Of a stretch of DNA of 64,000 nt, positions 1 through 64,000 are shown piece after piece. Positions within the stretch are counted from its first letter, which is position 1. Every line of letters starts with the position of its first letter. The stretch covers positions 96,001-160,000 of the forward strand of contig CAXXLQ010000004.1 of assembly GCA_963668695.2 (NCBI GenBank), read 5' to 3'. The translations under genes were made by a program, and so were the position numbers. The stretch is from Vicinamibacteria bacterium. GTDB taxonomy: Bacteria > Acidobacteriota > Vicinamibacteria > Marinacidobacterales > Marinacidobacteraceae. The notes beneath the pieces are model-generated. The model had not been told where the DNA came from. It did no database searches and worked only from the letters and a program-made list of their open reading frames with translations.

Positions 1-12
1 TCATCGGCTTAG

Positions 13-715
13 TAGCCTGTGGATAGAGTGGCGTGAGCACCGAGACCGGCGAGGCCCAGTTCTCCCGGTGGGGCCAGTTCTCCCGGTGGGGGCCCGGCTG
101 ACAAGGCGCGCGAGGGAGGAGCCCCCACCGGGAGAACTGGCCCGAGGGTATTCCGACCGAAGCGTAACGATGAGCAAAGCGAAGCGGAGTGGTTCAGCCG
201 GGATGCATCGCCGGTCGCTTCCGGAGCGGGGCGCAAGCACCGCGGAGACCCCGGAGCGAGAGGGACGGGGGACGGGGACACCCGGCCCCCATCTCTCTTG
301 GCTCGGGCTTCCGGAGCGGGGCGCGAGCACCGCGGAGACCCCGGAGCGGAAGGGACGGGGGGCGGGGTCACCCGACCACCATCCCTCTTGGCTCGGGCTT
401 CCGGAGCGGGGCGCGAGCACCGCGGAGACCCCGGAGCGGAAGGGACGGGGGGCGGGGTCACCCGACCACCATCCCTTCTGGCTCGGGCTTCCGGAGCGGG
501 GCGCGAGCACCGCGGAGACCCCGGAGCGGAAGGGATGGGGGACGGGGACACCCGGCCCCCATCTCTCTTGGCTCGGGCTTCCGGAGCGGGGCTCGGGCTT
601 CCGGAGCGGGGCGCGAGCACCGCGGAGACCCCGGAGCGAGAGGGACGGGGGACGGGTCCACCCGGCCCCCATCCCTCTTGACTCGGGAATGCCGCGTGAC
701 TTTGTCCACAGGCGG
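13..715. mobile_element. MITE-like element (CAGCCTGTGG-type ends) carrying an internal 90-bp tandem array
   Basis: Left end ttag|TAGCCTGTGGATAGAG, right end CTTTGTCCACAGGCGG|ctca. Positions 13-212 closely match the copies at 37955-38151 and 62019-62269. Confidence 0.75.
218..690. repeat. Tandem array of about five 90-bp units
   Basis: CCGGAGCGGGGC recurs at 221, 311, 401, 491 and 581, then at 601 after a 20-bp duplication. Each unit has a GC-rich hairpin-like variable half. Confidence 0.9.
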
Positions 716-853
716 CTCACGCCCTCATGGTGTCAGAAGGCGGCAGTATCGCCAGCGCCGCAACCTCTTGAACGCGAATTCAGAAGATCCCCGCAATTCC
801 TTGAATTCGAGGTCAATTCCGAACCGGAGCGCCGGCGCCTCGTTGCCGGGGAT

Positions 854-1552
854 ATGCGCGTTCGTCTCCGACCCCTTCTCCTCTCCGGCGCTCTCCTCAC
901 CGCGTCGAACTCCGCCGCCTCGAACTCCGCCGCGGTTTCTCCCGGCCTCCTCCTTCCGCAGATCGAGTTGCCGGCGGTCGCTCGGACGGAGCCGCTCCAG
1001 GTGCGGTTCTATGACCCCTATCACCTGCTTTCCCGCGAGACCCGCGAACGGCTCCAGGAGGAGGTGGTCCTCGCTTTCGAGGCGAGCGAAATCGGACTCC
1101 GTTTCGTCGGCCGCGGAGGCCCGGGGGTGATTCCCGCAACCCTCTATCCCGAGCTCCCGGACCGCTGGGACGTTGCCCCCGAGGCGATCGGAGTAGCGAT
1201 CGGGGTGCAGGGGGAACGCCGGTCGATATTCCTGTCGCTCGGGGCCGCCGAGCGGGCGCTCGGTTTGCCCCTTGCCCGGCGCACCGAGTGGAACGGAAAG
1301 GGGAAGCGGGCAAAACGCCACCTGGCGGGCTCGCAGCCCCGCCGCCTCGGAATCGCCCTCGGCCGCGTCCTTGCCCACGAACTCACCCACACGATCGCCC
1401 CCGAATGCCCCCACACGAAGAGCGGTCTGATGGCAAAGCGGCTGAGCCGCAGAATGCTTACCGCTCCCGGAGTCCGGTTCGACGCCCAGGCGACCCGTCA
1501 CCTGCAGCAAAGGGTGGCGAATCTCCGCGCGAACGCTCCGGAGTCAGGCTGA
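854..1552 (+). CDS. Putative exported zinc metallopeptidase-like protein (HEXXH, metzincin-like)
   Basis: 3' part of ORF 68..1552 from ATG 854. Hydrophobic N-terminus; motif RVLAHELTHTIAPECPH...GLM. Confidence 0.6.
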   Translation: MRVRLRPLLLSGALLTASNSAASNSAAVSPGLLLPQIELPAVARTEPLQVRFYDPYHLLSRETRERLQEEVVLAFEASEIGLRFVGRGGPGVIPATLYPELPDRWDVAPEAIGVAIGVQGERRSIFLSLGAAERALGLPLARRTEWNGKGKRAKRHLAGSQPRRLGIALGRVLAHELTHTIAPECPHTKSGLMAKRLSRRMLTAPGVRFDAQATRHLQQRVANLRANAPESG

Positions 1553-1656
1553 TCCGGCTCCCGGAGAGGCCCGGGCCCGGCCCCCGGAGAAACCCGGACC
1601 CGGCCCCCCGTCGAATACGGAGAGGAGCGCCCGCCGGACCCGGTTAGAGTTTGCCT

Positions 1657-2862
1657 ATGCGGCGTCAGAGTCCGCACCGGCAGCGGATCCTCGTGCTCGC
1701 CGGCCTGGTGGCCGGCGCCCTCGGGGTCGCCCTGTTCCAGGGCGCGCTCACCATGCCGGAACGGGTGGAAGCGCTCTACACCACCGGTATCTATCCGCTG
1801 GTCGTCCGCGGGTTCTCCTTCCTCAGCGGCCTCGTTCCCTTCTCGCTGGCCGAACTGCTGATCGCGGCCGCCGCCTTGTTCGTGATCGCGCGCCTCACCT
1901 GGCGCCTCACCTCGCGCCTCACCTGGCGGTTGACCGGCCGCTTCCGACAAAACGCCGCGACCGGGGAATCGCCGCCGGCGCAAACCACGACTCTCCGCCG
2001 GCTGGCGCACACCGCGATCTTCGCGCTCGCCGGAGCCGGCGCCCTCTACGCCGTCTTCGTCGCGGTGTGGGGGCTGAACTACGCGCGGCCCCGCCTCGAA
2101 CACCGTCTGGGTCTCCCGATCGGCCAGATCGAGGAGCCGGAGCTCGTCCGCCTGGCCACCCGCGTCGCGGCCGACACCACCCGCCTCCACCGGCTCGCCG
2201 GCCTCCCGCTCCACGCGGTGTCGACGAATCCCCTCGACTTCGGCACCCTCAGCACCGCCATTGACGAGGCGTACGACGCCCTGCAGCTCCCGGGCGACCC
2301 CGGTCCGCGGAGGCTCAGCCCGGTCAAGCCGGCCGTCTTTTCGGGACTCCTGTCCCGCCTCGGCATCAGCGGCATCTTCGTCCCCTTCACCGGCGAGCCC
2401 ACCGTGAACACCGGCCCCCCGGACGTCGCCGTTGCGTTCACGGCCGCGCACGAGAAGGCGCACCAGCGGGCCATCACTCATGAGGGCGAAGCGAGTTTCG
2501 CCGCGTATCTGGCGCTGTCCCGACAGCGGCGGCAGCCTTACCTTTCCTACGCCGCTTCCTTCTTCGCCGCCAGGCATCTGCTCGCAGCCGTCAGACATGC
2601 CGGCACGGAGGACCGGGACCGCGCCTGGGCCGCCTTCGGACCCGGGCCACGGCGCGATCTGGACGCTCTCAACGCTTTCTGGGCCCAGCACCCGGGCATG
2701 GTTCGCGGCGCCGCCCAGCGGGTGAACGATTCCTACCTGCGCACCATGCGGATCCCCGACGGCGCCCGCAGTTACGGCACGGTGGTGCGCCTGCTGATCG
2801 CCGACCTGCGGCGGCGGCCGGCGCCTCCGGTCGGGATCACGACCGACGACAGCGAGGGCTGA
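1657..2862 (+). CDS. DUF3810 family membrane-anchored zincin-like protein
   Basis: N-terminal TM segments, WGLNYAR, GISGIFVPFTGE and AHEKAHQ...EGEASF motifs typical of DUF3810. Confidence 0.8.
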   Translation: MRRQSPHRQRILVLAGLVAGALGVALFQGALTMPERVEALYTTGIYPLVVRGFSFLSGLVPFSLAELLIAAAALFVIARLTWRLTSRLTWRLTGRFRQNAATGESPPAQTTTLRRLAHTAIFALAGAGALYAVFVAVWGLNYARPRLEHRLGLPIGQIEEPELVRLATRVAADTTRLHRLAGLPLHAVSTNPLDFGTLSTAIDEAYDALQLPGDPGPRRLSPVKPAVFSGLLSRLGISGIFVPFTGEPTVNTGPPDVAVAFTAAHEKAHQRAITHEGEASFAAYLALSRQRRQPYLSYAASFFAARHLLAAVRHAGTEDRDRAWAAFGPGPRRDLDALNAFWAQHPGMVRGAAQRVNDSYLRTMRIPDGARSYGTVVRLLIADLRRRPAPPVGITTDDSEG

Positions 2863-2878
2863 GGGCCGAAACCCCCAT

Positions 2879-2929
2879 CCGCGGGGGATTGGCCCGCGGG
2901 GGATTGGTCCGCGGGGGATTGGCCCGCGG
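2879..2929. repeat. 15-bp tandem repeat (CCGCGGGGGATTGGY x3) between convergent genes
   Basis: Read directly from the sequence. Confidence 0.8.
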
Positions 2930-2939
2930 ACCCCTGCCC

Positions 2940-4457
2940 TCAGTCGGCTGCGCCCACGGCTTCGTCCACCTCGGACTCGCCGGGGAACCGCAACGCGGTT
3001 TCGAAAAGCGTCCGCACGCCGAAACCGGTGGCGCCCTTCGGGTAGTACTTCCACGGCTTTTCCAGGATGAAGGGCCCGGCGATGTCGAGGTGGGCCCACT
3101 TGGCGCCTTCCGGAACGAACTCCTGGAGGAAGAGGGCGGCGGTGATCGCGCCCGCGTTGATGCCGCCGATGTTCTTGAGGTCCGCTGAGTCGCAGCGGAG
3201 TTCCTCGGCGTATTCCTTGACCAGCGGCAGCTCCCAGAACAACTCGCCGTGCGGCTCGCCCGCCTCGATCACGGCGCGCACCCACTCGGCGTCGTTCCCC
3301 ATGACTCCGGCGACCCCGGTGCCGAGCGCGCGCACGGCGGCTCCGGTCAGGGTCGCGACGTCCACGATGTGCGTTGCGCCCTCCTCTCCGGCGCGGGCCA
3401 GCGCATCGGTGAGCACGAGGCGGCCCTCGGCGTCGGTGTTGTCCACCATCACGGACTTGCCGTTGCGGGCGCGGAAGATGTCTCCCGGCCGCGTAGCCGA
3501 CGGTCCCGGATAGTTCTCGGCGGCCGCCACGATTCCGGTGATCGTCACCGGCACGCCCTCCCGGGCCACGGCCGACATGGCGGCGAGCACCGCGGCAGCC
3601 CCGGACATGTCGCCCTTCATGGTCCACATCCCGGAGGGCGGTTTGAGCGATATGCCGCCGGTGTCGAAGGTGATGCCCTTGCCCACGAGAGCGAGGTGGT
3701 CCCCGTTCTTCGGGGCGTCCGGCGGGCGGTGCCGGAGCACGATGAGGCACGGAGGCCGGTGGCTCCCCTGCCCGACGGAGATCAGCCCGGGATACCCCTC
3801 CTCCCGGAGCGCCTTCTCGTTCCAGACCTGGACCTCGAGTCCGGTTTCGGCCGCGATCCGATGGGCCTCGCGGGCCAGGGTTTCCGGAGTGACGGCTTCC
3901 GCCGGCTCGTTGATGAGATCCCGGGCGCGGTTCACTTCGGAAGCGAGCCGCACGGAGCGGGCGACCCCCTCCCGGGCCTCTTCGAGGGCTTCCTCGGCGA
4001 CCACGATCCGCACCCTCGGAGATGCCGGGTCGCCGGGATCCTTGAGGTACCGCGCGAAGCGGTACGCGCCGAGGGTGGCGCCTTCCGCCACCGCTCCCGC
4101 GAAGGCGAGACCATCACGGCCCTGGAGCGAGAAGACCACTTCCCCGTGATGGAAGTCGCGGGCGTGCCGGAGGGCGCGCGCCGCCAGAATGCGAACTCCG
4201 TCGGACACCGGATAGTTGCTGGTGGCCCGGGTGTGGAGCGCCAGAGTCGAGGCGCTCCGCGGCCCGCCATGCCCCGCCACCGCTCTTTTGACCTTCGGGT
4301 CCCCGAAGATCCTCGCGGCGTTCGTCAGGAAATCGTTTTCCCATCCCGCCTTCGGGGCGGCGAAGTCGTGGACGTCATCAAGGAGATACGCGACCAGCGA
4401 ACCTCCCCGGGCGGAGGCGTCCGCCGAAACCTGAACCTGCGGTGTCTCAGTCCTCAT
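2940..4457 (-). CDS. pepA: Leucyl aminopeptidase (M17 family)
   Basis: [32 protein letters not shown] and HLDIAG motifs. Start overlaps the acs stop. Confidence 0.93.
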
Positions 4458-6411
4458 CGCCGTACTCCTCCCTGAGCTTCTGCACCACCGCCGGATCGGC
4501 CAGCGTGGTGGTATCGCCGATCGCCTTGCCCGCCGCGATGTCCCGGAGCAGGCGCCGCATGATCTTTCCGGACCGCGTCTTGGGCACGTCCGCCGCCAAC
4601 ACGATGTCGTCGGGGCGGGCGATGGGTCCGATCGCCTGGACGACGTGCGCCTTCAGTTCGGCGATGAGGCCGTCATGCACCGTGGCGCTCTCCCGGAGGA
4701 CGACGAAGGCGGCGATCCCCTCTCCCTTGATCTCGTGTGGACGACCGACCACCGCCGCTTCCGCGACGGCCTCGTGTTCCACCAGGGCGCTCTCGATTTC
4801 CGCGGCCCCCAGACGGTGGCCGGAGACGTTCAGCACGTCGTCCACCCGGCCCATGAACCAGTAGTAGCCGTCCTCGTCGCGCCGGGCGCCATCCGCCGGG
4901 AAGTAGATGTCCTTCCACTGGCTCCAGTAGGTCTCCCGGAAACGCTTCTCGTCGCCCCAGATGCCGCGCAGCATGGAGGGCCAGGGCCGGGTGATGGCGA
5001 GCAGCCCGCCGCCGACCTCGACCCGCTCTCCCCGGCGGTCCAGGATGTCGAGGGAGATCCCCGGAAAGGCGCGGGTCGCGGATCCAGGCTTCAGAGTGGT
5101 CACCCCGGGGAGCGGGGTCGCCATGATGGCTCCCGTTTCGGTCTGCCACCAGGTGTCCACCACCGGGCAGCGCCCGCCCCCGATCTCCCGGTGGTACCAG
5201 ACCCAGGCCTCGGGGTTGATGGGCTCTCCCACCGTTCCCAGGAGGCGCAGCGAGCTCAGGTCGTGGGAGGCCGGATGTTCGGCTCCCCACTTCATGAAGG
5301 CGCGGATGGCCGTCGGCGCGGTGTAGAGGCAGGTCACCCCATGGCGCTCCACGATGGACCAGATCCGGGCGCGGTTCGGAAAGTCGGGCGCACCCTCGTA
5401 CATGACCTGGGTGACCCCGAGCGCGAGCGGGCCATAGACGATGTAGGAGTGGCCGGTCACCCAGCCGATGTCCGCCGCCGCCCACCAGACGTCGGAGTCC
5501 TTCAGGTCGAAGACGGCGCGCGCGGTGGCGGTGACCGAAGTGAGGTAGCCGCCGGTGGTGTGCACGATCCCCTTGGGCTTCCCGGTGGTGCCCGAGGTAT
5601 AGAGGATGTAGAGGATGTCCTCGGCGTCCATTTCCTCGGGCTCGGCCGTGTCGGGAACGCCCTCCACGAGATCCGCCCAGTCGTGGTCCCGGCCGGCCCG
5701 CATCCCGACCTGCTGGCCGGTGCGGCGCACCATCACCACTCCGGTGATGGACGGCGTATCCTCAAGAGCTTCGTCGGCAATGTCCTTCAGCGGCACGATC
5801 CCGCCGCGCCGGTAGCCGCCGTCGGCGGTGATCAGCACCTTGGCCTCGGCGTCGTTGATCCGGTCGCGGAGCGACTGCGCGGAAAAGCCGGCGAAGACCA
5901 CGCTGTGGGGCGCCCCGATCCGGGCGCAGGCGAGCATCGCGACCGGAAGCTCCGGGATCATCGGCAGGTAGATCGCCACCCGGTCGCCCTTTTGGACCCC
6001 GAGGCCGCGCAGAACGTTGGTGAAGCGGCAGACCTCCCGGTGGAGGTCGGCGTAGGTCAGGGTCTTCCGGTCCCCCGGCTCGCCTTCCCAGAGGATCGCC
6101 GGACGATCCCCGCGCCCCTGCGCCAGGTGCCGGTCCAGGCAGTTGACGCTCGCGTTCAGCTTTCCGCCGACGAACCAGCGGGCGAAGGGCGGCTTCCAGT
6201 CGAGGACCTGGTCCCACCGGCGGGTCCAGTCGAGCCGCTCCGCCTGGGCAGCCCAAAACGCTTCCGGATCGGCCTCCGCCTCCCGGTAGATGGACTCGTC
6301 CCGGACCCACGCCTGGTTCCGGAAGTCCTCCGGGGGCGGATAGACGCGCTGCTCATCGAGCAGCACCTCTATTTCCTGTTCTGGAACTTCCTGTTTGGGT
6401 TGCTCGGCCAT
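4447..6411 (-). CDS. acs: Acetyl-CoA synthetase (AMP-forming)
   Basis: [25 protein letters not shown] and [11 protein letters not shown] motifs. ATG 6411 has TACAAT 6 nt upstream; the upstream extension of the ORF is a shadow of trkH. Confidence 0.95.
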
Positions 6412-6494
6412 CGGGCGATTGTAGGAGGGTTGCGGCGGGAGCGGAACGCCGGGGTTTTCCGGGGTCGCAGCGGAATTTGGCCCCTCGGGACCGC

Positions 6495-8036
6495 TTAGAA
6501 GAGCGCGCGGCGGACGCGGCGACGGGCGGAGTGGATGGGACCGAGGAGAAGGACGGCCACCGTAACGATTTCGAGACGGCCGGCGATCATGAGGGCGGCC
6601 AACAGGAGCTTGGCCGGCTCGGGAAGGAACGCGTAGCTGGCGGCAGGTCCTACGGCGCCGAACCCCGGACCGACGTTCGTCACGGCGGCGGCGGCGGCGC
6701 TGAAGGCAGTCAGCAGATCCACCCCCATCGCCGCGATCGCCAGCGCGCCGGCGACGGTGAGGCCGATGAACAGCAGCACGACCTCGCCGATCGTCGAACT
6801 GAGCAGCAGGGAGACCGGACTCCGGCCAACGTAGACCCGCAGTTCGGTGTGAGGCTGAATGGCCACCCGCAAAGCGAGCGGCACTTTCCGGAACAGGATC
6901 ACCCAGCGGAGGATCTTGATGGAACCGGCGGTCGAGCCGGCGCAGCCGCCCGCGAACATGAGGACAAGCAGCAGCATTCGCGAAAAGTCCGGCCACTGGT
7001 TGTAATCCACGACGGAGTAACCGGTCGTGGTGATGATCGCGACCGCCGTGAACGCCGCCTGGCGCAGGCCGTCCATGGAACCCTGCCCTATCAGATAGAG
7101 ACTGAGGAACAAGAGCCCGGTGCTGACCGCCACCACCCCGATGTAGAGACGCAGTTCCGGATCCGAGAAGTAGCTGGCGGCCGGGGCCGCGGTCGCCTGC
7201 CGCCCGCGGCGGCCCCGGACCCGCCGCCAGAGCCGGGTCAAGCCGGCGACGACGCGCTTCACTTCGTAGATATGGATGGCGAAGCGCATGCCGCCGATCA
7301 CCATGAAGGCGATGATGACCCACTGCACAACCGGCTCGAACGCCCCGACGCTTGCGTTCCGGGTGGAAAACCCGCCGGTCGCCAGGGTGGTGAGCGCATG
7401 GCAGATCGCGTCGAAGGCGGGCACCTCGAGGAACAGGAGCACCGCGATGAGGATCGCAGTGAGCACGGTCCCGACGATCACCGCGTCCCGCGCCGTTTCG
7501 TTGAGGTGGGGCTCGGTCTTTTCCGGGGTCGGTCCGGGCACCTCCGCGGACAGCACGTCCAACCCCCACTGGCGGCGGCCCAGCAGCCAGACGAAGATGA
7601 TGATGATCCCGAGCCCGCCGAGCCACTGGGTCAGGGCTCTCCAGAGCAGTAGCGAGCGCGGAAGCGACTCCACTTCCGTGAAGATGCTGGCTCCGGTGGT
7701 CGAGAAGCCGGACGCCGATTCGAAGATGCCGTTCACCACGAAGCCGGGGCCGAACTCCGCGATGTACGGCAGGGCCCCGAACACCGTGGCCAGGCACCAC
7801 GCCAGCACTACGAAGAGATAGGAGCGACCGCCGCCCTTGGAGGGCCCGGATCGTCCGACGAGGGGGGCGAAGCGGCGGCTGAAGGCCCCGATCGCTAGCC
7901 CCAGCGCGGCGGGAGCGGCGAAGGCCAGCCAGGCCGGCTCTCCGAGGACGAGCGCGACGGCCAGGGGAATGAGCAGCGCCAACCCCAGCGCCTCGGCCAT
8001 CCGCCCGAGCAGCGCGATCGTCTCCGTGCGGTTCAC
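6495..8036 (-). CDS. trkH: TrkH/Ktr potassium uptake membrane subunit (copy 1)
   Basis: [51 protein letters not shown] and GRLE motifs. Confidence 0.92.
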
Positions 8037-8171
8037 GGGAGCTCCGAAAGGACCGGCATCATTCGCTGCGGCCGTTGTGGCGGCCGGCCGCGGAACGATT
8101 CTAGTACGCGAATAACACTGGCCCGCTCTCCTTTTCGTGACGGGCCGCGGCGGGAGGTCGGCCCGCAGCGC

Positions 8172-9713
8172 TCAGCAGAGCAGGTCGCGAACGCGGCGGC
8201 GGGCGGAGCCAATCGGGCCCAGGAGAAGGACCGCCACCGTGACGATTTCGAGGCGGCCGGCGATCATCAGGGCGGCCAGCAGCAGTTTCGCGGTAGCGGG
8301 AAGGAAGGCGTAGTTGGCCGCGGGTCCCACTCCTCCCAGGCCGGGACCCACGTTCGTCGCGCTGGCCGCGGCGGCGCTGAAGGCGGTGAGCGGTTCGACT
8401 CCCATGGCGACGATCGCCAGCCCTACGGCCATGGTGACCCCGACGAACAGCAGCACGAACTCTCCGATGGTCGAACTCACCGACCAGGAGACCGGCCGGC
8501 CGCCGAGGTGGACGCGCAGCTCCGTATGCGGCTGGGTCGCCATCCGGAGCGTCAGCGGCATCTTGCGGAGCAGGATCACCCAGCGGAGCACCTTGATGGA
8601 TCCGGCCGTGGAGCCCACACACCCCCCCACGAACATGCAGAGCAGCAGCAGCGTTCGCGAAAAATCCGGCCAGCCGTCGAAGTCCGCGGTTGCGAAACCG
8701 GTCGTGGTGATGATCGAGACCGCCTGGAACGCCGCGTGCCGGAGGCCGTCCATGGACCCCTGCCCCACCTGCTGGAGGCTGAGGAACAAGAGTCCGGTGG
8801 CGACCACCACCACCCCGATATAGAGGCGCAGTTCCGGATCTCCGAAGTAGCTGGCGAGCGGCGAGGTGGGGACGTGACGCCAGCGACGCTCCCTCAGAGC
8901 CCGCCAGAGCCGGGTCAGGCGCGCCGAGAGGCGCTTCACTTCATAGATGTGGATGGCGAAGCGAACCCCGGCGAGCAGCATGAAGGCCGTGATGACCCAC
9001 TGCACCGCCGGGGCAAAATCGGCGAGTCCGGCGTTTCGCGTGGAAAACCCGCCGGTCGCGAGGGTGGCCAGCGCGTGGCAAACCGCATCGAAGAGGGGCA
9101 CCTCAAGGAAGAGGAGCAAACCCACGAGCGCCGCGGTCAGCACCGTTCCCACGATCACGGTGTCCCGGGCGGTCTCGCTGATCTTGGGCTCGGTTTTCTC
9201 CGGGGAGGGGCCAGGCGCCTCCGCCGACAGCACGTCCACCCCCCACTGGCGGCGGCCGAGCAGCCAGACGAACAGGATGACGATCCCGAGTCCCCCGAGC
9301 CACTGGGTGAGGGCCCGCCAGAGCAGCAGCGAGCGGGGAAGCGATTCCACGTCCGTGAAGATGCTGGCTCCCGTCGTGGAAAAACCGGAGGCCGATTCGA
9401 ACAGGCCGTCCACCGCGAAACCCGGGCCGAACAGCGCGATATACGGCAGGGCCCCGAACACCGCGGCCAGACACCAGGCGAGCACCACGAAGAGATAGGC
9501 GCGCGTGCCTCCCGCGGAGGGACTGGGACTTCCGACGACGGGCGCGAAACGCCGGCTGAGGCCAGAGATCGCGAGTCCCAGCGCCGCGGGAGCGGCGAAG
9601 GCCAGCCAGGCCGATTCGCCGAGGGCGAGCGCGACCCCCAGGGGAATGAGCAGCGCCACTCCCAGCGTCCCCGCCAGCCGGCCCAGGAGCGCGAGGGTTT
9701 CGCCGCGGGTCAC
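8172..9713 (-). CDS. trkH: TrkH/Ktr potassium uptake membrane subunit (copy 2)
   Basis: Same motifs as copy 1, also 513 aa; clear tandem paralog. Confidence 0.92.
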   Translation of the reverse strand: MTRGETLALLGRLAGTLGVALLIPLGVALALGESAWLAFAAPAALGLAISGLSRRFAPVVGSPSPSAGGTRAYLFVVLAWCLAAVFGALPYIALFGPGFAVDGLFESASGFSTTGASIFTDVESLPRSLLLWRALTQWLGGLGIVILFVWLLGRRQWGVDVLSAEAPGPSPEKTEPKISETARDTVIVGTVLTAALVGLLLFLEVPLFDAVCHALATLATGGFSTRNAGLADFAPAVQWVITAFMLLAGVRFAIHIYEVKRLSARLTRLWRALRERRWRHVPTSPLASYFGDPELRLYIGVVVVATGLLFLSLQQVGQGSMDGLRHAAFQAVSIITTTGFATADFDGWPDFSRTLLLLCMFVGGCVGSTAGSIKVLRWVILLRKMPLTLRMATQPHTELRVHLGGRPVSWSVSSTIGEFVLLFVGVTMAVGLAIVAMGVEPLTAFSAAAASATNVGPGLGGVGPAANYAFLPATAKLLLAALMIAGRLEIVTVAVLLLGPIGSARRRVRDLLC

Positions 9714-9746
9714 GGGCGTTTCACGGGCGTTGCGGGAGGACCGTCT

Positions 9747-11123
9747 TCATTCGTTCCGGCGCCCGAACAGCTCTTCGAGTTCCGAAAGCAGGGATTCCGG
9801 CTCGCCGGATCTGCCGGCGGCGTCGCGGCTCATGAAGAGGGCCACGCGATCTCCGGGAACGAACTCGGTGTCGCCGTTCGGCACGAAGGGCGCCGACCGG
9901 GCGCGAACCACCTCGCCGACGATGCAGGTGTGGGGAACCCCGAGCTTCCGGAGCGGCGCCCGGGTGGCGGGGCTCCCCTCGGCGACCTCGAATTCCACGA
10001 GCTCGCCGCCGCCCTCCACGAAATCGAGCCGGACCATCGCGCGGGTGTGCAGGAGCTTCAGGAGAGCTCCCGCGGAGATCACTCCCGGGGAAATCGGATG
10101 GTCCACCCCGAGATGCCGCATCGCCTCGTGGAGGTCGTCCCGGTTGTAGAGGGCGACGGTCCGCCGCGCGCCCGCCTTCTTCGCGAGGTGTGCCGCCATC
10201 AGGTTCACTTCGTCGGCGTCGGTGGCGGCCACGAAGAAATCCGCATCCCCGACTCCCGCTTCCTGCAGAATGTCCTCATCCGTCGCGTCCCCGACGATCG
10301 TGTGAGCCGCCAAGGGGAACCCGGAAGTCGGATGCCGGCGGATGGCGGTGAGGTCCACATCGTCATCAAGCAGGAGTTCTCCCAGGCGCTGGCCGACCTG
10401 TCCGAGCCCTGCAATCACCACCCGCCGGGCCGGCCGCTGGCTCACCCCGATGGTCTTCAGAAAGTTCCGCGCTTCGCTGGCGGGCCCGACGGCGAAGATC
10501 TCGTCGCCCTGCTGGACCCGGGTCCGGCCGCGCGGGATCTCGAGAGGCCCGCCGCCCTTGCGGAGGATCCCGGTCAGGATCCAGCCGCGAGGCGCGGTAT
10601 CGATCTCCTCGAGCGGCCGGTCGAACGCCGCCGGCGGCTGCGGCGCCGCGCGCAGCAGCACGAGCACCCCTTCCCCGAAGGAACGGACGGAGCGCGCCCC
10701 CGGATAGCGGAGGATTCCGTGGATCTCCTCCGCAACCAGTTCCTCCGGAAAGATCGTCTCGATCGCGTCGCGCCGGCCCTCCTCGGCGAGCAACGGATTC
10801 TGCCGGTGTCTTTGATCGCTCAGGCGGACAACGGCGCGGTGCACGCCGATTGCCGGATCGGTTGCGGTCAGCGCCGCGAGCATGTTCGTGGCGTCATCGT
10901 TCGTGAGCGCAAACAAGGCGTCGGCGCCCGCGCAGTGCTGGGTGAGGACCGCCGGAACGCGGGCGTCACCCTCCGCGATCCCGATGTCGTATTTCCGTTG
11001 CAGATGAATGCGGGTCTCGGGATTCCGCTCGACCAGCGTGATGTCGTGCTGCTCGGGAAGCCGGCTCAACTGCCGGATGAGGTGCTCGCCCATGCGGCCC
11101 GCACCCAAGACGACGAGACGCAT
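9747..11123 (-). CDS. trkA: Trk potassium uptake NAD-binding subunit (two RCK units)
   Basis: MRLVVLGAGRMG and VVIAGLGQVG Rossmann motifs plus TrkA-C-like segments; directly upstream of the two trkH genes. Confidence 0.88.
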   Translation of the reverse strand: MRLVVLGAGRMGEHLIRQLSRLPEQHDITLVERNPETRIHLQRKYDIGIAEGDARVPAVLTQHCAGADALFALTNDDATNMLAALTATDPAIGVHRAVVRLSDQRHRQNPLLAEEGRRDAIETIFPEELVAEEIHGILRYPGARSVRSFGEGVLVLLRAAPQPPAAFDRPLEEIDTAPRGWILTGILRKGGGPLEIPRGRTRVQQGDEIFAVGPASEARNFLKTIGVSQRPARRVVIAGLGQVGQRLGELLLDDDVDLTAIRRHPTSGFPLAAHTIVGDATDEDILQEAGVGDADFFVAATDADEVNLMAAHLAKKAGARRTVALYNRDDLHEAMRHLGVDHPISPGVISAGALLKLLHTRAMVRLDFVEGGGELVEFEVAEGSPATRAPLRKLGVPHTCIVGEVVRARSAPFVPNGDTEFVPGDRVALFMSRDAAGRSGEPESLLSELEELFGRRNE

Positions 11124-11129
11124 TCTTAA

Positions 11130-11386
11130 CAGCCCGTGGAAAAAGCACCCCGCACGATTTCCGGAACGGTACGTGCGGCGATTCCGGCGATTTGTGCGCG
11201 TGCGGGGCGCTTTCCCCACGGGGTGATGGCGCGAATCGCTGCGCGATTCGCACCATCGTCTTTCGTGGGGAGGGGAATCCCCTCCCCACACCCCTCGCCC
11301 GCGGCGCTGCGCGCCGCAACCCCACACCCCTCCCCCGCGGCGCTGCGCGCCGCAAATGGATCGGACCAGAGTTTCGCCACAGCCTG
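11130..11386. mobile_element. MITE-like element with the same end type but a different interior
   Basis: TTAA|CAGCCCGTGGAAAAAG...TTTCGCCACAGCCTG|TTAA. Internal palindromes GCGAATCGCTGCGCGATTCGC and GTGGGGAGGGGAATCCCCTCCCCAC. Confidence 0.7.
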
Positions 11387-11390
11387 TTAA

Positions 11391-11623
11391 CAGCCTGTGG
11401 TGAAACCCGGGTGAGCGCCGAGGCCGGTGAGGCCCAGTTCTCCCGGTGGGGCCAGTTCTCCCGGTGGGGGCCCGGCTGACAAGGCGCGTGAGGGAGGAGC
11501 CCCCACCGGGAGAACTGGCCCGGGTGTATTTCGACCGAAACGCAACGCAGAACGCAGCGAAGCGGAGTGGTTCAGCCGGGATGGATCGCCGGGCGAACGC
11601 CGTCTGGGTTTCATCACAGGCTG
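11391..11623. mobile_element. MITE (main family)
   Basis: TTAA|CAGCCTGTGGTGAAACCC...GGGTTTCATCACAGGCTG|TTAA; shares its left TTAA with the previous element. Confidence 0.85.
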
Positions 11624-11681
11624 TTAAAACCGCATCCCTTTCCCGAGGGGGAAGGGCGCGCGGGGAAACTACCCTAACGGG

Positions 11682-12692
11682 GTGTCAGAGGAAAGGCTCC
11701 CCGAAGGAAAAATCCCGCCCCGCGTGCTCCGGGAGATGCTTGCGCGTCTCGGAGACGGCGCCGGACTCGATCCCGGACCCGCAGCCGGGGAGGACGCGGC
11801 GGTGGCGCTGGCGGGGAACGAGCCGCGGCTGGTGCTGGCGGCCGATCCGATCACCTTCCCGAGCGCCGACCCCGGCTGGCACGCGGTGATCGTGAACGCC
11901 AACGACGTGGCCGCCACCGGAGGCGAATCGCGTTGGTTCCTTTCCCAGGTGCTCGCCCCTCCCGGAACCACTGAAGACCGGATCATCGCGATCGCCGACG
12001 GGATTCGCCGCGGATGCGACGAAGTAGGGGCGGTGCCCGCCGGCGGCCACACCGAGATCACGTCTGCGGTCGAGCGAGTCGTGGTCGCGGGAACGATGGT
12101 CGGCGTGGCCACCGCCGAGCGCGTCAAACCGACCGCGGGCGCCCGGGAGGGCGACATGCTGGTGGTCACGAAGGGCGTCGCAATCGAAGCCACCGCCATC
12201 GTCGCGACCGAACGGGAGGAAGAAGTGCGGCGAACCTTCGGAGCGGACTTCCAGCGGCGCGCCGCCGGTTTTCTCGCGGATCCCGGGATCAGCGTCGTGG
12301 CGGAGGCCCGGATCGCCGCCGGAATGCTCGAAGTGCACGCGATGCACGACGTCACCGAAGGGGGCATCGCGACCGCGGTGCGCGAAGTGGCGGAGGCGGC
12401 GGAACTCGGAGTCATCATGGCGGAAGCGGAGATTCCGCGCTTTTTGGAATCCAAGCGTCTGATGACCCACTTCGGCCTCGACATCCTGGGCGCCATCGGC
12501 TCGGGCGCCCTGCTCATCGCCTGCGCCGAGTCGGGAACCGGGGAACTGCTGGAGCGTCTCGAGGAAGCCCGGATCGGCGCCTTCGTCATCGGGCGTTTCG
12601 TCCGGCGCTCCGCCGGGATCCGCCTCGCCCGGGGATCCGTCCGGCGCGATTTGCCGGTCTTCGAGTCCGACGAACTCACCCGCCTCGGCTGA
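11682..12692 (+). CDS. AIR synthase / HypE / ThiL superfamily protein
   Basis: GEDAAV, NANDVA, GGHTE, AMHDVTEGG and C-terminal DEL motifs. Confidence 0.85.
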   Translation: MSEERLPEGKIPPRVLREMLARLGDGAGLDPGPAAGEDAAVALAGNEPRLVLAADPITFPSADPGWHAVIVNANDVAATGGESRWFLSQVLAPPGTTEDRIIAIADGIRRGCDEVGAVPAGGHTEITSAVERVVVAGTMVGVATAERVKPTAGAREGDMLVVTKGVAIEATAIVATEREEEVRRTFGADFQRRAAGFLADPGISVVAEARIAAGMLEVHAMHDVTEGGIATAVREVAEAAELGVIMAEAEIPRFLESKRLMTHFGLDILGAIGSGALLIACAESGTGELLERLEEARIGAFVIGRFVRRSAGIRLARGSVRRDLPVFESDELTRLG

Positions 12693-12766
12693 GCGTCCGT
12701 GGTGGCGCCGGATGGGACCCGGGACCCGGGTACAGTGTTCGCGGGCGGCCTCCTAGAATCCACCCG

Positions 12767-13219
12767 ATGAGACGCCTCCCTACCCGGAGTTCCGGCGCGC
12801 CCGGCGTGCTGCTGCTCGCCGGACTCTTGATTTCAGGATGCAGCCCCGGCACCACACCCGGGTTTCCCGCTCCCGATTTCCAGGCTCCGCTTCAGACACC
12901 CTTCGCGCTGCGGGCCGGCGACCTCGGCTACATACAGGGCACGGCCGACTTCCTCTACCTCAGTATTCAGTCGGTGGGCATCGACAGCCGGTGTCCCCCG
13001 GAGTCGAGCTGTGACGAGCCGGGGTTCGTGGAAGTGATCCTGGAACTCGAAACCGCGGAAGCCCAGGGCTCGGCAGGGATGCGGATTCCACCCAGCGGGG
13101 ACGCCGTCATCACCTACCGGGGCTTCGAAATCCGGGCCCACGAGGTGCAACCTCCGGGCAGGGCGAGCCGGATCCCGCCCTCGGACTACTTCTTCCTGAT
13201 GTCGGTCTCGCTGCGTTAG
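12767..13219 (+). CDS. Hypothetical lipoprotein (DSRCP motif)
   Basis: ATG 12767 with TAGAAT 7 nt upstream; lipobox LISGC; DSRCPxxxxC motif. Confidence 0.7.
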   Translation: MRRLPTRSSGAPGVLLLAGLLISGCSPGTTPGFPAPDFQAPLQTPFALRAGDLGYIQGTADFLYLSIQSVGIDSRCPPESSCDEPGFVEVILELETAEAQGSAGMRIPPSGDAVITYRGFEIRAHEVQPPGRASRIPPSDYFFLMSVSLR

Positions 13220-13283
13220 CAGTCCGAACCGGGAATCCCGAACCTAGAATCCCGGCTCGCCCCGAACGGGACGGAGGAAACGC

Positions 13284-14564
13284 ATGCATCACTACCACGA
13301 CTCAACAGCCCGTGGCAAAACCCACGCGGCGTTCGACGGGCGATCCATCCCGGCTGAACCGCCCCGCTTCGCGGGGCTCTGCGTTGCGCTTCGGTCGAAA
13401 TACGTTCGGTATTCCTCCCTCGCGCGCCTTGTCAGCCGGGCGTCTCTCCCGTCTCGGCGCTCACGCGGGTTTCACCACGGGCTGTTCATGAGAGTTGCCG
13501 GAACCGGCATTGCCTGCGCCGCATTCCTGCTGGGATCGGCAGCCTGCGGAGGAAGCGAAATGGAAGAGCCGGCGGAGACCCAGGAAGCGGTTTCGGAGAA
13601 CGACGACTTCCCGAACCCGTTCACCGCCGAGGCCATGTGGGGCGAGCTGCCCGGCGAGCGCGGCTGGGGCGCCATCAGCGCGATCTATCCGGCGGTGGAC
13701 GGCAACATCTGGGCCGCCGAGCGGTGTGGCGCGAACTTCTGCGGCGACCGGCCCGACGTGGACACGATCGTCCTCTTCAGCCCCGGCGGCGAAGCGCTGA
13801 AGAGCTTCGGGGCCGGGCTCATCGCCTGGCCGCACGGGATGTTCGTGGATCACGAGGGGAACGTTTGGGTCACCGACGCGAAGGGTTTCGTGCCCGACGA
13901 GCGGGTGCCGGAGGGTCTCGGCCACTTCGTGATCAAGTTCAGCCCCGAAGGCGAAGTGTTGATGCGGCTCGGCGAGCCCGGGACGGCGGGGACCGCTGAC
14001 GGGCAGTTCAACATGCCCTCGGCCGTGCTGGTCGCGCCGAACGGCGAGATCTACGTGGCCGACGGTCATAACGCCGGCGGGAACAACCGCATCGTCAAGT
14101 TCTCGGCGGACGGCGAGTTCCTCATGAGCTTCGGGGAGACCGGCACCGGACCGGGGCAGTTCCGCGATCCGCACGCGCTGGCGATGGATTCCATGGGCCG
14201 CCTCTTCGTGGGCGACCGGGCGAACAACCGGATCCAGCTCTTCGACCAGGCAGGCAGCTTCATCGAGGAGTGGCTGCAGTTCGGCCGGCCGAGCGGGATC
14301 TTCATCACCGCCGACGACACGATCTACGTCGCGGATTCCGAGTCCACCTCGGAGGCGAATCCGGGCTTCGGGCGGGGCATCCGCATCGGGAGCGCGGTGG
14401 ACGGCACGGTGCACACCTACCTGCCGGACGACGTATCCGACCTCGAACCCGGCGCGGAGCCCGTGACCAGCGGGCCGGAAGGCATCGCGGTGGACGCCCA
14501 GGGGAGCGTCTACGGGGGCGAAGTCCGCCAGCAGATGGTCCGGAAGTTCACACGAAGCGAGTAG
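13284..14564 (+). CDS. NHL-repeat beta-propeller lipoprotein (PAL-like), with an in-frame MITE in the N-terminus
   Basis: GGAGG RBS before ATG 13284 (alternative start ATG 13488); lipobox SAAC; NHL repeats PHGMFVD, FNMPSAV, GQFRDPHALAMD, VGDRANNRIQ. Confidence 0.85.
   Translation: MHHYHDSTARGKTHAAFDGRSIPAEPPRFAGLCVALRSKYVRYSSLARLVSRASLPSRRSRGFHHGLFMRVAGTGIACAAFLLGSAACGGSEMEEPAETQEAVSENDDFPNPFTAEAMWGELPGERGWGAISAIYPAVDGNIWAAERCGANFCGDRPDVDTIVLFSPGGEALKSFGAGLIAWPHGMFVDHEGNVWVTDAKGFVPDERVPEGLGHFVIKFSPEGEVLMRLGEPGTAGTADGQFNMPSAVLVAPNGEIYVADGHNAGGNNRIVKFSADGEFLMSFGETGTGPGQFRDPHALAMDSMGRLFVGDRANNRIQLFDQAGSFIEEWLQFGRPSGIFITADDTIYVADSESTSEANPGFGRGIRIGSAVDGTVHTYLPDDVSDLEPGAEPVTSGPEGIAVDAQGSVYGGEVRQQMVRKFTRSE
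13306..13484. mobile_element. MITE inserted in frame within the NHL gene
   Basis: tcaa|CAGCCCGTGGCAAAACCC...GGGTTTCACCACGGGCTG|ttca; 179 bp + 4 bp = 183 bp, a multiple of 3. Confidence 0.8.
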
Positions 14565-14602
14565 CAGCCCGTCGCGCGGGTGTCGCCGCAGTCTCCTTCG
14601 AC

Positions 14603-15262
14603 GTGGACGGCACCGACAACGCCGCCAGTTCTCCCGGTGGGGGCCTTCAGACCGGCATCGCCTCGCACCGCGGGGCGAACTTCGCAGCCGTTTCCTTCGA
14701 CGTGGACGGCACCCTCTACGCGGACGGCTTTCTGCGGGCTCGGATCGCTCTCGAAGCCATCCGCCGCCTGAATCCGAGTTCCCTCCGGGATCTCTACCGT
14801 TTCGATAAACGCGCCGCCGCCGCGCGGGCCGCCGGGGGAGCACTCGACCCTTCCTGGGCTTCCACGATTCCCATCCGGCTCGAGGCGGAGGCTCGACTGC
14901 TGCTCCCGGTCATCCGGCGCCTGGGGCCCCGGGCCGGTGCGGCCGATCTCCTGACCCGCCTCCGGCCCCGCACCCTGATCGCCGTCTCGGACTTCGACGC
15001 GGAGGCCAAGCTGGAGGCGCTCGGCCTCCGCCATCACTTCGACCACACCTACGCCGCCGAGCGGTACGGCGCCCTCAAGCCCGATCCCTCCGTCTTCCGG
15101 GCCGCGCTCGCGGATCTCGGAATTGCTCCCTCCACCCTGCTGCATGTCGGAGACCGCCCGGACACCGACGGCCTCGCCGCCCGTGCGGCCGGCTGCCGCG
15201 CCCTCATCCTGGGCACCGACTTCGCCTCCTTTCGCGGACTCGGGGACCTGCTCGCCCCCTGA
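14603..15262 (+). CDS. HAD-superfamily hydrolase (start uncertain, duplicated N-terminal motif)
   Basis: FDVDGTLY, KPDP and HVGDRPDTDG motifs. Motif I is duplicated; the only nearby in-frame start is GTG 14603. Confidence 0.7.
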   Translation: MDGTDNAASSPGGGLQTGIASHRGANFAAVSFDVDGTLYADGFLRARIALEAIRRLNPSSLRDLYRFDKRAAAARAAGGALDPSWASTIPIRLEAEARLLLPVIRRLGPRAGAADLLTRLRPRTLIAVSDFDAEAKLEALGLRHHFDHTYAAERYGALKPDPSVFRAALADLGIAPSTLLHVGDRPDTDGLAARAAGCRALILGTDFASFRGLGDLLAP

Positions 15263-15489
15263 ATCCGCAGCGGAGGTCGTCCGCTTGGTCCTTCCGGGCG
15301 GTGGTCCGCGACGAAACGTATGATCCGCTGATCGAGACGACGGTAGATGCGCTGGGAAGCGAACCGGAAAGGTTCCTTCAGACCGGCATCGGGTAGCTCC
15401 TCAGCGACCTGTCAAGAATGCACGCCGAGCAAGCAGCCGCGCTCGTGGAACGAGCACTACGAAAAACAGCCTCCGGGGAGGGGACGTCC

Positions 15490-16632
15490 ATGAAGATCGA
15501 GCGCCTGGGGTCAACAGTTCTGGTGGCCTTCGGACTTGCGCTGCTGTCCGCCTGCGCGGACGAGAGTCCGGGTGGCAGGATGGAGTCGGCGCCGGCGGGG
15601 CCGGTGGCCAAGGGCGGCGACGACCGGACCGGCGAGTACGACGCCGTACCCGGCTGGTGGAAGCCCGCGCCGGACCATGTGGAGCCCTGGGTCTGGGGGC
15701 AGGTCTCGGGCGTGGCGGTCGACACCCCGGACCGGGTCATCGTCGGTATCTGGGGCGACCGGGACGCCGAGGGGCGCGAGCGCGAGGGAAGCACCAACTA
15801 CGTTGTCGCCGTGGACCGGGACGGCAACATCACCGAGAACTGGTCCCAGTGGGACTCGATCTTCAACAAGCCTCATCAGCTCTACATCAGCCCCTACGAC
15901 CCCGAGCGCCACGTGTGGATCGTGGAGCGCGGCGGCGGCAAGAACGTCAACATGCAGATCCTCAAGTTCTCGAACGACGGGAGCGAACTGGTGATGCGGC
16001 TCGTCGATCCGGATCACCCCACCACCCGGGCGGAGGCGCGCGCCAACCCGCACCCGGGCCCGTACGAGTACGGCGACCCCGCGGTGATGGCGTTCCTGCC
16101 GAGCGGCGACTTTCTGGTGGGCGATGGCTACTGGCACTCGCGCATCATCAAGTACGACGCCGAGGGCGAGTATCTGATGGAGTGGGGCGAACTCGGGAGC
16201 GGTCCGGGCCAGTTCGACCTGGTGCACGGGCTCGCGGTGGACCGGAACCGCCGCGTCTACGTGGGCGACCGCGCCAACAACCGCATCCAGATCTTCACCG
16301 AGGACGGCGAGTACATCGACGAGTGGCCCGACGTCTCCGACCCCGTCGGCGTCTTCATCGACGAGAGCGATGCCGTCTGGGTGGTCTCGGCAATCCTGAA
16401 CCGCATCCTCAAGTTCAACTTGGACGGCGAACTCCAGTACCACCTGGGCGCCTACGGGGGCACGCGGGGCGGCTTCCCGGGCGGTCTGTCGCGGCCGCAT
16501 CAGATCGATGTGGACGAGGAGGGCAACCTCTACATCGCGAGCTGGGACGGGGGCTGGATGGACAAGTTCATTCCCAAGCCGGACGCGGATCCGAGCAAGC
16601 TGGTGGGGAGGAAGCTGGTTCTGGAAAACTAG
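15490..16632 (+). CDS. NHL-repeat beta-propeller lipoprotein (PAL-like)
   Basis: GGAGGG RBS, lipobox LSAC, GSGPGQFDLVHGLAVD, VGDRANNRIQIF. Confidence 0.85.
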   Translation: MKIERLGSTVLVAFGLALLSACADESPGGRMESAPAGPVAKGGDDRTGEYDAVPGWWKPAPDHVEPWVWGQVSGVAVDTPDRVIVGIWGDRDAEGREREGSTNYVVAVDRDGNITENWSQWDSIFNKPHQLYISPYDPERHVWIVERGGGKNVNMQILKFSNDGSELVMRLVDPDHPTTRAEARANPHPGPYEYGDPAVMAFLPSGDFLVGDGYWHSRIIKYDAEGEYLMEWGELGSGPGQFDLVHGLAVDRNRRVYVGDRANNRIQIFTEDGEYIDEWPDVSDPVGVFIDESDAVWVVSAILNRILKFNLDGELQYHLGAYGGTRGGFPGGLSRPHQIDVDEEGNLYIASWDGGWMDKFIPKPDADPSKLVGRKLVLEN

Positions 16633-16698
16633 GGGCGACCCGGTGCCGGTTGAACTCGCTGGCTGTTCCTGGGGAGCCCAACACCCTGGAGTACCGTT

Positions 16699-17736
16699 AT
16701 GAGTCGCCGAACATCGATCGCAGTGCTGGCCCTCGGGCTCACGTTGCTTTGGCCCGGATCACGCCTCGCCGCCCAGATCCCAGGCCTCCTGCTGAACGAG
16801 GCCGGTGAGGAGATCGTCGCCACCTTCTCGATCGTCGCGCGCGATCCAGGCACGGGAGAGCTGGGAGTCGCCGTGCAGTCGCGGGCGTTTCGCGCCGGAG
16901 CCATCGTTTCGTACGCCAAGGCGGGGGTCGGGGCGATCGCGACCCAGGCGGCGGCCAACCAGACCTACGGGCCGCGCGGGCTGGAACTCCTGGAGCTGGG
17001 GCTCTCGCCGGACGAGGTGGTCGAGCACCTGACCGGCTCGGATCCGGGGCGTGACCGCCGCCAGCTCGCCGTCATCGACGACCAGGGCCGGGTCCGGGCC
17101 TACACGGGATCGGCAACCAGCGCCTGGGCGGGACACCTCGAGGGCGAGAACTTCTCGGCTCAGGGCAACATCCTGGCTGGGGAAGCGGTGGTGCAGGCGA
17201 TGGCGGAGGCGTTCGAGGCGTCCGAGGGTCCGCTCGCACTTCGTCTGATGGACGCCCTCGATGCCGGCCAGGCCGCCGGGGGCGACGCGCGCGGCAAGCA
17301 GGCTGGCGGGGTTTTGGTGGTGAAGCCGATCGGCAACTCCGGCCGGACCACCCGGACCAGCGACCGCTGGGTGGACGTGCGCGTGGACGACCATGCCGAG
17401 CCGTTCAAGGAGCTGCGCCGCCTGGTCAACATGTCGGTTTCGCGAATTCACGCGAGCGAAGCCCGGACGCTGGCCGCGGAGGGCCGCTTCGACGAAGCCG
17501 TGGCGGCGCAGCAGGAAGCGATCGCGATCGTTCCCGGGGAGGATCAGCTCATCTACGGGCTGGCCCGGCTGTACGCCCGCGCGGGCGACGCCGCGGGCGC
17601 GGTGGCGACGCTCAAGCAAGCCATCGAAATCGACGCGCGCTGGCGAGGGCTGGCGGCGTCACAGGCCGACTTCGACAACATCCGCGATAACGCGGAGTTC
17701 CAGAGACTGCTTAACTCCAAAGGACCCCTGTCATGA
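16699..17736 (+). CDS. DUF1028 (Ntn-hydrolase-like) exported protein with C-terminal TPR-like repeats
   Basis: Signal peptide; TFSIVARD, GVAVQS, ATQA, QGNIL, AGGDARG and RVDDH motifs; helical TPR-like tail. Confidence 0.85.
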   Translation: MSRRTSIAVLALGLTLLWPGSRLAAQIPGLLLNEAGEEIVATFSIVARDPGTGELGVAVQSRAFRAGAIVSYAKAGVGAIATQAAANQTYGPRGLELLELGLSPDEVVEHLTGSDPGRDRRQLAVIDDQGRVRAYTGSATSAWAGHLEGENFSAQGNILAGEAVVQAMAEAFEASEGPLALRLMDALDAGQAAGGDARGKQAGGVLVVKPIGNSGRTTRTSDRWVDVRVDDHAEPFKELRRLVNMSVSRIHASEARTLAAEGRFDEAVAAQQEAIAIVPGEDQLIYGLARLYARAGDAAGAVATLKQAIEIDARWRGLAASQADFDNIRDNAEFQRLLNSKGPLS

Positions 17737-18254
17737 ACTATCGCCGAATCCCGCTGCTGTTCGCCCTGGCGCTGCTCCCGGGTTGCGCTGCCGACCCGGC
17801 CCCACCGGAGGCGACTGCCCCGGATGCCCCAAGTGCCCAGAATGCCCCGGATGCCCAGAATGCCCCGGATGCCCGAGAGCGGCACTACCTCAACCCCCGC
17901 TCGGCGGGAGACCCCGACGTGCCGCCCTTCAGCGGCGGCGTGATGGTGGGCGACACCTTCTACGTTGCGGGAACGATCGGGCTGGGCCCCGACCAGACGG
18001 TACCCGAAACCGCCCAGGAGGAGGCTCGCATCGTCCTCACCAACGTGCAAAACACCCTGGAGGCGGCCGGGCTGACTATGGACGACCTGGTGTCGGTTCA
18101 GGTCTACGCCTCGGATGTCGGGGACTATGACGCCTTCAACGAGGTCTATCGCACGTTCTTCACCCAGGAATATCCGGCGCGGGCATTCCTGGGTTCGGGC
18201 ACGTTGCTCTTCGGGGCGCGGTTCGAGGTGCTGGGGTTCGCGGTCAAGCGCTAG
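17733..18254 (+). CDS. RidA/YjgF/UK114 family protein with lipoprotein signal
   Basis: PFSGG, AFNEVY, YPARA and FEV motifs; lipobox LPGC; ATGA overlap with the upstream gene. Confidence 0.85.
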   Translation: MNYRRIPLLFALALLPGCAADPAPPEATAPDAPSAQNAPDAQNAPDARERHYLNPRSAGDPDVPPFSGGVMVGDTFYVAGTIGLGPDQTVPETAQEEARIVLTNVQNTLEAAGLTMDDLVSVQVYASDVGDYDAFNEVYRTFFTQEYPARAFLGSGTLLFGARFEVLGFAVKR

Positions 18255-18329
18255 GGCCGCTCGGAACACAGTCTCAGATTCGCGGTGCGCGTTCGTCCGC
18301 CTCCGGCGGACGATGCCGGCCGGACTCCC

Positions 18330-18413
18330 CCGCGCGCCTTGTCAGCCGGGCGCCTCGCCCCCACCGGGAGAACTGGCCGCGCTCGGCGCTCACCCGGGTT
18401 CCACCACCGGCGG
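18330..18413. mobile_element. Partial MITE overlapping the 3' end of the GH3 gene
   Basis: CGCGCGCCTTGTCAGCCGGG...CTCGGCGCTCACCCGGGTTCCACCACCGGCGG matches the family right end; left boundary unclear. Confidence 0.65.
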
Positions 18414-20003
18414 TTCCCCCTCTTCCCAGAGGCGCGGGTAGAAGGGCTGGAACTTGAACTGGGAGTCAACGTGGGCTGAGCCTCCACCGGAGGCGCGCGG
18501 AAGGAAGTCCGAGAGCTCAAGGGTTGAGCAGCGGACTCCACCGAGCCGGCGGCTCGCACGCTTGGCGCGGTATTCGAGGTTCTGATTCCCGAGAAGTTCA
18601 TCGAGCCGCTCGGGGAGGCCCTCGGGGAGGCCCTCGGGCAGGCCGCCGGGCTCGCGCGACGCCGGGCGGACCGCCGCGAGGTGGTAGCAGGGAAGCGCAT
18701 CTCCTGCGGGGTTCGAAGGAAAGAGCGCGAGCCAGAAACGCTTCCGGAGTCCCGGGAACTCGCAGTCCAGCGCCGAGAACGCGCGCTCAACGTGCCCGGC
18801 GGTGAGCTTTTCCCCGGTGAAGGACCAACCCAGGCCTCGCCGGCGGACAAAACGGAGATCCGGATGTCCGCCGACGAAGCGCGCGACCCGAAAAAGATCC
18901 CCGGTCGCGTAGCGCCGGAGGCCGAAACCGTGGCTCACCACCATTTCGTACGTCTCCCCCGGCCGCAGGTCGCTGGCGCCCAAGAGGCTTGCCTCGGATC
19001 CCAGGCTTGCCTCGGATCCCGGCTCGAGGAACTCGTAGAAGACGCCGGGTGCGGCCGGTAGGAACGCCGTCTCTCGCTCCCGGTAGTCGGGAACGGTCTC
19101 GATCGTCTCGGTGGACATCGAATACATCGGCTCCCGGGTGAAACGCGATGCGGGGAGGCGGCGGTCGAGCCGCTGCAGAAACGGACCCACCGCGCCTCCG
19201 GTCCAGCAGACGTAGGTCGTGACGCCGGGCGCCCAGGCCGTGATCGGCAGTGGCTCGGGACTTTCCGCCACCCGGAGGAGCCGCTTCCGCGATCCCATCG
19301 AAGCGAGCTTCCGGAGGAGCCGCCAGACGGACGGGTGCAGGCGCTCAGGTTCCCGGACGACCCGCCGAACGAGCGCGGAAGCGTTCTCCCAATCGGCGTC
19401 GAGCTCTTCGAAGAACCCGCTCAGCGTGGAGGGGTTCGTTGCGTAGAGGACTCCCGGATTCGACAAGGTGAGGACCAGGAGACGAAGCGCGGCCGCGCCG
19501 TACTGCTCTTTCAGATCCTTAAGCGCCGGATCCGACTGCGCCCGGTAGGGCGCCTGCAGCAGGATGAACCACGGAGGCGCGCGGCGCTCGCTGACGAGCA
19601 ACCAGCTCAGCGAGCGATCCGGATCGAGAGCGCCGAAGACGTAGAGGCTGGGACGCCGGATCCGCCGGCGCGCGACGAGGCGAAGCATCCCGTCCACGAA
19701 AACGCCGCGGGTCGCCGAGAGCCGCTGTCGCGGGTACGCGACGCGCTTGGGCTCGCCCGAGGTGCCGGAGGTGAGCGCCACGGGGGTCCCCGCCCCGTCA
19801 CCCGAATCCGCGGAAGGCAGTTCCCGGGTGAGCGGCGTCGCGGGGGTGATTCCAAAGCGCCGCCGCAGCCGCCTTTCCCGGAGCGGATGGATCGTCAGAC
19901 GTACGCGGTGGCGAAGGACGGCCGCCCGCCCCGCCAGCCGCAGCACGAGTGCGATCGCTGCGCGTCCGAGGTCATTCGCGAGGCCCCGGGCCTCGCGGCT
20001 CAT
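18390..20003 (-). CDS. GH3-family acyl-adenylate/amide ligase
   Basis: GH3-type motifs TSGTSGEPK, YSMSTE, FYEF, YATGD and GEK. ATG 20003; the further upstream ORF extension is MITE sequence. Confidence 0.8.
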   Translation of the reverse strand: MSREARGLANDLGRAAIALVLRLAGRAAVLRHRVRLTIHPLRERRLRRRFGITPATPLTRELPSADSGDGAGTPVALTSGTSGEPKRVAYPRQRLSATRGVFVDGMLRLVARRRIRRPSLYVFGALDPDRSLSWLLVSERRAPPWFILLQAPYRAQSDPALKDLKEQYGAAALRLLVLTLSNPGVLYATNPSTLSGFFEELDADWENASALVRRVVREPERLHPSVWRLLRKLASMGSRKRLLRVAESPEPLPITAWAPGVTTYVCWTGGAVGPFLQRLDRRLPASRFTREPMYSMSTETIETVPDYRERETAFLPAAPGVFYEFLEPGSEASLGSEASLLGASDLRPGETYEMVVSHGFGLRRYATGDLFRVARFVGGHPDLRFVRRRGLGWSFTGEKLTAGHVERAFSALDCEFPGLRKRFWLALFPSNPAGDALPCYHLAAVRPASREPGGLPEGLPEGLPERLDELLGNQNLEYRAKRASRRLGGVRCSTLELSDFLPRASGGGSAHVDSQFKFQPFYPRLWEEGEPPVVEPG

Positions 20004-20030
20004 CGGGGTCGAACTTGGGGCCGAACTTGG

Positions 20031-20262
20031 CCGCCGGTGGACAGAGCCAGGCGGCCCAGTTCTCCCGGTGGGGGCTCGGCCGGCGATCCATCCCGGCTGA
20101 GCGCTGCGCCCCACTTCGCTCGTCGTTGCGCATCGGTCGAAATAACCCGGGCCAGTTCTCCCGGTGGGGGCTCCTCCCTCGCGCGCCTCGTCAGCCGGGC
20201 GCCTCGCCCCCACCGGGAGAACTGGCCGGCCTCGGCGCTCACCTTGCTCTGACCACAGGCAC
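20031..20262. mobile_element. MITE inserted in the last codons of the condensation-like gene
   Basis: ttgg|CCGCCGGTGGACAGAG...CTCTGACCACAGGCAC|ccag; the interior matches other copies in reverse orientation. Confidence 0.8.
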
Positions 20263-21537
20263 CCAGGGCTGTCCGGACCGGACGAACGGCGGATCAACCA
20301 GGGGGGCCACAAAGGCGGCAGCGATGAAGTCAATGTCTTCCTCGCGGAGGAGGGCCGGGTCCCAGGTGATCGTGACCACGGTCTGGTCGGCCTGGGACAT
20401 GGCGGCGAAGTAGAGCGGATGCTGCCGGTGGAGGCAGGCGATCACCTCCATGCCCGAAACGTCCTGGAGCACCGGCTCGTCGTCACCGGGCCAGTGCTCG
20501 AGGTGCGTGAACCCGGCGGTGCCGAAGTCCGCCCACGACCGGTAGATCCATCGGCGGAGCAGGGGGGCCGCGAAAGGAAACAGCGAAGCGGGAACTGGCA
20601 GAGAGGGAACTGCCCACTCTCCCGCCCGTTTCTTCCGGTACACCATCCGGCGAACCGAGCGGCAGCGCTCCAGAAAGGCCCGGCTCTTCACGGCAGAAAC
20701 CGGCTCGCGGTGAACCCGGATCCGCGACGCACCGTTCCCGAAGCCTCGGAGGCGATCCTCCCGCACGTTCACCGGCACCCAAAGCCCGATTCGATTCCCG
20801 GACAGCCCCTGATGCTCGTTCCAGGCCGCCAGCGCGTCGAGCGCCGCCGCCAGCAGGCAGTCGTTCCAGCGGAATCCACCGACCGTTTTGGACAGGGAGG
20901 CGAGAGGCTCGCGGGGCACGGACACCGTACGCCAGCAGCGGCTCGCCGAAGCAGGCCCGGGACGCGTCGCGAGCGCGGCCGAGGTTCCGGAATCCGGGTT
21001 GCGACGGGCGCCCTTCGGCGCCTCCAGCAGTTTGAGCGATCCGGTCTGGGGGCGCGGGGTCATGGTGTCCAGGCCGCGCGCCATCCGTAGCTGCCGCTGC
21101 ACGAACAGCAGCGTGCCGATCAGGTCCGCGGCGGCATGGTGCACCTGGGTGACGAGACTCCAGGAGGGAGGGTCTCCGGTGCCGAGCAGCATTTGCCTGA
21201 GCGGTGGCCCCTCCTCGAGGGGAAAGGGAATCTCGAGAAACTCCTGGATCCGGGCGACGCGCTCCCCCTCCGGAAAAACCCGGATCGCCAGGGATGGCGA
21301 AGCGCCGGGCCGCGGCTCCCACATCGGTACATCGAACGGCGGCCGGCAGAGCCGGCTCGTGGACACCGGGAACAACTCCCCAGCGCCCTGAGTCCCGGCG
21401 TACAGCGGCCCGAAGTCCGTCACCGCATGCGACGACCGGCCCAGATCGAGCACCAGGGCGTAGTCCAGGGGCCGCTCCGGCGAGTCCGCGAGCAGACACG
21501 CCAGGTCGGGCGTGGCGAGCGGGATGCGTCCGGTCAG
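20239..21537 (-). CDS. Stand-alone condensation-domain / CoA-dependent acyltransferase-like protein
   Basis: HHAAAD (HHxxxD) motif, WNDCLLAA and VPVNVR...FGN features of the C-domain/PapA5/WS-DGAT fold. Start uncertain; CTG 21537 overlaps the desaturase stop. Confidence 0.7.
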   Translation of the reverse strand: MTGRIPLATPDLACLLADSPERPLDYALVLDLGRSSHAVTDFGPLYAGTQGAGELFPVSTSRLCRPPFDVPMWEPRPGASPSLAIRVFPEGERVARIQEFLEIPFPLEEGPPLRQMLLGTGDPPSWSLVTQVHHAAADLIGTLLFVQRQLRMARGLDTMTPRPQTGSLKLLEAPKGARRNPDSGTSAALATRPGPASASRCWRTVSVPREPLASLSKTVGGFRWNDCLLAAALDALAAWNEHQGLSGNRIGLWVPVNVREDRLRGFGNGASRIRVHREPVSAVKSRAFLERCRSVRRMVYRKKRAGEWAVPSLPVPASLFPFAAPLLRRWIYRSWADFGTAGFTHLEHWPGDDEPVLQDVSGMEVIACLHRQHPLYFAAMSQADQTVVTITWDPALLREEDIDFIAAAFVAPLVDPPFVRSGQPWVPVVRAR

Positions 21538-22394
21538 ACGGCTTCCGGCGGCGCTTCGCGCCAGATGTCGCGGCGCGGAATCCGGCGCCGCTCGGGGTCG
21601 CGCTCGACAAGCTGGTGAAGCTCGACCCAGGCGAGATGCGGCCTCAGGTGGTGTTCTCGGTGCATGGACAGTCCGGAGGAAAACCAATACGCCAATCGGC
21701 CGAAGTAGTTGTGGGAGCGCGCCGCGGGATCACCGGTGGAATAGCCCTCATGGGTGAGATGGGCGAAAGGAATCCAGAGCACGAGCGACACGAGTACGCA
21801 GACCGGCAGGGTCCCCGACACCACCCGCCAAGGACCCACCAGCATGGCCACCAGAAGATAACAGGCCGCGATGGCCAGATAGTTCACCGCCAGATCGCGT
21901 CCATGGCCCGGAGGCAGTCCGCCGCGGCGGCGAATCCAGAAGAACCATTGGTGCGGCATCGCCACCGCCCGGAAGGGAAGCTGCCACTTATGGGGAGTGT
22001 CCAGGAACAGGTCCGGATCCTTCCCCGGCTCGTTGGTGTGGCGGTGGTGCTGGAGATGGGTGCCCCGGAAGTTCGTGAACGGAACGAGACAGGGCAAAAG
22101 AGCCAGCCGGCCCCAGAAGGCATTGGTTTTCCGCGACCGGCCGAGGAGGCCGTGGACGCCTTCGTGGGCCATTACGGTGCCGATGAAGGCCAGCCAGCTC
22201 CGGAACAGGATGTCCGCCGTCCAACCCCACCAGGTGGTGGGAACCACCAGCAACCCGGCGAAGCTCAACGCCAGGAGCGACACGATCACCGTGCGGCTGA
22301 GCAGGTGGACCCGGCGGACCGGCCAGCGACGAAGTCCGGCCGGAACGGAGGGAGAATGGACACCGGAAACCTCTTCGGACCGGTTTCGATTCAT
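21534..22394 (-). CDS. Membrane fatty acid desaturase family protein
   Basis: Three His boxes HEGVH, HLQHH and HREHH with TM segments. ATG 22394 (alternative GTG 22400). Confidence 0.88.
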   Translation of the reverse strand: MNRNRSEEVSGVHSPSVPAGLRRWPVRRVHLLSRTVIVSLLALSFAGLLVVPTTWWGWTADILFRSWLAFIGTVMAHEGVHGLLGRSRKTNAFWGRLALLPCLVPFTNFRGTHLQHHRHTNEPGKDPDLFLDTPHKWQLPFRAVAMPHQWFFWIRRRGGLPPGHGRDLAVNYLAIAACYLLVAMLVGPWRVVSGTLPVCVLVSLVLWIPFAHLTHEGYSTGDPAARSHNYFGRLAYWFSSGLSMHREHHLRPHLAWVELHQLVERDPERRRIPRRDIWREAPPEAV

Positions 22395-22430
22395 GGCCAC
22401 CTGCTACACCCCTTCCGATCTTGACTCTAG

Positions 22431-22628
22431 CAGCCTGTGGACAAGGTCACGCGGCGTTCGGCTGGCGATGCATCCCGGCTGAACCGCGCCTCTGTGAGGC
22501 GCTCATCGTTGCGCTTCGGTCGAAATACACCAGGTATTCCTCCCGCGCGCGCCTTGTCAGCCGGGCGCCTCGCCCCCACTGGGAGAACTGGCCAGCCTCG
22601 GCGCTCACGCCACTTTGTCCACAGGCTA
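22431..22628. mobile_element. MITE with perfect CTAG duplication
   Basis: CTAG|CAGCCTGTGGACAAGG...CTTTGTCCACAGGCTA|CTAG. Confidence 0.9.
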
Positions 22629-22712
22629 CTAGCATTCGCCATACCTCGAGACGGACCGCCGGCAGCCTGCGCGCCAGCGGCCGAATTCCTGGAAGAAGGA
22701 GGGAAGCGCTCC

Positions 22713-25700
22713 ATGCCCCCAGCACACTTTGACATCGGCTCCGCACCCGTGACCGGCGGGCGCCGGAAACGCGCGGCGTTGCTCGCCGCCGCCCTCCTGC
22801 TGGCCGCCGGTTTCGCCGCCGGCCAAACCGCGGATCCGGATACCGGGCCGGTTGCCACCGCGATCGAGGGACTGAAGCTCCGCGGGATCGGCCCCGCCCT
22901 GATGGGAGGCCGGATCGCCGACATCGCCGTGCACCCGCAGCGGCGCTCCACCTGGTACGTGGTGGTGGGTTCCGGCGGGCTCTGGAAGACCGAAAACAGC
23001 GGCACCACCTGGAAGCCGGTCTTCGACGAATACCCCTCCTACTCCATCGGCACCGTAGCCCTCGATCCTTCGAACCCGGAAGTCGTGTGGATCGGCACCG
23101 GAGAGAACGTGAGCGGACGCCACGTCGGCTGGGGCGACGGGGTGTATCGCAGCCGTAACGGCGGCGCCTCCTGGGAGCAGGTGGGCCTCGCCGGCTCGCA
23201 GCACATCGGCAAGATCCTGGTGGATCCGCGGGATGGGGACACCGTCCTGGTGGCCGCCGAGGGGCCGCTGTGGAACGGAGGGGGCGAACGCGGCGTGTAC
23301 CGGACCGAGGACGGCGGCGCCACCTGGACCCGCACGCTCGATCTCGGCCCCGACACCGGCGCGACCGATCTGGAGTTCGCTCCGGGCGACCCGGACACCG
23401 TCTATGCCGCGGCCTACCAGCGCCGGCGCCACGTGTGGTCGTTCCTGGCCGGAGGACCCGGCTCCGGGATCCACAAGTCCGACGACGGCGGCCGGACGTT
23501 CCGAAAGATCACGAAGGGCCTGCCGAAGGGCGACGTCGGGAAGATCGGCCTCGCGGTGACCCCGGCGGATCCCGGGCTCGTCTACGCGACCATCGAGGCC
23601 GACGAGGAGGAACGCGGCTTCTACCGCTCCGGGGACCGGGGCGAGAGCTGGGAGCGGCGCAGTCCCTACGTGTCGGGAGGCACCGGGCCGCACTACTACC
23701 AGGAGATCGAAGCGTCTCCGGCCGACCCGGACCTCGTGTACCAGATGGACGTCTTCTTCCACGTGACCCGGGACGGCGGCAAGACCTTCGACTACCTCGG
23801 CACCGGACGCGAAAAGCACAGCGACAACCACGCGATCTGGATCGATCCCGACGACCCCGGCCACCTGCTCGGCGGCACCGACTCGGGGCTTTACGAAACG
23901 TTCGACGAGGGAGTGACCTGGCGGCACTTCCCGAACATGCCCGTCTCCCAGTTCTACAAGGTGGCGCTCAGTAACGCCGAACCCTTCTACGACCTCCTCG
24001 GGGGGGCGCAGGACCTCGGGTCGGTGCACGGTCCTTCGCGCACCCAGAACAGGGAAGGGGTCCGGAACCGCGACTGGTACGTGCCGCTCGGGGCGGACGG
24101 CTACGGCGTGCAGATCGATCCGCGCGACCCGAACATCCTCTATCTGATGACCCAGCAGGGGAATCTCTATCGCGCCGACCGGCGGAGCGAGGAGACGCTG
24201 CACATCCAGCCGCTGGCCGCCCCCGGCGAACCACCGGAACGCTGGAACTGGGACTCCCCGATCCTGATCAGCCCGCACGACGCGGACCGGCTGTACTTCG
24301 GGTCGCAGCGAGTGTGGCGGAGTGAGAACCGGGGCCAGTCGTGGACCGCGGTCAGCGGGGACCTGACCACCGGCCGGAACCGCTACGAGCTCCCCTTCTA
24401 CGACCGGATCTGGAGCGTGGACGCCCTGCACGACACGGCGGCCATGTCCCGCTACGCGACGCTGACCGCGATCTCCGAGTCGCCGGTGGCGGAGGGCGTG
24501 CTCTTTACCGGAAGCGACGACGGACTGGTCCACGTCAGCACCGACGGCGGGGCGAACTGGAGCCGGGCGGCGGCGCTTCCGGAACTCCCGGCCCTCGCCT
24601 TCGTCAACGACGTCGAGGCGTCCCAGCACGACCCGGACACCGTGTTCGTGGTGGCCGACAACCACAAGATGGGCGACTTCCGGACGTATCTGTTCCGCAG
24701 CCGGGACCGCGGGGCGTCTTGGGAGTCCATCGCCGGGGACCTGCCCGACGGGACCATCGTCTGGGCCATCCAGCAGGATCACCGGGACCCGGACCTGCTG
24801 TTCCTGGCAGCCGAGTACGGGCTCCACGTCTCGTGGAACGGCGGGACGAACTGGGTGAAGCTGAAGGGCGCCCCGACGATTTCGTTCCGCGACGTGAAGG
24901 TGCAGCGGCGGGATGACGACCTGGTCGGCGCCACCTTCGGTCGGGGGTTTTACGTCCTGGACGACTACGCGCCGCTCCGGGAAATGGCCGCCGCGGTCCG
25001 CGCCGGCGAATCCACGCTCTTCCCGCTGCGCGACGCCTGGTGGTACGTGCCGTCGGTTCCGGCCCAGGCCCCGGGCCGTCCCACCCAGGGAAGCACCGCC
25101 TTCGTGGCGGACAACCCGCCGTTCGGCGCGGTGCTGACCTACTACCTCGCCGAGGACCTGAAGACGGCGAAGGAGGAGCGGCAGGCCGGCGAGAAGGAAG
25201 CGCGGGAGAGCGGCGCCGACATCCCCTTCCCCGGATTCGACACGCTCCGGATCGAGGAACTGGAAGAGGATCCCGCGGTGTTCGTGGTGATCCGGGACGC
25301 GAACGGAGCGCCGGTCCGGCGGGTCGCCGGATCCCCGAAGAAGGGCGTCCACCGGGTGGCCTGGGACCTCCGGGGCCCGGCGCCCAACCCGATCACCTTC
25401 CAGGAGCCGGGGTTCACCCCTCCCTGGGTGCGCCCGCCCCAGGGACCGCTCAGGGCGCCGGGCGAGTACTCCGCGCAGCTCGTCGCGGTGACCCGTGACG
25501 GCGCCCGCAACCTCGGGGAACCGCAGCGCTTCCGGGTCAAGCCCGTGCCGAACCTCCCCGAGGGCACCGATCCGGCGGCGGTGGCCGCCTTCCAGCAGGA
25601 GACGGCCAGCCTGCTCCGAGCGATCCACGGGGCCGCGGCCGAGGCCGGCCGGGTCCGGGAGCGGATCCGCCACCTGCGGGCGGCCCTCAAGGAAACCCCC

Positions 25701-26036
25701 CAGGCGGACGAAGCGCTCTTCGGGCGGATGGACGCCGTCCTCAGGACGCTCTCGGACCTGGAAGTCCGGCTGAACGGCGACCCCGCTCGCGGTTCGCGGA
25801 ACCACCCGGCGGCGCCCTCCATCCGGGAGCGGGTCGGGGGCATCGCGGGCGGCCACTGGGACACCCGCCAGACGCCCACCGAGACCCAGCGCGAAAGCCT
25901 CCGCATCGCGGCCGGGGAGTTCGAAGGACTGCGGGGCGAGTTGCGGTCGCTCGTCGACGAGGACCTGGCCGGGCTCGAAGCGGACCTCGAAGCCGCCGGG
26001 GCTCCGTGGACCCCGGGGAGGAAGATCCCGAGATAG
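22713..26036 (+). CDS. VPS10/sortilin-like BNR (Asp-box) repeat exported protein, putative glycosyl hydrolase
   Basis: Signal peptide, LRGIGPALMGGRI, many SxDxGxTW Asp-boxes, C-terminal coiled coil; GGAGG RBS before ATG 22713. Confidence 0.85.
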   Translation: MPPAHFDIGSAPVTGGRRKRAALLAAALLLAAGFAAGQTADPDTGPVATAIEGLKLRGIGPALMGGRIADIAVHPQRRSTWYVVVGSGGLWKTENSGTTWKPVFDEYPSYSIGTVALDPSNPEVVWIGTGENVSGRHVGWGDGVYRSRNGGASWEQVGLAGSQHIGKILVDPRDGDTVLVAAEGPLWNGGGERGVYRTEDGGATWTRTLDLGPDTGATDLEFAPGDPDTVYAAAYQRRRHVWSFLAGGPGSGIHKSDDGGRTFRKITKGLPKGDVGKIGLAVTPADPGLVYATIEADEEERGFYRSGDRGESWERRSPYVSGGTGPHYYQEIEASPADPDLVYQMDVFFHVTRDGGKTFDYLGTGREKHSDNHAIWIDPDDPGHLLGGTDSGLYETFDEGVTWRHFPNMPVSQFYKVALSNAEPFYDLLGGAQDLGSVHGPSRTQNREGVRNRDWYVPLGADGYGVQIDPRDPNILYLMTQQGNLYRADRRSEETLHIQPLAAPGEPPERWNWDSPILISPHDADRLYFGSQRVWRSENRGQSWTAVSGDLTTGRNRYELPFYDRIWSVDALHDTAAMSRYATLTAISESPVAEGVLFTGSDDGLVHVSTDGGANWSRAAALPELPALAFVNDVEASQHDPDTVFVVADNHKMGDFRTYLFRSRDRGASWESIAGDLPDGTIVWAIQQDHRDPDLLFLAAEYGLHVSWNGGTNWVKLKGAPTISFRDVKVQRRDDDLVGATFGRGFYVLDDYAPLREMAAAVRAGESTLFPLRDAWWYVPSVPAQAPGRPTQGSTAFVADNPPFGAVLTYYLAEDLKTAKEERQAGEKEARESGADIPFPGFDTLRIEELEEDPAVFVVIRDANGAPVRRVAGSPKKGVHRVAWDLRGPAPNPITFQEPGFTPPWVRPPQGPLRAPGEYSAQLVAVTRDGARNLGEPQRFRVKPVPNLPEGTDPAAVAAFQQETASLLRAIHGAAAEAGRVRERIRHLRAALKETPQADEALFGRMDAVLRTLSDLEVRLNGDPARGSRNHPAAPSIRERVGGIAGGHWDTRQTPTETQRESLRIAAGEFEGLRGELRSLVDEDLAGLEADLEAAGAPWTPGRKIPR

Positions 26037-27461
26037 GAACTCCACGCTCTGGCGGGGTCTGTTGCGGGGACTCCACGCTGGAGCGGGGCCGGCGGACGGG
26101 AACTCCACGCCGGAGCCGCGAAGCTCCACGCTGGAGCGGGGCCGGCGGGCGGGAACTCCACGCTGGAGCCGCCGAACTCCACGCTGTAGTGGGATCTGCC
26201 GGCGGGAACTCCACGCTGGAGCCGCCGAACTCCACGCTGGAGTGGGATCTGCTGGCGGGAACTCCACGCTGGAGCCGCCGAACTCCACGCTGGAGCAGGA
26301 TCTGTTGGCGGGAACTCCACGCTGGAGCCGCCGAACTCCACGCTGGAGCGGGATCTGCCGGCGGGAACTCCACGCTGGAGCCGCCGAACTCCACGCTGGA
26401 GCAGGATCTGCCAGCGGGAACTCCACGCTGGAGCCGCCGAACTCCACGCTGGAGCAGGATCTGTTGGCGAGAACTCCACGCTGGAGCCGCCGAACTCCAC
26501 GCTGGAGCAGGGATCTGTTGGCGGGAACTCCACGCTGGAGCCGCCGAACTCCACGCTGTGAGCGGGATCTGCTGGTGGGAACTCCACGCTGGAGCCGACG
26601 AACTCCACGCTGTAGCAGGATCTGCTGGCGGGAACTCCACGCTGGAGCCGCCGAACTCCACGCTGGAGCAGGATCTGTTGGCGGGAACTCCACGCTGGAG
26701 CCGCCGAACTCCACGCTGTAGCGGCATCTGTCGGCGGGAACTCCACGCTGGAGCCGCCGAACTCCACGCTGGAGCGGGATCTGCTCGGCGGGAACTCCAC
26801 GCTGGAGCCGCCGAACTCCACGCTGGAGCAGGATCTGTTGGCGGGAACTCCACGCTGGAGCCGCCGAACTCCACGCTGGAGCGGGTCTGCTGGCGGGAAC
26901 TCCACGCTGGAGCCGCCGAACTCCACGCTGGAGCGGGATCTGTTGGCGGGAACTCCACGCTGGAGCCGCCGAACTCCACGCTGGAGCGGGGTCTGTCGGC
27001 GGGAACTCCACGCTGTAGCCGCGGAACTCCACGCTGTAGCGGGATCTGTTGGCGGGAACTCCACGCTGGAGCCGCCGAACTCCACGCTGGAGCGGGATCT
27101 GTTGGGGAACTCCACGCTGGAGCCGCCGAACTCCACGCTGGAGCGGGGTCTGCTGGTGGGAACTCCACGCTGGAGCCGCGGAACTCCACGCTGGAGCGGG
27201 ATCTGTTGGCGGGAACTCCACGCTGGAGCCGCCGAACTCCACGCTGGAGCAGGATCTGTTGGCGGGAACTCCACGCTGGAGCCGCCGAACTCCACGCTGG
27301 AGCGGGGCCGGCGGACGGAACTCCACGCTGGAGGGGGTTCGGCGGATGGGGACTCCACGCTGGAGGAGGTGGAACTCCACGCTGGAGCCGCGAAGCTCCA
27401 CGCTGAAGCGGGTTCGGCGGGCGGGAACTCCACGCTGGAGCCGCGAAGCTCCACGCTGGAG
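26037..27461. repeat. Tandem array of ~54 GAACTCCACGCTGGAG cores in a ~53-bp dimeric unit
   Basis: Cores alternate with a 5-bp linker (CCGCC) and a ~16-bp linker (CRGGATCTGYYGGCGG). The array starts immediately after the TAG stop at 26036. Confidence 0.95.
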
Positions 27462-27646
27462 GAGGTTCCGCGGGCGGCGACAGGACTGTCAGAAATTCCG
27501 TGTGTAGGCCGGTGACTCTGGAAACTGCGTTCGGTTTGCTTCCCGGAATTGTATGACCGGGCCGATGGGGATTTGGCCGGCGCGCCCGAGGGGGCCGGCG
27601 CGGAGCGGGTAGGGACGCCCGATGCGCGTGAAGCGCGTGGTTGCGC

Positions 27647-28372
27647 CTAACGGACCGCCCGCGAGTACCACCCGCCCCACGCCGCCTTCCACCGCCGGAA
27701 TACCGCGATGAAGAGCGGGTTGGTCCAGATCAGGATCTTCCACAGCGGCCACTGGTCGAAGCGGCGGCACGAGGGCCGGACGGGCGGTTCTCGGATCCGC
27801 CGGATTCGCCGTCCGGTCTTCCGCCCGAGCCGCCCGAGACGCCAGACGAAGTCCACGTCTTCGCCGATCCACGTCCGCTCGTCGTATCCACCCACCTGTT
27901 CGAAGGCGTCCCGGCGAGCGAACTGCGCGGCCCCCAGCACCATCCCCGTGAGCCGGACGAGAAGCCACCAGGCGCCCAGGTAGAGCCTCACCGAGAGGCG
28001 CCGCGCCCGCCAGGTTGTCTCCACGCCTCCCCCGATGCACGCCGGATCGCTCATCGCCTCGTGGATCCGGATCAGGAACTCCGGCGGGACGATCACGTCC
28101 GCATCCACAAAGACCAGCACGTCCCCGCTCGCCCGGCGCGCCCCGGCGTTCCGGGCCCGGGCGATGACCTGCACCGGCTCGTGGACCACCGTGGCGCCCC
28201 GCTCGCGGGCAATCGACGCGGTCCGGTCGCGGCTGTTGTTGTCCACGACGATCGTTTCAACTTCTGCGCCGGCCTGGGCCCACAGCGCCTCCGCGGCAAT
28301 CCGGAGCGAGTCGAGCGTCGGCCCCAGGTACGCCTCCTCGTTGAAGGCGGGGACGACAACGGAGAACTTCAC
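27647..28372 (-). CDS. Glycosyltransferase family 2
   Basis: FSVVVPAFNEE, VVDNNSRD, ARNAGA, FVDAD and GEDVD motifs; GTG 28372 chosen as start. Confidence 0.9.
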   Translation of the reverse strand: MKFSVVVPAFNEEAYLGPTLDSLRIAAEALWAQAGAEVETIVVDNNSRDRTASIARERGATVVHEPVQVIARARNAGARRASGDVLVFVDADVIVPPEFLIRIHEAMSDPACIGGGVETTWRARRLSVRLYLGAWWLLVRLTGMVLGAAQFARRDAFEQVGGYDERTWIGEDVDFVWRLGRLGRKTGRRIRRIREPPVRPSCRRFDQWPLWKILIWTNPLFIAVFRRWKAAWGGWYSRAVR

Positions 28373-28472
28373 TAAGCTCGGATCAGCGCCCTCCGGTGTA
28401 CGAATCAATCACCACGTCAGCGATTTCATTCACGTGGTGAATAGCTGGGAACTCCAGGTCGCACCGGGCAAT

Positions 28473-28532
28473 CCTGCTCCACCCTGGCCTGCTCCACCCT
28501 GGCCTGCTCCACCCTGGCCTGCTCCACCCTGG
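28473..28532. repeat. 15-bp perfect tandem repeat CCTGCTCCACCCTGG x4
   Basis: Read directly; lies just downstream of the parE stop. Confidence 0.9.
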
Positions 28533-28543
28533 AATCGGTCCCG

Positions 28544-28834
28544 TCAGACATGGCGCTGGGCATCCATTTTGGCGTGCAGAACCCGAACGATGACCAGACC
28601 CTCGGACCCCGGCAGATAGAACACGACATGCGAACGAAACTCGTACCGCCGCAACCCCGGTGCAAGGGATTCGGCACTTCGGCCTAGTCCGAGGTTGCCG
28701 ACCAAACGCTCACAGCACGCATGGAGCCCGTCGAAGTAGCTGCGCGCCTGTTCGAGTCCGAAGCGTCCCGCGGTGTATTCGAAAATCCCATCCAGGTCTG
28801 CCGCCGCGCGACGCGTCAGCCTATAGGCGGCCAT
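28544..28834 (-). CDS. parE: Type II toxin, ParE/RelE family
   Basis: YRLTRRAAADLDGIFEYT...FGLEQA...HVVFY...IVRVLHAKMD; overlaps the antitoxin gene. Confidence 0.88.
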   Translation of the reverse strand: MAAYRLTRRAAADLDGIFEYTAGRFGLEQARSYFDGLHACCERLVGNLGLGRSAESLAPGLRRYEFRSHVVFYLPGSEGLVIVRVLHAKMDAQRHV

Positions 28835-29078
28835 CACGCCGAAGCCGCGCTTCGCCTTCCTCAGCAATCTGCGAGATCGTCCGATCGCTCATCCCGCTTT
28901 CCAGCCCTTCCTGGATCGCCGCCTGGAGGACATGGAATGAGGCATCACTCTCGCGGTCGCGCCGGATCAGGTCGCGGATGTATTCGCTGTCGTTGGTGAA
29001 GCGACCGGCCGCGATCTGGGTCTTCACCCACTGATCCTGTTGACTGGTCAGTGTGATGGTCTTCCGGACTGTGGGCAT
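28821..29078 (-). CDS. parD: Type II antitoxin, ParD (ribbon-helix-helix) family
   Basis: TITLT...GRFTNDSEYIRDLIR...AIQEGLESG motif. Confidence 0.88.
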   Translation of the reverse strand: MPTVRKTITLTSQQDQWVKTQIAAGRFTNDSEYIRDLIRRDRESDASFHVLQAAIQEGLESGMSDRTISQIAEEGEARLRRDGRL

Positions 29079-29122
29079 GTACGAGGTCTCCCGAGATTCG
29101 CAGTGGCTATTCCAAGAAGCGC

Positions 29123-29139
29123 ATTATCGCACCGATAAT
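29123..29139. promoter_or_regulatory. Perfect 7-3-7 inverted repeat ATTATCG-cac-CGATAAT, probable parDE operator and -10 region
   Basis: AT-rich palindrome 45 bp upstream of the parD ATG; contains GATAAT on the minus strand. Confidence 0.55.
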
Positions 29140-29512
29140 CATCATTTTCATGTCGAAATCGGATCGGGCCGGGGATGAAGTACGCAACGACACTATAGGC
29201 CTCGCCCGCCTCCGGCGGGCGAGGCCGGCCTCCACCGGGAGAAACGCCCATGATCGGGTCCTCCCGTACACCCCGCCTGGTACGAAAAAGGTGGAGCGGC
29301 ACTCACATTGGCAGAGCCCGGCATCATCGGCGCTGGTTTCGCGCTCCCGCGCGATGCCGGCCCCCACCGGGAGAACTGGCCGGAGGTCGGCGTTCCCGTG
29401 CCTGCGCGCCATCCGCTCTTTCGGGGGCCCGGCGCGACTGGATTTTCACAGCAACTGGCCGGCGGTCCCGTGCCCACGCGCCTCCCCGACAGGCGCCGCG
29501 CCCTCCAGGCCG

Positions 29513-30700
29513 TCACCCGAGGTCGAGCGCTGCCGGCGAACACAGCGTCCAGCGTTCCCGGATGCGAACCGGTTGCTCTGGCGCGGTGAGGGAAACGACC
29601 TGTCCGGGCTGCCAGTTCGGGTCGGAGATCCGGTCGAGCGGGGCCAGGCGGTCGTGGCGGGGCGAGCCCAGCTTGACCTCGACCGGCCAGACTCTGCCGG
29701 CGTGCTCGATCAGGAAGTCAATTTCCTGGCCGTCGCGGGTGCGCCAGAAATAGATGTCCACCTCGTGCGCCCGATGGCGAAACTGCCGGAGGATTTCCGA
29801 AAACACCTGGGTCTCGAACAGGGCGCCGGCCATCGGCCCGAGACGCGCCTGCTCTGTGCTCCTCCAACCGCCGAGCCAGGCGGCGAGACCGGCATCCAGG
29901 AAGTAGAGCTTCGGATTCTTGGTCATCCGGCGCGTCCGGTTCGTGAAGTACGGAAAGAGCAATCGGATGAGAAAACTGTCTTCCAGCAGGCTGAGCCATT
30001 CCCGAACCGTTGTCGGGGACACGCCAGCGTCCCGCCCCAAATCGTGGTAGTTCACGACCTGGCCGGTGCGGAGCGCGGCGAGCCGCACGAACGTTTCAAA
30101 CTCCCGGCGTTTGCCGATTCTCAGCAGTTCGCGAACATCCCGCTCGATATAGGTCTGCACGTAGGAGGCAAGATAGAGATCGCGGGTGGCCCCATCCCCG
30201 GTTCCGGACAACCGCGGGAAGCCGGTCTCGAGCATTCTGCCGAAGTAGTCGCCGGGTGACAGCAGGTGGGGCAACCTCTTTTCCTCATCCGAGAGCCCGA
30301 GCAGGTTCAGGATCGCGACCCGGCCGGCCAGGGTCTCGGTCACGCCTTCCATCACCCGGAAGTTCTGTGAGCCGCTTAACCGGATGGCGCCGGGTTCGAG
30401 GCCACCCTCGTCCACCATCCGCTTGATGGGGCTGAGCAGCTTCGGCGCATACTGGATTTCATCAATTACGAACGGCGGTCTGAGGTCGCGCATGAACAGA
30501 ACCGGATCCCGATTGGCGCGCTCGCGGACGTCAAGGTCGTCCAGGTTGGCATAGGTGTGGCTTCCGGAGCACCGATGGAGCAGCGAACTCTTGCCGACCT
30601 GTCGCGGCCCGAGCAGCAACCACACCGGGAAGAGCCGCAGCTGCTCGGCCGGAGCGTCGAGTACCGGTTGAAGGGTCCGGTGGATCCAGTCGAGCGGCAT
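29513..30700 (-). CDS. AAA_14 ATPase with DUF4143 C-terminal domain
   Basis: GPRQVGKS Walker A, IDEIQ Walker B, ETLAGR, YIERD, KLYFLDAG, EIDF and VEVK motifs. Confidence 0.9.
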   Translation of the reverse strand: MPLDWIHRTLQPVLDAPAEQLRLFPVWLLLGPRQVGKSSLLHRCSGSHTYANLDDLDVRERANRDPVLFMRDLRPPFVIDEIQYAPKLLSPIKRMVDEGGLEPGAIRLSGSQNFRVMEGVTETLAGRVAILNLLGLSDEEKRLPHLLSPGDYFGRMLETGFPRLSGTGDGATRDLYLASYVQTYIERDVRELLRIGKRREFETFVRLAALRTGQVVNYHDLGRDAGVSPTTVREWLSLLEDSFLIRLLFPYFTNRTRRMTKNPKLYFLDAGLAAWLGGWRSTEQARLGPMAGALFETQVFSEILRQFRHRAHEVDIYFWRTRDGQEIDFLIEHAGRVWPVEVKLGSPRHDRLAPLDRISDPNWQPGQVVSLTAPEQPVRIRERWTLCSPAALDLG

Positions 30701-30831
30701 ATGTGCAGTTTACTTTGGATCTGCCGCTCACGAGGATCAAGAAGATCTCGCGCTTCCCGCCAGCGGCGAATGGCGGCCTGGAGGCCGGCGGTCCCTTGCC
30801 GGCGCGCCGTACCGGGGCCGGCGGTCCCTAG

Positions 30832-30966
30832 CAGCCGGTGGTGAAACCCAGGCGGCCCAGTTCTCCCGGTGGGGGCTCCTCCCTCACGCGCCTTGTCAGC
30901 CGGGCCCCCACCGGGAGAACTGGGCCTCGCCGCCCTCGGCGCTCACCCGGGTTCCGCCACCGGCTG
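30832..30966. mobile_element. Short MITE with perfect CTAG duplication at the DUF885 stop codon
   Basis: CTAG|CAGCCGGTGGTGAAACCC...GGGTTCCGCCACCGGCTG|CTAG. Confidence 0.85.
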
Positions 30967-32775
30967 CTAGCGCTCGGTCTCGATCCAGCGGCGGATGACG
31001 GTGTCCAGCACCGGGAGGGTGACCGGGCCGTTCAGCAGCACCGCGTCGTGGAAGGCGCGGATGTCGAAGGCGTCGCCAAGCTCGGCCTCGGCGAGGGCGC
31101 GCATCTCGCGGAGCTTGAGTTCCCCCATCTTGTAGCCGAGGGCCTGCCCCGGCCACGCGATGTAGCGGTCGGTCTCGGTGGTGATCTCGTGGATGGAGAG
31201 GGCGGTGTTGGCGGCCAGGTAGTCGAGGGTCGCTTGCCTCGTCCAGCCGAGGGCGTGCATCCCGGTGTCCACCACCAACCGGCAGGCCCTCCACATCTCG
31301 TAGGTGAGCCTGCCGAAGTTGTTGTAAGGGTCCTCGTAGAAGCCGACCTCGAGTCCGAGCCGCTCCGAATAGAGCCCCCAACCTTCGCTGTAGGCGCCGA
31401 TCCCGAAGTAGCGGCGGAACTCGGGCAGGTCGAGTTCCTTGGCCAGGGAGATCTGGAGGTGGTGGCCGGGGACCGCCTCGTGGAGCGAGAGCGACTCCAG
31501 GGTGTAGAGCGGCCGGCTGTCGAGCTGGTAGGTGTTGACCCAGTAACGTCCGGGCTGGGTTGAAGTGAGCGCCGCCCCGACGTAGCGGCCGCCGGTGTAC
31601 TTCGGGGCGATGGCGTCCGGGACCGGCTCGACGGTGTAGGGCTGGCGCGGGAGGCGCCGGAAGAGCCGCGGCAGCGCTCCGTCCATGCGCTTCACGATCC
31701 ACATCGCCTCCCGCAGCAACTCTTCGGGGGTGTCCACGTAGAAGCGGGGATCGGTGCGCAGGAACTCGAGGAACTCGGCGAAGGTCCCCTCGAACCCGGT
31801 GGCGCGCATCGCCTCTTCCATTTCGGCCCGGATGCGCTCCACCTCGGCGAGGCCGATTTGGTGGACCTCCTCGGCGGTCTGGTCGAGGGTGGTGAAGCGG
31901 CCGATCAGGAACGCGTAGTACTCGCGCCCGTTCGGCAGCTCGGAGGCGCCGATGCTCGTTCGGGCGGCGGGCCGGTATTCGTCCTCGAAGAAGTCGAGAA
32001 ACGTCTGGTACGCGGCCGCCGCTCCGCTGAGGATCGCCTCCGCTCCCTCGGCTCGCAGCCGGCCCCGCTCGGCCTCCGGGATCCGCTCGGGGAGCGAAGC
32101 GAAGGGCGCGTAGAAGACGCTTTCCTCCGGGTCTTCGACCACGTGGCTCGCGATCGTGACCTCGTACCCCTCGAGGACCACCCGGGGCACGGTCATTCCG
32201 AGTTCCATGCCGCGCCGCATGAGGGCGATGTGCTCCTCGAAGTAGCGGGGAATGTCGCGGAGCAGCGCGATGTAGGCGTCGTAGTCGGCCGCCGTGCGCA
32301 GCGGAAGCGAGTTCGGGAGGCGCGCCATCCCGATGTGGAATCCGGAATCGGCGTTGATCGGGAGGAAGTGGCCGCCGAACTGCGCGTCACCGATCTGCTC
32401 GGCGAGCGCCGCCTCGAAGATGTCCCGATGGACCTGGTCGTCGTCCGAAAGCCGCTCGCGGGGGATTTCGAGCAGCCGGTCCCGGAAACCGCGCGCCGCC
32501 GCCGCGCGCCGCTCGCTGTCGGCCTCGGTCATGGAGCCGAGAGTCGTCGGGGAAACGCCGTCGAGCGAGGCCGCAAAACGGGGCTCCTCCTGGCGGCGGA
32601 ACTCCATGAAGTCGTCGAAGAGCGCGTGGAGTTCGGCATCACCCGACGCGGGAACCGGCTGGGCGGGCGCCGGCGCGGGAACCGGCTGGGCGGGCGCCAG
32701 CGCGGGAACAAGCCCCGCCACCCCGAGCCAGAGGCCGATCCGGAGCGCGCGGGCGCAGAAGAGCGTGGAAATCAT
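30967..32775 (-). CDS. DUF885 family exported protein (zincin-like)
   Basis: HEAVPGHHLQ, YSEGWGLYSE, WRACRLVVDTGMH and WPGQALGY motifs; signal peptide. Confidence 0.9.
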   Translation of the reverse strand: MISTLFCARALRIGLWLGVAGLVPALAPAQPVPAPAPAQPVPASGDAELHALFDDFMEFRRQEEPRFAASLDGVSPTTLGSMTEADSERRAAAARGFRDRLLEIPRERLSDDDQVHRDIFEAALAEQIGDAQFGGHFLPINADSGFHIGMARLPNSLPLRTAADYDAYIALLRDIPRYFEEHIALMRRGMELGMTVPRVVLEGYEVTIASHVVEDPEESVFYAPFASLPERIPEAERGRLRAEGAEAILSGAAAAYQTFLDFFEDEYRPAARTSIGASELPNGREYYAFLIGRFTTLDQTAEEVHQIGLAEVERIRAEMEEAMRATGFEGTFAEFLEFLRTDPRFYVDTPEELLREAMWIVKRMDGALPRLFRRLPRQPYTVEPVPDAIAPKYTGGRYVGAALTSTQPGRYWVNTYQLDSRPLYTLESLSLHEAVPGHHLQISLAKELDLPEFRRYFGIGAYSEGWGLYSERLGLEVGFYEDPYNNFGRLTYEMWRACRLVVDTGMHALGWTRQATLDYLAANTALSIHEITTETDRYIAWPGQALGYKMGELKLREMRALAEAELGDAFDIRAFHDAVLLNGPVTLPVLDTVIRRWIETER

Positions 32776-32892
32776 GAAGCCGATGCTACCGAACCGCCTT
32801 CCGCCCGCCCGAGCAACGTTCCGGACCGGTGGAGCGCCCGGGACCTCCCGCGCGGCGAGCCGGGTAGACTCGAACCTCGATCGAGGTGCACC

Positions 32893-34587
32893 ATGAATGT
32901 GTCAAGAGGGAACGAACACGCACGCAGAAAATTCCTCGCCTACTTCTCGGGCGCCGGACTGACCACGACGCTCTTCCCCGGCGTGCTTTGGGCGCGTCTC
33001 CAGGAGAGCGGCGCGGAGAGCTTGAACATCGGCATGATGAAGGAGACCGCGGCTCTCGCCGGGCTTGAGTTCACCGACGAGGAATACGAGCTGATGGTGG
33101 ACGAGGTCAAGAAGAACTTCGACCACTACCACGAGATGCGGCAAACGCACCTCGACAACTCGGTACCTCCTCCCCTCTATTTCAACCCCGCCGTTCCCGG
33201 GATGAGGTTCGAGCGCACCGAACGGGCGTTGCGCCTGAGTGAAGTGCGCGGGGTGTCGCGTCCCGCCAATCTGGAGGATGTCGCGTTCTGGCCGGTGACC
33301 CGGTTGGCCCGCCTGATCGAGACGCGCGAGGTCAGCGCGCTCGAGCTGACCGACATGTATCTCTCGAGGCTCGAGCGGTTGAATCCGGTCCTCAACTGCG
33401 TCGTGACCCTCACCACGGACCGGGCGCGCGAACAAGCGCGGCAGGCGGATGAAGAAATCGCCGCCGGACGCTACCGGGGCCCGCTCCACGGCATCCCCTG
33501 GGGCGCCAAGGACATCATCGCGGTGCGCGGATACCGCACGACCTGGGGCGCCGCCCCCTTCGAGAATCAGGTCCTCGACGTGGACGCCGCCGTCGTCCAG
33601 CGTCTGGATGCGGCGGGCGCCGTGCTCGTCGCCAAGCTCACGACCGGCGAGCTGGCGTTCGGCGACCAGTGGTTCGGCGGGCGCACGAACAACCCGTGGA
33701 AGCCGGAGGAAGGTTCCAGCGGGTCGTCCGCCGGCTCGGGCTCGGCGGCCGGCGGCGGCCTCGTGGGGTTCGCGATCGGAACCGACACGGGCGGATCGAT
33801 CCTCTCGCCGGCGGTGCGGAACGGCGTCGTCGGCCTCCGCCCGACATTCGGGAGGGTCAGCCGCTACGGCGTGATGGCCGCCGGGTACACGCTGGACAAG
33901 ATCGGGCCCATGACGCGAATGGTCGAGGACAACGCTTTGGTCCTGCATGCCATTGCCGGGCCTGACGACCGCGACCTCGCCGTCGTCGCTGGCGTTCCGT
34001 TCAACTGGGACGGTACGGCTTCCGTGCGCGAACTGCGGTTCGGCTTTTTCGCGTCCGCGTTCGAAGAGGCGGATTCGCCGGAAGGCGAAGCGACTCTCGC
34101 CCACGCCCGCCGGAGTCTGGACACCCTCCGCTCGCTCGGCTATGACCTCAAACCCGTGGAGATACCGCGCAATCGACTCTCGTATTTCATCGAGTACGTC
34201 GAGCGGGCCGCCGGTTTCGACGAATTCGCGCGGACCCGGCAGGACACCGACCTGAAGCGGCAGCGGCATCGCGGCGAGCTGCGCGCGTCGCATCTCGTGC
34301 CCGCGGTCGAGTATTTGCAGGCCAACCGAATTCGCTACCTGTTCATGCAGGAGATGGCCAGCGTCATGGCGGAGCTCGACGTCGTCGTGTCCCCGTGGCG
34401 CGCGATCAATCCGCTCACGAGCATGACCGGCCACCCGGTCGTAACCGTGCCCAACGGTTTCGAAGAGGACGATACGCCGACCGGGATCTCCCTCATGGGA
34501 CGGATTTACGGAGAAGAGCGACTCCTGCTCGCCGCGAAAACGCTTCAGGACGCGACGGACTACCACCACCGCCACCCGAGTCTCTAG
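32893..34587 (+). CDS. Amidase signature family enzyme with Tat signal
   Basis: RRKFL Tat motif, GPLHGIPWGAKD, GSSGSSAGS and GTDTGGSI (Ser-cisSer-Lys triad region). Confidence 0.9.
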   Translation: MNVSRGNEHARRKFLAYFSGAGLTTTLFPGVLWARLQESGAESLNIGMMKETAALAGLEFTDEEYELMVDEVKKNFDHYHEMRQTHLDNSVPPPLYFNPAVPGMRFERTERALRLSEVRGVSRPANLEDVAFWPVTRLARLIETREVSALELTDMYLSRLERLNPVLNCVVTLTTDRAREQARQADEEIAAGRYRGPLHGIPWGAKDIIAVRGYRTTWGAAPFENQVLDVDAAVVQRLDAAGAVLVAKLTTGELAFGDQWFGGRTNNPWKPEEGSSGSSAGSGSAAGGGLVGFAIGTDTGGSILSPAVRNGVVGLRPTFGRVSRYGVMAAGYTLDKIGPMTRMVEDNALVLHAIAGPDDRDLAVVAGVPFNWDGTASVRELRFGFFASAFEEADSPEGEATLAHARRSLDTLRSLGYDLKPVEIPRNRLSYFIEYVERAAGFDEFARTRQDTDLKRQRHRGELRASHLVPAVEYLQANRIRYLFMQEMASVMAELDVVVSPWRAINPLTSMTGHPVVTVPNGFEEDDTPTGISLMGRIYGEERLLLAAKTLQDATDYHHRHPSL

Positions 34588-34605
34588 AGCCTCGGGCCCC
34601 GCGGT

Positions 34606-35790
34606 CTAGTTCGGCAGCTTCAGTTCCGCTGCCTCGCCCACGATCTCGAGCTCGGTTCCGAACTCCCTCGACTGCTCCACGATCAGTTCGAGCAGCTCCG
34701 TCGCGTCCGCCCCCGTGGCGAGGCGCGGCGCGCCGTGCGGATAGAACACGCGGTCAATGGTCGCTTCGTACGAAACCATCGGGGTCAGCGTCAACGACCT
34801 CAGACGGTCTTCCTCGAACGTGACGCTCGCCATGACCGTTCGCCAGGCGTCCACATCGGGTGCGTAGTAGATCGGGCGCCGCACCTGGAAGATCCAGTTC
34901 GACAGGCCGTACAGGATGGGCTTCCCCTTGTAAATCTCGATGCCGCGATTCACGGGAGTCCCGTGCGACAGATAGAGGTCAGCCCCGGCGTCGATCAGTT
35001 CGTGCGTGAGCTGGCGTCGCCAGGCGGCAACCGTCTCCCGCTGGGGCTGGTTGTTATGGCAGTGGTGGTACACCATGACGATCTGCGCGTGTCGTGCCGC
35101 CTCGCGGACGGAGGCCAGGAGGCGCTGCCGGTCGGCCTCGTCCACCTGCTGCGTCCGCTCGTCGAAGCCCACGAAGAACGCACCCGGCGTGTCTTCGGTC
35201 GCGTCACCTCCCTCGTAGATCAACGACGTCATCGAAACTAGCGCCACCAGACCGGCGGGGGTCTGCAGGTAGCCCGGAGCGCTCGCCTCCTCGACATTGG
35301 CTCCCGTCCCCGAGTAGGCGAATCCACCGCGGCGAGCACTCGTGATCGTCTGGAACACTCCGTCCGCGCCGAGGTCGTAGGAATGGTTGTTCGCGAGGCT
35401 GAGCAGGTTGACGTTGATCGCGCGCAGGCTCTCCATCGCACCACTCGTCGCGCGGTGCACGAGTCCGAAACGCTTGGGCCGCGCCGTGCCGTCCACCATG
35501 TCGGTCCTGTCCATCACCGCTTCGAAATTGGTGAACACGACGTCGTAGTCGGCGAGCACCTCGGCCATCTGTGTGGCGCTCTCTGGAGATTCCCGTCGCA
35601 GGTCGTAGCGGATGATCGACTGGCCGAACAGTGCCATGCGCAGCAGCCGCGCCTCCGCCGCGGGCGACTGGGGCTCCGTCTGGCCGGCCCCCGACGGAGC
35701 CGCCAGCCCGATCACAGCCAGCCCGATCACAGCCAGCCCGGCGAACAAACACGTGATCCGATGCACGACAGTCCTCCGTTCGTTCGTCAT
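34606..35790 (-). CDS. CapA/PGA_cap-like metallophosphoesterase-fold exported protein
   Basis: FTNFE, SLANNH, YSGTG, SHG and YGLSN motifs; ATG 35790 forms ATGA with the GGT stop. Confidence 0.85.
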   Translation of the reverse strand: MTNERRTVVHRITCLFAGLAVIGLAVIGLAAPSGAGQTEPQSPAAEARLLRMALFGQSIIRYDLRRESPESATQMAEVLADYDVVFTNFEAVMDRTDMVDGTARPKRFGLVHRATSGAMESLRAINVNLLSLANNHSYDLGADGVFQTITSARRGGFAYSGTGANVEEASAPGYLQTPAGLVALVSMTSLIYEGGDATEDTPGAFFVGFDERTQQVDEADRQRLLASVREAARHAQIVMVYHHCHNNQPQRETVAAWRRQLTHELIDAGADLYLSHGTPVNRGIEIYKGKPILYGLSNWIFQVRRPIYYAPDVDAWRTVMASVTFEEDRLRSLTLTPMVSYEATIDRVFYPHGAPRLATGADATELLELIVEQSREFGTELEIVGEAAELKLPN

Positions 35791-37853
35791 TCCGCGCGGT
35801 AGCTGCATTTCAGGTCGCGGCGCACCCGGCCGCCGCGGTACTGGATCTCGAGAAGTCCCTCACGTTCCTCGCCGGGCGCGAAGGTCTCCGCAGCCGGGTT
35901 CGCATTGACGAGGAGGGTGACGAGGTTGACGTCGTCGATCTCGTCTTCTCCGCGTCGCATGCCGGCAGCGGTGTAGGCGGTGTTCCCCAGGCGCCCGGTA
36001 CCCGGCCAGTGCTCCTGGGGGCCACTCTGGTGCTCGAGGTCGGCCGCGTCTCTCGTGACCACAACCTGCGTGCCCGGGCGCGTGGGAAACTCGGCATCCG
36101 ATATCACGAGCTGCGCCGGCGCCACGGGCCGGTCGGTGGCATAGCGGAGCGAAACGAGATAGCTGCCACCCCGCGCGTACTCGGGGACCCGCCCTTCGAA
36201 TTCCGAGCACTCCCAACCGGACGCGGGGGCCCTGCTTCCCTCGAAGGGTGCACCGCCGGCACTCGTCGAACCCGGACCCCTGGCGCTCCCTCGCCCGCGA
36301 GGGTCAGCGGCGCCGATCCACTCGCCACTCGCTGCGTCGAAGGCGACGGCATGAACACGCGCTGCCGGCTCGGTGACGATCTCGGTCTCGAAGCCAAGCT
36401 GCGCCAACTCCTCCGCGACGCCGGCTGCGCCATCGAACTCAAACCCGTCTCCCCGGGGGTGCACGCGCGGCGCCGCGACGGCATCGGGGAGGCTCAATCC
36501 CTGGGCGAGCACGCGACCCACGACGTTCACGATCGCACTGGGAATCCTTCTCCCCCCCGCGGCCCCGACAACGATCCGGGGGCGACCGTTCTCGAGCACC
36601 AGCAGCGGCGATTGGTTGAGCGAGGCTCTCTCACCGGGCTCGATGGGTCCCTTGTAGCCGCCGAGGGTTGCGGCGTAGAGGAAACCCAGGCCAGGCGTCG
36701 CGACCCCGGATCCGAAACTCGGTCCGAGGGATTGGGTCATGGCGACCACCATGCCGTTCCTGTCGGCGGTTGACAGGTGCGTGGTGTGGGCGTCGCCGTC
36801 TTCTCCCCACGTCGTCCCGGTGGCGGCCGGCCGAGTCCGCACCCGGGCAGCCCTCTCGACCGCGTGCTCGTGCGAGACCATCCGCTGCTCCTTCGTGATC
36901 TGGGGTCCGGGCAGTGTCTCTCTGTCTTCGAATGCCAGCGCGATCGCCTGACCGACGACCGCCGCCCACTCGGCGGGGCCGGCCCGCGGGAGATCGAACT
37001 GGTCCATGATCTGCAGAGCCTCGATCACCATGTAGCCCGACGGCGGCCGGCCGCTACCGACCAGCTCGTAGCCGCGGTAGTGGCCGCGTACGATTCGCAT
37101 GGGCTGCGCCTCGTACTTCGCGAGGTCCTCCTCTCGCACGTACCCACCGTTCGCGGAAATGTCTCGCGCCATCTGCCGGGCGATCTCCCCCCGGTAGAAA
37201 GCTTCCGGGCCTTTCTCCGCAATGACCCTCAAGGTACGCGCCAGATCGCGCTGGACGAGTCGCTCCCCGACCCGGTAGGGAGAGCCGTCAGGCTTGAGGA
37301 AGTAGCTTCTCGAACCCTCAAACTCGCTGAGGTGATCCGTGACCGTGCCGAAGCGAAGGGGAAAGCCCCGCTCGGCGAGCGCGATCGCTGGTGCGAGAAC
37401 ATCCGGAAGTGACAGTGTTCCGAACTCCCGCAGGAGTTGGGCGTAGGCGGCGACGGTTCCCGGCACGCCGATCGTGCCGTAACCGTATTTCGCCTCTGGA
37501 GCCTTCGAGGGATCGTAGCCCTCGGGCGCCTGGACCATTCCGTCGATGCCGTGCACGGAGCCGTCCGGAGTCCGCACCAGGGCCACGGCCCGCCCACCGA
37601 GGCCCGTCATCGCCGGGTGAACGACGGCCAGCACGAATCCAGCCGCGACCGCGGCGTCCACCGCGCTGCCTCCTCGCGCCAGCATCTGGACACCGGCGTC
37701 GGTGGCGCGAGGGTCCGCGGTGGCGACCATGCCGTCTCGCGAACGCGCGACCTGTTGCGGCTCTTCTTGCGGCTCTTCCGGGAGCGCACCCGATACCCGG
37801 CTCTGCGAGGCCGCGCACACGACGAGGAGTGCCGCGACGACTCTAGAAGCCAC
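35787..37853 (-). CDS. ggt: Gamma-glutamyltransferase family protein with C-terminal extension
   Basis: GGSAVDAAVAA, VPGTV, FYRGEIA, HTTHLS (Thr nucleophile), GAAGGRRI, PRVH and GAADPR motifs; AGGAGG RBS. Confidence 0.88.
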   Translation of the reverse strand: MASRVVAALLVVCAASQSRVSGALPEEPQEEPQQVARSRDGMVATADPRATDAGVQMLARGGSAVDAAVAAGFVLAVVHPAMTGLGGRAVALVRTPDGSVHGIDGMVQAPEGYDPSKAPEAKYGYGTIGVPGTVAAYAQLLREFGTLSLPDVLAPAIALAERGFPLRFGTVTDHLSEFEGSRSYFLKPDGSPYRVGERLVQRDLARTLRVIAEKGPEAFYRGEIARQMARDISANGGYVREEDLAKYEAQPMRIVRGHYRGYELVGSGRPPSGYMVIEALQIMDQFDLPRAGPAEWAAVVGQAIALAFEDRETLPGPQITKEQRMVSHEHAVERAARVRTRPAATGTTWGEDGDAHTTHLSTADRNGMVVAMTQSLGPSFGSGVATPGLGFLYAATLGGYKGPIEPGERASLNQSPLLVLENGRPRIVVGAAGGRRIPSAIVNVVGRVLAQGLSLPDAVAAPRVHPRGDGFEFDGAAGVAEELAQLGFETEIVTEPAARVHAVAFDAASGEWIGAADPRGRGSARGPGSTSAGGAPFEGSRAPASGWECSEFEGRVPEYARGGSYLVSLRYATDRPVAPAQLVISDAEFPTRPGTQVVVTRDAADLEHQSGPQEHWPGTGRLGNTAYTAAGMRRGEDEIDDVNLVTLLVNANPAAETFAPGEEREGLLEIQYRGGRVRRDLKCSYRAE

Positions 37854-37954
37854 CAGGGTAAGACCTCCTTGCTCTGAACTCGCGGAGCAGACGCTCAGCG
37901 GCCTCGATTGTAAGTGTCAGAGCGCGGTACCCTCTCGCGGAGCCGGCGGCCTAG

Positions 37955-38151
37955 CAGCCTGTGGATGAAGTGGCGTGAGTGCCGAGGCGGGCGAGGCGCC
38001 CGGCTGACAAGGCGCGCGAGAGAGGAATACCGAGTGTATTTCGACCGCAGCGCAACGATGAGGGCCGCGAAGCGGCACGTTTCAGCCGGGATGCATCGCC
38101 CGCCGAGCCCCCACCGGGAGAACTGGGCCGCGTGACTTTGTCCACAGGCTG
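37955..38151. mobile_element. MITE with perfect CTAG duplication at a CapA-like gene stop
   Basis: CTAG|CAGCCTGTGGATGAAG...CTTTGTCCACAGGCTG|CTAG. Confidence 0.9.
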
Positions 38152-39252
38152 CTAGGGCACCGTTTCGAGTTCGACGAAGGCCCGGCCGTCACGAAGCGAG
38201 AGCGTGGTTCCCAGTGCCGACGAGAGTTCGGTGAGACGCTTCAGGATCCGTGCGCTGCGTTCCGGTCGCGCCACCTCGGGGTAGCCTCGCTTCTCGAAGA
38301 AGAACTCTCCGGGCACACCGTGGTCGAGGGCGATCGGCGTCAATGAAATCGACCGCACGCCGCTCTTCGCGAGCGTCATCTCAACGATGACGCTCTCCCA
38401 GACGTCGTCGGGATAGTGATCCAGCTCCGTCCTGCTGTGGAAGATGAAGTTACCGAGCCCATAGAACATCGGCCGGCCGCGATACAGCTCGACGCCACTG
38501 AGCGTGGGCTGACCGTGGCTCACGTACAGGCTCGCCCCCGCGTCCACTGCCGCGCGCGCCCATCGGCGCTGCCAGCCCCCCGGGTCGTCGACTTGGAAGT
38601 GCTGATAGGCGATCACCACGTCGGCATTCCTCGCGGCCTCCTGAATCGCAGCGATGTTGCGATCCCAGCCAGCCTGATCGTCGAGCCCGAGCAGATTCAC
38701 GCCAGGTCGCACCTCGGTCGCCGCGGCCTCGGGGGGGTTGTTCACGGTGGCCATCGCGACCAGCGCGAACTTCAGCCCACTCACCTCGCGGTACGCTGGA
38801 GCCGTGGCTTCTCGCAGATTCGCTCCGGTGCCCGCGTGGGTGAACCCCCGGTGCGTCACCTCCAAGATGGTCGATACGATCCCGGTCGCCCCGTAGTCCC
38901 ACGAGTGATTGTTCGCCAGCGACAGCATGTCGACTTTGATTTCACGCAGGTAATCCAGGACAGCCGGGCCGGCGCCGTGGAAGAAGGTCCCCTCTCGTGT
39001 CGGGGCGCATTCGCAACCCTCGCCGCGCACGGCCACTTCAAGGTTGGTGAAGACGAGGTCGGCCGAGGCGAGAATCGGCGTGACCGTTCGCAGCGGCGCC
39101 TCGAGGTACGGCCGTGGATCGTGCTCGATCAGCGCCTGCCCCAGCAAGACCACGTGGGTCGAATCGTCGTCGGATGACGCCTGGGGAGCCTCGCCCGAGC
39201 AGCCGGACAGCGCGGGAATCGAGAGCGCGAGAACGATGGATGTCGCCTTCAT
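38152..39252 (-). CDS. CapA/PGA_cap-like lipoprotein
   Basis: Lipobox LSGC; FTNLE, SLANNH, HAGTG, SHG and YGLGNF motifs. Confidence 0.87.
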   Translation of the reverse strand: MKATSIVLALSIPALSGCSGEAPQASSDDDSTHVVLLGQALIEHDPRPYLEAPLRTVTPILASADLVFTNLEVAVRGEGCECAPTREGTFFHGAGPAVLDYLREIKVDMLSLANNHSWDYGATGIVSTILEVTHRGFTHAGTGANLREATAPAYREVSGLKFALVAMATVNNPPEAAATEVRPGVNLLGLDDQAGWDRNIAAIQEAARNADVVIAYQHFQVDDPGGWQRRWARAAVDAGASLYVSHGQPTLSGVELYRGRPMFYGLGNFIFHSRTELDHYPDDVWESVIVEMTLAKSGVRSISLTPIALDHGVPGEFFFEKRGYPEVARPERSARILKRLTELSSALGTTLSLRDGRAFVELETVP

Positions 39253-39338
39253 GAATTGGCGCCCCTCGTTGGGTCTCTAATCAATGCGATCCGCTGACGC
39301 CAAAGGTTCGATGTCCGGCTCATGCTGAAGGCCTCGGT

Positions 39339-42197
39339 CTAGAACCGGAGGTCGATGCCCACGCGGAATGATCGCGCCGGGAGGATGGCGATCACTTCCT
39401 TGAAGCGGGAGCCGGAGGTCGTCCGGAAGTTGGTCACGGTGCCCGCGTTCAACACGTTCGACACGTCCAGGAGCACCGACAGCGTCGTTCCGCTTGCACC
39501 GACGGTGAAGTCCTTGTCCAGGCGCAGGTCCCAGATGCGCAGGCTCGGGCCGCGGTTGCTCGCGACAGGCTCCGCCGGCATGTTCTCCCGGCCCGCTTCG
39601 GGGAGGCGGGGGGTGATCCGGCGCGCCCACGGGTAGCCGCTGTGGAACCGGTAGGTCGTCGAGGTGCCCAGACCCCACCACGGGGTCTCATACCGTCCGA
39701 CAACCTTGTAGGTGTAGGTGGTCGTGCTTTCGGGGCTGTAGCGACGCCGGTTCGGTCTCCACTCGAAAACGCTGCGGACGTGGACCGGGTCCTGCGGACC
39801 GGTCCGCGAGCTCTCGTCGTAGAACTGGTTGGTCCAGGTGTGGCCGGCCGACGCGAGCAGCATCCACCGGTCCCGGAAGCGGCGATGAACGGCGAGTTCC
39901 AGGGTGTGATGGTCGGCGTCGTGGGCGGGGGTGCCCGCGTCGGGGCCCGGGTTCGTGAGCACGTTGTTCGATGAGACTCCGTCCTCCCGATCGAAGATGT
40001 TGAGCGTCTGGTCGTCCGCGGTGCCCGCCTCGTTGTCCGGCCCCACGTCCACGAAGGTGAACGGGACCGTGTAGGCGACGGCCCGATTGAGGTCCACGAT
40101 CGCGATCTGACGCCTGAGGTTCTTGTAGACCCACGAGACTCTGAGCGACGTGCTCAGGCCGATCTCGCGCTCGAAATGCGCCGACAACTCCTCGCCGTAG
40201 GGCTGCTTGAGGTCGGGGTCCGTGACCTGGCCGCCGGCGCCGCCTTCTGTATCGAGCAGACGCCCGAGTTCGCTGGCGCCATCAAGCACCCGGTTCCCGT
40301 TGAGATCGGCGAACTCCCAGCGCTGCGACGAATAACCGAGCGGGTTGGCGTCTTCGGTGAGGTTGTCGATGGGGTCGAGATAGAAGCGTCCGGCGAAGAC
40401 CTTGAGCACCGTGCTGCCGTCGCCGCTCACGTCCCACGCCACGCCGCCGCGGGGAGCGAACTGGTTCCATGTCACCACGGTTTCGGCTGACACCGAGTCA
40501 ACCGGGAAGAACCCCGTCCGGTTGGGCGTGTTGGTCTCGTCCGGCCATCCCAGCACGTAGTTGTCGTAGCGCACTCCGAGGTTCACCGTGACTCGCGGCG
40601 AGACGTTCCAACTGTCCTGCGCGAAGAAGCCGAAGTTTCGGTTGTGGTTCTCCACATCGATCGGCGTATTGAAGACGTCAACCTCGACGGGAATGCCTTC
40701 CTCGTCGTAGTAGTAGGCGTCTCCGGCGTTGAAGCGGCGGAGCCCGCCAGTGAACTTGTTGACGTCAACGCCTACTTTGAAGGCGTGGTCCCCCGGGGAC
40801 CAGGAGAGACTGCCGCTGAACTGGGGCCTGTGGTCCGTCGTGTTCCGCTGAAGGGGATTCGGCCCGGTCAACTGGCCGGTGGTCAGCTCCTGCCGCCCGG
40901 GCTCGATTCCTTCAACCGACTCGCTCTTGTTCGCCGGATTGGTGCGCAGGTTCGTCGCGTGGTGGAGGCCGACCTGCACGTCGAGGAACATCCGATCCGA
41001 CAGGACGCTCGTCCACTCGATCTTTCCGATGTGCATCCTGCCGATCTGGTACTGCGCGGACTCCGGTGGAACCACCGCGCTGACGCCCCGCTGCGGGTCG
41101 AACTTCTCGCGCCAGGCGTAGTAACCGATCAGGGTGTTGCGTGCGTTGAGCGCGTAGTTGACCTTGGTGCTGACGTTGCGCAGCCGGGTCTGCGCCTCCT
41201 GACCGGGTAACCCGACGATGTTGCGCTGGATGTCGTGCTCGCGGACGCTGGTATAGAACCATGCCTTGCCCCGCCGGATCGGGCCGCCGAAATCGGCGTT
41301 CACGTCATGCATGCTGGTGATGCTGCTGCCCTCCCCGAAGCCGCCGCGAGGCGCCCCGAAGCCGTCCCCGTCCACGCCGCCGGACTCGGCGAGGGCCGAG
41401 GGCACGTTGTCGCTCCGCATGCCGTCGTTTTGGAAACTGAAGTGCGTGCTGCCATGGAAGTCATTCCCACCCGACTTGACCGTGAAGTTCAGCAGCGCGC
41501 CGGGCCCCGAGTTCTCCCCCATGTTGCCCGACGACCCGAGTTCGAACTCCTCGTAGCTGCCGAAGTCGAAATACGCGCTGTTGCTGGTCTGGCTGTTGTT
41601 GGAGCGGACGCCCTCGATATAGGTGACGTGCCCCACGGCGATGCCGTAGGCGCTGAAGCGCGTCTGCGAACCGACGTGCGAGCCGCCCACGTCGACGCCC
41701 TGCATCTCGAAGCCCGGCGCGAGCGTCATCGCGCTCCAGACATCACGGGCCGTCGGGACCGTCGCCAGCGTCTCCCTGTCGAAGCTCGTTCCCGTGGCGG
41801 TGCTCTTGACGTCCACGATCGGCGCCTCAGCCACGACAGTGACCTCTTCGGTGACCCCGCCGGGGGCCAGCGTCGCGTTCACCGTGAGCGTCCTGCGCAG
41901 CGTGAGCCCGATCCCCTCGTGCCGGACGGTCTGGAAACTCGCGAGTTCGAAGGTCACTGAGTAGACGCCCGGCGGGAGCGACACAAAGCGGTACCGGCCG
42001 TTCGTCGCGGTGACGACGGTCCGCGGTTGGACCAGTGCCGGCCCGGCCGCCGTGACCGTAACTCCCGGTAGAACACCGCCGGTCGAGTCGGTCGCGACGC
42101 CGACGATGTCGCCGCGCAGCTCCTGAGCAGCTACCTCAGGAGCGAGGCCACCGATCAGGCAACAACAGAAAACAACAAAACCTGTTAACGCACGCAT
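39339..42197 (-). CDS. TonB-dependent receptor, Oar-like (carboxypeptidase regulatory-like N-domain)
   Basis: DSTGGVLPGVTVT, KSGGNDFHG, FAQDSW...NLGVRYD and APR motifs; C-terminal Phe; ATG 42197 with GGAG RBS. Confidence 0.9.
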   Translation of the reverse strand: MRALTGFVVFCCCLIGGLAPEVAAQELRGDIVGVATDSTGGVLPGVTVTAAGPALVQPRTVVTATNGRYRFVSLPPGVYSVTFELASFQTVRHEGIGLTLRRTLTVNATLAPGGVTEEVTVVAEAPIVDVKSTATGTSFDRETLATVPTARDVWSAMTLAPGFEMQGVDVGGSHVGSQTRFSAYGIAVGHVTYIEGVRSNNSQTSNSAYFDFGSYEEFELGSSGNMGENSGPGALLNFTVKSGGNDFHGSTHFSFQNDGMRSDNVPSALAESGGVDGDGFGAPRGGFGEGSSITSMHDVNADFGGPIRRGKAWFYTSVREHDIQRNIVGLPGQEAQTRLRNVSTKVNYALNARNTLIGYYAWREKFDPQRGVSAVVPPESAQYQIGRMHIGKIEWTSVLSDRMFLDVQVGLHHATNLRTNPANKSESVEGIEPGRQELTTGQLTGPNPLQRNTTDHRPQFSGSLSWSPGDHAFKVGVDVNKFTGGLRRFNAGDAYYYDEEGIPVEVDVFNTPIDVENHNRNFGFFAQDSWNVSPRVTVNLGVRYDNYVLGWPDETNTPNRTGFFPVDSVSAETVVTWNQFAPRGGVAWDVSGDGSTVLKVFAGRFYLDPIDNLTEDANPLGYSSQRWEFADLNGNRVLDGASELGRLLDTEGGAGGQVTDPDLKQPYGEELSAHFEREIGLSTSLRVSWVYKNLRRQIAIVDLNRAVAYTVPFTFVDVGPDNEAGTADDQTLNIFDREDGVSSNNVLTNPGPDAGTPAHDADHHTLELAVHRRFRDRWMLLASAGHTWTNQFYDESSRTGPQDPVHVRSVFEWRPNRRRYSPESTTTYTYKVVGRYETPWWGLGTSTTYRFHSGYPWARRITPRLPEAGRENMPAEPVASNRGPSLRIWDLRLDKDFTVGASGTTLSVLLDVSNVLNAGTVTNFRTTSGSRFKEVIAILPARSFRVGIDLRF

Positions 42198-42334
42198 TTC
42201 ATACTCTCCACGGGACACCCCAACGCTGACAAGAAGCCGACTAGTTTCACTGCCAGGACGACTTACGACGCCGACCCAGCCTCCGCAGCCTCGTTTTCGT
42301 TTACCGGCGAACCCTTTGATCATGAGTCTCCCAG

Positions 42335-42350
42335 CATGCCTATATGCATG
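42335..42350. promoter_or_regulatory. Near-palindromic candidate operator CATGCCTATATGCATG
   Basis: 16-bp palindrome with one mismatched pair in the divergent intergenic region; overlaps a TTGACA on the minus strand. Confidence 0.4.
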
Positions 42351-42685
42351 TCAAACGGGAAGGTTGGCCAGGGCAGATAGCGCTGAGGGGCCCCTTGCGC
42401 TCGTTCCCGAAGGGGGATCCCTTGTACGACCATACTTCGGGGCAGGATCGTACATTGGATCCTTCCACCGGGGAGGTTGTATCGTCGAACGAACCCTGGG
42501 CTCGGCGTCCTCATCGGTCAAACACTGCTGGTACTCTCGCTTCATTCTCGACCGCGCCTCCGCGCACCGAGACGCCCCTGGTGCCTCTCACCATGATCGG
42601 ACCCCATGATCGGACCCCTCGCCACCCCATGATGCTTACCGTGGTGGGACGTGTCGATCGCAGCGGGAGGGGGATCGCGTCGGGG

Positions 42686-43714
42686 ATGAGAAAGGCTGTC
42701 GTCGCCATCACTTTGATGTGCGCTGCCGCCGGCCAGGCGGCAGAGCTGCCCGTGGTCAAGCTCTTCACCACCGGCGGCACGATTCGGAGCCTTGGGTCGG
42801 ATCGCCTGAAGCTCCACGAATACGGCGACGGGCGCATCGACGGCGAGACGATGGTCAAAGACGTGCCCGAGGCCTCCCAACTGGCGCGGATCGAGGTGGA
42901 AGAGATCTCGTCGGTCAGCAGCCGCAACATGGGTGCCGAACAGCAGTTGCACCTCGCTCGACGGATCATGAGCGAGCTGGAGAGGCCGGACGTCGCCGGT
43001 GCGGTCGTCACCCACGGAACCACGACTCTGGAGGAAACGGCCTATTTCCTCCAGCTCACGGTCAAGACGAACAAACCGGTGGTTGTCGTTGGTGCGATGC
43101 GGCCCTGGAGCGCGATCAGCCGGGACGGGCCGCTCAACTACCTGGGCGCGGTCCGCACCGTGCTCACCCCGGAGGCGACCGGCAAGGGCGTCATGGTGCT
43201 GCTCAACGGCACGATCCACTCCGCCCGCTTCGTGACCAAGACGCATACCTACCATGTCGAGACGTTCGTGTCCCGCGAAGTCGGCCCGCTGGGCTTCGCC
43301 GACTCCGATCGCGTGGTGTTCTACCGCTCGCCGGTCACCCGCCACACCAGCGCCACCGAGTTCGACCTCAGCGAGATCGAGTCGCTCCCCCAGGTCGACA
43401 TCGTCTACGGGTATCAGGAGGCCTCCCGCTCCCCCATCGACGCGCTGACGGAGGAGGGTGTGAAAGGCATCGTCCTGGCCGACGACTCGCCGGCCTATCG
43501 CAACGCGCTGCTGGAGGCCAGGGCCGCCGGCGTGGTCGTGGTGCAGGGGAGCCGCAAGGGTGCCGGCCGGGTCGTGCTCAGCGCTCGCGCCGCGGCGCGG
43601 GGCGAGGTCACGGCCGACAATCTCAACCCTCAAAAGGCGCGCATCCTGCTTCGTCTCGCCCTCACCCGGACGACCGACACGAAGGAACTGCAGCGGATCT
43701 TCAATGAGTACTGA
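42686..43714 (+). CDS. Exported L-asparaginase/glutaminase family protein (type II-like)
   Basis: Signal peptide, TTGGTI, HGTTTLEETAYF, VGAMRP, DGPLN and NLNPQKARILL motifs. Confidence 0.88.
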   Translation: MRKAVVAITLMCAAAGQAAELPVVKLFTTGGTIRSLGSDRLKLHEYGDGRIDGETMVKDVPEASQLARIEVEEISSVSSRNMGAEQQLHLARRIMSELERPDVAGAVVTHGTTTLEETAYFLQLTVKTNKPVVVVGAMRPWSAISRDGPLNYLGAVRTVLTPEATGKGVMVLLNGTIHSARFVTKTHTYHVETFVSREVGPLGFADSDRVVFYRSPVTRHTSATEFDLSEIESLPQVDIVYGYQEASRSPIDALTEEGVKGIVLADDSPAYRNALLEARAAGVVVVQGSRKGAGRVVLSARAAARGEVTADNLNPQKARILLRLALTRTTDTKELQRIFNEY

Positions 43715-44861
43715 GGGACCCGAGCCGCGCCGGCGGGTCGCGAAGGGGCGGAGGGCTGTGCTCAGCATCGCCGGGGGAGTCGCGGCGCTCCTGGCGGCGG
43801 CCACTCCGGGCGCTCAGGAAATACCACCGCTGCCGCCGCCGGGCCTCGATCTGCCGCACGTCGTGCTGGTTTCCATGGGCGGAGAGATCGCCAGGAACTG
43901 CGACACCCGCCTCGAGCTTGCCGGCTGCGAGACGAACACCGAGAGCATCGGACCGGAGACCTGGACCCGCGACCTGCCCGATCTGCGACTCGTCGCCCGG
44001 TTGACGACCGAGGACCTGCGGGCTCTCCTGCGGGCTCTCCCGCGTGCCGGTGGGGGATCGACCACGGAGCACTGGTACCGGGTCGCGGGACGCTTGCAGG
44101 AACTCGCCGACGATCCCGGAGTTGACGGCGTCGTCGTCGCCCATGGGACGGCTGGGCTCGCGGACACGGCCTATTTCATGAATCTCGTGGTGCGAACCCG
44201 AAAGCCGCTGGTCTTCGTCGGCGCCCAGCGTCCCTGGAGCGGGATGAGCGGCGATGGCCCGCTCAACCTCTACAACGCGGTTCGGGTGGCCGCGACCCCG
44301 GCTGCCGGCGGCAAAGGGGTGCTGCACGCCACGAACCAGGAGGTGCACGCGGCGCGCGACGTGATGAAGACGAGCGCAAACCGGGTGGACGCTTTCCAGA
44401 GCGTGGACCTCGGGCTGATCGGGGTGGCGGACCCCGACACCGTCAAGTTCTTCTCCGAACCGACCCGCAGACATACCTATCGCTCCGAGTTCCCGCTCGC
44501 GGCGCTCCCGGAAGCGCTTCCCGCGGTGGAGATCGTGACTGCGTATCCGGACGCGCCGGGCCGCGTGATCGATGAACTGGTGGCGGCGGGAGCGAAGGGC
44601 CTGGTGGTCGATGGCGCCGGGCCGGACAGTCTGTCCGGCGGCCAGCTCGAGGCGGTGCGACGTGCGCTGGAAAAGGGCGTCGTCGTCGTCGCCACGGCGC
44701 CCACGCGCGGCGGCCGCGTGCAGCACACGGCTTTCACTCGCGAGTCCGGAATCATCCCCGGCGACAACCTGGCGCCCGGAAAGGCGCGGACGCTGCTCCG
44801 GCTGGCGCTGACGAAGACCACCGACCCCGGGGAGATCCAGCGAATCTTCCAGGAATATTAG
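43704..44861 (+). CDS. Asparaginase-like paralog with altered active-site motifs
   Basis: SMGGEIA in place of TGGTI, HGTAGLADTAYF, GAQRP, DGPLN and NLAPGKAR; overlaps the upstream gene by 11 bp. Confidence 0.82.
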   Translation: MSTEGPEPRRRVAKGRRAVLSIAGGVAALLAAATPGAQEIPPLPPPGLDLPHVVLVSMGGEIARNCDTRLELAGCETNTESIGPETWTRDLPDLRLVARLTTEDLRALLRALPRAGGGSTTEHWYRVAGRLQELADDPGVDGVVVAHGTAGLADTAYFMNLVVRTRKPLVFVGAQRPWSGMSGDGPLNLYNAVRVAATPAAGGKGVLHATNQEVHAARDVMKTSANRVDAFQSVDLGLIGVADPDTVKFFSEPTRRHTYRSEFPLAALPEALPAVEIVTAYPDAPGRVIDELVAAGAKGLVVDGAGPDSLSGGQLEAVRRALEKGVVVVATAPTRGGRVQHTAFTRESGIIPGDNLAPGKARTLLRLALTKTTDPGEIQRIFQEY

Positions 44862-44886
44862 GGACGGCTCCGGACCTCAAGGAACC

Positions 44887-46104
44887 ATGAGACTACGAAA
44901 AAGCACCGCAGGCCTGGCCCTGTTCCTTACCGCGCTGCCTGTGCCGGGTTCCGATGCGATCGCCCGGCAGAACGACGAATCGAGCGTCACGCTTGCCATC
45001 GTGGGTCAGGCACTGATCAAGGTGGATCCGCGAGAACAGTGGCCCAACCCCTTCGCCGGAATCCGACCGATCCTCCGGGATGCCGATGTCGCCTTCACCA
45101 ACTTCGAGATGGCGGTGGACGACGAGTGCGGCGTTCCCCCTGACTACCAGGTCGTGCTCGGCGAGCCCGAGCTCGACGAGGAGCAGCGGCCCGGCAACAC
45201 CGGCGGGCCCCACGCGGTCCGCGAGCACGTGATGGACTTTCTCGCGTCCATGAATTTCGGTCTCCAGTCCCTCGCCAACAACCATTCGTGGGACCTCGGA
45301 GACTGCGGCGTCATGGCGACCATCGCGGCCGCCGAAAAGTACGGCGTGACGCACGCCGGAACCGGAAGAAACCTGGAGGAGGCGACGCAGGCGGCCATCA
45401 TCGAGGTGAAAGGCCTCCGGATCGCGCTGCTGGCGGCGACGACTTCGCTGGATGAGAGAGACCTCATCCTGCCCACGCCGTCCAGCCCGGGGGTGAATGG
45501 CGTCTGGATCGGGCGCCAGGACGACTGGGATCGGAACATCGAGGCCGTCCGTTCCGCCGCGCAGCGGGCCGACTTCGTCATCTACTACCAGCACTTCCAG
45601 ATCACGAATGAGGATCTGTCCGGGGACCGCTCGAGCCGGGTCCAGGGTCATCTCGAGGTCGACGACGTTCAGGATTGGCAGTCCCGCTTCGCAAAGGCCG
45701 TAATCGACGCCGGGGCCGGCATGTTCATCGCGCACGGCGATCGCATCTTCGACGGCGTCGAGATCTACCGGGGCAGCCCGATCATCCGGCAGTTCGGAGG
45801 ATTCGCCTACCAGGGACTCCAGGCGGAGGGCTCCTACGATCCGCTCGTGTGGGAAGGGCTCCTGGGGACTGTGACGATTCGGGCCGGACGCGTGAGCGCC
45901 ATGGAGGTGTTGCCCCTCCGGCTCGACGAGGGGCGGGAGGGCGAATACGGCGGTGAGGTCGAGTTCCGGCAGAAGCGAGGCTTTTCCGACCTGGCCGCGG
46001 CAGAGCAGGGACGCCGGATCCTCGAGCGATTCGCCGAACGCTCCCGAAACTACGGCACGAGCGTGCGGCTCGAAAACGGGCGCGCGCTGATCGAGGGCTG
46101 GTGA
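44887..46104 (+). CDS. CapA/PGA_cap-like exported protein
   Basis: FTNFE, SLANNH, HAGTG and AHG motifs; AGGA RBS. Confidence 0.85.
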   Translation: MRLRKSTAGLALFLTALPVPGSDAIARQNDESSVTLAIVGQALIKVDPREQWPNPFAGIRPILRDADVAFTNFEMAVDDECGVPPDYQVVLGEPELDEEQRPGNTGGPHAVREHVMDFLASMNFGLQSLANNHSWDLGDCGVMATIAAAEKYGVTHAGTGRNLEEATQAAIIEVKGLRIALLAATTSLDERDLILPTPSSPGVNGVWIGRQDDWDRNIEAVRSAAQRADFVIYYQHFQITNEDLSGDRSSRVQGHLEVDDVQDWQSRFAKAVIDAGAGMFIAHGDRIFDGVEIYRGSPIIRQFGGFAYQGLQAEGSYDPLVWEGLLGTVTIRAGRVSAMEVLPLRLDEGREGEYGGEVEFRQKRGFSDLAAAEQGRRILERFAERSRNYGTSVRLENGRALIEGW

Positions 46105-46210
46105 CTGCCCGGGCGGGACGAAAACGCCGCCGACGGAACCGGCCCTGTCAGACCCGCGCCTGTCAGACCCACGCAGAAGCCGCGCGCGGCAGCGCGTCGG
46201 CGCCTGGGCG

Positions 46211-49066
<2,856 letters not shown>

Positions 49067-49192
49067 GGATCGGGGGCGGGGATTGTAGGTGGGAGCGCCG
49101 ATCTACAGCCGGGATCGGCTGCCCCCAGGCGAACGAAAAGCGCCAACACAGCAACCGGAAGCAGGTGAAGGACGGGATAGATTCTCCGCCGG

Positions 49193-49996
49193 ATGGCGAA
49201 AGACCACACCGAGATCCCGGTCCTCGCCGGTCTGGGCCCGGACCCGATCCGGATCCACCACCCGGAGGGCGCGTTCGTCCCGACGCCGGCGAGCCGGGTG
49301 GCGCTTCGCGCCATCGGCCGGCAGGCGGATCGGTTTCAGGGACGGGGACTCGACTGGGGCAGCGGGTCGGGCATTCTGGCGATCGTCGCCGGCCGGATCG
49401 CTGCCGTGGAGGAGGTGCTCGGGCTGGAGCTCGACCCGCGGGGCGTGGCCGCGGCCCGGGAGAATGCCCGGCGGAACGGGATCGAGGACAAGGTCCGGTT
49501 CGTCGCATCGGACTCCTACCAGCCCGTCTCGCCAGCAGGCGCCAGGACGCTCGAGCGGTTTCGCGGCGCCACCGACTTCATCATCGCGAATCCGCCCTCG
49601 TCCAGTCCGCAAGGAGACGGCTTCGAGTTCCGGCGGGTCGTTATGCGAGGGGCCCGGGACTACCTCAAAACGGGCGGATTCCTGCTCCTGAGTGTCTCGA
49701 CGCAGTACGGTGAGGAGCGGGTTCGAGGGCTCGTGCGCGCGAATCCCGGATTCGTCCACGACGGGGTGGCCGCCAGCAGCGACTGGGTTCCCTTCGACAT
49801 GGAACGCCCCGATCTGCGCCAGGACGTGCTCACCTACGCCCGCGAGGAAGAACGCGGGGGCCTGCGCTACGCGTTCCGCGATCCCCGCGATCCGGAGCGG
49901 GAAATGGCCGCGGTGGAAGCCTGGAAGCGGCACGAAACGGACGGGGAAAGCCCGCTCTCACGCTGGCAGAACCATCTGCTGGTCTGGACGGGGTGA
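49193..49996 (+). CDS. Class I SAM-dependent methyltransferase (PrmC/HemK-like motifs)
   Basis: LDWGSGSG SAM-binding motif and IIANPP. Confidence 0.8.
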   Translation: MAKDHTEIPVLAGLGPDPIRIHHPEGAFVPTPASRVALRAIGRQADRFQGRGLDWGSGSGILAIVAGRIAAVEEVLGLELDPRGVAAARENARRNGIEDKVRFVASDSYQPVSPAGARTLERFRGATDFIIANPPSSSPQGDGFEFRRVVMRGARDYLKTGGFLLLSVSTQYGEERVRGLVRANPGFVHDGVAASSDWVPFDMERPDLRQDVLTYAREEERGGLRYAFRDPRDPEREMAAVEAWKRHETDGESPLSRWQNHLLVWTG

Positions 49997-50033
49997 GATA
50001 GGCGAGACCCCGACCGCAGTGACGGCGCGAAGA

Positions 50034-50099
50034 AGGGAACGCCGGCCAGCTCTCCCGGTGGGGGCCTTCAGACCGGCACCGCGGCCCGCAGGGTCGCGA
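50034..50099 (+). repeat. Left ~66-bp REP-like inverted repeat of the ATPase/nuclease cassette
   Basis: Near-identical to the reverse complement of 52994-53060. Confidence 0.85.
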
Positions 50100-50146
50100 A
50101 AGAGCGCTCTGCCAACTTTCGTGAAACGCGCTGCCGGAGCGGTACG

Positions 50147-50701
50147 TCACCCAAACACGTCGAACCGGCGAAGCGCGTCCTGCTGGGCTTCCGTGAGTTC
50201 CAGCGGGGTACCGGGACAAGCAGGAAAGATGCGGGCGCGGTCCCATTCCCCCGTCCGGACGCTCGTCGCGGTGCCCACTTTCACGCCCCGCTCCAAGAGC
50301 CGAGCGACCAGCGGCGCGGCCCTGAACAGGAACACCTCCTTGATTCCCCATGGACGGCCAGTTCCCCGCGAAGTGGCGGCCGAAGATTTGGGACCCGCAA
50401 GGACCAAGTAGTAACTCGGAAGGCGTTCCGGGTTGATATCAAGGATCCCCTCCCTTCTGCCGTACATCTTGATGTCAACTGATGCTCCGGCCCGGGGACG
50501 GGAGCGGAATTGCCCGTCGCTCCCCGGGTTGGTCGCCGACTGCTCCAGCTCGATGTCGAAGATCCGGGAGGCGATGAACTCACCGATATGTCCAAGCAGG
50601 GCCGGCCGGCCGATCACCCCGGTGATCGCGACCTCGTTTACATTGCGCTCGCGAATCAACTCCGCGAGTTTCTGGAGGTCCTTCTCGTGGTTCTGATTCA
50701 C
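50147..50701 (-). CDS. Hypothetical protein, possible PD-(D/E)XK nuclease-like fold (DUF6998-like)
   Basis: GHIGEFIA...PGSDG...VDIK motif pattern; lower GC than flanking genes. Confidence 0.6.
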   Translation of the reverse strand: MNQNHEKDLQKLAELIRERNVNEVAITGVIGRPALLGHIGEFIASRIFDIELEQSATNPGSDGQFRSRPRAGASVDIKMYGRREGILDINPERLPSYYLVLAGPKSSAATSRGTGRPWGIKEVFLFRAAPLVARLLERGVKVGTATSVRTGEWDRARIFPACPGTPLELTEAQQDALRRFDVFG

Positions 50702-50738
50702 CCCGATCAGGTTCCTGGAACCGCAGCGCCCTCGTGTC

Positions 50739-51287
50739 TCAGGCGCCCGTCAGATCCGACAAGTCCAGTTCCGTTCCCAAAACGGATCGGACGACAATCT
50801 CCCGGTAGGACTCTTCCGACACTCTTCGAGCGGACACCCGTGCCGTCTGCTTGCGAAACCGCAGCGCGGCCCGCTCGAACACGGCCACGTAGGAAACGGG
50901 TATGTCGCCATCCCGTGAGCCTCCAGCTTCGACGAGGCACAAGGCGTCCAGATAACGCCATAGAGGAAGGGATCGACGGAGTTGTTCCTTGGCCTTCGAG
51001 TCTTCTTCGGCAAGGGTCTTCTTCAACTCCACAAGAATCACATGCGTGCCCGAAGCGGCCTCGCAGACGAGCAGGTAGTCGCACGAACTCTTCCAGGGCC
51101 CATCGGCAACCCTGGACACTCCGAACTTCGCCAGGTGGACGGGGGTGACCTCTGCATCTCCTACGGTGAGCGCCACCTCCATTTGGGCCTTGCGCTCTTC
51201 CAGAACGATGACTCCATCTTCCTCCCGAACTCCCAAGGCCTTGTCGTCCAACATCTTGCGAAGCAGAGGCCCAATCGTTGCGGTCAT
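50739..51287 (-). CDS. Hypothetical protein, possible PD-(D/E)XK nuclease partner of the ATPase
   Basis: CDYLL...LVELK...AKEQL motif; TGATG overlap with the ATPase stop. Confidence 0.65.
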   Translation of the reverse strand: MTATIGPLLRKMLDDKALGVREEDGVIVLEERKAQMEVALTVGDAEVTPVHLAKFGVSRVADGPWKSSCDYLLVCEAASGTHVILVELKKTLAEEDSKAKEQLRRSLPLWRYLDALCLVEAGGSRDGDIPVSYVAVFERAALRFRKQTARVSARRVSEESYREIVVRSVLGTELDLSDLTGA

Positions 51288-52774
51288 CAGGAGTCGCGGT
51301 CCATGCGCACCGAGAGCGCGTTCGCGACGCGGTTGATCTCATCGATCACGTCGTCGAAGACGGGCATGTCCATGCCGTACTCGTCGACGGGACACCGCGA
51401 CAGACCGCCGTTCTCGGCCACGTACGCGCGGACGCTGTTCGGCGGGAGGAAGTCGTCCCGGCGGTACCCGTATTTGCGAACGACATCATCCCTGCCCGGC
51501 ATCTCATGCGACAGCATGATGAGGTTGTTCAGTTCCTTGAGCAGGTAGTCGCTGTGGGTGGCGAGAAGCACACGGGTTCCTCTTCGCACCAAGCGTGAAA
51601 GGAAACGCGCGAGTTCGATCTGGTTCCGGGTATCCAGCGCGGATTCCGGCTCGTCCACCAACACCAGATCCTCATGAAAGCCACCCTCTGTTTGGGCGTA
51701 GTTCAGGCCTGCAAGAGAACGCACGGATGCGGACGCCAAGTAGAGCGGAATCCGAAATGGATCCGGCGCACCCTTTGCAGACCGGAAAAAGATCGAATGC
51801 CCGTCCGTTTCATATCGGCCACCCATGATCTTGGCAATCCCCTTCTGCAGAGCGCGATTCCTATACGTATTCGTCGCTGGCATCTCTCTCGCGAAATCAA
51901 TGAAATCCCGAACCAGCAAGGAGTAACGGCTCGCCCGGCTTCTCAGGAACCCCTCAAGGGCTGGTTCTGGCTCCGCAACGGCAGGATTCTGTAGAGCCTC
52001 GACGATGCGGTCCTTGCTACTGTCAAGTTCACGCTGGAACAGGACCGCAGCCATCGCTTCGGCGGGACGCGGCGTTACCAAGAACTTGAGTTCGGGCAGC
52101 GCGAAGACGCCGTACAGCTGCACCAGATCGCGCAAAGTCCTCTCAGGGCTATCGCTCCCCGCGGCTGGCTCTTGCGGCTCAAGATCCGGAGCGCCCTCGT
52201 CGATCCGGATGTCTTCCACCCGCTCTACCGAAATCACATCGCCATTGAACCGGATTCCGAATCTGGAACCATCTCCCACAGCAAAACCTTGGGCAACGAA
52301 CCGGCCAACCTTCGGAGGCGGCAGTTCGACCCGGAGAGATGCGTCTGCGAAAGTTCCCAACGGAGCACCCAGGACGCGGTCAAGGTCACGCTTCGAGTAA
52401 GCCGCCGCCAACGCGTCAAGCAGGATCTGGCGTTCCGCGTGGAGGTCCTGGAGCGAGACCCTCCGGTTGGCAATTCCGCGCGTTGCGGCCGCGCGAAGGA
52501 AGCCCAGCGCGTCGGCAAGGGCCGGGTTGTCGGACAACTCCCGATGAACAACCTCCCAGTCGCGCCATCGCGTAAGGAAACCGTACAGCGCCGTCGCCAA
52601 CAGGGTCTTGCCGGTGTTGTTCCGGCCGACCAGGATCGTGAGCCCGCTGAGTTCGAGTTCGGCTTCCTTTATTGGCCCCAGGGCCCGGAAATGAAAGCGG
52701 ACCCCTCCGCGTTTCGCGTCCGGCGCAGACAACTGCTCCCAACGCGGCCTGCCGTCTCCGTTCTCAACTCCCAT
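51287..52774 (-). CDS. ABC-type / AAA_15-AAA_21-like ATPase
   Basis: LGPIKEA, GRNNTGKT Walker A, VDEPES Walker B and ATHSDY H-loop; start uncertain. Confidence 0.85.
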   Translation of the reverse strand: MGVENGDGRPRWEQLSAPDAKRGGVRFHFRALGPIKEAELELSGLTILVGRNNTGKTLLATALYGFLTRWRDWEVVHRELSDNPALADALGFLRAAATRGIANRRVSLQDLHAERQILLDALAAAYSKRDLDRVLGAPLGTFADASLRVELPPPKVGRFVAQGFAVGDGSRFGIRFNGDVISVERVEDIRIDEGAPDLEPQEPAAGSDSPERTLRDLVQLYGVFALPELKFLVTPRPAEAMAAVLFQRELDSSKDRIVEALQNPAVAEPEPALEGFLRSRASRYSLLVRDFIDFAREMPATNTYRNRALQKGIAKIMGGRYETDGHSIFFRSAKGAPDPFRIPLYLASASVRSLAGLNYAQTEGGFHEDLVLVDEPESALDTRNQIELARFLSRLVRRGTRVLLATHSDYLLKELNNLIMLSHEMPGRDDVVRKYGYRRDDFLPPNSVRAYVAENGGLSRCPVDEYGMDMPVFDDVIDEINRVANALSVRMDRDS

Positions 52775-52993
52775 ACCGTTCAACTCACAAGCGGCGGCGA
52801 TGGTAGCGCAGGGCACGGTCGCCACCCGGCCCCCTCGACCGGGGTTCTACCTGGTGCGATTGGCGGTCCCGGAAGGCGGAACCATCCGGGGAACAGCATC
52901 GCGCCGTTCGCCCGCCTCTCGGTGGGCAATGCCGCCCGGAGGCCGGCGTTCCGAGCCGTCCCCGCGCTCCTTCGTCGTTGGCGGTACGCGGCA

Positions 52994-53060
52994 TCGCGGC
53001 CCTGACGGGCCGCGGCGCCGGTCTGAACGCCCCCACCGGGAGAGCTGGCCGGCGTTCCCT
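52994..53060 (-). repeat. Right ~66-bp REP-like inverted repeat of the ATPase/nuclease cassette
   Basis: Reverse complement matches 50034-50099; abuts the tkt stop codon. Confidence 0.85.
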
Positions 53061-55097
53061 CTACCTTCCGACCACCGAACGGACCGCGTCGCAGACCGCC
53101 TCTTCCGTCAACCCGAGGCGGCGAGCCAACTCGGGCCCGGGAGCGGACGCGCCGAAGCGGTCCACGCCGACAACGGGTCCATCCCCCACGTAGCGCTCCC
53201 AGCCCAGCGTCGCACCGGCTTCCACCGCGACCCGCGGCACTCCGGCGGGCAGCACGCTGCCCCGATAGTCGGAGTCCTGGGCCCCGAAGAGTTCCCAGCA
53301 CGGGAGGGAGACAACCCGGACCCCAACGCCCTCGGAGTCGAGCTGCTCCGCGGCGGCCACCGCGAGACACACCTCGGAACCGGTGGCGATCACCACCGCC
53401 TGCCGGGCGGAATCCGGTTCCCGGAGCACGTAACCGCCGCGCCCGAGACCGGCGGCCCGTTCCGGGGTGGTCAGGACCGGCACCTTCTGCCGGGTGAGAA
53501 CCAGCGCCGTGGGGCCCTCGGTGCGGCGGAGCGCGTGCCGCCACGCCTCCACCGTTTCGTTGGCGTCGGCGGGGCGGACCACGTGGAGGTTCGGCATGAC
53601 GCGGAGCGACATGAGGTGCTCCACGGGCTGGTGGGTGGGGCCGTCTTCCCCGACCCCCACCGAGTCGTGGGTCCAGACGTAGACCACCGGCAACCCGGAA
53701 ATCGCCGCCAGCCGCACCGAGGGGCGCATGTAGTCGGCAAAACAGAAGAACGTGGAAGCGAAGGTGCGGAACCCGCCGTGGTAGGCGATTCCGTTCGCCG
53801 CGGCCCCCATCGCGTGCTCGCGGACTCCGTAGTGGAGGTTGCGGCCGCTCGCGTCGCCCCGGGACTGGGAACCGAAACCGACCAGCGCGGTCTTGGTCGA
53901 ACAGGACAGGTCGGCATCCCCGCCGAAGAACTCGGGGATGCGCGCCGCCAGCGCATTCATGGCCTTCCCGGAAGCGTCGCGGGTGGCCAGCCGATCCCCG
54001 GGACCGAAGACGGGAAGCCCCTCGTCCCAGCCTTCCGGCAAGCCGTTCCCGAGACGGCGTTCCAACTCGGCGGCCTGCGCCGGGGCTTCGGTCCGGGCCC
54101 GCTCGAGCAGGCCGTACCAGGCGCTGCGAGCCGCCTCCCCTTCCCCGGCCCGCTGCGCACAGCGCTCGCGAACTTCAGCCGGAACCGCGAAGACGGTCTC
54201 CGGATCGAGCCCGAGGGCCGCTTTGGCGGCGGCCGCCTCTTCGGCGCCCAGCGGAGCCCCGTGGGCGGCCGCTTTGCCGGCCTTCGTCGGCGCGCCGTAG
54301 CCGATCGTCGTGTTCACCACGATCAACGACGGCCGCTCCGTCTCCGCCACCGCACCGGCGATCGCCGCGTCGATTCCGTCGAGGTCGTGGTTGCCGTCGG
54401 CAACGGTCTGCACGTGCCAGCCGAGCGCCCGGTGGCGGGCGCCCACGTCCTCGACCGAGAAGGACAGCGAAGCCGGCCCGTCGAGGGTGACGTCGTTTTG
54501 GTCGTAGAGCCAGACAAGCCGCCCGAGTCCGAGTTGGCCGGCCAGGGAAGCCGCCTCACAGCACACGCCTTCCATGAGGTCGCCGTCGGACACCAGCGCG
54601 AAGACCCGGTGATCCACCAGCCCGGGGAACCGCGCCCGGAGCGCTCGCTCCGCGATCGCCATGCCCACCGAGTTCCCCGCGCCCTGCCCCAGCGGTCCGG
54701 TGGTGGCCTCGACCCCGGGAGTCGCGAAGGTTTCCGGATGTCCCGGGGTGCGGCTCTCCCACTGCCGGAAGCTCCGGATGTCGTCGAGGCTCACCGAATA
54801 GCCGGCAAGGTGCAGGAGTCCATACAGCAGCATCGAGCCGTGCCCCGCGGACAGCACGAAGCGGTCCCGATCCGGCCAGCCGGGATCGGTCGGGCACGTC
54901 TTCAGGTGCCGGCTCCAGAGCACCCAGGCCATCGGCGCCGCTCCCATGGGAAGCCCCGGATGGCCCGAATTCGCTTTCTCCACGGCGTCGATGGCGAGTC
55001 CGCGGAGTGCGGCGATCGCCTGGGAATCGACTTCGTCGAACGGGCGGTGGGAAGGGGCCAGCTTAGCCAAGAAGCGCGGGACGGTAGCATGTTCCAA
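53061..55097 (-). CDS. tkt: Transketolase
   Basis: [41 protein letters not shown] and GEDGPTHQP motifs. Confidence 0.95.
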
Positions 55098-55198
55098 GCG
55101 GCATTTCGCCCCCTGAACGACACCCGGAGCCGAGGATCCAAGAACTGCCCGTGCTGCCCGCTCGTTCAGGAAGGCAGAACCGCCGGAGCCCGTCGCAC

Positions 55199-55933
55199 AT
55201 GCCGTTTCCCCTCCTTTCCGAACCGAAGCACCCTTTCGCTCCGGGACGCGGACTGATCCTCGCCGCCGCGCTCGCGCCCGCTCTCCTCGCGTGCACCGAG
55301 GGGGTCCAGCACACCCCGCTCGGGGCCGCGGCCGCAGCCGGAGAGCTCGAAGCGGTACAGGCGCTCCTGGAACACGGGGGCGCCGACCCCGACGCCATCG
55401 CCGAGGCCGGCTGGGCGCCCCTCCATCTCGCGTCGCGGCACGCCGATCTCGCCATCCTCCACGCGCTGGTGGCGGCGGGCGCCGACGTCGAGTTGCGCGA
55501 CCACCACAACGGCTGGACGCCGCTCCTCCACGCCATCCACGTGAGAAACGAACCGGCGGCAGCCGCTCTCCTCGAGGGCGGGGCGAACGTGAACCGGGCC
55601 GGCGAGAGCGGAATCACTCCGCTGATCATGGCTTCCGGCTACGGCATGACGGACACGGTGCGTCTGCTGCTCGACCGCGGGGCGGATCCGCGCGCCGAGA
55701 TGAGCGGGCTCAACGCTCTGTGGGCGGCGGCCGGTGGAGGAGCCATCAATGACTTCACCGACGGACCGCCGCTCGGGCAATGCTTCCCCGAGGTCATCGA
55801 GATTCTGCAGGCGCGCGCGCCGGATCTCCGGATGGGCAGCGGCATCCGGAGCCGGATCCTCGGGTGGCTGGCCGATGACGGGTGCGAGCCGCTGGTCGCG
55901 GCTCTCGTGGCCGAGAGCCGTACGTCCGACTGA
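55199..55933 (+). CDS. Ankyrin-repeat lipoprotein
   Basis: Lipobox LLAC; [22 protein letters not shown] and GITPLIMA ankyrin repeats. Confidence 0.88.
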
Positions 55934-55981
55934 GCGCCGGTCGGGCGAACGGACCCGGTGCTCTCGCTGGGGAGGCCCGAG

Positions 55982-56196
55982 CAGCCTGTGGACAAAGTCC
56001 CGCGGCCCAGTTCTCCCGGTGGGGGCTCGAGCGGCGATCCATCCCGGCTGAAACGCTCGGTTCCACCTCGCTCGTCGTTGCACTTAGGTCGAAATACACT
56101 CGGGCCAGTTCTCCCGGTGGGGGCTCCTCCCTCGTGCGCCTTGTCAGCCGGGCGCCTCGCCGCTCTCGGCGCTCACGCCACTTTATCCACAGGCTG
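55982..56196. mobile_element. MITE at the ltaE stop codon
   Basis: cgag|CAGCCTGTGGACAAAG...CTTTATCCACAGGCTG|CTAG. Confidence 0.88.
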
Positions 56197-57273
56197 CTAG
56201 GCCGGAACGGCGCTGAGGACCTCGGCGAACGCGCCGAGCGCTTCCTCGACGTCCTCGTCGGAAATCCCCAGGTGGGGGATGACGCGCATCGCGCCGGGCG
56301 ACGCCGGCAGCACCGCGACCCCGCGGTCCAAAAGCCCCTCGGCCAGCCGGAAGGCGTTCATGCCGGGAGTCCGGAAGCGGACGATGTTCGTCTCGACGCT
56401 CGCGGGATCGGCCGAGATCCCGGGGAGTTCAGCCAGTCCTTCGGCCAGCCGCCGGGCCCGGCGATGGTCCTCCGGGAGTCGCGCCCGGTGGTTCTCCAGC
56501 GCGTGGAGAGCCCCCGCCGCCATGATCCCCGCCTGCCGGAAACCGCCGCCGAAGAGATGGCGGAACCGCCGGGCTCGCTGGATCATGGAGGCGCCGCCCG
56601 CCAGGCAGGACCCCATCGGAGCACCGAGACCCTTCGAAAAACAGACGCTCACCGTGTCGAAGCCCTCGGTGTAGCGGCTCTCCGGGATCCCGGTGGCGGC
56701 GGTGGCGTGCCAGAGCCGCGCCCCGTCGAGATGGGTCGCCAGACCGAGTTCGCGCGCGGTGTCCGCGACCTCCCGCAGAACGTCCAGCGGCCAGACCGCG
56801 CCGCCGGCGCCGTTATGCGTGTTCTCGGCGGCAAGGAGCCGGGCAACCGGATAGCAGGCCTCCGGCACCATGGGGTGCGGGCTCCGGACCGCGTCTCGCA
56901 CCTGCTGCGCCGAAAACACTCCACGTTCCCCGTCGAGACCCACGACGGTCGCACCGGAGAGCGCGGCCGGGCCTCCGCCTTCCACGAGATAGGCGTGGGC
57001 GCGGCGCTCGGCCAGCATCAGATCGCCCGGCTCGGTCTGGCAGCGGATGGCGATCTGGTTGCTCATCGTGCCGGTCGGGGTGAACACCGCGGCGTCCTTG
57101 CCGAGGACCTCGGCGGCGCGCTCTTCGAGACGGCGGACCGACGGATCGTCGCCGTATACATCGTCGCCCACTTCGGCGGCGGCCATGACCGCCCGCATTT
57201 CCGGCGTGGGGAGCGAGACGGTGTCGCTTCGGAGATCGATCCGGACCGGTCGTCCGGCGGCGGTCTGGGGCAT
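56197..57273 (-). CDS. ltaE: Low-specificity L-threonine aldolase
   Basis: IDLRSDT, VGDDVYG, TGTMSNQ, ENTHN, HLDGAR and CFSKGLGAP motifs. Confidence 0.92.
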   Translation of the reverse strand: MPQTAAGRPVRIDLRSDTVSLPTPEMRAVMAAAEVGDDVYGDDPSVRRLEERAAEVLGKDAAVFTPTGTMSNQIAIRCQTEPGDLMLAERRAHAYLVEGGGPAALSGATVVGLDGERGVFSAQQVRDAVRSPHPMVPEACYPVARLLAAENTHNGAGGAVWPLDVLREVADTARELGLATHLDGARLWHATAATGIPESRYTEGFDTVSVCFSKGLGAPMGSCLAGGASMIQRARRFRHLFGGGFRQAGIMAAGALHALENHRARLPEDHRRARRLAEGLAELPGISADPASVETNIVRFRTPGMNAFRLAEGLLDRGVAVLPASPGAMRVIPHLGISDEDVEEALGAFAEVLSAVPA

Positions 57274-57305
57274 TCGAGTGTCCTCTCGGTTCCGCAGGCG
57301 CGGAT

Positions 57306-58382
57306 CTAGCGCGTGATGCGGCGGATAGGGGCGAGCCGGCGGCGAACGGCGTCTCCCCGACCGCCCGCTTCGACGAGTTCCCACAGCCGGTCCACGAACT
57401 CGCGGTCGGCGAGCCCGGGGGGAGAGCCGCCGCGTTCGGGCGTGGAGAGTCCCAATTCGGTGCGGCAGGCGTCCACCGCACCGGCCAGCCCCGCGTCGAA
57501 GACCCGGAGCGCTGAATCGTCAAGGTCATCGCCCTCGGCGGGAAGCGCGGCCTCCGAGCCGGACCCGGCGCAGCCGGCTTCCCCAATGAGAACGCGGAGC
57601 TGCACGACATCGCCCCCGGCGAACATGGTCAGGGTGCGGTAGCCCAGGGTCTGACTGACCGCATCGTGAATCCGCCGCAGTTCGGCCACCGGGGTTTCGT
57701 GTTCGCACACGTTGATGTGGGTCGAAATCCCATCGTCGCGGCGCGACCCGCCTTCCCGGGGGTCGGCGACCAGCACTCCCGCGGACTGCCGCCGGCCGCG
57801 CCGGGCGTCGCCACCCGCGGCCTGTCCGGCTTCCAGCGCGGAGATCAGGCGGTCCGCCAGCGAGAGGCCGCTGCCCCGCGTGCCTTCGAAGTCCTCGGCG
57901 ACGGCGTCCACCACCTGGGGACCCACGAGCAGATTGCCCTGCGCCGCGTAGTCCGGGCCCGCCCGGTGCCCGGCCCAATCGTTGGTCTCGGCGCCGGTGT
58001 GCTGGGCCACCCCGCCGGACAGCCCGACGACTCCGACCTGCCGGAATTCAGCGCTCTCGTCGTGAGCGAGTCGGTCGCGGAGCGCTTCTTCCGCGGACAT
58101 TCCGGACGCCAGGCGGCTGAGCAGCTCCTCGCCGTACTGGGTGCGAGTGCGGGCCTGGGTCGCGACCGCACCGACCCCGCCACGAACCCACGGCACTCCG
58201 TTGGCGACGCACGGGTTCCGGGTGGTGACCGCCACCCCCGATTCGCCGGTCTCGGGGTCCACGGCGGCGATGGAGAAGGTGTGGAAGTTGGTCTCTCCGG
58301 GAGGAAGCCCCTCCTGGGCAACACCGGGAAGAGCGGTCCCGCCCACGAGGAGCGGCAGTGTGATGAGCAGGATTCGGGGCAC
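57306..58382 (-). CDS. DUF1028 (Ntn-hydrolase-like) exported protein, second copy
   Basis: TFSIAAVD, ATQA, QGNLL and AGGDARRGRQSA motifs; GTG 58382 with TACGAT 6 nt upstream. Confidence 0.82.
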   Translation of the reverse strand: MPRILLITLPLLVGGTALPGVAQEGLPPGETNFHTFSIAAVDPETGESGVAVTTRNPCVANGVPWVRGGVGAVATQARTRTQYGEELLSRLASGMSAEEALRDRLAHDESAEFRQVGVVGLSGGVAQHTGAETNDWAGHRAGPDYAAQGNLLVGPQVVDAVAEDFEGTRGSGLSLADRLISALEAGQAAGGDARRGRRQSAGVLVADPREGGSRRDDGISTHINVCEHETPVAELRRIHDAVSQTLGYRTLTMFAGGDVVQLRVLIGEAGCAGSGSEAALPAEGDDLDDSALRVFDAGLAGAVDACRTELGLSTPERGGSPPGLADREFVDRLWELVEAGGRGDAVRRRLAPIRRITR

Positions 58383-58778
58383 GGAGCAATCGTACTCGCG
58401 GGGAGAGCAATACCCGGGCGAGTAGCGATATGGGCTTGCGGTGCAAGTGCAGTCTGGCCGGAATGCCGGTCGTCGAGATGGTGCCCCCGGTGGAGGCCGG
58501 CACCGCTGCGCGGAGCGCAGCGAAACCCGCATGATCGGGTCGGCCCGTTCACCCGCCCCCTTGAAAAAGGTGGTGCGGCACTCACGTTGGCAGAGCGCGA
58601 CGTCATCGACATTGGTTTCGCGCTCCCGCGCGATGCTGGCCAGTTCTCCCGGTGGGGGCCTGAAGACCGGCGCTCCTGTGCGCGCTCCATTTGCGCGGTT
58701 GGCGATGGGAGTTTCGCGGCCTGCGGCCGCGATGCCGGCCAGTTCTCCCGGGGGGGCCTGAAGACCGGCGTTCCGGGT

Positions 58779-60248
58779 CTACGCGAAAAAGCGGGATAGA
58801 CGGGCGGAATCCGGCGGCGGCGTGAGGCGGGAGACCACCACCAGGGCCAACGCCGACACGATCGTGATCGCGGCGGCCGGTTCCACGCCGCTACCCCCGA
58901 TCGTCCAACCAGGGGCGCCCCCGGAGGAAACGAAGAAGAAGGTCCAGAGCAGGAGTCCACTGAGAATCCCCGCGGCAGCGCCGGCCCCCGTGCTGCGCTT
59001 CCAGTAGAGGGCGCCGATCAGAACGGGGAAGAACGACGTGAAGCCCGAAAGGGCCCAGACGCCAAGGCTGAAGACCGTCTGGGTGGACACGAGACTCAGG
59101 ACGAACACCACGACCAGAAACCCGGCCACGAAGATGCGGCCGAGAAGGGCCTGACGGCTCTCGCTCCACTTCGCGAACCGGGGGACGCGAGCCGCGGCGT
59201 TCTTGGTGAGCATGGTTCCCACGGCGAGCGTCTGGGAATCCAGCGACGACATGATCGCGGCGAACACCCCGGCTGCGAGCAAGCCGGCCAGCAAGCTCCC
59301 GGAGTGCTCGCGGATCAGCAGGATGATGACCGGCCCCGTCGCGTCCAGGGGAACATCGAGCCGGCCCAGCGCCCCGAGCACCACCGAGGGGAACCACACC
59401 GCGGCGATGCAGACCGGGTAGGCGAGCACCGGCAGCCGGAATGCCTCCGCGCTCCGCGCCGACATCCAGTGGCTGAAGATGTGAGGAAAACACGAGGTGG
59501 ACAGCGGGACGAAGAGATAGGTCGCAATCTGGATCCAGTCGCGCGGAGACCGCGCCAGTTCCAGGAGTTCGGGGGACTGCTCGCCGAGCCGCGCCATCGC
59601 GGGAACGAAGCCACCCATTCCGGCGGTGATCACGAAGAAGGCGAGCCCGCTCACGGCGATGAAAACCAGCGTCTGGAAAGTGTTGACGAGCGCGGTGCTG
59701 CGCATCCCGCCCAGGACCACGTAGATCAGCACCACCAGGCACATCACCAGGCTGCCGGCCCACGCCGGAATGGCGACATCCGCATCCGCGATGGCGGCGA
59801 GCGCATCTCCTCCGCCCTTGACCCCGATGAGCACGTACGGGACAAGCCAGAGCAGGGAAGCCCCGAGCACCAGCAGGCCGAGCGCGGGGGATCCGTAGCG
59901 CTCCTCGAAGAACTCGGCCTGGGTGGCGAACCCGTGGCGTTTGCCGAGGCGCCAGAGGGGAACGCCGATGACGAGGAAGGTCATCGGGATGACGATCGCC
60001 GAGCTGGTCGCCATGAGGGCGAACACCCGGATGCCCTGCCGATAGGCCTCGCCGGAGCCGCCCAGGATGGTGAAGGCCGTCATGTTCGTTCCGAAGAGCG
60101 TCATCAACAAAACGAACGGCCCGATCGAACGGCCGGCGAGGAAAAACCCCTCCCCCCCACGGTCCGGGCCTCGCGCGCGTCCGAGCCGCGATCCGAGCCC
60201 GATCCCGATGACCGCGGCGAGATAGAGGGCGACGACCGCGAGCGTCAT
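58779..60248 (-). CDS. Sodium:solute symporter (SSS) family protein
   Basis: FFLAGRSIG, GGMRS and AAIMSSLDSQ motifs; about 13 TM segments. Confidence 0.9.
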   Translation of the reverse strand: MTLAVVALYLAAVIGIGLGSRLGRARGPDRGGEGFFLAGRSIGPFVLLMTLFGTNMTAFTILGGSGEAYRQGIRVFALMATSSAIVIPMTFLVIGVPLWRLGKRHGFATQAEFFEERYGSPALGLLVLGASLLWLVPYVLIGVKGGGDALAAIADADVAIPAWAGSLVMCLVVLIYVVLGGMRSTALVNTFQTLVFIAVSGLAFFVITAGMGGFVPAMARLGEQSPELLELARSPRDWIQIATYLFVPLSTSCFPHIFSHWMSARSAEAFRLPVLAYPVCIAAVWFPSVVLGALGRLDVPLDATGPVIILLIREHSGSLLAGLLAAGVFAAIMSSLDSQTLAVGTMLTKNAAARVPRFAKWSESRQALLGRIFVAGFLVVVFVLSLVSTQTVFSLGVWALSGFTSFFPVLIGALYWKRSTGAGAAAGILSGLLLWTFFFVSSGGAPGWTIGGSGVEPAAAITIVSALALVVVSRLTPPPDSARLSRFFA

Positions 60249-60259
60249 GAACCCTGGCT

Positions 60260-60499
60260 CTACTGACGTTCTTCGATGCTGGCGGAAATGGACCGGTCGG
60301 CGACGGCTACGGCGCCGGGCAACAGGATCCGAACGGCGAACCAGAGGTTGAGCGTCGAGATCCCGACGACCACGAGTTCCAGGGCGAGCCCGAACGGCGC
60401 TCCGAACAGCGTGGGCTCAGCCGGCGCCAGCGCCACCAGCAGGTGCAAGAGAACGAGCGCCGCCACCCCGGCGAACAGCCGGTTTCGGGCCCGGTTCAC
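60260..60499 (-). CDS. Small two-TM membrane protein accompanying the SSS transporter
   Basis: 79 aa, two hydrophobic helices, directly upstream of the SSS gene as is typical of DUF3311/DUF485-type partners. Confidence 0.65.
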   Translation of the reverse strand: MNRARNRLFAGVAALVLLHLLVALAPAEPTLFGAPFGLALELVVVGISTLNLWFAVRILLPGAVAVADRSISASIEERQ

Positions 60500-60506
60500 G
60501 GGCGTG

Positions 60507-61670
60507 TCAGCGAGCCCGGAGTTCGTGCGTCCGCTTGAAGTTGAACCTCAATCCGACGGTGCCGGTGAAGTTGTTCTGGGGCGCGCTGATGTGCCTGGCA
60601 AACAGCCGGACTTCGGCGAACGCCTGCATCCGGCCGGCGCCGGTGTAGTTGGGCAGGTTGAAACCGGCGGTGCCGAATACCCCGCCGTCCAGAATCTCGG
60701 AGTCGCCGATCCCCCAGGCGCCGGCTCCCAGTCCGAAGAACCCCCCGGGAGTCTGCCGGGTAAGGATCAGGTCCAGCGAGGATCCGATCCAGAAGTTGTG
60801 GGCAAAGCCGCCGCCAGCCCGGACCGTCACCGCGTTGGTCCGCTCTGCGAGAGCATCATGCGGGACGGTGACCCCCATCCCGGCGCCGCTGAGCCACGCT
60901 GCCTCGGGGCTGGGAAAAATGTCCGCTCTCTCGCTCTTGTAGGTTCCGGTCACGAAGTCGGCAATCGGCCAGAACCGCGGGTACAGGGCGTCCACACCCA
61001 GGTCCGCACTGCTACACGTCCCGGTGACGCCCCGGTCGTCCGCAATCGTCACGGTGGCCTCATAGGTGCCGCCCCCCAGGAGGATGAACCGGCGTTCGCA
61101 TTGGTCGCTGGCATCAAGGGTCGAGATCTGCACGCCGTCCTGCAGGACCGTGATGTATCGGGTCGCAATCTCGCCGGTCGCGGCGGTAGCGTCACAACTG
61201 TTCACCACAAAGTCGGCCGCGAGATAGTGGGTTGCCTGTTCGGGCGCGCTGATGCTCAGCGAACAGGTCGGCGTGCCCGCCTCCAGCGACACAGTGGCGC
61301 TCGCCGATTGCGGGGAGCCGGCCCCGCTTACCGTCGCTTCGGCCCGCCAGGTGCCGGCTTCCCTCAACTGACCGGTCCAGGAATAGCGCCTTCCGTCGCG
61401 GTCCATCGTGAGGTTCTCGCTCCCCCCCGAGGGAGAAGTCAGGGTCACGTTCAGCCGTGCTCCCTCCGCGAGGCGAACGTCGACCGTCACCCGCGCCGCG
61501 GAGAACGCGTACTCGCCGGACACCACGAAGTGGATCACCGGCGAATCCTGAGGCAGTTGCGCGGCAGCGGGCCCGGCGATCCCCGGCGAGACGGCAAGGA
61601 CCAGGAGGGCGAGAGCCCAGACCAGAGCCTTCCCCGGACGAAAAGCGCGACGGTGCGTCAGATGGGTCAT
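60507..61670 (-). CDS. Hypothetical exported protein (Ig-like N-region, possible C-terminal beta-barrel)
   Basis: Signal peptide, beta-rich Cys-containing middle, alternating aromatic/Gly C-terminal strands ending GLRFNF. Confidence 0.65.
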   Translation of the reverse strand: MTHLTHRRAFRPGKALVWALALLVLAVSPGIAGPAAAQLPQDSPVIHFVVSGEYAFSAARVTVDVRLAEGARLNVTLTSPSGGSENLTMDRDGRRYSWTGQLREAGTWRAEATVSGAGSPQSASATVSLEAGTPTCSLSISAPEQATHYLAADFVVNSCDATAATGEIATRYITVLQDGVQISTLDASDQCERRFILLGGGTYEATVTIADDRGVTGTCSSADLGVDALYPRFWPIADFVTGTYKSERADIFPSPEAAWLSGAGMGVTVPHDALAERTNAVTVRAGGGFAHNFWIGSSLDLILTRQTPGGFFGLGAGAWGIGDSEILDGGVFGTAGFNLPNYTGAGRMQAFAEVRLFARHISAPQNNFTGTVGLRFNFKRTHELRAR

Positions 61671-61733
61671 GATGTTCCCTTCCCCTACTCGGTCTGGACG
61701 GTTAGAGGGTGGCGACCTGGCGGCAAGTTATAC

Positions 61734-61761
61734 AAAAACGGCCGGTTACGGGAACCGGCCG
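61734..61761 (-). terminator. Rho-independent terminator-like hairpin
   Basis: Perfect 9-bp stem CGGCCGGTT/AACCGGCCG followed by T5 on the minus strand. Confidence 0.6.
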
Positions 61762-61943
61762 CCCTCGCCGAACAAGCCCGAAAAAGCTAAAGCAAAACTT
61801 GAACTTCATTATACGGGCGGCTTGACGACGGATGCGGAATAGCTCCGCACCGGCAAGAACATCCTGCCGAGCCGAACCGAGTACACCCGAACGCCGAACT
61901 CGGGCACAAGCTTACTTTCCTCCCGGTAAATCCTCCACCCTGG

Positions 61944-61986
61944 CAGCCGGTGGGCAAAGTGGCGTGAGCGCTTTGCCCACCGGCTG
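61944..61986. mobile_element. Minimal 43-bp MITE (two 16-bp TIRs plus 11 bp)
   Basis: CAGCCGGTGGGCAAAG-tggcgtgagcg-CTTTGCCCACCGGCTG. Confidence 0.7.
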
Positions 61987-62018
61987 CTGACAACGACCAA
62001 AACGGGGCGCGCTGATAC

Positions 62019-62269
62019 CAGCCGGTGGTGGAACTCGCGTGAGCGCCGAGAGCGGGGAGGCCCAGTTCTCCCGGTGGGGCCAGTCCTCCCGGTGGGGGCC
62101 CGGCTGACAAGGCGCGCGAGGGAGGAGCCCCCACCGGGAGAACTGGCCCGAGTGTATTTCGACCGAAGCGCAACGCAGAGCGCCGCAAAGCGGCGCGGTT
62201 CAGACGGGATGCATCGCCGCTCGAGCCCCCACCGGGAGAACTGGGCCGCGTGAGTTTCACCACAGGCTG
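62019..62269. mobile_element. MITE (main family)
   Basis: CAGCCGGTGGTGGAACTC...GAGTTTCACCACAGGCTG|TTAA. Confidence 0.85.
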
Positions 62270-62273
62270 TTAA

Positions 62274-62452
62274 CAGCCGGTGGTGGAACCCGGGTGAGCG
62301 CCGAGAGCGGTGAGGCGCCCGGCTGACAAGGCGCGTGAGGGAGCAATACCTGGTGTATTTCGACCGAAACGCAACGCAGAACGGAGCGAAGCGGAGTGGT
62401 TCAGCCGGGATGCATCGCCGCTCGAACGCCGCCTGGGTTTCACCACAGGCTG
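62274..62452. mobile_element. MITE with TTAA duplication, tandem with the previous copy
   Basis: TTAA|CAGCCGGTGGTGGAACCC...GGGTTTCACCACAGGCTG|TTAA. Confidence 0.88.
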
Positions 62453-62509
62453 TTAAAGTCTCCGGTCGGTTTGAGTTCGGAACCGGATATCCACCCCGCG
62501 CGTGGCGGG

Positions 62510-63607
62510 ATGCGGCTTCACCTGGAGGACGGTGCCGGCTTTTCTGGCACCTCGTTCGGCGTCAGCCTGGATCGACCAGTGGCGGGGGAAGTTGTGTTCA
62601 ACACCGGCATGGCGGGCTACGTGGAAACCCTTACCGACCCGTCGTACCGGGGGCAGATTCTGGTTCTCACGTATCCCCTGCAGGGGAACTACGGCGTTCC
62701 GCCGGCGCGCCCCGACGGCTCCATCGCCGGGCCCTTCGAGTCGGGTCGGATTCAGGTCCAGGGCCTGGTGGTCCAACACCATGAACCGCACTACAGCCAC
62801 CACGCCGGAGTCCGCTCCCTCGGCGCCTGGTTGAAGGCCGAGGGGGTTCCCGGCATCGAGGGCGTGGACACCCGGGCCCTGACCATGCGTCTTCGCGAGG
62901 TCGGGACGATGCGCGGCGTGCTTTTCCCGGCCGGCCTGGCGCCTTCCGAAGCCTTCGAGAGCGCTTCCGCCGTCGAAATGCATCGCCAGGTCTTCGAGGA
63001 GGTCGTGCCGCGAACCCCCGTGCGCTACGGCCCCCCGGACGGGCCGGAAGTGCTGCTGGTGGACGTGGGCGCCAAGGACAACATCGTCCGCTCGCTGGTC
63101 TCCCGGGGCGCGCGGGTTCACCGGGTGTCGGGTCTCGCACCGTTTGCGGAGGCCGCCCGCTCCGCCACCGGGATCGTGCTCGGGAACGGCCCCGGCGATC
63201 CGGGCGACCTTCAAGACCTCGCGAGCGAACTCCGATCGGTGATGGAGTGGTTCCAGGGTCCGATCTTCGGTGTCTGCCTCGGCAATCAGCTCCTCGCCAT
63301 GGCGGCGGGAGCCCGGACCTTCAAGCTGCCCTACGGGCATCGCAGCGTGAACCAGCCGGTTCGGGATCTCGTGAGCGGCCGCTCGTTCATTACGAGCCAG
63401 AACCACGGTTACGCGGTGGACGAAGCGAGCCTGCCCGACGGCTGGGAGCCGTGGTTCGAGAATCTCAACGACGGCACCAACGAGGGGATCCGGTCGCTCG
63501 CGCGGCCCTTCCGGAGCATCCAATTCCATCCGGAAGCTCACCCCGGCCCCGAGGATACGGCCACCCTCTTCGACGATTTCCTCGAGGCGTGCGTTAGCAG
63601 CCTGTGA
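62510..63607 (+). CDS. carA: Carbamoyl-phosphate synthase small subunit
   Basis: [37 protein letters not shown] and QFHPEA motifs. Start ATG 62510 or TTG 62471; the last codons lie in the MITE end. Confidence 0.93.
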
Positions 63608-63812
63608 ACAAGGTCACGCGGCGTTCGGCGGGCGATACATCCCGGCTGAACCGCCCCCCCACCGGGAGAACTGGCGCTTCGCTTCGCTCATCGTTGCGCT
63701 TCGGTCGAAATACATCCGGGCCAGTTCTCCCGGTGGGGGCTCCTCCCTCGCGCGCCTTGTCAGCCGAGCGTCTCACCCGCCTCGGCGCTCACGCCACCTT
63801 GTCCACAGGCTA
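63598..63812. mobile_element. MITE between carA and carB
   Basis: TTAG|CAGCCTGTGAACAAGG...CCTTGTCCACAGGCTA|ctca. Confidence 0.88.
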
Positions 63813-63818
63813 CTCACG

Positions 63819-64000
63819 ATGAGCAGCCGGGCGACGAAACCCGGTTCCGTCATCGTTCTCGGTTCGGGAGCCCTCCAGATCGGCCAGGCGGGAGAGTTCG
63901 ACTACTCGGGATCCCAGGCCATCAAGGCGCTCAGCGAAGAGGGCGTTCGCACCGTCCTCGTGAACCCGAACATCGCCACCATCCAGACCAGCGAAGGGAT
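63819..64000 (+). CDS. carB: Carbamoyl-phosphate synthase large subunit (5' part, runs off the window)
   Basis: Manual translation [57 protein letters not shown]. Confidence 0.93.

Follow-up and report, generated by a model that had tools for sequence, protein, structure and literature searches.

A conserved trio of oxygenase, condensation-like and GH3-like genes in uncultured Acidobacteriota: a possible route to an acylated amino-lipid

INTRODUCTION

The closest characterised system to the gene trio described here is OlsH/OlsI of planctomycetes. There the GH3-like enzyme OlsH produces N-acyl ornithine in a reaction that requires free fatty acid, ATP and Mg but neither CoA nor ACP, and the olsH operon of Singulisphaera acidiphila also encodes the O-acyltransferase OlsI and the lipid-modifying OlsG, according to the available text of that report (PMC12493201). 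In Legionella pneumophila, the GH3 protein Lol1/lpg2225 of the lol cluster is suspected, in the accessible part of its description, to link a lipid chain with a modified ornithine (PMC5640695).

The trio was found in the window, by which we mean the whole 64,000-nt stretch of DNA analysed here. Like the OlsH system as far as its available description goes, it contains a bacterial GH3-like adenylating enzyme with three GH3 nucleotide motifs, the two proteins being likened by description and motifs and not by sequence identity, and both operons encode an acyltransferase and a lipid modifier without an ACP or CoA-ligase gene. In the same available description, however, OlsI is an alpha/beta-hydrolase and OlsG a methyltransferase, whereas the second enzyme of the trio has a condensation fold, no OlsI partner is present, and the modifier is a PF00487 di-iron oxygenase; moreover, a HAD hydrolase recurs beside the trio, and its hosts are Acidobacteriota and allies instead of Planctomycetota. 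In the available part of a survey of RefSeq reference genomes at no less than 30% identity to OlsH, Acanthopleuribacterales is the only Acidobacteriota order listed (PMC12971839), and therefore the trio clade may be distant from OlsH; alternatively, it may be absent from the survey because metagenome-assembled genomes (MAGs) are missing from the reference set. Like the trio, the lol cluster, a lipid or polyketide cluster, contains a bacterial GH3-family gene but, in the accessible text, it also encodes an ACP, KS-III enzymes and CoA ligases of its own and neither a condensation-like nor a PF00487 protein, and the function of Lol1 is itself a proposal (PMC5640695).

RESULTS

Organization of the trio

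Three co-oriented genes occupy the minus strand at 18390-22400 in the order oxygenase, condensation-like protein, GH3-like protein (Table 1). The oxygenase may start at the GTG given in the table or at ATG 22394. The first-pass annotation had described overlapping stop/start junctions; the co-orientation stood, but only one overlap did, the CTGA at which CTG 21537-21535 of the condensation-like gene lies over the oxygenase stop TGA 21536-21534. No ATG, GTG or TTG occurs between 21687 and the conserved N-terminus of the condensation-like protein. The other junction is a 235-nt spacer containing a repeat element. The listed open reading frame 18390-20333 is too long for the GH3 gene, and the alignment of relatives backs ATG 20003. 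In relatives, a 4-nt overlap is the usual form of both junctions: loci L002-L014 have no spacer, their condensation-like and GH3 genes overlapping by 4 nt, and in L001 the spacer is present but shorter than that of the window.

The spacer repeat belongs to a dispersed MITE-like element and contains a perfect 22-nt inverted repeat (20150-20171/20206-20227). A full copy lies upstream of the oxygenase gene, between it and its divergently oriented neighbour, the same position that the repeat occupies in L002 and L003. Because the operon is interrupted by the repeat and the 5' end of the HAD gene of the window is altered by rearrangement, expression in the host genome is not assured.

Table 1. Positions of the trio, its motifs, the HAD gene and the repeat copies in the window
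Feature	Position	Strand	Remarks
Membrane di-iron oxygenase gene	21534..22400	-	288 aa from GTG 22400; PF00487
His box HEGVH	22166-22152	-	oxygenase gene
His box HLQHH	22058-22044	-	oxygenase gene
His box HREHH	21662-21648	-	oxygenase gene
Free-standing condensation-fold acyltransferase-like protein gene	20239..21537	-	432 aa if start is CTG 21537
HHAAAD motif	21141-21124	-	condensation-like gene
GH3-family adenylating amide ligase-like protein gene	18390..20003	-	537 aa from ATG 20003
HAD-IA hydrolase gene	14270..15262 (conserved part ~14645-15262)	+	PF00702, 6.1e-18
Full repeat copy	22427..22632		21-nt terminal inverted repeats; same repeat as in spacer
Repeat copy in condensation-like/GH3 spacer (20004..20238)	~20071-20260		dispersed MITE-like repeat
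Partial repeat copy	18323..18411		overlaps GH3 stop codon

The GH3-like protein

The 537-aa protein matched GH3_M (PF23571) with an E-value of 2.6e-14 (3.5e-14 for the longer reading frame). The GH3 motifs reported by the first-pass annotation are present: all three nucleotide motifs were found (TSGTSGEPK, PMYSMSTE and GLRRYATGD), with core residues invariant in 20 relatives. Sequence searches retrieved JAR1 and other GH3 chains (~3e-8). With the AF2 model (pLDDT 84.5) as a Foldseek query, every match listed down to rank 28 was a GH3 amido synthetase from plants (E-values from 4.8e-19 to 3.9e-13), and other ANL ligases followed from 1e-9 only. The statement that bacterial GH3 proteins are largely uncharacterised needs an exception for OlsH, as presented in the available text (PMC12493201).

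The condensation-like protein

The HHxxxD motif noted earlier in the middle gene was located there as HHAAAD, and H133 and D138 never vary among 22 family members; a second motif reads GFGNGASRIR. A Pfam search returned no family even at E<=10. The sole NCBIfam match, to the WS/DGAT model TIGR02946 (3.9e-8), scored 32.6 bits where the cut-off is 309.95, and the A1 profile of the protein matched WS/DGAT 6chj at 2.1e-4. The family comprises 127 representatives at E<=1e-30 among 1.84 billion, and judged by sequence the protein is placed in a separate small family without a Pfam model.

The AF2 model (pLDDT 87.7, pTM 0.90) was closest in Foldseek to AzeD (8s6l, 3.7e-21), SgcC5 (4znm) and NRPS C domains, these top matches to the predicted structure having E-values of 1e-17 to 4e-21 and TM 0.6-0.69; AmbE, a dehydrating C domain, was also near the top, and WS/DGAT 6chj matched at 2.6e-17. 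With free-standing NRPS-type condensation enzymes the protein shares its stand-alone architecture, but PF00668 gave no match, no carrier protein or NRPS adenylation domain is encoded nearby, and the adenylating neighbour is GH3. SgcC5 and canonical NRPS C domains form esters or amides at the HHxxxD site, whereas AzeD differs in function, being a dehydratase according to the title of its structure entry. With WS/DGAT enzymes it has in common the two-lobed condensation/CAT fold, a length of ~430-450 aa, the HHxxxD motif and a weak profile match over its C-terminal half; unlike them, it lacks PF03007 and PF06974 matches and has L, not G, directly after the motif.

The WS/DGAT matches would suit a locus that makes a neutral lipid (wax ester, triacylglycerol or other O-acyl ester), a rather unlikely reading in which the GH3-like protein would only activate a fatty acid, by way of acyl-AMP to acyl-CoA or acyl-ACP, the middle protein would be a WS/DGAT-type O-acyltransferase, the oxygenase would desaturate the chains and the HAD hydrolase would free an alcohol acceptor (e.g. 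phosphatidate to diacylglycerol). It draws further on the membership of GH3 in the ANL adenylating superfamily, the weaker fold matches being acyl-CoA ligases. Yet the TIGR02946 score falls far under the family cut-off and NRPS C-type structures match equally or better than WS/DGAT, while the described GH3 enzymes form amides, not CoA thioesters, in the available parts of the reports (PMC12493201, PMC12971839).

The proximity of AzeD, a stand-alone modifying C-like enzyme, and of AmbE would fit a small-molecule signal or surfactant, an N-acyl amino acid or lipopeptide-like compound, in place of a membrane lipid. The GH3-like protein would then form a first amide, the condensation-fold protein a second amide or ester (or it would dehydrate or otherwise modify the head group), and the oxygenase would act on the amino-acid part. 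Bacteria are known to make N-acyl amino acids whose head groups are modified, according to the accessible text of two reports (PMC12479983, PMC12856293). We consider this reading unlikely in view of the gene context and inheritance presented below.

The membrane oxygenase

The oxygenase matched PF00487 with an E-value of 2.6e-23 (83.6 bits, cut-off 29.7). The three His boxes proposed beforehand were verified in position; across 20 relatives, seven of their eight histidines never vary, the eighth, H247, is found in 90% or more, and H217 and H230 are likewise invariant. Hydrophobic segments at residues 31-58 and 169-217 predict an integral membrane protein. The closest NCBIfam models for the protein of the window are CrtR (1.4e-11) and CrtW (4.4e-8), both at about a tenth of their equivalog cut-offs (44 versus 475 and 32.7 versus 350). 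Among 20 homologues, CrtR was the top model in all (best E 8.1e-16, far under cut-off), CrtW was matched by 16, DesA by nine, DesB by six, and GntB, a membrane di-iron arginine hydroxylase whose reaction would suit a signal or surfactant, by two. As this top-scoring, far sub-cut-off model is of a CrtR-type hydroxylase and not an acyl desaturase, the unsaturated product suggested by the first-pass annotation is uncertain, and hydroxylation seems more likely than desaturation.

The oxygenase resembles CrtR and CrtW in its short length (~280 aa; their models have 297 and 257 positions) and in its HxxxH, HxxHH and HxxHH boxes. Tailoring of a carotenoid or other isoprenoid, in which the oxygenase would hydroxylate the ring and the condensation-like protein esterify the new hydroxyl with a GH3-activated fatty acid, has a coherent logic of hydroxylation, acyl activation and acyl transfer. 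We regard it as quite improbable: besides the low scores, the oxygenase adds the invariant H217 and H230, no carotenoid gene was present among annotated neighbours in the window or the sampled loci, and the recurrent partners are the HAD hydrolase, a second DesA/B-like desaturase and a PlsC-type acyltransferase.

Conservation and neighbours of the trio

We compared 80 related loci, all from MAGs, which span Vicinamibacteria, Bryobacterales/Terriglobia, Pyrinomonadaceae, Gemmatimonadota, Latescibacterota and Myxococcota. The full trio occurs in the same order in 64, and eight more are clipped by contig ends but consistent; a single fused ORF was found in one locus, the oxygenase is on the other strand in two, and in L052 it is split into two blast pieces still adjacent to its partners. 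In the GH3 tree, 32 of 34 well-supported branches recur in the condensation-like tree, the patristic distances of the two proteins correlate with r 0.955 (67 rows), and identities to the proteins of the window correlate with r 0.96-0.97 (66 loci). The trio forms one unit, retained by numerous uncultured Acidobacteriota and in a small number of other phyla. That the three genes are chance neighbours without a common pathway, as might be argued from the repeat parting two of them in the window and from four loci without one member (L015, L023, L034 and L042), is most improbable and already disfavoured by the colinearity over several phyla, the overlapping junctions typical of relatives and the congruent trees. 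Neither outcome that would have told against the first-pass grouping was observed: the genes co-occur elsewhere, and profile and fold searches place all three proteins in the superfamilies guessed. Inheritance of the module is largely vertical within whole orders, a pattern more typical of envelope lipids than of a signal or surfactant.

The HAD and GT2 genes had been named as possible accessories, and they fared differently. HAD-IA orthologues occur in 43 of the 80 loci and make up the one accessory with recurrent linkage to the trio, mostly convergent and starting within ~200 nt of the GH3 stop (on the same strand as the trio in L079); in the window the gene is found 3.1 kb downstream of the GH3 gene, beyond three unrelated genes. 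GT2 is not conserved with the trio (five of 80 loci, four of these close relatives). Such a recurrent hydrolase would fit the phosphatase step of a neutral-lipid pathway, but it is of the small soluble IA type, its closest models are sugar- or metabolite-phosphatases, and no lipid-phosphatase model matched it. In L078 it is fused to an MMPL/HAE3 transporter (HpnN/HAE3-type lipid exporter), which points to lipid export and away from a signal or surfactant, and in L039 a PlsC-type acyltransferase adjoins it. Some lineages also have a second DesA/B-like desaturase, together with a protein that is marginally methyltransferase-like. No exporter, regulator or typical secondary-metabolite gene was found in the 3 kb that flank the trio to each side in the window or around it in most sampled relatives, a further point against a signal or surfactant. 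The earlier remark that no carrier protein is visible holds: of the 69 small ORFs tested beside the trio in 15 loci, not one is PP-binding.

DISCUSSION

From the protein families, intact catalytic motifs, folds, linkage and co-evolution we infer, tentatively and at slightly less than even confidence, that the trio makes an acyloxyacyl amino-lipid, hydroxylated or desaturated, by a pathway independent of a carrier. Its product could, with the same reservation, be an N-acyl amine or amino-acid lipid with a second, ester-bound acyl chain. The substrates and the order of steps that we propose are as follows. The GH3-like enzyme would spend ATP to turn a free fatty acid into its adenylate and, from this, acylate an amino acid or amine at its amino group, on the model of OlsH acting on ornithine. 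The membrane di-iron enzyme would oxidise the lipid, either making the hydroxyl for later acylation or decorating the finished lipid. The condensation-fold enzyme would use its HHxxxD motif to place a second acyl group on that hydroxyl, probably from acyl-CoA or acyl-ACP, a step whose counterpart in ornithine lipids would be that of OlsI or OlsA. The HAD-IA hydrolase may be an accessory phosphatase, and the second desaturase and the methyltransferase-like protein may also be accessory in some lineages.

This amino-lipid reading is supported by the GH3 identity (Pfam, fold and motifs), the linkage, the congruent trees, the condensation/WS-DGAT fold with its conserved H133 and D138, the membrane location of the oxygenase and its top scores on the CrtR hydroxylase model, the lack of a carrier protein, the HAD-exporter fusion and the PlsC-type gene beside HAD. 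Enzymes of the condensation fold normally depend on a thioester donor, and it counts against the reading that none is encoded by the trio locus, that OlsI is absent, that the clade may be distant from OlsH, that the phosphatase has no obvious role in it, that the best models of the oxygenase are carotenoid enzymes and that a repeat interrupts the operon in the window. The idea of an N-acyl amide is strengthened because OlsH, in the available text of its report, provides a published precedent (PMC12493201). We found no description of the trio in the literature; if our reading is true, it would make an undescribed acylated amino-lipid for which no carrier protein is needed.

Organization and conservation of the trio

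The trio encodes, in order, a membrane oxygenase (gene 1), a condensation-like protein (gene 2) and a GH3-like ligase (gene 3). Its position between a divergent Sortilin/BNR gene and a convergent RidA gene indicates that it is a self-contained unit in the window, which has a G+C content of ~69%. Scanning positions 18000-22900 for promoters and terminators yielded no promoter-like site, and the 4 terminator-like sites compare with a chance expectation of 3.7. Elsewhere, the window carries a ParE-family toxin ORF (28544-28867), three PGA_cap genes with gamma-glutamyltranspeptidase and asparaginase (34606-46104), an AAA_15/AAA_21 ATPase (51287-52825) and an ankyrin-repeat protein (55151-55933).

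Features of the trio and its surroundings in the window
Feature	Position	Strand	Remarks
Trio, three real genes	18390-22400	minus	
Gene 1, oxygenase, 288 aa	21534-22400	minus	PF00487 FA_desaturase, E 2.6e-23
Gene 2, condensation-like protein, 432 aa	20239-21537	minus	predicted condensation fold, HHAAAD
Gene 3, GH3-like ligase, 537 aa from ATG 20003	18390-20003	minus	GH3_M (PF23571)
Sortilin/BNR gene	from ~22437	plus	divergent, upstream of trio
RidA gene	17733-18254	plus	convergent, downstream of trio
MITE-like repeat copies at the trio	22427-22632, 20071-20260, 18323-18411		
Further MITE-like repeat sites (~10), examples	10-212, 11392-11626, 13306-13450, 37951-38155, 55980-56200, 62020-62455, 63595-63814		

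When genomes were scanned with the gene-2 alignment, 296 stretches matched and 86 of them encode relatives; 80 loci, all from genomes with MAG titles, were kept, and their states were assigned by tblastn and ORF extension. The full trio, in the same order and on the same strand, was found in 64 of the 80, and eight more loci (L009, L024, L026, L055, L059, L061, L071 and L074) are cut by contig ends in a way consistent with it. In one locus (L052) the oxygenase was recovered in two blast pieces, in two loci from Gemmatimonadota (L060 and L077) the oxygenase gene lies after the GH3 gene on the opposite strand, and four loci (L015, L023, L034 and L042) lack one member. Downstream in L015 are genes for an integrase and an AbiEii-type protein. 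The loci belong to Vicinamibacteria/Marinacidobacterium, Bryobacterales/Terriglobia, Pyrinomonadaceae, unclassified Acidobacteriota, Gemmatimonadota, Latescibacterota and Myxococcota. The nearest relative among the fetched loci, L001, shares 91-95% amino-acid identity across the three genes; its MAG is titled Candidatus Marinacidobacterium sp. (Acidobacteriota).

The remaining locus (L075:2837-5725) is the sole case in which genes 2 and 3 form an uninterrupted ORF, of 962 aa, with the motif HHAALDG and a linker of ~25 aa. An error of assembly or a frameshift in this single MAG contig could account for the fusion, a reading that is kept because a dedicated search found no longer (fused) gene-2 relatives, which by the nature of that search is weak evidence.

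In FastTree phylogenies of 67 sequences, 32 of the 34 GH3-tree branches with support of at least 95 were shared with the gene-2 tree, and no partner swapping between the two trees was seen. The patristic distances agreed with r of 0.955, a type of correlation that is inflated by kinship of the sequences. That the genes have no shared pathway might be argued from the four loci lacking a member, and with the linkage and tree congruence described here we find it barely credible. In the GH3 tree, the copies of L045 (Latescibacterota) and of the two Gemmatimonadota loci fall on the same side as Pyrinomonadaceae, and L045 is nested in a Pyrinomonadaceae group with support of 93; faulty binning or lateral module transfer could explain this placement.

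Family assignment of the three proteins

The gene 1 product scores 83.6 bits against PF00487 (Pfam cut-off 29.7), contains three His boxes (HEGVH, HLQHH and HREHH) and has hydrophobic segments of the kind seen in integral membrane proteins. Among 20 homologues, H79, H83, H115, H118, H119, H217, H230, H250 and H251 are invariant and H247 nearly so. By profile, His boxes and membrane segments, gene 1 is assigned to the PF00487 membrane desaturases/hydroxylases, which upholds the superfamily implied by the name 'desaturase' in the first-pass annotation. The more specific sense of that name fared less well: the closest curated models were CrtR beta-carotene hydroxylase (1.4e-11) and CrtW ketolase (4.4e-8), with the acyl-lipid desaturases DesB and DesA behind them, and all of these matches were about ten-fold below cut-off. 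The ranking was unchanged across the 20 homologues, which matched CrtR in 20, CrtW in 16, DesA in 9 and DesB in 6 cases, those to CrtR and CrtW being always far below cut-off. We therefore call gene 1 a di-iron oxygenase, not specifically a desaturase; it is perhaps a hydroxylase. This ranking would also suit a pathway of carotenoid hydroxylation and acylation, which we consider quite improbable: gene 1 does not reach the equivalog cut-offs for CrtR and CrtW (NF045688, 44 vs 475; NF045690, 32.7 vs 350), and the annotated neighbors in the remainder of the window, an ordinary chromosomal context, include no lipid or carotenoid genes.

Gene 2 matched no Pfam family even at E<=10. A word-indexed search returned 46 related clusters, none with a Pfam domain or a name past 'hypothetical protein', and an exhaustive profile search (1.84 billion entries) gave 127 representatives at E<=1e-30, 434 at E<=1e-10 and 2415 at E<=1e-3. 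The weak tail of this search included proteins of 4,650 and 6,179 aa, presumably NRPS, aligned just across a C-domain-sized stretch. In 22 family members, H133 and D138 of HHAAAD and the GFGN-SRIR block are invariant, and at least 90% of these sequences retain H134. The AlphaFold (AF2) model (pLDDT 87.7, pTM 0.90) predicts a complete two-lobed condensation fold. Foldseek gave 322 PDB matches at E<=0.001; the 37 listed of these were C, E, X and Cy domains, free-standing C-like enzymes and WS/DGAT, with AzeD at 3.7e-21 and WS/DGAT 6chj at 2.6e-17, SgcC5 and many NRPS C/E/Cy/X domains also appearing. At the sequence level, the profile used against PDB chains (A1) matched C-domain chains weakly (1.5e-4 to 1e-3). 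The proposal of a stand-alone condensation-like acyltransferase is thus correct at the superfamily level, on the strength of the modeled fold and the HHAAAD motif, and the 432-aa protein, like the 537-aa gene 3 product, carries no extra domains.

Judged by their profiles, gene 2 is placed outside both characterized families that it resembles. Although it shares the two-lobed fold of the NRPS condensation domain, it has no match to PF00668 at E<=10 and no PP-binding partner among the small flanking ORFs sampled. The WS/DGAT model TIGR02946 matches its C-terminal half weakly (3.9e-8), with 32.6 bits against a cut-off of 309.95, and the corresponding Pfam families PF03007 and PF06974 are likewise unmatched. 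In the window protein the residue following HHAAAD is L, versus the G of the WS/DGAT motif HHxxxDG, a G that the L075 protein does have (HHAALDG). A neutral-lipid ester pathway, to which the structural and C-terminal similarity to WS/DGAT would point, appears rather unlikely to us given this distance from the family profiles.

The gene 3 product scores 53.1-53.5 bits against the GH3 central domain (PF23571; cut-off 23.6), while the N-terminal (PF03321) and C-terminal (PF23572) models remain under the same cut-off of 23.6, with 13.2 and 12.0 bits. Precomputed annotation assigns PF03321 and/or PF23572 to its relatives of 43-50% identity, which NCBI annotates as 'GH3 auxin-responsive promoter family protein'. 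Three GH3 nucleotide-binding motifs (SSGTSxGxxK-like, YxSSE-like and GLYRYRxGD-like) are defined in PMC12493201; gene 3 has TSGTSGEPK, PMYSMSTE and GLRRYATGD, and in 20 sequences T78, S79, G80, S297, T298, E299, G361, R364, Y365, T367 and D369 are invariant. By sequence, JAR1 and other plant GH3 chains match at ~3e-8. With the predicted model (pLDDT 84.5), plant GH3 amido synthetases fill every listed Foldseek rank through 28 (4.8e-19 to 3.9e-13, TM <=0.62); among the matches listed, PaaK and other CoA ligases appear from 1e-9 only, and the remaining ANL ligases trail the GH3 structures by ten orders of magnitude. The model therefore supports for gene 3 a GH3 fold, which pairs a large N-terminal with a small C-terminal domain, nearer to GH3 than to other ANL enzymes, in line with the motifs, the GH3_M match and the initial naming of a GH3 ligase. 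A conserved helical hairpin (residues 3-49), modeled with high confidence, precedes the GH3 core.

Comparison with the ornithine-lipid pathway

Beyond OlsH, no biochemically studied bacterial GH3 enzyme was found in the literature searched. As described in PMC12493201, OlsH of Singulisphaera acidiphila (UniProt L0DAW6 according to PMC12971839) converts a free fatty acid with ATP and Mg2+ to N-acyl ornithine, without CoA or ACP, OlsI, an alpha/beta-hydrolase, then adds an ester-bound fatty acid, and OlsG, encoded in the same operon, methylates the head group. Activity of OlsH was obtained in extracts only. A review (PMC12971839), whose survey of OlsH used thresholds of at least 30% identity and at least 70% coverage, and an older Legionella paper (PMC5640695) point the same way. 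In outline the trio would work similarly to OlsH/OlsI, but the adjacent position is held by a condensation-fold protein instead of OlsI; no alpha/beta-hydrolase was present among the annotated neighbors of the window or of the sampled loci, and no OlsG-like head-group N-methyltransferase in the window; in 19 loci, a protein with marginal methyltransferase matches adjoins the HAD gene (see below). Ornithine lipids are present in a number of cultured Acidobacteria (PMC6252331), which belong to lineages other than those discussed here. The literature searched described neither the trio nor the gene-2 family; its nearest items were the OlsH paper, the review on it and the Legionella lol cluster, and one preprint match concerned glycoside hydrolases. 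The trio might instead serve a small N-acyl amino-acid natural product, as the NRPS-type structural matches of gene 2 could suggest; we regard such a product as unlikely.

Neighboring genes and search for a carrier protein

Examination of flanking DNA revealed an orthologue of the HAD-IA hydrolase gene at window positions 14645-15262 in 43 of the 80 loci, which bears out the earlier suggestion that it could be accessory. The gene is usually convergent, with its start within ~200 nt of the GH3 stop; in L079 it directly follows the GH3 gene on the same strand. L078:10926-13910 (minus) encodes a 994-aa protein in which an MMPL/HAE3 transporter (HpnN-like, with a sterol-sensing domain) is fused to the trio-associated HAD domain; the gene converges on the GH3 gene, a hint that the HAD step may be tied to lipid export. 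A PDB sequence search with the HAD protein gave generic HAD-IA matches only. Atlas look-ups as a whole returned only unnamed or generic clusters.

Other neighbors recur less often. A conserved protein of 270-285 aa, with marginal methyltransferase matches (E 0.0026-0.058) and no PDB sequence match at E<=0.1, lies beside the HAD gene in 19 loci, a second, DesA/B-like desaturase of 441 aa is present in nine, and in L039 and L044 the HAD gene is adjoined by one for a PlsC-type acyltransferase. A ferritin-like protein is encoded after the GH3 gene, on the same strand, in 16 loci, most of which are titled Pyrinomonadaceae or unclassified Acidobacteriota. The one in L049 (10754-11461; 235 aa) has weak DUF892/COQ7 matches, and a HIT-domain ORF lies just past it (11507-11899, minus); the HAD gene is absent from this sub-clade (L049 and 15 other Pyrinomonadaceae/unclassified Acidobacteriota loci). 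The GT2 gene (27647-28408), also put forward as accessory, was rejected, as it recurs in just five of the 80 loci, four of them close relatives. In agreement with the remark that no carrier protein is visible, 15 diverse loci contributed 69 ORFs of 65-130 aa located at most 3 kb from the trio, and none of these matched PP-binding.

Gene junctions and inserted repeats

The junctions had been described as overlapping stops and starts, which in the window holds for genes 1 and 2 and not for genes 2 and 3. At the former, the TGA stop (21536-21534) overlaps a CTG (21537-21535) as CTGA, and gene 2 has no ATG, GTG or TTG from 21687 up to its conserved N-terminal peptide. The window shares exactly this arrangement with each of its 15 closest loci (L001-L015); it is therefore a lineage feature and not an error. 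Nine of the 15 (L005, L007, L008 and L010-L015) have no canonical start from 200 nt upstream to 60 nt downstream, and the other six have one just 33-153 nt upstream or 42-60 nt downstream. In other lineages, an ATG, GTG or TTG of gene 2 overlaps the upstream stop by 4 nt. The sequences suggest CTG initiation or termination-reinitiation coupling for gene 2 in the CTGA clade. Fusion of genes 1 and 2 by readthrough or frameshift was judged less likely, because the frames differ by -1 without a visible slippery run and because other lineages show ordinary ATGA/GTGA-type overlaps.

Genes 2 and 3 overlap by 4 nt in L002-L014, except L009 (contig end); in the window they are separated by a 235-nt spacer containing one copy of a MITE-like repeat. 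This element of ~200 nt is bounded by 21-nt terminal inverted repeats and encloses a perfect 22-nt hairpin. It has at least 12 diverged copies in the window and further copies in L001-L003, and the stop codons of genes 2 and 3 fall within a repeat edge. Rfam gave no match for the whole window at the gathering threshold or for 18200-22700 at E<=1, so the repeat is not a known RNA family. At its 5' end (14585-14715), the window HAD gene has an in-frame insertion of ~120 nt containing the repeat core; a direct duplication flanks the insertion, so that the catalytic DxDxT peptide is present twice. The window has no canonical start between GTG 14270 and the HAD motif, the start in L001 and L003 is an ATG within the repeat-derived piece, and the insertion is absent from L002, L004 and L006. 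The window HAD copy may be impaired.

Between the Sortilin/BNR and GT2 genes lies a separate 1.4-kb tandem array (26070-27461; period 53 nt, 26.3 copies, 89% matches), in which a short palindromic core occurs twice per unit. Its spacers repeat too, which is unlike CRISPR, and it produces a spurious 1590-aa antisense ORF (22629-27401).

Putative pathway and its significance

Starting from the families, motifs, folds, linkage and co-evolution of the trio, we infer its substrates, the order of steps and the product. The GH3-like enzyme would form an amide, the membrane oxygenase would hydroxylate or desaturate the lipid, possibly creating an acceptor hydroxyl, and the condensation-fold enzyme would attach a second acyl chain. 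By analogy we tentatively favor this three-step scheme of amide formation, oxidation and second acylation, giving it somewhat less than an even chance. A more far-reaching version, which we rate as improbable, is a carrier-free 'C-A' pair in which the C-like enzyme takes its donor from the GH3 acyl-adenylate and, together with the hydroxylase, makes an unrecognized amino-lipid class by a fourth independent acyloxyacyl route characteristic of uncultured Acidobacteriota; L075 is the one locus encoding the two proteins as one. If true, the lipid could explain unassigned aminolipids of environmental lipidomes.

Bacterial GH3-dependent lipid synthesis has one worked example, OlsH/OlsI (2025), and the trio would be the second, built differently. 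It brings in a family without a Pfam model, whose hosts are known here from MAGs only. If the product of the three-step scheme is a membrane amino-lipid, the trio would add a new biosynthetic route, a gene marker for phosphorus-free lipids in environmental lipidomics, and a carrier-free amide/ester-forming pair of possible use for N-acyl amino-acid surfactants.

What the first reader, a model, noticed from the sequence alone, without database searches (positions are those of the whole stretch)
20000..20266. MITE creates a 'bridge' ORF that could preserve translational coupling (site 1)
Removing the element plus one 4-bp target (236 bp) restores the acyltransferase C-terminus ...SGQPQVRPQVRPR* with its TGA overlapping the GH3 ATG (ATGA), so the insertion hit the last ~10 codons. 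With the element present the acyltransferase stops at 20239-20241 within GTGA. That GTG opens ORF 20242..20000 (80 aa), which crosses the element and ends at the original ATGA. Inference: a ribosome relay could keep the downstream gene coupled and make the insertion non-polar.
Basis: partly seen in the sequence, partly recalled or inferred. Interest (0 to 1): 0.72.

Follow-up and report, generated by a model that had tools for sequence, protein, structure and literature searches.

The report
Mobile repeat with a built-in bridging ORF
A small mobile repeat sits between two translationally coupled genes and leaves an open reading frame that spans it; this copy's frame may be chance, but the repeat family carries a similar end-to-end frame that is favoured inside operons.

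Summary
The ORF geometry is as described. The acyltransferase-like ORF stops at TGA 20241-20239 inside GTGA. An 80-codon ORF runs 20242..20000 and ends in the ATGA of the GH3-like gene.

All 12 relatives examined without the insert end ...PW(V/T/M/I)(R/Q)P(R/H)* with an NTGA overlap. The extra DNA is about 248 nt, not 236. There is no 4-bp duplication at this copy.

At this site the bridge is not above chance. 43 of 100 shuffles keep it, and it is the only bridge among 13 tight junctions in this orientation, against 0.73 expected. The GH3 frame is also open across the element. It holds 7 of the 10 substitutions at third codon positions.

Genome-wide, the family (1256 hits) inserts at TA in YTAR, often in stop codons. 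In the opposite orientation it carries a terminus-to-terminus ORF. That orientation dominates between co-directional genes (271:116 overall; 68:16 within 15 nt of a downstream start). The ORF is intact in 18 of 18 such copies against 87 of 158 elsewhere. The orientation bias recurs in a second species.

The closest precedent is the mycobacterial MIRU. Translation itself was not tested.

The parts
20239..21453 (-). Upstream gene, acyltransferase-like. It is 404 aa as called by my script; the mechanical ORF reaches 21687. Its last six residues (PVVRAR) and its stop are encoded by the inserted element.
   Evidence: ORF list and crude gene call. NCBIfam gives a weak match to wax ester/DGAT O-acyltransferase, E 6.7e-8, far below the curated cut-off. 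Pfam finds nothing.
20025..20262 (-). MITE copy, lying in the family's 'HMM orientation' on the minus strand. The family's canonical ends (TA + RCAGCC) are missing at both sides.
   Evidence: nhmmer hit at C4:116025-116262 (listing). blastn coverage profile. Inverted repeats 20049-20080 / 20201-20232 at 88% and 20150-20171 / 20206-20227 at 100%. Family ends.
20011..20258 (-). DNA that is extra relative to the empty sites of relatives, about 248 nt (3n+2). The exact borders are ambiguous by a few bases.
   Evidence: Comparison with L002/G004, L015/G008 and 10 other empty loci.
20239..20242 (-). GTGA: the new stop (TGA 20241-20239) of the upstream gene, overlapping the bridge start (GTG 20242-20240). 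It is element-borne.
   Evidence: GTGAGYG is present in 159 of 176 family copies.
20000..20242 (-). Bridge ORF of 80 codons (frame B). It ends in the ancestral ATGA.
   Evidence: No Pfam family. Kept in the second allele and in G001, where it is 48 codons long.
20000..20003 (-). ATGA: the GH3 start codon overlapping the stop of the bridge ORF. This is the ancestral stop/start overlap of the gene pair.
   Evidence: An NTGA overlap is present in 12 of 12 empty relatives.
18390..20003 (-). GH3-like gene of 537 aa. It is still under purifying selection after the insertion.
   Evidence: Pfam GH3_M E 2.6e-14. Window versus G001: 105 substitutions, 65 at third codon positions, 62 synonymous and 43 non-synonymous.
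20211..20213 (-). GTG in the GH3 frame (frame C), 26 nt after the new stop. It is a possible start of a GH3 protein with a 70-residue N-terminal extension.
   Evidence: List of frame C start codons. Frame C is open from 20333. Substitution phases.
20078..20173 (-). 96-nt internal module that is present here and absent from the orthologous copy in G001. Its placement is ambiguous because it lies within a direct repeat. It is in frame for all three reading frames.
   Evidence: Direct repeat D1 with spacing 96. Alignment.
20005..20028 (-). 12-nt tandem duplication (AAGTTCGGCCCC / AAGTTCGACCCC) next to the right end of the element. It is also present in G001.
20147..20164 (-). Small hairpin followed by GTTATTTCGA. 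It is terminator-like and is present only in this orientation of the element.
   Evidence: Consensus scan: 1 site found against 0.2 expected.
18358..18376 (+). Core of another copy of the family, just beyond the GH3 stop codon.

Best explanation
Site 1 is an old copy, with degenerate ends, of a very abundant miniature inverted-repeat element. The host is a sponge-type acidobacterial genome (MAG titles of relatives: Candidatus Marinacidobacterium, Vicinamibacteria).

Shown: the copy landed three codons before the stop of an acyltransferase-like gene. That gene's TGA overlapped the start of a GH3-like gene. The element now supplies six new C-terminal residues and a stop inside GTGA.

Shown: two frames stay open across the element. 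One is the 80-codon bridge that ends in the ancestral ATGA. The other is the GH3 frame itself.

Shown: GH3 has stayed under purifying selection since the insertion, so the insertion is tolerated.

Inferred: it is tolerated because ribosomes still translate across the element. This could be a stop/start relay through the bridge ORF, or initiation at the in-frame GTG 20213, which would give an N-terminally extended GH3. The data do not decide between the two at this site.

For the family as a whole the relay idea has real support, but in the other orientation. The element inserts at TA within YTAR, often in a TAA/TAG stop codon. The purine that begins its inverted repeat rebuilds the upstream stop. 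A GTG 9 nt later opens a 58-88-codon ORF that ends at the duplicated TAA/TAG, in the stop's original position before the downstream start.

Inferred: translating this ORF melts the long hairpin and delivers ribosomes to the downstream start. That would make such insertions non-polar.
For: Site 1:
- The ORF geometry is as described.
- The ancestral NTGA overlap is present in 12 of 12 empty relatives.
- The insert is shared by G001 and by the second allele. Both keep the bridge, across a 96-nt in-frame length difference.
- GH3 is still constrained: 62 synonymous against 43 non-synonymous changes.

Family structure:
- There are 1256 nhmmer hits, 416 of them full length. The ends are YTA|RCAGCC...GGCTGY|TAR.
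- The elements are intergenic: mean overlap with called genes is 3.5%.
- In 26 of 63 tight junctions the upstream stop codon is the element's terminal TAR.

Family tests:
- Bridges occur in 21 of 50 junctions in the co-directional orientation. Shuffles give 2.27 and the reverse-complement control gives 1 of 50.
- The frame after the left TAR is open in 166 of 173 copies. The TA-to-TA distance modulo 3 is 0 in 117, 1 in 46 and 2 in 10.
- Orientation between co-directional genes is 271:116. It is 68:16 within 15 nt of a downstream start and 26:5 when the element is flush with both genes.
- The terminus-to-terminus ORF is intact in 18 of 18 co-directional copies next to a start, against 87 of 158 elsewhere (Fisher 5.9e-5). 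With a looser definition it is 33 of 42 against 140 of 349 (2.2e-6).

Replication and relatives:
- In 1.2 Mb of a second species (G008), orientation is 59:30 overall, 14:1 near starts and 10:0 when flush.
- At 5 junctions, all 12 orthologous filled copies (G000, G001, G004) keep the ORF. Their lengths are 273/213, 255/237/255, 237/135/183 and 201/219 nt, all multiples of 3. Empty relatives show TAG + 1-2 nt + ATG.

RNA structure: the fold pairs the two ends, so the upstream stop and the downstream start lie at the base of a hairpin. MFE is -179.5 kcal/mol, z -9.7. For site 1 it is -160.6 kcal/mol, z -4.3.
Against: Against a selected bridge at site 1:
- 43 of 100 shuffles keep the bridge.
- The copy lies in the disfavoured orientation. 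Site 1 is the only bridge among 13 such tight junctions, with 0.73 expected.
- The ORF opened by the GTGA reaches the far end in only 37 of 159 copies.
- All six substitutions in the body of the element are non-synonymous in the bridge frame.
- Codon-usage scores are negative for all three frames.

Against the family-level reading:
- The gene calls are my own crude ones.
- The orientation bias also exists far from genes in G000: 104:38 when the element is more than 50 nt from the upstream stop and more than 60 nt from the downstream start. Something other than coupling therefore contributes.
- A second frame is open almost as often, in 160 of 173 copies.
- Length changes follow an 18-nt internal repeat, which keeps the frame for mechanical reasons.
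- The ORF enrichment in G008 goes the same way but is not significant: 10 of 13 against 47 of 92, p 0.135.
- Substitutions in orthologous copies show no clear codon periodicity: 224 events in the co-directional near-start class give p 0.17.
- One independent insertion at a tight junction in G004 lies in the other orientation.
- No ribosome, RNA-end or protein data were obtained.
Confidence: 0.5

Rival explanations
1. At site 1, GH3 is translated as an N-terminally extended protein. Ribosomes start at GTG 20213 in the GH3 frame, 26 nt after the new stop, and read straight through the element into GH3. The bridge ORF plays no part.
For: - The GH3 frame is open from 20333 through the whole element.
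- In-frame GTGs lie at 20213 and 20114.
- Ten substitution events separate the window from G001 or the second allele between the new stop and the ATG. Seven fall on third codon positions of the GH3 frame and are synonymous there (20235, 20193, 20181, 20058, 20049, 20031, 20016).
- All six events in the body of the element are of that kind, and all six are non-synonymous in the bridge frame.
- The third-position share, 7 of 10, resembles that of GH3 proper, 65 of 105.
- Repeat ORFs fused to the 5' ends of genes are reported for other bacterial repeats (PMC3184786, section 15 read).
Against: - There are only ten events. By my own binomial arithmetic p is about 0.02 for this phase and about 0.06 for any phase.
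- The plus-strand frame that shares the same third positions cannot be told apart by periodicity alone.
- The three events nearest the ATG are non-synonymous in this frame.
- Frame C has the worst codon-usage score of the three, LLR -17.4.
- No Pfam family matches the 70-residue extension.
- The downstream frame is open across the gap in 5 of 13 junctions of this orientation anyway.
- A similar all-synonymous run at another locus dissolved when more loci were added.
Confidence: 0.25
2. The open frames have no translational role. They are a by-product of G+C-rich, TA-poor repeat DNA, or a relic of a transposase frame. The orientation bias would then reflect transcription. In the site-1 orientation the RNA carries a hairpin followed by a U-rich run (GGGUKUAUUUCG) that could terminate or destabilise operon transcripts. 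On this reading GH3 at site 1 starts on its own at ATG 20003.
For: - A terminator-like hairpin with a T-run is found only in the site-1 orientation.
- The orientation bias extends to elements far from both genes in G000, 104:38.
- Two of the three frames are open in the favoured orientation, 166 and 160 of 173.
- The 18-nt repeat keeps length changes in frame for mechanical reasons.
- Shine-Dalgarno-like motifs are infrequent upstream of called starts: 28-44% against 18% in random 17-mers. Starts may therefore not depend on them.
Against: - Transcription alone does not explain why in-frame, open copies are enriched next to downstream starts: 18 of 18 against 87 of 158, and 33 of 42 against 140 of 349.
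- That enrichment is absent when the ORF points the other way: 4 of 10 and 6 of 13.
- In G008 there is no bias beyond 60 nt from a start (27:23) but a 14:1 bias within 15 nt.
- Elements flush with an upstream stop but far from the next start show no bias, 43:35.
- The hairpin scored by the scan has only 5 base pairs.
Confidence: 0.2
3. The coupling is kept by RNA structure, not by an ORF. The paired inverted repeats bring the upstream stop and the downstream start together at the base of a long hairpin, so a terminating ribosome can re-initiate across it.
For: The predicted folds pair the element's two ends. MFE is -179.5 kcal/mol with z -9.7 at junction L018, and -160.6 kcal/mol with z -4.3 at site 1.
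Against: The pairing works in both orientations. It therefore predicts neither the orientation bias nor the excess of in-frame open copies at junctions. No bacterial precedent was looked for or found in my searches.
Confidence: 0.05

Closest known systems
Mycobacterial interspersed repetitive units (MIRUs). Source: Supply et al. 1997, as described in the 2025 review PMC12548453. I read the passages of the review; I did not see the 1997 paper itself.
   Same: MIRUs are mobile intergenic repeats found inside operons. [quoted passage not shown] The review says this likely lets them insert with minimal effect on expression.
   Different: By my recollection, MIRUs are 40-100-bp direct tandem units without terminal inverted repeats. 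The review describes them as inserting at start codons, with the ORF at -4 spacing. The element here is 183-273 nt long. It has long inverted ends and a TA duplication in YTAR. It often sits in the upstream stop codon. Its ORF starts 9 nt after that stop and ends 0-12 nt before the next start.
IS630 / Tc1-mariner-type MITEs that target TA.
   Same: TA duplication inside YTAR, terminal inverted repeats, small size, hundreds of copies, and filled and empty sites among relatives. IS630-type transposase genes (DDE_3) are present in the genome.
   Different: No transposase-bearing element with the same ends was found. The IS630-type copies end in TA|GTGTGGTGTCC or TA|GTGTCGTGTCA and share only TGTGGTG with the MITE ends. 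Site 1 itself lacks the TA duplication.
Rickettsia palindromic elements, and ERIC/BOX-type repeats with ORFs fused to genes. Sources: reviews PMC10969869 (passages read) and PMC3184786 (section 15 read).
   Same: These are repeat elements whose open frames become part of host reading frames, extending 3' or 5' ends of genes. At site 1 the element supplies the last six codons and the stop of the upstream gene, and possibly an N-terminal extension of GH3.
   Different: Those cases are described as protein fusions. They are not described as separate relay ORFs between two genes. Neither review mentions stop codons or coupling: my term searches found 0 occurrences.
Translational coupling by termination-reinitiation at NTGA overlaps (review PMC12548453, passages read).
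   Same: The ancestral junction is an NTGA overlap in 12 of 12 empty relatives. This genome has 236 called gene pairs at -4 spacing. The site-1 bridge recreates a -4 overlap at both of its ends.
   Different: Here the coupling would have to pass through an extra ORF of 58-88 codons. Coupling itself was not measured.

Membership tests
MITE (non-autonomous inverted-repeat transposable element) | Terminal inverted repeats | tested here: met
   The family ends RCAGCC[T/G]GTGGTG[G/A]AAC ... GTTTCACCAC[A/C]GGCTGY are seen in 416 full-length hits. At site 1 the arms are 32 nt at 88%, plus partial outer arms.
MITE (non-autonomous inverted-repeat transposable element) | Target-site duplication | tested here: met
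   The family shows TA at both ends within YTAR. In the end logos, the base before the left TA is T in 53% and C in 39% of copies. The right-hand codon is TAG in 86 and TAA in 71 of 173 copies. The empty site CTAG is seen in relatives. This is NOT met for the site-1 copy, which has no TA and no 4-bp duplication.
MITE (non-autonomous inverted-repeat transposable element) | Small size, no transposase, high copy number | tested here: met
   TA-to-TA length is 173-274 nt. There are 1256 hits in 4.1 Mb. Pfam finds no family in the element ORFs.
MITE (non-autonomous inverted-repeat transposable element) | Presence/absence polymorphism at orthologous sites | tested here: met
   Site 1 is filled in G000 and G001 and empty in G004, G008, G006 and G010. 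Other junctions are filled or empty in different relatives.
MITE (non-autonomous inverted-repeat transposable element) | An autonomous partner with matching ends | tested here: not met
   Three DDE_3 loci were found (four matches). The two whose ends could be read have ends unlike the MITE's, and the third showed no inverted-repeat ends. Relatives were not searched for a partner.
MIRU-like repeat with a coupled ORF | The ORF points the same way as the flanking genes | tested here: met
   271:116 between co-directional genes and 26:5 at flush junctions in G000. 59:30 and 10:0 in G008. Site 1 is in the minority orientation.
MIRU-like repeat with a coupled ORF | The ORF's ends overlap or abut the neighbouring stop and start codons | tested here: inconclusive
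   In the family, the start lies +9 nt from the upstream stop in 148 of 173 ORFs found, and the stop lies 0-12 nt before the downstream start. Site 1 has true -4 overlaps at both ends.
MIRU-like repeat with a coupled ORF | The ORF is translated and the downstream gene depends on it | not testable with these tools
   The RNA runs gave only short contigs that break at the repeat. No ribosome or protein data were available.
Translationally coupled gene pair (acyltransferase-like / GH3-like) | Conserved stop/start overlap | tested here: met
   NTGA is present in 12 of 12 empty relatives, with three different start codons.
GH3 family (downstream gene) | Match to GH3 domain models above the curated cut-off | tested here: met
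   PF23571 GH3_M scores 53.5 bits against a cut-off of 23.6. This is the central domain only. No other GH3 domain model was reported.
WS/DGAT O-acyltransferase (upstream gene) | Match above the curated cut-off | tested here: not met
   TIGR02946 scores 31.8 bits against a cut-off of 309.95, at E 6.7e-8. 'Acyltransferase-like' is therefore only a lead.

The most novel reading that the evidence does not exclude
This MITE family is built to be translationally transparent inside operons. It targets the TA of TAA/TAG stop codons (YTAR). The purine that begins its inverted repeat rebuilds the upstream stop. A GTG 9 nt later opens an ORF that spans the whole element and ends at the duplicated stop, in its original place before the next start. 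Selection would then keep that ORF in frame and open wherever a coupled gene follows. On this reading a mobile element carries its own ribosome relay, and site 1 is an off-type copy that reached the same result through an element-borne GTGA.
Probability: 0.4. Interest if true: 0.8.

Novelty: new variant of a known kind. Interest (0 to 1): 0.6.

Why it matters
Insertions between tightly coupled genes should be polar, yet this genome tolerates dozens of them.

If the element's end-to-end ORF really carries ribosomes across, it would be a second, structurally different case beside the MIRUs. In both, a mobile repeat would lower its own cost by preserving translational coupling.

It would also explain how a repeat can reach more than 1000 copies in a 4-Mb genome that is about 82% coding by my gene calls.

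It gives a clean, testable design: orientation, the start codon, and frame shifts of +1 or +3.

Finally, it warns annotators that gene ends and starts next to such repeats may be element-borne.

Tried and rejected
- Rfam scan of 17000-23000 at E up to 1: no match.
- RNA evidence. Three metatranscriptome runs hold small parts of the stretch, but only as short Logan contigs that stop at the repeat. None bridges the element, so nothing can be said about co-transcription, RNA ends or expression.
- Metagenome scan with the site-1 junction 23-mer, to find more alleles. The three hits all lie in an unrelated aminotransferase-like gene, so they are chance matches and give no new alleles.
- Codon periodicity of substitutions in orthologous copies, as a test of translation. 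One locus gave 5 of 5 synonymous changes. Over six 20-kb regions the signal was weak: 75/67/82 by codon position, p 0.17. Several 'orthologues' were in fact independent insertions with 39-83 differences.
- Family-wide codon-position variability: frames 0 and 2 look alike, each with a synonymous fraction of 0.40.
- Search for an autonomous partner by pairing MITE ends 0.7-3 kb apart. The result was swamped by host genes lying between neighbouring MITEs.
- Codon-usage scoring of the three frames at site 1: all negative, so uninformative.
- +1 frameshift at AGG-TGA-G fusing the two genes: considered and dropped as unsupported. No test was run.
- Literature. There were no papers combining 'miniature inverted-repeat transposable', 'translational coupling' and 'stop codon'. 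There were none with the six terms, and none naming Marinacidobacterium. These searches cover only the held library.

Full report
**What is in the sequence**

- Read on the minus strand, the upstream ORF (21687..20239) ends ...SGQPWVPVVRAR*. Its TGA lies at 20241-20239 inside GTGA.
- GTG 20242 opens an 80-codon ORF that runs to TGA 20002-20000. That TGA overlaps ATG 20003 of the downstream ORF 20003..18390.
- The downstream protein carries the GH3 central domain, PF23571, at E 2.6e-14.
- The upstream protein has only a weak match to wax-ester/DGAT acyltransferases, E 6.7e-8 and far below the cut-off.
- A third fact was not in the finding. The GH3 frame itself is open through the whole element, as ORF 18390..20333.

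**The repeat**

- The 19-base core occurs 28 times in the window against 0.10 expected. It occurs 1613 times in the 4.1-Mb genome.
- A profile built from 39 long copies finds 1256 hits, 416 of them full length.
- The ends read YTA|RCAGCC[T/G]GTGGTG..AAC ... GTTTCACCAC.GGCTGY|TAR. That is a pair of inverted repeats with a TA duplication inside YTAR.
- This target rule is that of IS630/Tc1-type elements. I recall that rule from memory and did not retrieve it.
- IS630-type transposase genes are present. The two whose ends could be read differ from the MITE's and share only TGTGGTG with it. No autonomous partner was therefore identified.
- TA-to-TA lengths fall in classes of 183, 201, 219, 237, 255 and 273 nt. 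The 18-nt steps reflect a variable number of core repeats.

- A search with the GH3 protein returned 17 loci, all from acidobacterial MAGs.
- Of the 13 loci read at the junction, 12 lack the insert. All 12 end ...PW(V/T/M/I)(R/Q)P(R/H)* with the TGA overlapping an NTG: ATGA x2, GTGA x2, TTGA x8.
- The ancestral end was therefore ...SGQPWVRPR*. The element entered three codons before the stop.
- The extra DNA is about 244-248 nt (3n+2), including a 12-nt tandem duplication.
- This copy lacks the family's terminal RCA/TGY bases and the TA, so there is no 4-bp duplication.
- The insert is shared by G001 (91% GH3 identity) and by a second allele inside the same contig. It is absent from G004, G008, G006 and G010.

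**Is the site-1 bridge more than chance?**

- With the GTGA and the ATGA held fixed, 43 of 100 dinucleotide shuffles of the interior keep the bridge.
- The GTGA is part of the element, present in 159 of 176 copies. The ORF it opens reaches the far end in only 37 of those 159.
- Among 13 tight junctions with the element in this orientation, only site 1 has a bridge. 0.73 would be expected.
- In its favour, G001 keeps the bridge although it lacks a 96-nt module, which is an in-frame difference.
- GH3 is still under purifying selection, with 62 synonymous against 43 non-synonymous changes. Something therefore keeps it expressed.

**A rival at site 1**

- Ten substitution events separate the window from G001 or the second allele between the new stop and the ATG. 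Seven fall on third positions of the GH3 frame and are synonymous there.
- All six events in the body of the element are of that kind, and all six are non-synonymous in the bridge frame.
- An in-frame GTG lies at 20213, 26 nt after the new stop. GH3 may therefore now be made with a 70-residue extension.
- The sample is small. By my own binomial arithmetic p is about 0.02 for this phase and about 0.06 for any phase.
- Frame C scores worst for codon usage.
- A comparable run of synonymous changes at another locus did not hold up when more loci were added.

- I called genes with a crude codon-score script, giving 3192 genes and 82.5% coding.
- The elements are intergenic: mean overlap with called genes is 3.5%.
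- In 63 co-directional gene pairs the element or elements fill the gap to within 25 nt. In 26 of these the upstream stop codon is the element's own terminal TAA/TAG.
- In the orientation opposite to site 1 the sequence reads TAR CAG CCT GTG GTG AAA CCC...
- That frame is open in 166 of 173 copies with clear ends. The TA-to-TA distance is a multiple of three in 117 of those 173.
- Most copies therefore carry an ORF from a GTG at +9 to the right-hand TAA/TAG, 58-88 codons long.
- Bridges occur in 21 of 50 junctions of this orientation. Shuffles give 2.27 and a reverse-complement control gives 1 of 50.

**Signs of selection**

- Between co-directional genes the ORF-forward orientation outnumbers the other 271:116. 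The ratio is 68:16 when a gene start lies within 15 nt and 26:5 when the element is flush with both genes. It is 43:35 when the element is flush with a stop but far from the next start.
- The end-to-end ORF is intact in 18 of 18 ORF-forward copies next to a start, against 87 of 158 elsewhere (Fisher 5.9e-5).
- With looser criteria over 391 loci the figures are 33 of 42 against 140 of 349, p 2.2e-6.
- Copy age, judged by profile score per base, differs little between the classes.

**Replication and relatives**

- In 1.2 Mb of another species of the genus (G008), orientation is 59:30 overall. It is 14:1 near starts, 10:0 at flush junctions and 27:23 beyond 60 nt.
- ORF integrity there is 10 of 13 against 47 of 92. 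The direction is the same but it is not significant, p 0.135.
- At five junctions, all 12 orthologous filled copies in G000, G001 and G004 keep the ORF. Their lengths are 273/213, 255/237/255, 237/135/183 and 201/219 nt.
- Empty relatives show TAG + 1-2 nt + ATG. This confirms insertion into the stop codon of tightly spaced pairs.
- One junction carries an independent insertion in the other orientation in G004.

**Caveats**

- The gene calls are mine and are crude.
- A second frame is open nearly as often, in 160 of 173 copies.
- The 18-nt repeat keeps length changes in frame without any selection.
- In G000 the orientation bias also holds far from genes, 104:38.
- The site-1 orientation has a hairpin followed by a T-run that could act on transcripts.
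- RNA folds pair the two ends strongly. An ORF could therefore act by melting structure as much as by delivering ribosomes.
- No RNA-end, ribosome or protein data could be obtained.

**Comparison with what is known**

- A 2025 review of translational coupling says that MIRUs insert so that their ORF is coupled to the adjacent gene. It says this likely minimises the effect on expression, citing Supply et al. 1997 (PMC12548453, passages read).
- Reviews of bacterial repeats describe in-frame fusions of repeat ORFs with genes (PMC3184786 section 15; PMC10969869 passages). My term searches found no mention of stop codons or coupling in them.
- My library searches found no inverted-repeat MITE described with an end-to-end relay ORF. 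The library is not exhaustive.

**Verdict**

- At this copy the bridge is not distinguishable from chance, and an extended GH3 is an equally good reading.
- The general idea gains support at the family level, in the opposite orientation.
- It is a new variant of a known kind.

Noticed in passing
G000 contig C4: 13.6-148 kb against 3.774-3.914 Mb. The window's first ~52 kb are included.: The end of the contig repeats its beginning at 98.4-99.5% identity. The differences are mostly at third codon positions, and one 8-kb stretch is present in only one copy. This looks like two haplotypes or an over-circularised assembly. The search tool lists 9.34% contamination for this genome.
   Followed up: partly
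15 element copies inside that duplicated stretch (C4 34.5-134 kb): Between the two alleles, the MITE copies differ less than their 150-nt flanks: 5 of 2818 bases against 34 of 4200. Possible causes are constraint, gene conversion among copies, or polishing artefacts in repeats.
   Followed up: no
G000 C4:667050-668195 (L051:12050-13195): An IS630-type insertion sequence (DDE_3) sits in the CTAG between two abutting MITE copies. Its ends are TA|GTGTGGTGTCC. It has at least 14 copies at 93-99% identity in G001 and only this one in G000.
   Followed up: partly
Family-wide; for example window 56-92 and 11434-11470: The 18-nt core is tandemly repeated a variable number of times. This gives the element length classes of 183 + 18n nt.
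   Followed up: partly
Junction G000 C4:3165474-3165716 and its counterparts in G001 and G004: The same operon junction is empty in G001 (TAG C ATG) and filled in G000. In G004 it is filled by a different copy in the opposite orientation. The same stop codon has therefore been hit repeatedly.
   Followed up: partly
G004 counterpart of junction G000 C4:665555: The 'empty' site still reads TAGCAGCC directly before the downstream GTG start. This may be an excision footprint of the element.
   Followed up: no
window about 26036-27460: There are many staggered self-matches at steps of about 53 nt, with related arrays elsewhere in the genome. This is a long tandem repeat inside a very long ORF.
   Followed up: no
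L044-L046 (metagenome contigs): The 23-base site-1 junction pattern matches exactly inside an unrelated aminotransferase-like gene in three contigs. This is a reminder that such junction words are not unique.
   Followed up: yes
Whole genome G000: Shine-Dalgarno-like motifs precede only 28-44% of called starts, against 18% in random 17-mers. There are 236 called gene pairs at -4 spacing. Coupling may be unusually important in this organism.
   Followed up: no

Follow-up and report, generated by a model that had tools for sequence, protein, structure and literature searches.

MslH, the epimerase that acts on the C-terminal Trp of a lasso peptide (PDB 8GQ9), is described in Nat Commun 2023 (PMC10406935), where the variants D11A and H295N are reported to be inactive. 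The roles of the residues by which GGT binds its donor, at the free amino and carboxyl groups, have been described, and the E. coli enzyme displays glutaryl-7-ACA acylase activity when Asp433 is replaced (PMC8062742). In L-asparaginases Asp90 is reported to be invariant (PMC6667453). Relatives of these enzymes occur together in the 64-kb window (the whole stretch of DNA that was analysed), in a block encoding nine exported proteins that comprise an outer-membrane barrel, three CapA-like proteins and several amide-cleaving enzymes. Gene calls, which combine the open reading frame listing with Pfam and NCBIfam scans, gave the following features.

30967..32775, minus strand, DUF885 protein (PF05960, E 1.7e-170)
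32893-34587, plus strand, amidase-signature protein (PF01425, E 8.4e-82)
34606-35808, minus strand, CapA1 (PF09587, E 4.8e-43)
35787-37853, minus strand, GGT-family protein (PF01019, E 3.2e-104)
37952..38154, hairpin-forming repeat element of 203 bp in the CapA2-GGT spacer
38152-39252, minus strand, CapA2 (PF09587, E 2.5e-48)
39339-42323 (ORF; likely start 42197), minus strand, outer-membrane barrel protein (Pfam PF25183)
42198..42685, divergent control region between receptor and Asn1
42344-43714 (ORF; likely start 42686), plus strand, Asn1, type II asparaginase-like
43560-44861 (ORF; likely start 43704), plus strand, Asn2, type II asparaginase-like
44887-46104, plus strand, CapA3 (PF09587, E 5.7e-36)

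Gene order, export signals and the outer-membrane barrel

The locus consists of two divergent transcription units and a convergent amidase gene, whose products all have export-type N-termini. The scans confirmed the gene positions and divergent arrangement given in the preliminary description, and the stop codons of the convergent amidase and CapA1 genes are 18 nt apart. The coupling reported for these genes holds at two of the five same-strand junctions: GGT to CapA1, where the second in-frame start codon of CapA1 (alternative start 35790) shares an ATGA with the stop codon of GGT, and Asn1 to Asn2, which overlap by 11 nt, are translationally coupled. The other three junctions are uncoupled, with gaps of 25 nt (Asn2-CapA3), 86 nt (receptor-CapA2) and 298 nt (CapA2-GGT). 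The repeat in the last of these spacers is mobile-looking, and the TAG at its end serves as the stop codon of CapA2.

Export signals were assigned by visual inspection of the translations, and every cluster product has one, as the preliminary description had claimed. The amidase has a Tat-like N-terminus (RRKFL), CapA2 has an LSGC lipobox indicative of a lipoprotein, the GGT-family protein, the barrel protein, Asn1 and CapA3 have Sec-like signals, and CapA1 and Asn2 have an Arg-rich start followed by a hydrophobic segment. Other exported hydrolases in the window are two DUF1028 proteins and an M17 peptidase.

The protein first named a TonB receptor is an outer-membrane barrel by its matches to PF25183 (142.8 bits) and, at the N-terminus, to CarboxypepD_reg (PF13620, 54.6 bits), but a Plug domain was not found even at E ≤ 1 and the score against TonB_dep_Rec_b-barrel (PF00593), 23.5 bits, is under the cut-off of 27. 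It has no NCBIfam match and no PDB sequence match, and is presumed to be a TonB-dependent receptor. Its start was set at MRALTGF (42197), preceded by the Shine-Dalgarno sequence GGAGAG. Within the control region the receptor-proximal ∼290 bp are almost identical to those of a Ca. Marinacidobacterium genome (L001), in which the region is ∼300 bp longer owing to an extra stretch in the middle. The region matched no Rfam family, and the one promoter-like site found there was not above shuffled sequences.

The GQ clade of CapA-like proteins and its neighbourhoods

CapA1, CapA2 and CapA3 form part of a separate GQ clade within the PGA_cap/MslH fold and are not capsule-type CapA. The AF2 model of CapA2 (pLDDT 87.7), a protein with more than 1152 homologues at E ≤ 1e-10, displays the same fold as MslH, extra domains included (Foldseek TM 0.81-0.82, E 3.5e-30; next fold ≤ 0.47), and the two sequences are matched by phmmer (E 6.6e-23). 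The MslH metal ligands Glu44, Asn87 and His259 and the His88/Asp91 pair are retained in the CapA-like proteins, but the Asp11/His295 pair is replaced with Gln and Pro (or Arg), and His261 with Gln, His or Glu; in motif terms GQ stands in place of GD, and HHxH ends in Pro or Arg instead of its final His. Among 81 aligned proteins the Asp11 column holds Gln in 66 rows, Asp in 8, a gap in 6 and Arg in 1, while the His295 column holds Pro or Arg in 72, His in the 8 GD rows and a gap in 1. The GQ clade comprises 73 of the 81 (SH-aLRT 100) and includes all three window proteins. CapA1 (GQ...NNH..D...H.H...HGxP) is placed in a starred clade of 26 rows with receptor-linked and rhizobial members, and CapA3 is likewise a GQ-type PGA_cap protein. 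The three lie within 12 kb, share 35-40% pairwise identity and are old paralogues of one enzyme clade. They further differ from MslH in being exported, in the absence of lasso-peptide genes nearby, and in scoring 66-133 bits against the NCBIfam MslH model, which has a cut-off of 700.

CapA of pXO2 capBCADE (CapA/PgsA) is in the same Pfam family, PF09587, but is 26-27% identical to the CapA-like proteins, carries GD...HHxH in place of GQ...HGxP and stands apart on the tree. Its partners capB, capC and capE are absent at the window locus, and tblastn with pXO2 CapB and CapC returned 0 matches, whether in the 64-kb window or at any of 80 related loci. The absence of capB and capC noted earlier extends to these loci and, together with clade and motif, sets the CapA-like proteins apart from capsule-synthesis components. 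Among relatives, PGA_cap is fused to PF00144 in 9 GQ-type proteins, to VanY and M15 in 1 protein, and to S11 and YkuD in 6 GD-type proteins; the PF00144 parts score far under the cut-offs of class C β-lactamase models.

Neighbourhoods were sampled at 80 loci around CapA2 relatives. Outside the window the full block was found only in L001, where all ten genes recur in the same order with 86-97% protein identity, showing that the gene order is not an assembly accident. As this single close relative alone holds the full set, conservation is uninformative on whether the nine genes act together; the whole-set co-conservation proposed as a check was not borne out, L001 being the only one of the 80 loci with asparaginase-like genes. 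GGT genes lie within 10 kb at 6 of the 80 loci and amidases of this type at 4; among the 79 loci other than L001, GGT adjoins CapA in L044 only, and at four loci it is ∼8 kb off on the opposite strand. TonB-type receptors are encoded at 25 of the 80 loci vs 0 of 7 GD-type CapA loci, a comparison confined to CapA loci, in phyla in which receptors are common.

Members of the GQ clade are recurrently encoded beside transporters and peptide/amide hydrolases, in several unrelated lineages, their neighbours including AbgT, SDF, S15, M19, amidase and Amidohydro_3 genes. In 14 alphaproteobacterial-type loci the receptor is directly beside CapA and divergent from it, with S15, AbgT and LysR genes there; CapA is accompanied by a receptor and an amidase in L046 and L058, by M19, SDF and GNAT genes (in that order, before CapA) in L028, and by a nearby Amidase_2 muramoyl-alanine amidase in L050. 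In rhizobia, on pSymB of S. meliloti and on a plasmid of R. etli, the order is SBP, two permeases and ATPase of an ABC peptide system, then CapA and pepT. The Gemmatimonadales locus L044 encodes FecR, a SusC-like receptor, a weak SusD, CapA and GGT, then an S9 peptidase, an arrangement that upholds the analogy drawn earlier with polysaccharide utilization loci. CapA2 orthologues elsewhere have differing neighbourhoods (types A, B and C). Receptor-linked GQ members have Tat-type or lipoprotein signals and those linked to ABC or TTT transporters have none; predicted location tracks transporter type. These clade-wide neighbours support the catabolic, import-linked role that had been suggested for CapA-like proteins.

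Amide-cleaving enzymes of the cluster

The GGT-family protein is predicted to be an Ntn hydrolase whose donor pocket has been remodelled. Its PF01019 match spans residues 56-522, and it has in common with GGT and class IV cephalosporin acylase (2DBU/2E0W; 2NLZ) the Ntn fold and the Thr nucleophile in TTH, while its Gly-Gly pair aligns with E. coli Gly483/Gly484. In contrast to bacterial GGT, exemplified by 2E0W, it carries the replacements R114M, N411G, D433G, S462L and S463N and is missing the lid loop; it scores 302 against TIGR00066 (cut-off 357.85). A C-terminal extension of ∼165 residues, an orphan domain additional to known GGTs, matches only its own cluster and L001. With the contacts to the amino and carboxyl groups of the glutamyl head lost, the γ-glutamyl substrate of the preliminary description is unsupported.

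Asn1 and Asn2 resemble type II L-asparaginase/glutaminase-asparaginase (E. coli AnsB) in having both domains and a periplasmic location, and Asn1 scores 333.6 against the TIGR00520 subfamily model, above its cut-off of 314.3. In Asn1 the equivalents of Thr12, Tyr25, Thr89 and Lys162 are present, but Asp90 is replaced with Thr and the C-domain ‘gsgng’ loop is 5 residues short of the reference; Asn2 retains the loop but has lost the nucleophile (Thr12 to Glu), and its Asp90 is replaced with Ala. Thr12 together with Asp90 was seen in 0 of 122 aligned family members. Unlike AnsB, the two form a coupled tandem pair. Since neither has the full L-asparaginase catalytic set, Asn or Gln as substrate is unsupported.

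The amidase carries the KD and GSS...TGGS motifs, has a ∼130-residue N-terminal region that matches no known family, and falls under every NCBIfam equivalog cut-off; its closest solved chains are GatA and the peptide amidase 1M21. Divergent from it, across a 117-nt spacer, is the gene for the DUF885 protein, which has a signal-like N-terminus, is syntenic in L001 (93% identity) and is possibly part of the set.

Candidate functions and comparison with known systems

The explanation we favour, to which we give an even chance, is a lineage-specific cluster for taking up a nitrogen-rich, peptide-like compound through the outer membrane and dismantling it in the periplasm. The substrate would enter via the barrel protein, and the GQ-type CapAs would alter or cleave a peptide terminus through the metal site and His/Asp pair that they retain, by a chemistry that may differ from MslH epimerization because one of the two base pairs of MslH is missing. 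The GGT-fold Ntn hydrolase, the amidase and an Asn1/Asn2 heteromer might then split amide bonds to yield amino acids and ammonia. Residues to hold a free α-amino or α-carboxyl group have been lost from both the GGT-like and the asparaginase-like pockets, which makes glutathione, free Asn and free Gln improbable substrates; our best guess is a blocked, amidated, D- or γ-linked peptide. What survives of the original interpretation is the import-linked catabolic CapA, not its substrates or the co-conserved whole. No inner-membrane transporter or regulator is encoded within the cluster, which, like the missing Plug match of the barrel protein and the commonness of receptor genes in these phyla, counts against the favoured explanation.

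The lack of a shared regulator is also consistent with there being no single system, only a run of independent exported hydrolases in a hydrolase-rich genome beside an unrelated barrel, as are the restriction of the full set to L001, the quite unlike surroundings of CapA2 orthologues elsewhere, the 298-nt spacer with its repeat and the further exported hydrolases in the window. Grouping of exported hydrolase genes may be a general feature of the genome, which counts against a one-system view. We nevertheless hold this account unlikely, if far from negligible, given the two coupled junctions, the three old CapA paralogues inside 12 kb, the receptor-CapA-GGT module in the unrelated phylum of L044 and the receptor-CapA adjacency in several clades. 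Envelope upkeep, in which the enzymes would act in the periplasm on peptides of the cell's own peptidoglycan, editing or recycling them with no feeding on imports, is improbable: the periplasmic location of all products, the PGA_cap fusions to PF00144, VanY-M15 and S11-YkuD and the muramoyl-alanine amidase of L050 fit it, but neighbouring receptors, ABC, AbgT, SDF and TTT transporters and LysR, AraC and FecR regulators typify substrate-induced catabolism, and cytoplasmic CapA members sit after ABC importers and before pepT.

Inactivation of an antibiotic or xenobiotic amide, such as a β-lactam or peptide antibiotic, would agree with the loss of Asp433 from the GGT-like protein, given the acylase activity of the altered E. 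coli enzyme, with relatives fused to PF00144 and with the amidase. It appears very improbable, as efflux and resistance regulator genes are absent, peptidases and nutrient transporters are the neighbours in other lineages, and the PF00144 domains score poorly as class C β-lactamases. Least credible of all is manufacture or remodelling of a poly-γ-glutamate capsule by the CapAs and a CapD-like GGT with capB and capC elsewhere. Pfam does report PGA_cap and G_glu_transpept matches, and pXO2 CapD aligns with the GGT-like protein (28% identity, E 3.5e-45), but this protein has lost even the Arg114 that CapD retains; capB and capC gave no matches in the window or at the 80 related loci, and the CapA-like proteins are all GQ-type, apart from pXO2 CapA on the tree, and bear lipoprotein or Sec signals.

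As in polysaccharide utilization and other TonB-receptor nutrient loci (SusC/SusD), the barrel gene shares cluster and orientation with genes for exported degradative enzymes; unlike them, the window locus has amide hydrolases rather than glycoside hydrolases, and no SusD-like gene, sensor/regulator or detectable Plug domain. The rhizobial ABC-CapA-pepT operons, for which a literature search found no characterization, differ in that GGT, asparaginase-like and amidase genes are all absent, CapA is cytoplasmic, without a signal, and uptake is by an ABC importer rather than an outer-membrane barrel. Their CapA is nonetheless GQ-type, 37-38% identical to CapA2 and encoded beside an uptake system and a peptidase. 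The ‘capsule’ name of CapA is misleading for the GQ clade, a large unstudied branch that in many bacteria has peptide transporters and peptidases as neighbours.

Anatomy and conservation of the gene block

Gene calls across 30967-46104, based on an ORF listing, a third-position G+C filter (the G+C content of the window is ~68%) and Pfam and NCBIfam scans, define the genes listed below, together with the neighbouring radical SAM gene.

Genes of the block and its right-hand neighbour
30967-32775 (-), DUF885 protein (PF05960)
32893-34587 (+), amidase with an amidase signature
34606-35808 (-), CapA1, CapA-like (PGA_cap) protein
35787-37853 (-), GGT-like protein, GGT family
38152-39252 (-), CapA2, CapA-like (PGA_cap) protein
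39339-42197 (-), barrel protein, outer-membrane barrel with a CarboxypepD_reg domain
42686-43714 (+), Asn1, type II asparaginase-like
43704-44861 (+), Asn2, type II asparaginase-like
44887-46104 (+), CapA3, CapA-like (PGA_cap) protein
46211-49066 (-), B12-binding radical SAM protein, unrelated to the block

The arrangement is that of the preliminary description, although the 'TonB receptor' named there has no detectable Plug and a classical barrel score below the cut-off. The barrel protein scored 142.8 bits against PF25183 and 23.5 bits against PF00593 (cut-off 27), with no match to PF07715 (Plug) at E ≤ 1, to NCBIfam or, by sequence, to the PDB; ~220 residues between its N-terminal domain and the barrel carry no domain assignment. 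Coupling by ATGA or overlap, also claimed previously, holds for the GGT-like and CapA1 genes, where an ATGA combines the GGT stop codon with an ATG in frame with CapA1, and for Asn1 and Asn2, which overlap by 11 nt, but not for the remaining same-strand gaps of 25, 86 and 298 nt. The amidase and CapA1 genes are convergent, their stops separated by 18 nt. Reading of the N-termini by eye bore out the claim of an export signal on every product; the amidase has RRKFL at its start and CapA2 an LSGC lipobox. A link to RiPP or lasso-peptide biosynthesis via the radical SAM gene was considered and rejected, as the gene is a TIGR03960/TIGR03936 fusion and no lasso genes were seen.

A scan of a genome collection, seeded with an alignment of 25 CapA2 relatives, returned 80 loci, each with up to 10 kb on either side. 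All ten genes occur in identical order, with 86-97% protein identity, on a complete Ca. Marinacidobacterium chromosome (L001, OZ252286.1; Acidobacteriota, Vicinamibacteria). Co-conservation of the full set, the check that the preliminary description had called for, did not extend further: the complete block was found only in L001 among the 80 loci, and is therefore lineage-specific. An asparaginase-like gene was absent from the 79 other loci of this CapA2-seeded scan, a GGT is present in six of the 80 and, outside L001, adjoins CapA only in L044 (a Gemmatimonadales locus), and the amidase type occurs in four. L001 is too close a relative for this conservation to demonstrate joint function of the genes.

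Comparison of the divergent spacer (42198-42685) with its L001 counterpart (6143-6916) showed that the receptor-proximal ~290 bp are almost identical, including ~125 bp translatable from an upstream in-frame ATG, and that the L001 spacer is longer by ~300 bp, in its middle. Neither a known RNA family nor a clear promoter was found in the spacer by the Rfam and promoter scans; Rfam, searched with the entire window at gathering thresholds, returned no matches, and the promoter and terminator scan of 32700-46300 returned site numbers no higher than in shuffles.

A ~200-bp repeat element with 14-bp terminal inverted repeats (TAGCAGCCTGTGGA) lies at 37952-38154, and ten further full or partial copies are present at 55980-56199, 22428-22631, 13333-13484, 62095-62272, 62271-62419, 20030-20209, 63595-63814, 89-212, 11467-11596 and 30829-30969. 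Matches to the repeat end number 16 in the window, against 0.12 expected. The element folds as a long hairpin (-114 kcal/mol, z -5.8), and a TAG at the repeat end is the stop codon of CapA2, DUF885 and a lyase gene at 56197. At the CapA2-GGT site L001 lacks 164 bp of the repeat. The element, which has no Rfam match in the whole-window scan, looks like a MITE- or REP-type element.

Genes of amino-acid and peptide metabolism are generally abundant in the surrounding region. Two DUF1028 proteins are encoded at 16699-18254 and 57306-58532, one with TPR repeats and followed by a RidA-family gene; an M17 aminopeptidase, a beta-eliminating lyase and an SSF symporter occur elsewhere in the window. Two tandem TrkH genes and, after them, a TrkA gene in which TrkA-N and TrkA-C are duplicated (6495-11327) represent ordinary potassium uptake.

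The GQ branch of CapA-like proteins and its neighbourhoods

CapA1, CapA2 and CapA3 score 147.9, 165.2 and 124.7 bits, respectively, against PF09587 (cut-off 27), and 66-133 bits against the NCBIfam model for MslH, a related lasso-peptide epimerase, far under its cut-off of 700. MslH is the sole solved relative by sequence (E 6.6e-23). The fold comparison rests on the AlphaFold model of CapA2 only (pLDDT 87.7), which Foldseek aligned to MslH (8GQ9, 8ITH) with a TM of 0.81-0.82, compared with ≤ 0.47 for other metallophosphatases. The MslH study (PMC10406935) gives the metal ligands as Glu44, Asn87, His259 and His261, describes catalysis as requiring two His/Asp pairs, His88/Asp91 and His295/Asp11, and reports the D11A and H295N variants to be inactive. 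In the sequence alignment the ligands Glu, Asn and first His and the His88/Asp91 pair are conserved in CapA1-3. The fourth ligand, His261 in MslH, is Gln in CapA2 and alignment-dependent in CapA1 (His/Gln) and CapA3 (Gln/Glu). The second catalytic pair is missing from all three proteins, Asp11 being replaced by Gln and His295 by Pro or Arg, such that their motif is GQ followed by HGxP or HGxR, not the capsule-type GD...HHxH. The capsule CapA of plasmid pXO2 retains Asp and His at these positions.

Of the 81 proteins placed on a tree, 76 came from the loci; the others were CapA1-3, pXO2 CapA and the homologue of S. meliloti. The tree, made by a quick search in which no mixture model was used and several long branches were flagged by the tool, placed 73 in one clade (SH-aLRT 100) that contains CapA1, CapA2 and CapA3. 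The eight rows outside it, comprising pXO2, one Bacilli and six Myxococcota or Blastocatellia sequences, are exactly the carriers of GD...HHxH. Across the 81 rows the Asp11 position is Gln in 66, Asp in 8, gapped in 6 and Arg in 1, and the His295 position is Pro/Arg in 72, His in 8 and gapped in 1. The residue changes and the separate clade therefore assign the CapA-like proteins of the window to a separate 'GQ' branch of the PGA_cap family. With 35-40% mutual identity CapA1-3 are old paralogues, and CapA2 has more than 1152 homologues at E ≤ 1e-10. The proposal of the MslH authors that capsule CapA is an epimerase (PMC8179263) concerns the GD type. In the open-access literature searched, CapA-like proteins were nowhere described as catabolic or as linked to receptors, and searches there on Marinacidobacter and on poly-gamma-glutamate utilisation loci returned nothing on a catabolic role.

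For the 80 loci, the ORFs up to 7 kb from CapA were all clustered and the recurrent ones annotated, revealing the following neighbourhoods.

Neighbourhoods of CapA genes in other genomes
Type A, ~15 loci, Gemmatimonadota: CapA convergent with a class V aminotransferase and an SDF symporter
Type B, 8 loci (L002, L003, L004, L006, L012, L019, L025, L027), Longimicrobiales and sponge-type Gammaproteobacteria MAGs: Amidohydro_3 gene immediately 5' of CapA
Type C, 14 loci, Caulobacteraceae, Hyphomonadaceae, Rhodospirillaceae and Sphingomonadaceae: CapA directly divergent, in the majority of loci, from a TonB-dependent receptor that has Plug and barrel
L044 4389-16287, Gemmatimonadales: FecR, SusC-like receptor, protein with a weak SusD match, CapA-like protein, GGT, then a convergent S9 peptidase
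L046: CapA, LysR, S15, receptor, amidase
L058: amidase, CapA, receptor
L028: M19 dipeptidase, SDF, GNAT, CapA
L047: family-5 peptide-binding protein, then CapA
L067 and L069, Paenibacillus: AraC, two permeases, binding protein, CapA
L078: CapA amid TctC receptors

In type A the CapA is fused to a PF00144 serine peptidase/beta-lactamase-fold domain in five loci. Divergent from the Amidohydro_3-CapA pair of type B is an operon that encodes sulfoacetaldehyde acetyltransferase (scoring above its NCBIfam cut-off), class III aminotransferase and Amidohydro_3 and is followed by a TonB-type receptor gene in seven of the eight loci; the arrangement hints at the breakdown of a taurine-containing amide. 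Partners in type C are an S15 (CocE/NonD) hydrolase (10/14), an AbgT transporter (8/14) and a LysR regulator (10/14). L044, in which a 404-residue protein matches SusD slightly below the cut-off (22.3 bits against 23.1), has a PUL-style layout around amide hydrolases. A tblastn search of plasmids and chromids for CapA relatives returned 421 records. On S. meliloti pSymB and a plasmid of R. etli the annotation runs from a binding protein through two permeases and an ATPase to a CapA family protein and then pepT; nothing about this operon of pSymB was found in the open-access literature searched. A receptor gene lies inside the retrieved stretch in 25 of the 80 loci, a raw count from phyla in which receptor genes are common, and in none of the seven loci with a GD-type CapA, a weak control because the phyla differ.

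The predicted location of CapA, read from N-terminal motifs, tracks the type of transporter. An RR motif precedes the hydrophobic stretch in 13 of the 14 type C proteins, most type A and B proteins carry a lipobox cysteine, and CapA proteins linked to ABC or TTT systems (S. meliloti, L047, L068, L069, L075 and L078) have 6-17 residues ahead of GQ, even in the longest ORF.

A search of longer proteins containing a PGA_cap domain identified 21 fusions: nine of GQ type with PF00144, one of GD type with VanY/M15, six of GD type with S11/YkuD, and five others. The partner domains are all known from work on D-alanine-ended cell-wall peptides, and the GD-type fusions link the whole PGA_cap family to such peptides. 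In P0402, P0403 and P0405-P0409, some of them from Parcubacteria, the GD-type domain is joined to VanY and M15, or to an S11 DD-carboxypeptidase and a YkuD L,D-transpeptidase.

Active sites of the GGT-like, asparaginase-like and amidase proteins

The GGT-like protein was aligned to E. coli GGT (2E0W, offset verified per residue) and to canonical GGT and CapD sequences. Its HTTH and AAGG motifs align with Thr391 and Gly483/484, and thus the nucleophile and the Gly-Gly pair, which we take to be the 'oxyanion hole', are retained. Ser462/463, presumably binders of the donor head group, are replaced by Leu/Asn, Arg114 by Met, Asn411 by Gly, Gln430 by Ala/Thr and Asp433 by Gly, and the lid loop is absent. 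A review (PMC8062742) names Gly484/Gly485 here, describes a conserved donor pocket made up of Arg114, Asn411, Gln430 and Asp433, and reports that glutaryl-7-ACA acylase activity is gained with D433N. The GGT of L044 likewise lacks Arg114, Asn411 and Asp433. The canonical Arg/Asn pair is present in 24 of 125 aligned GGT representatives, and the closest relatives of the GGT-like protein have a non-Arg residue and Gly in its place. As the head-group binders are replaced at all tested positions of the alignment, the gamma-glutamyl donor specificity expected of a GGT is not supported. The last ~165 residues (35790-36266 (-)) match only L001 and the protein's own 50% cluster; an ESM Atlas look-up gave no usable match, Pfam at E ≤ 1 only a chance-level DUF4537 match, and BLASTP no similarity to P0244, the nearest homologue with extra length. 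This extension is an orphan domain.

In the asparaginase family two subunits share in building each active site, one with its N-domain and the other with its C-domain. Asn1 retains the equivalents of Thr12, Tyr25, Thr89 and Lys162, has Thr for Asp90, and its C-domain 'gsgng' loop is five residues shorter than in the aligned reference; in Asn2, 41% identical, Thr12 is replaced by Glu and Asp90 by Ala, and the loop is retained. Asp90 and Lys162 are reported to be invariant and indispensable in L-asparaginases (PMC6667453). With the catalytic set incomplete in both, identification of the two as L-asparaginases is not supported. An alignment of 122 rows (Asn1, Asn2 and the 120 best homologues of Asn2, P0122-P0241) contains Thr12 without Asp90 in 65 (mostly Asn there), Glu12 in 56, Ala in one and Thr12 with Asp90 in none. 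The homologues of Asn2, many of them 57-95% identical to it, make up a whole 'type II asparaginase' subfamily in Acidobacteriota and Opitutales. The complementary losses in the coupled pair suggest a candidate heterodimer that would have one re-specified active site.

The amidase scored 276 bits against PF01425, fell under every NCBIfam equivalog cut-off, and has as its nearest solved chains GatA and a periplasmic peptide amidase. The motifs KD, GSS and TGGS, to which the Ser-cisSer-Lys triad is assigned, are visible in the translation.

A candidate import-plus-breakdown system and its alternatives

The anatomy, coupling, clade identity, recurrent neighbourhoods and altered pockets are direct observations, whereas the function of each step and the joint action of the nine genes are inferred. 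The barrel protein would admit a peptide-like, nitrogen-rich compound, the three GQ-type CapA paralogues may modify peptide termini via the retained metal site and His/Asp pair, and the GGT-fold hydrolase, the amidase and Asn1/Asn2 would cut amide bonds. Products would be taken up by general transporters, because none is encoded in the cluster. Such an import-plus-breakdown system is the leading explanation, at even odds. A narrower version, in which it acts on amidated peptides or on D- or gamma-linked ones, for example derived from peptidoglycan, is conceivable but doubtful. On an equally doubtful reading, the locus would serve to feed on necromass peptides, such as the peptidoglycan stem peptides of dead cells, that enter through the receptor and are processed in the periplasm. 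The three CapA paralogues would then be specialised, the GGT-fold hydrolase would act on internal or blocked gamma-glutamyl-type bonds, and Asn1/Asn2 would be an obligate heterodimer with one working site from two half-degenerate subunits.

That the genes encode unlinked exported hydrolases, forming no single system, is a real if minority possibility; the complete block recurs only in the closely related L001, and, on the other side, the receptor is co-localised and co-oriented with the degradative enzymes both in the window and in L001, in a module that recurs in L044. Maintenance of envelope peptides, for which the fusions to cell-wall domains speak and against which the receptors and transporters beside the GQ-type genes do, is rather improbable, and hydrolysis of xenobiotic or antibiotic amides is very improbable. 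Capsule synthesis is what the common annotation 'CapA family protein' implies. As the preliminary description had noted, capB and capC are absent from the window: tblastn with CapB and CapC of pXO2 gave no matches at E ≤ 1e-3 in the 64-kb window or in the 80 loci, and neither a Mur-ligase nor a CapC family is among the recurrent neighbours within 7 kb of CapA in these loci. This role is extremely improbable here.

The data suggest that a large and distinct CapA branch functions in nutrient breakdown beside transporters and peptidases, which would correct many annotations. It is conceivable, if doubtful, that the GQ-type CapAs, thousands of which are annotated as capsule synthesis proteins, form an uncharacterised class of metal-dependent enzymes acting on peptide termini by epimerisation or cleavage. 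They would open up, as food for bacteria, peptides resistant to ordinary L-specific peptidases, namely those that are amidated, gamma-linked or contain D-amino acids. The data also point to a new enzymatic step in the bacterial use of unusual peptides, which constitute a sizeable and poorly understood share of marine and soil organic nitrogen. Relatives occur in cultivable Caulobacter, Sinorhizobium and Paenibacillus. The remodelling of the GGT-like and asparaginase-like proteins draws attention to other uncharacterised subfamilies under familiar names. In kind the locus would be a receptor-centred utilisation cluster; of greater interest are the GQ clade and the subfamilies of the GGT-like and asparaginase-like proteins, both re-specified.
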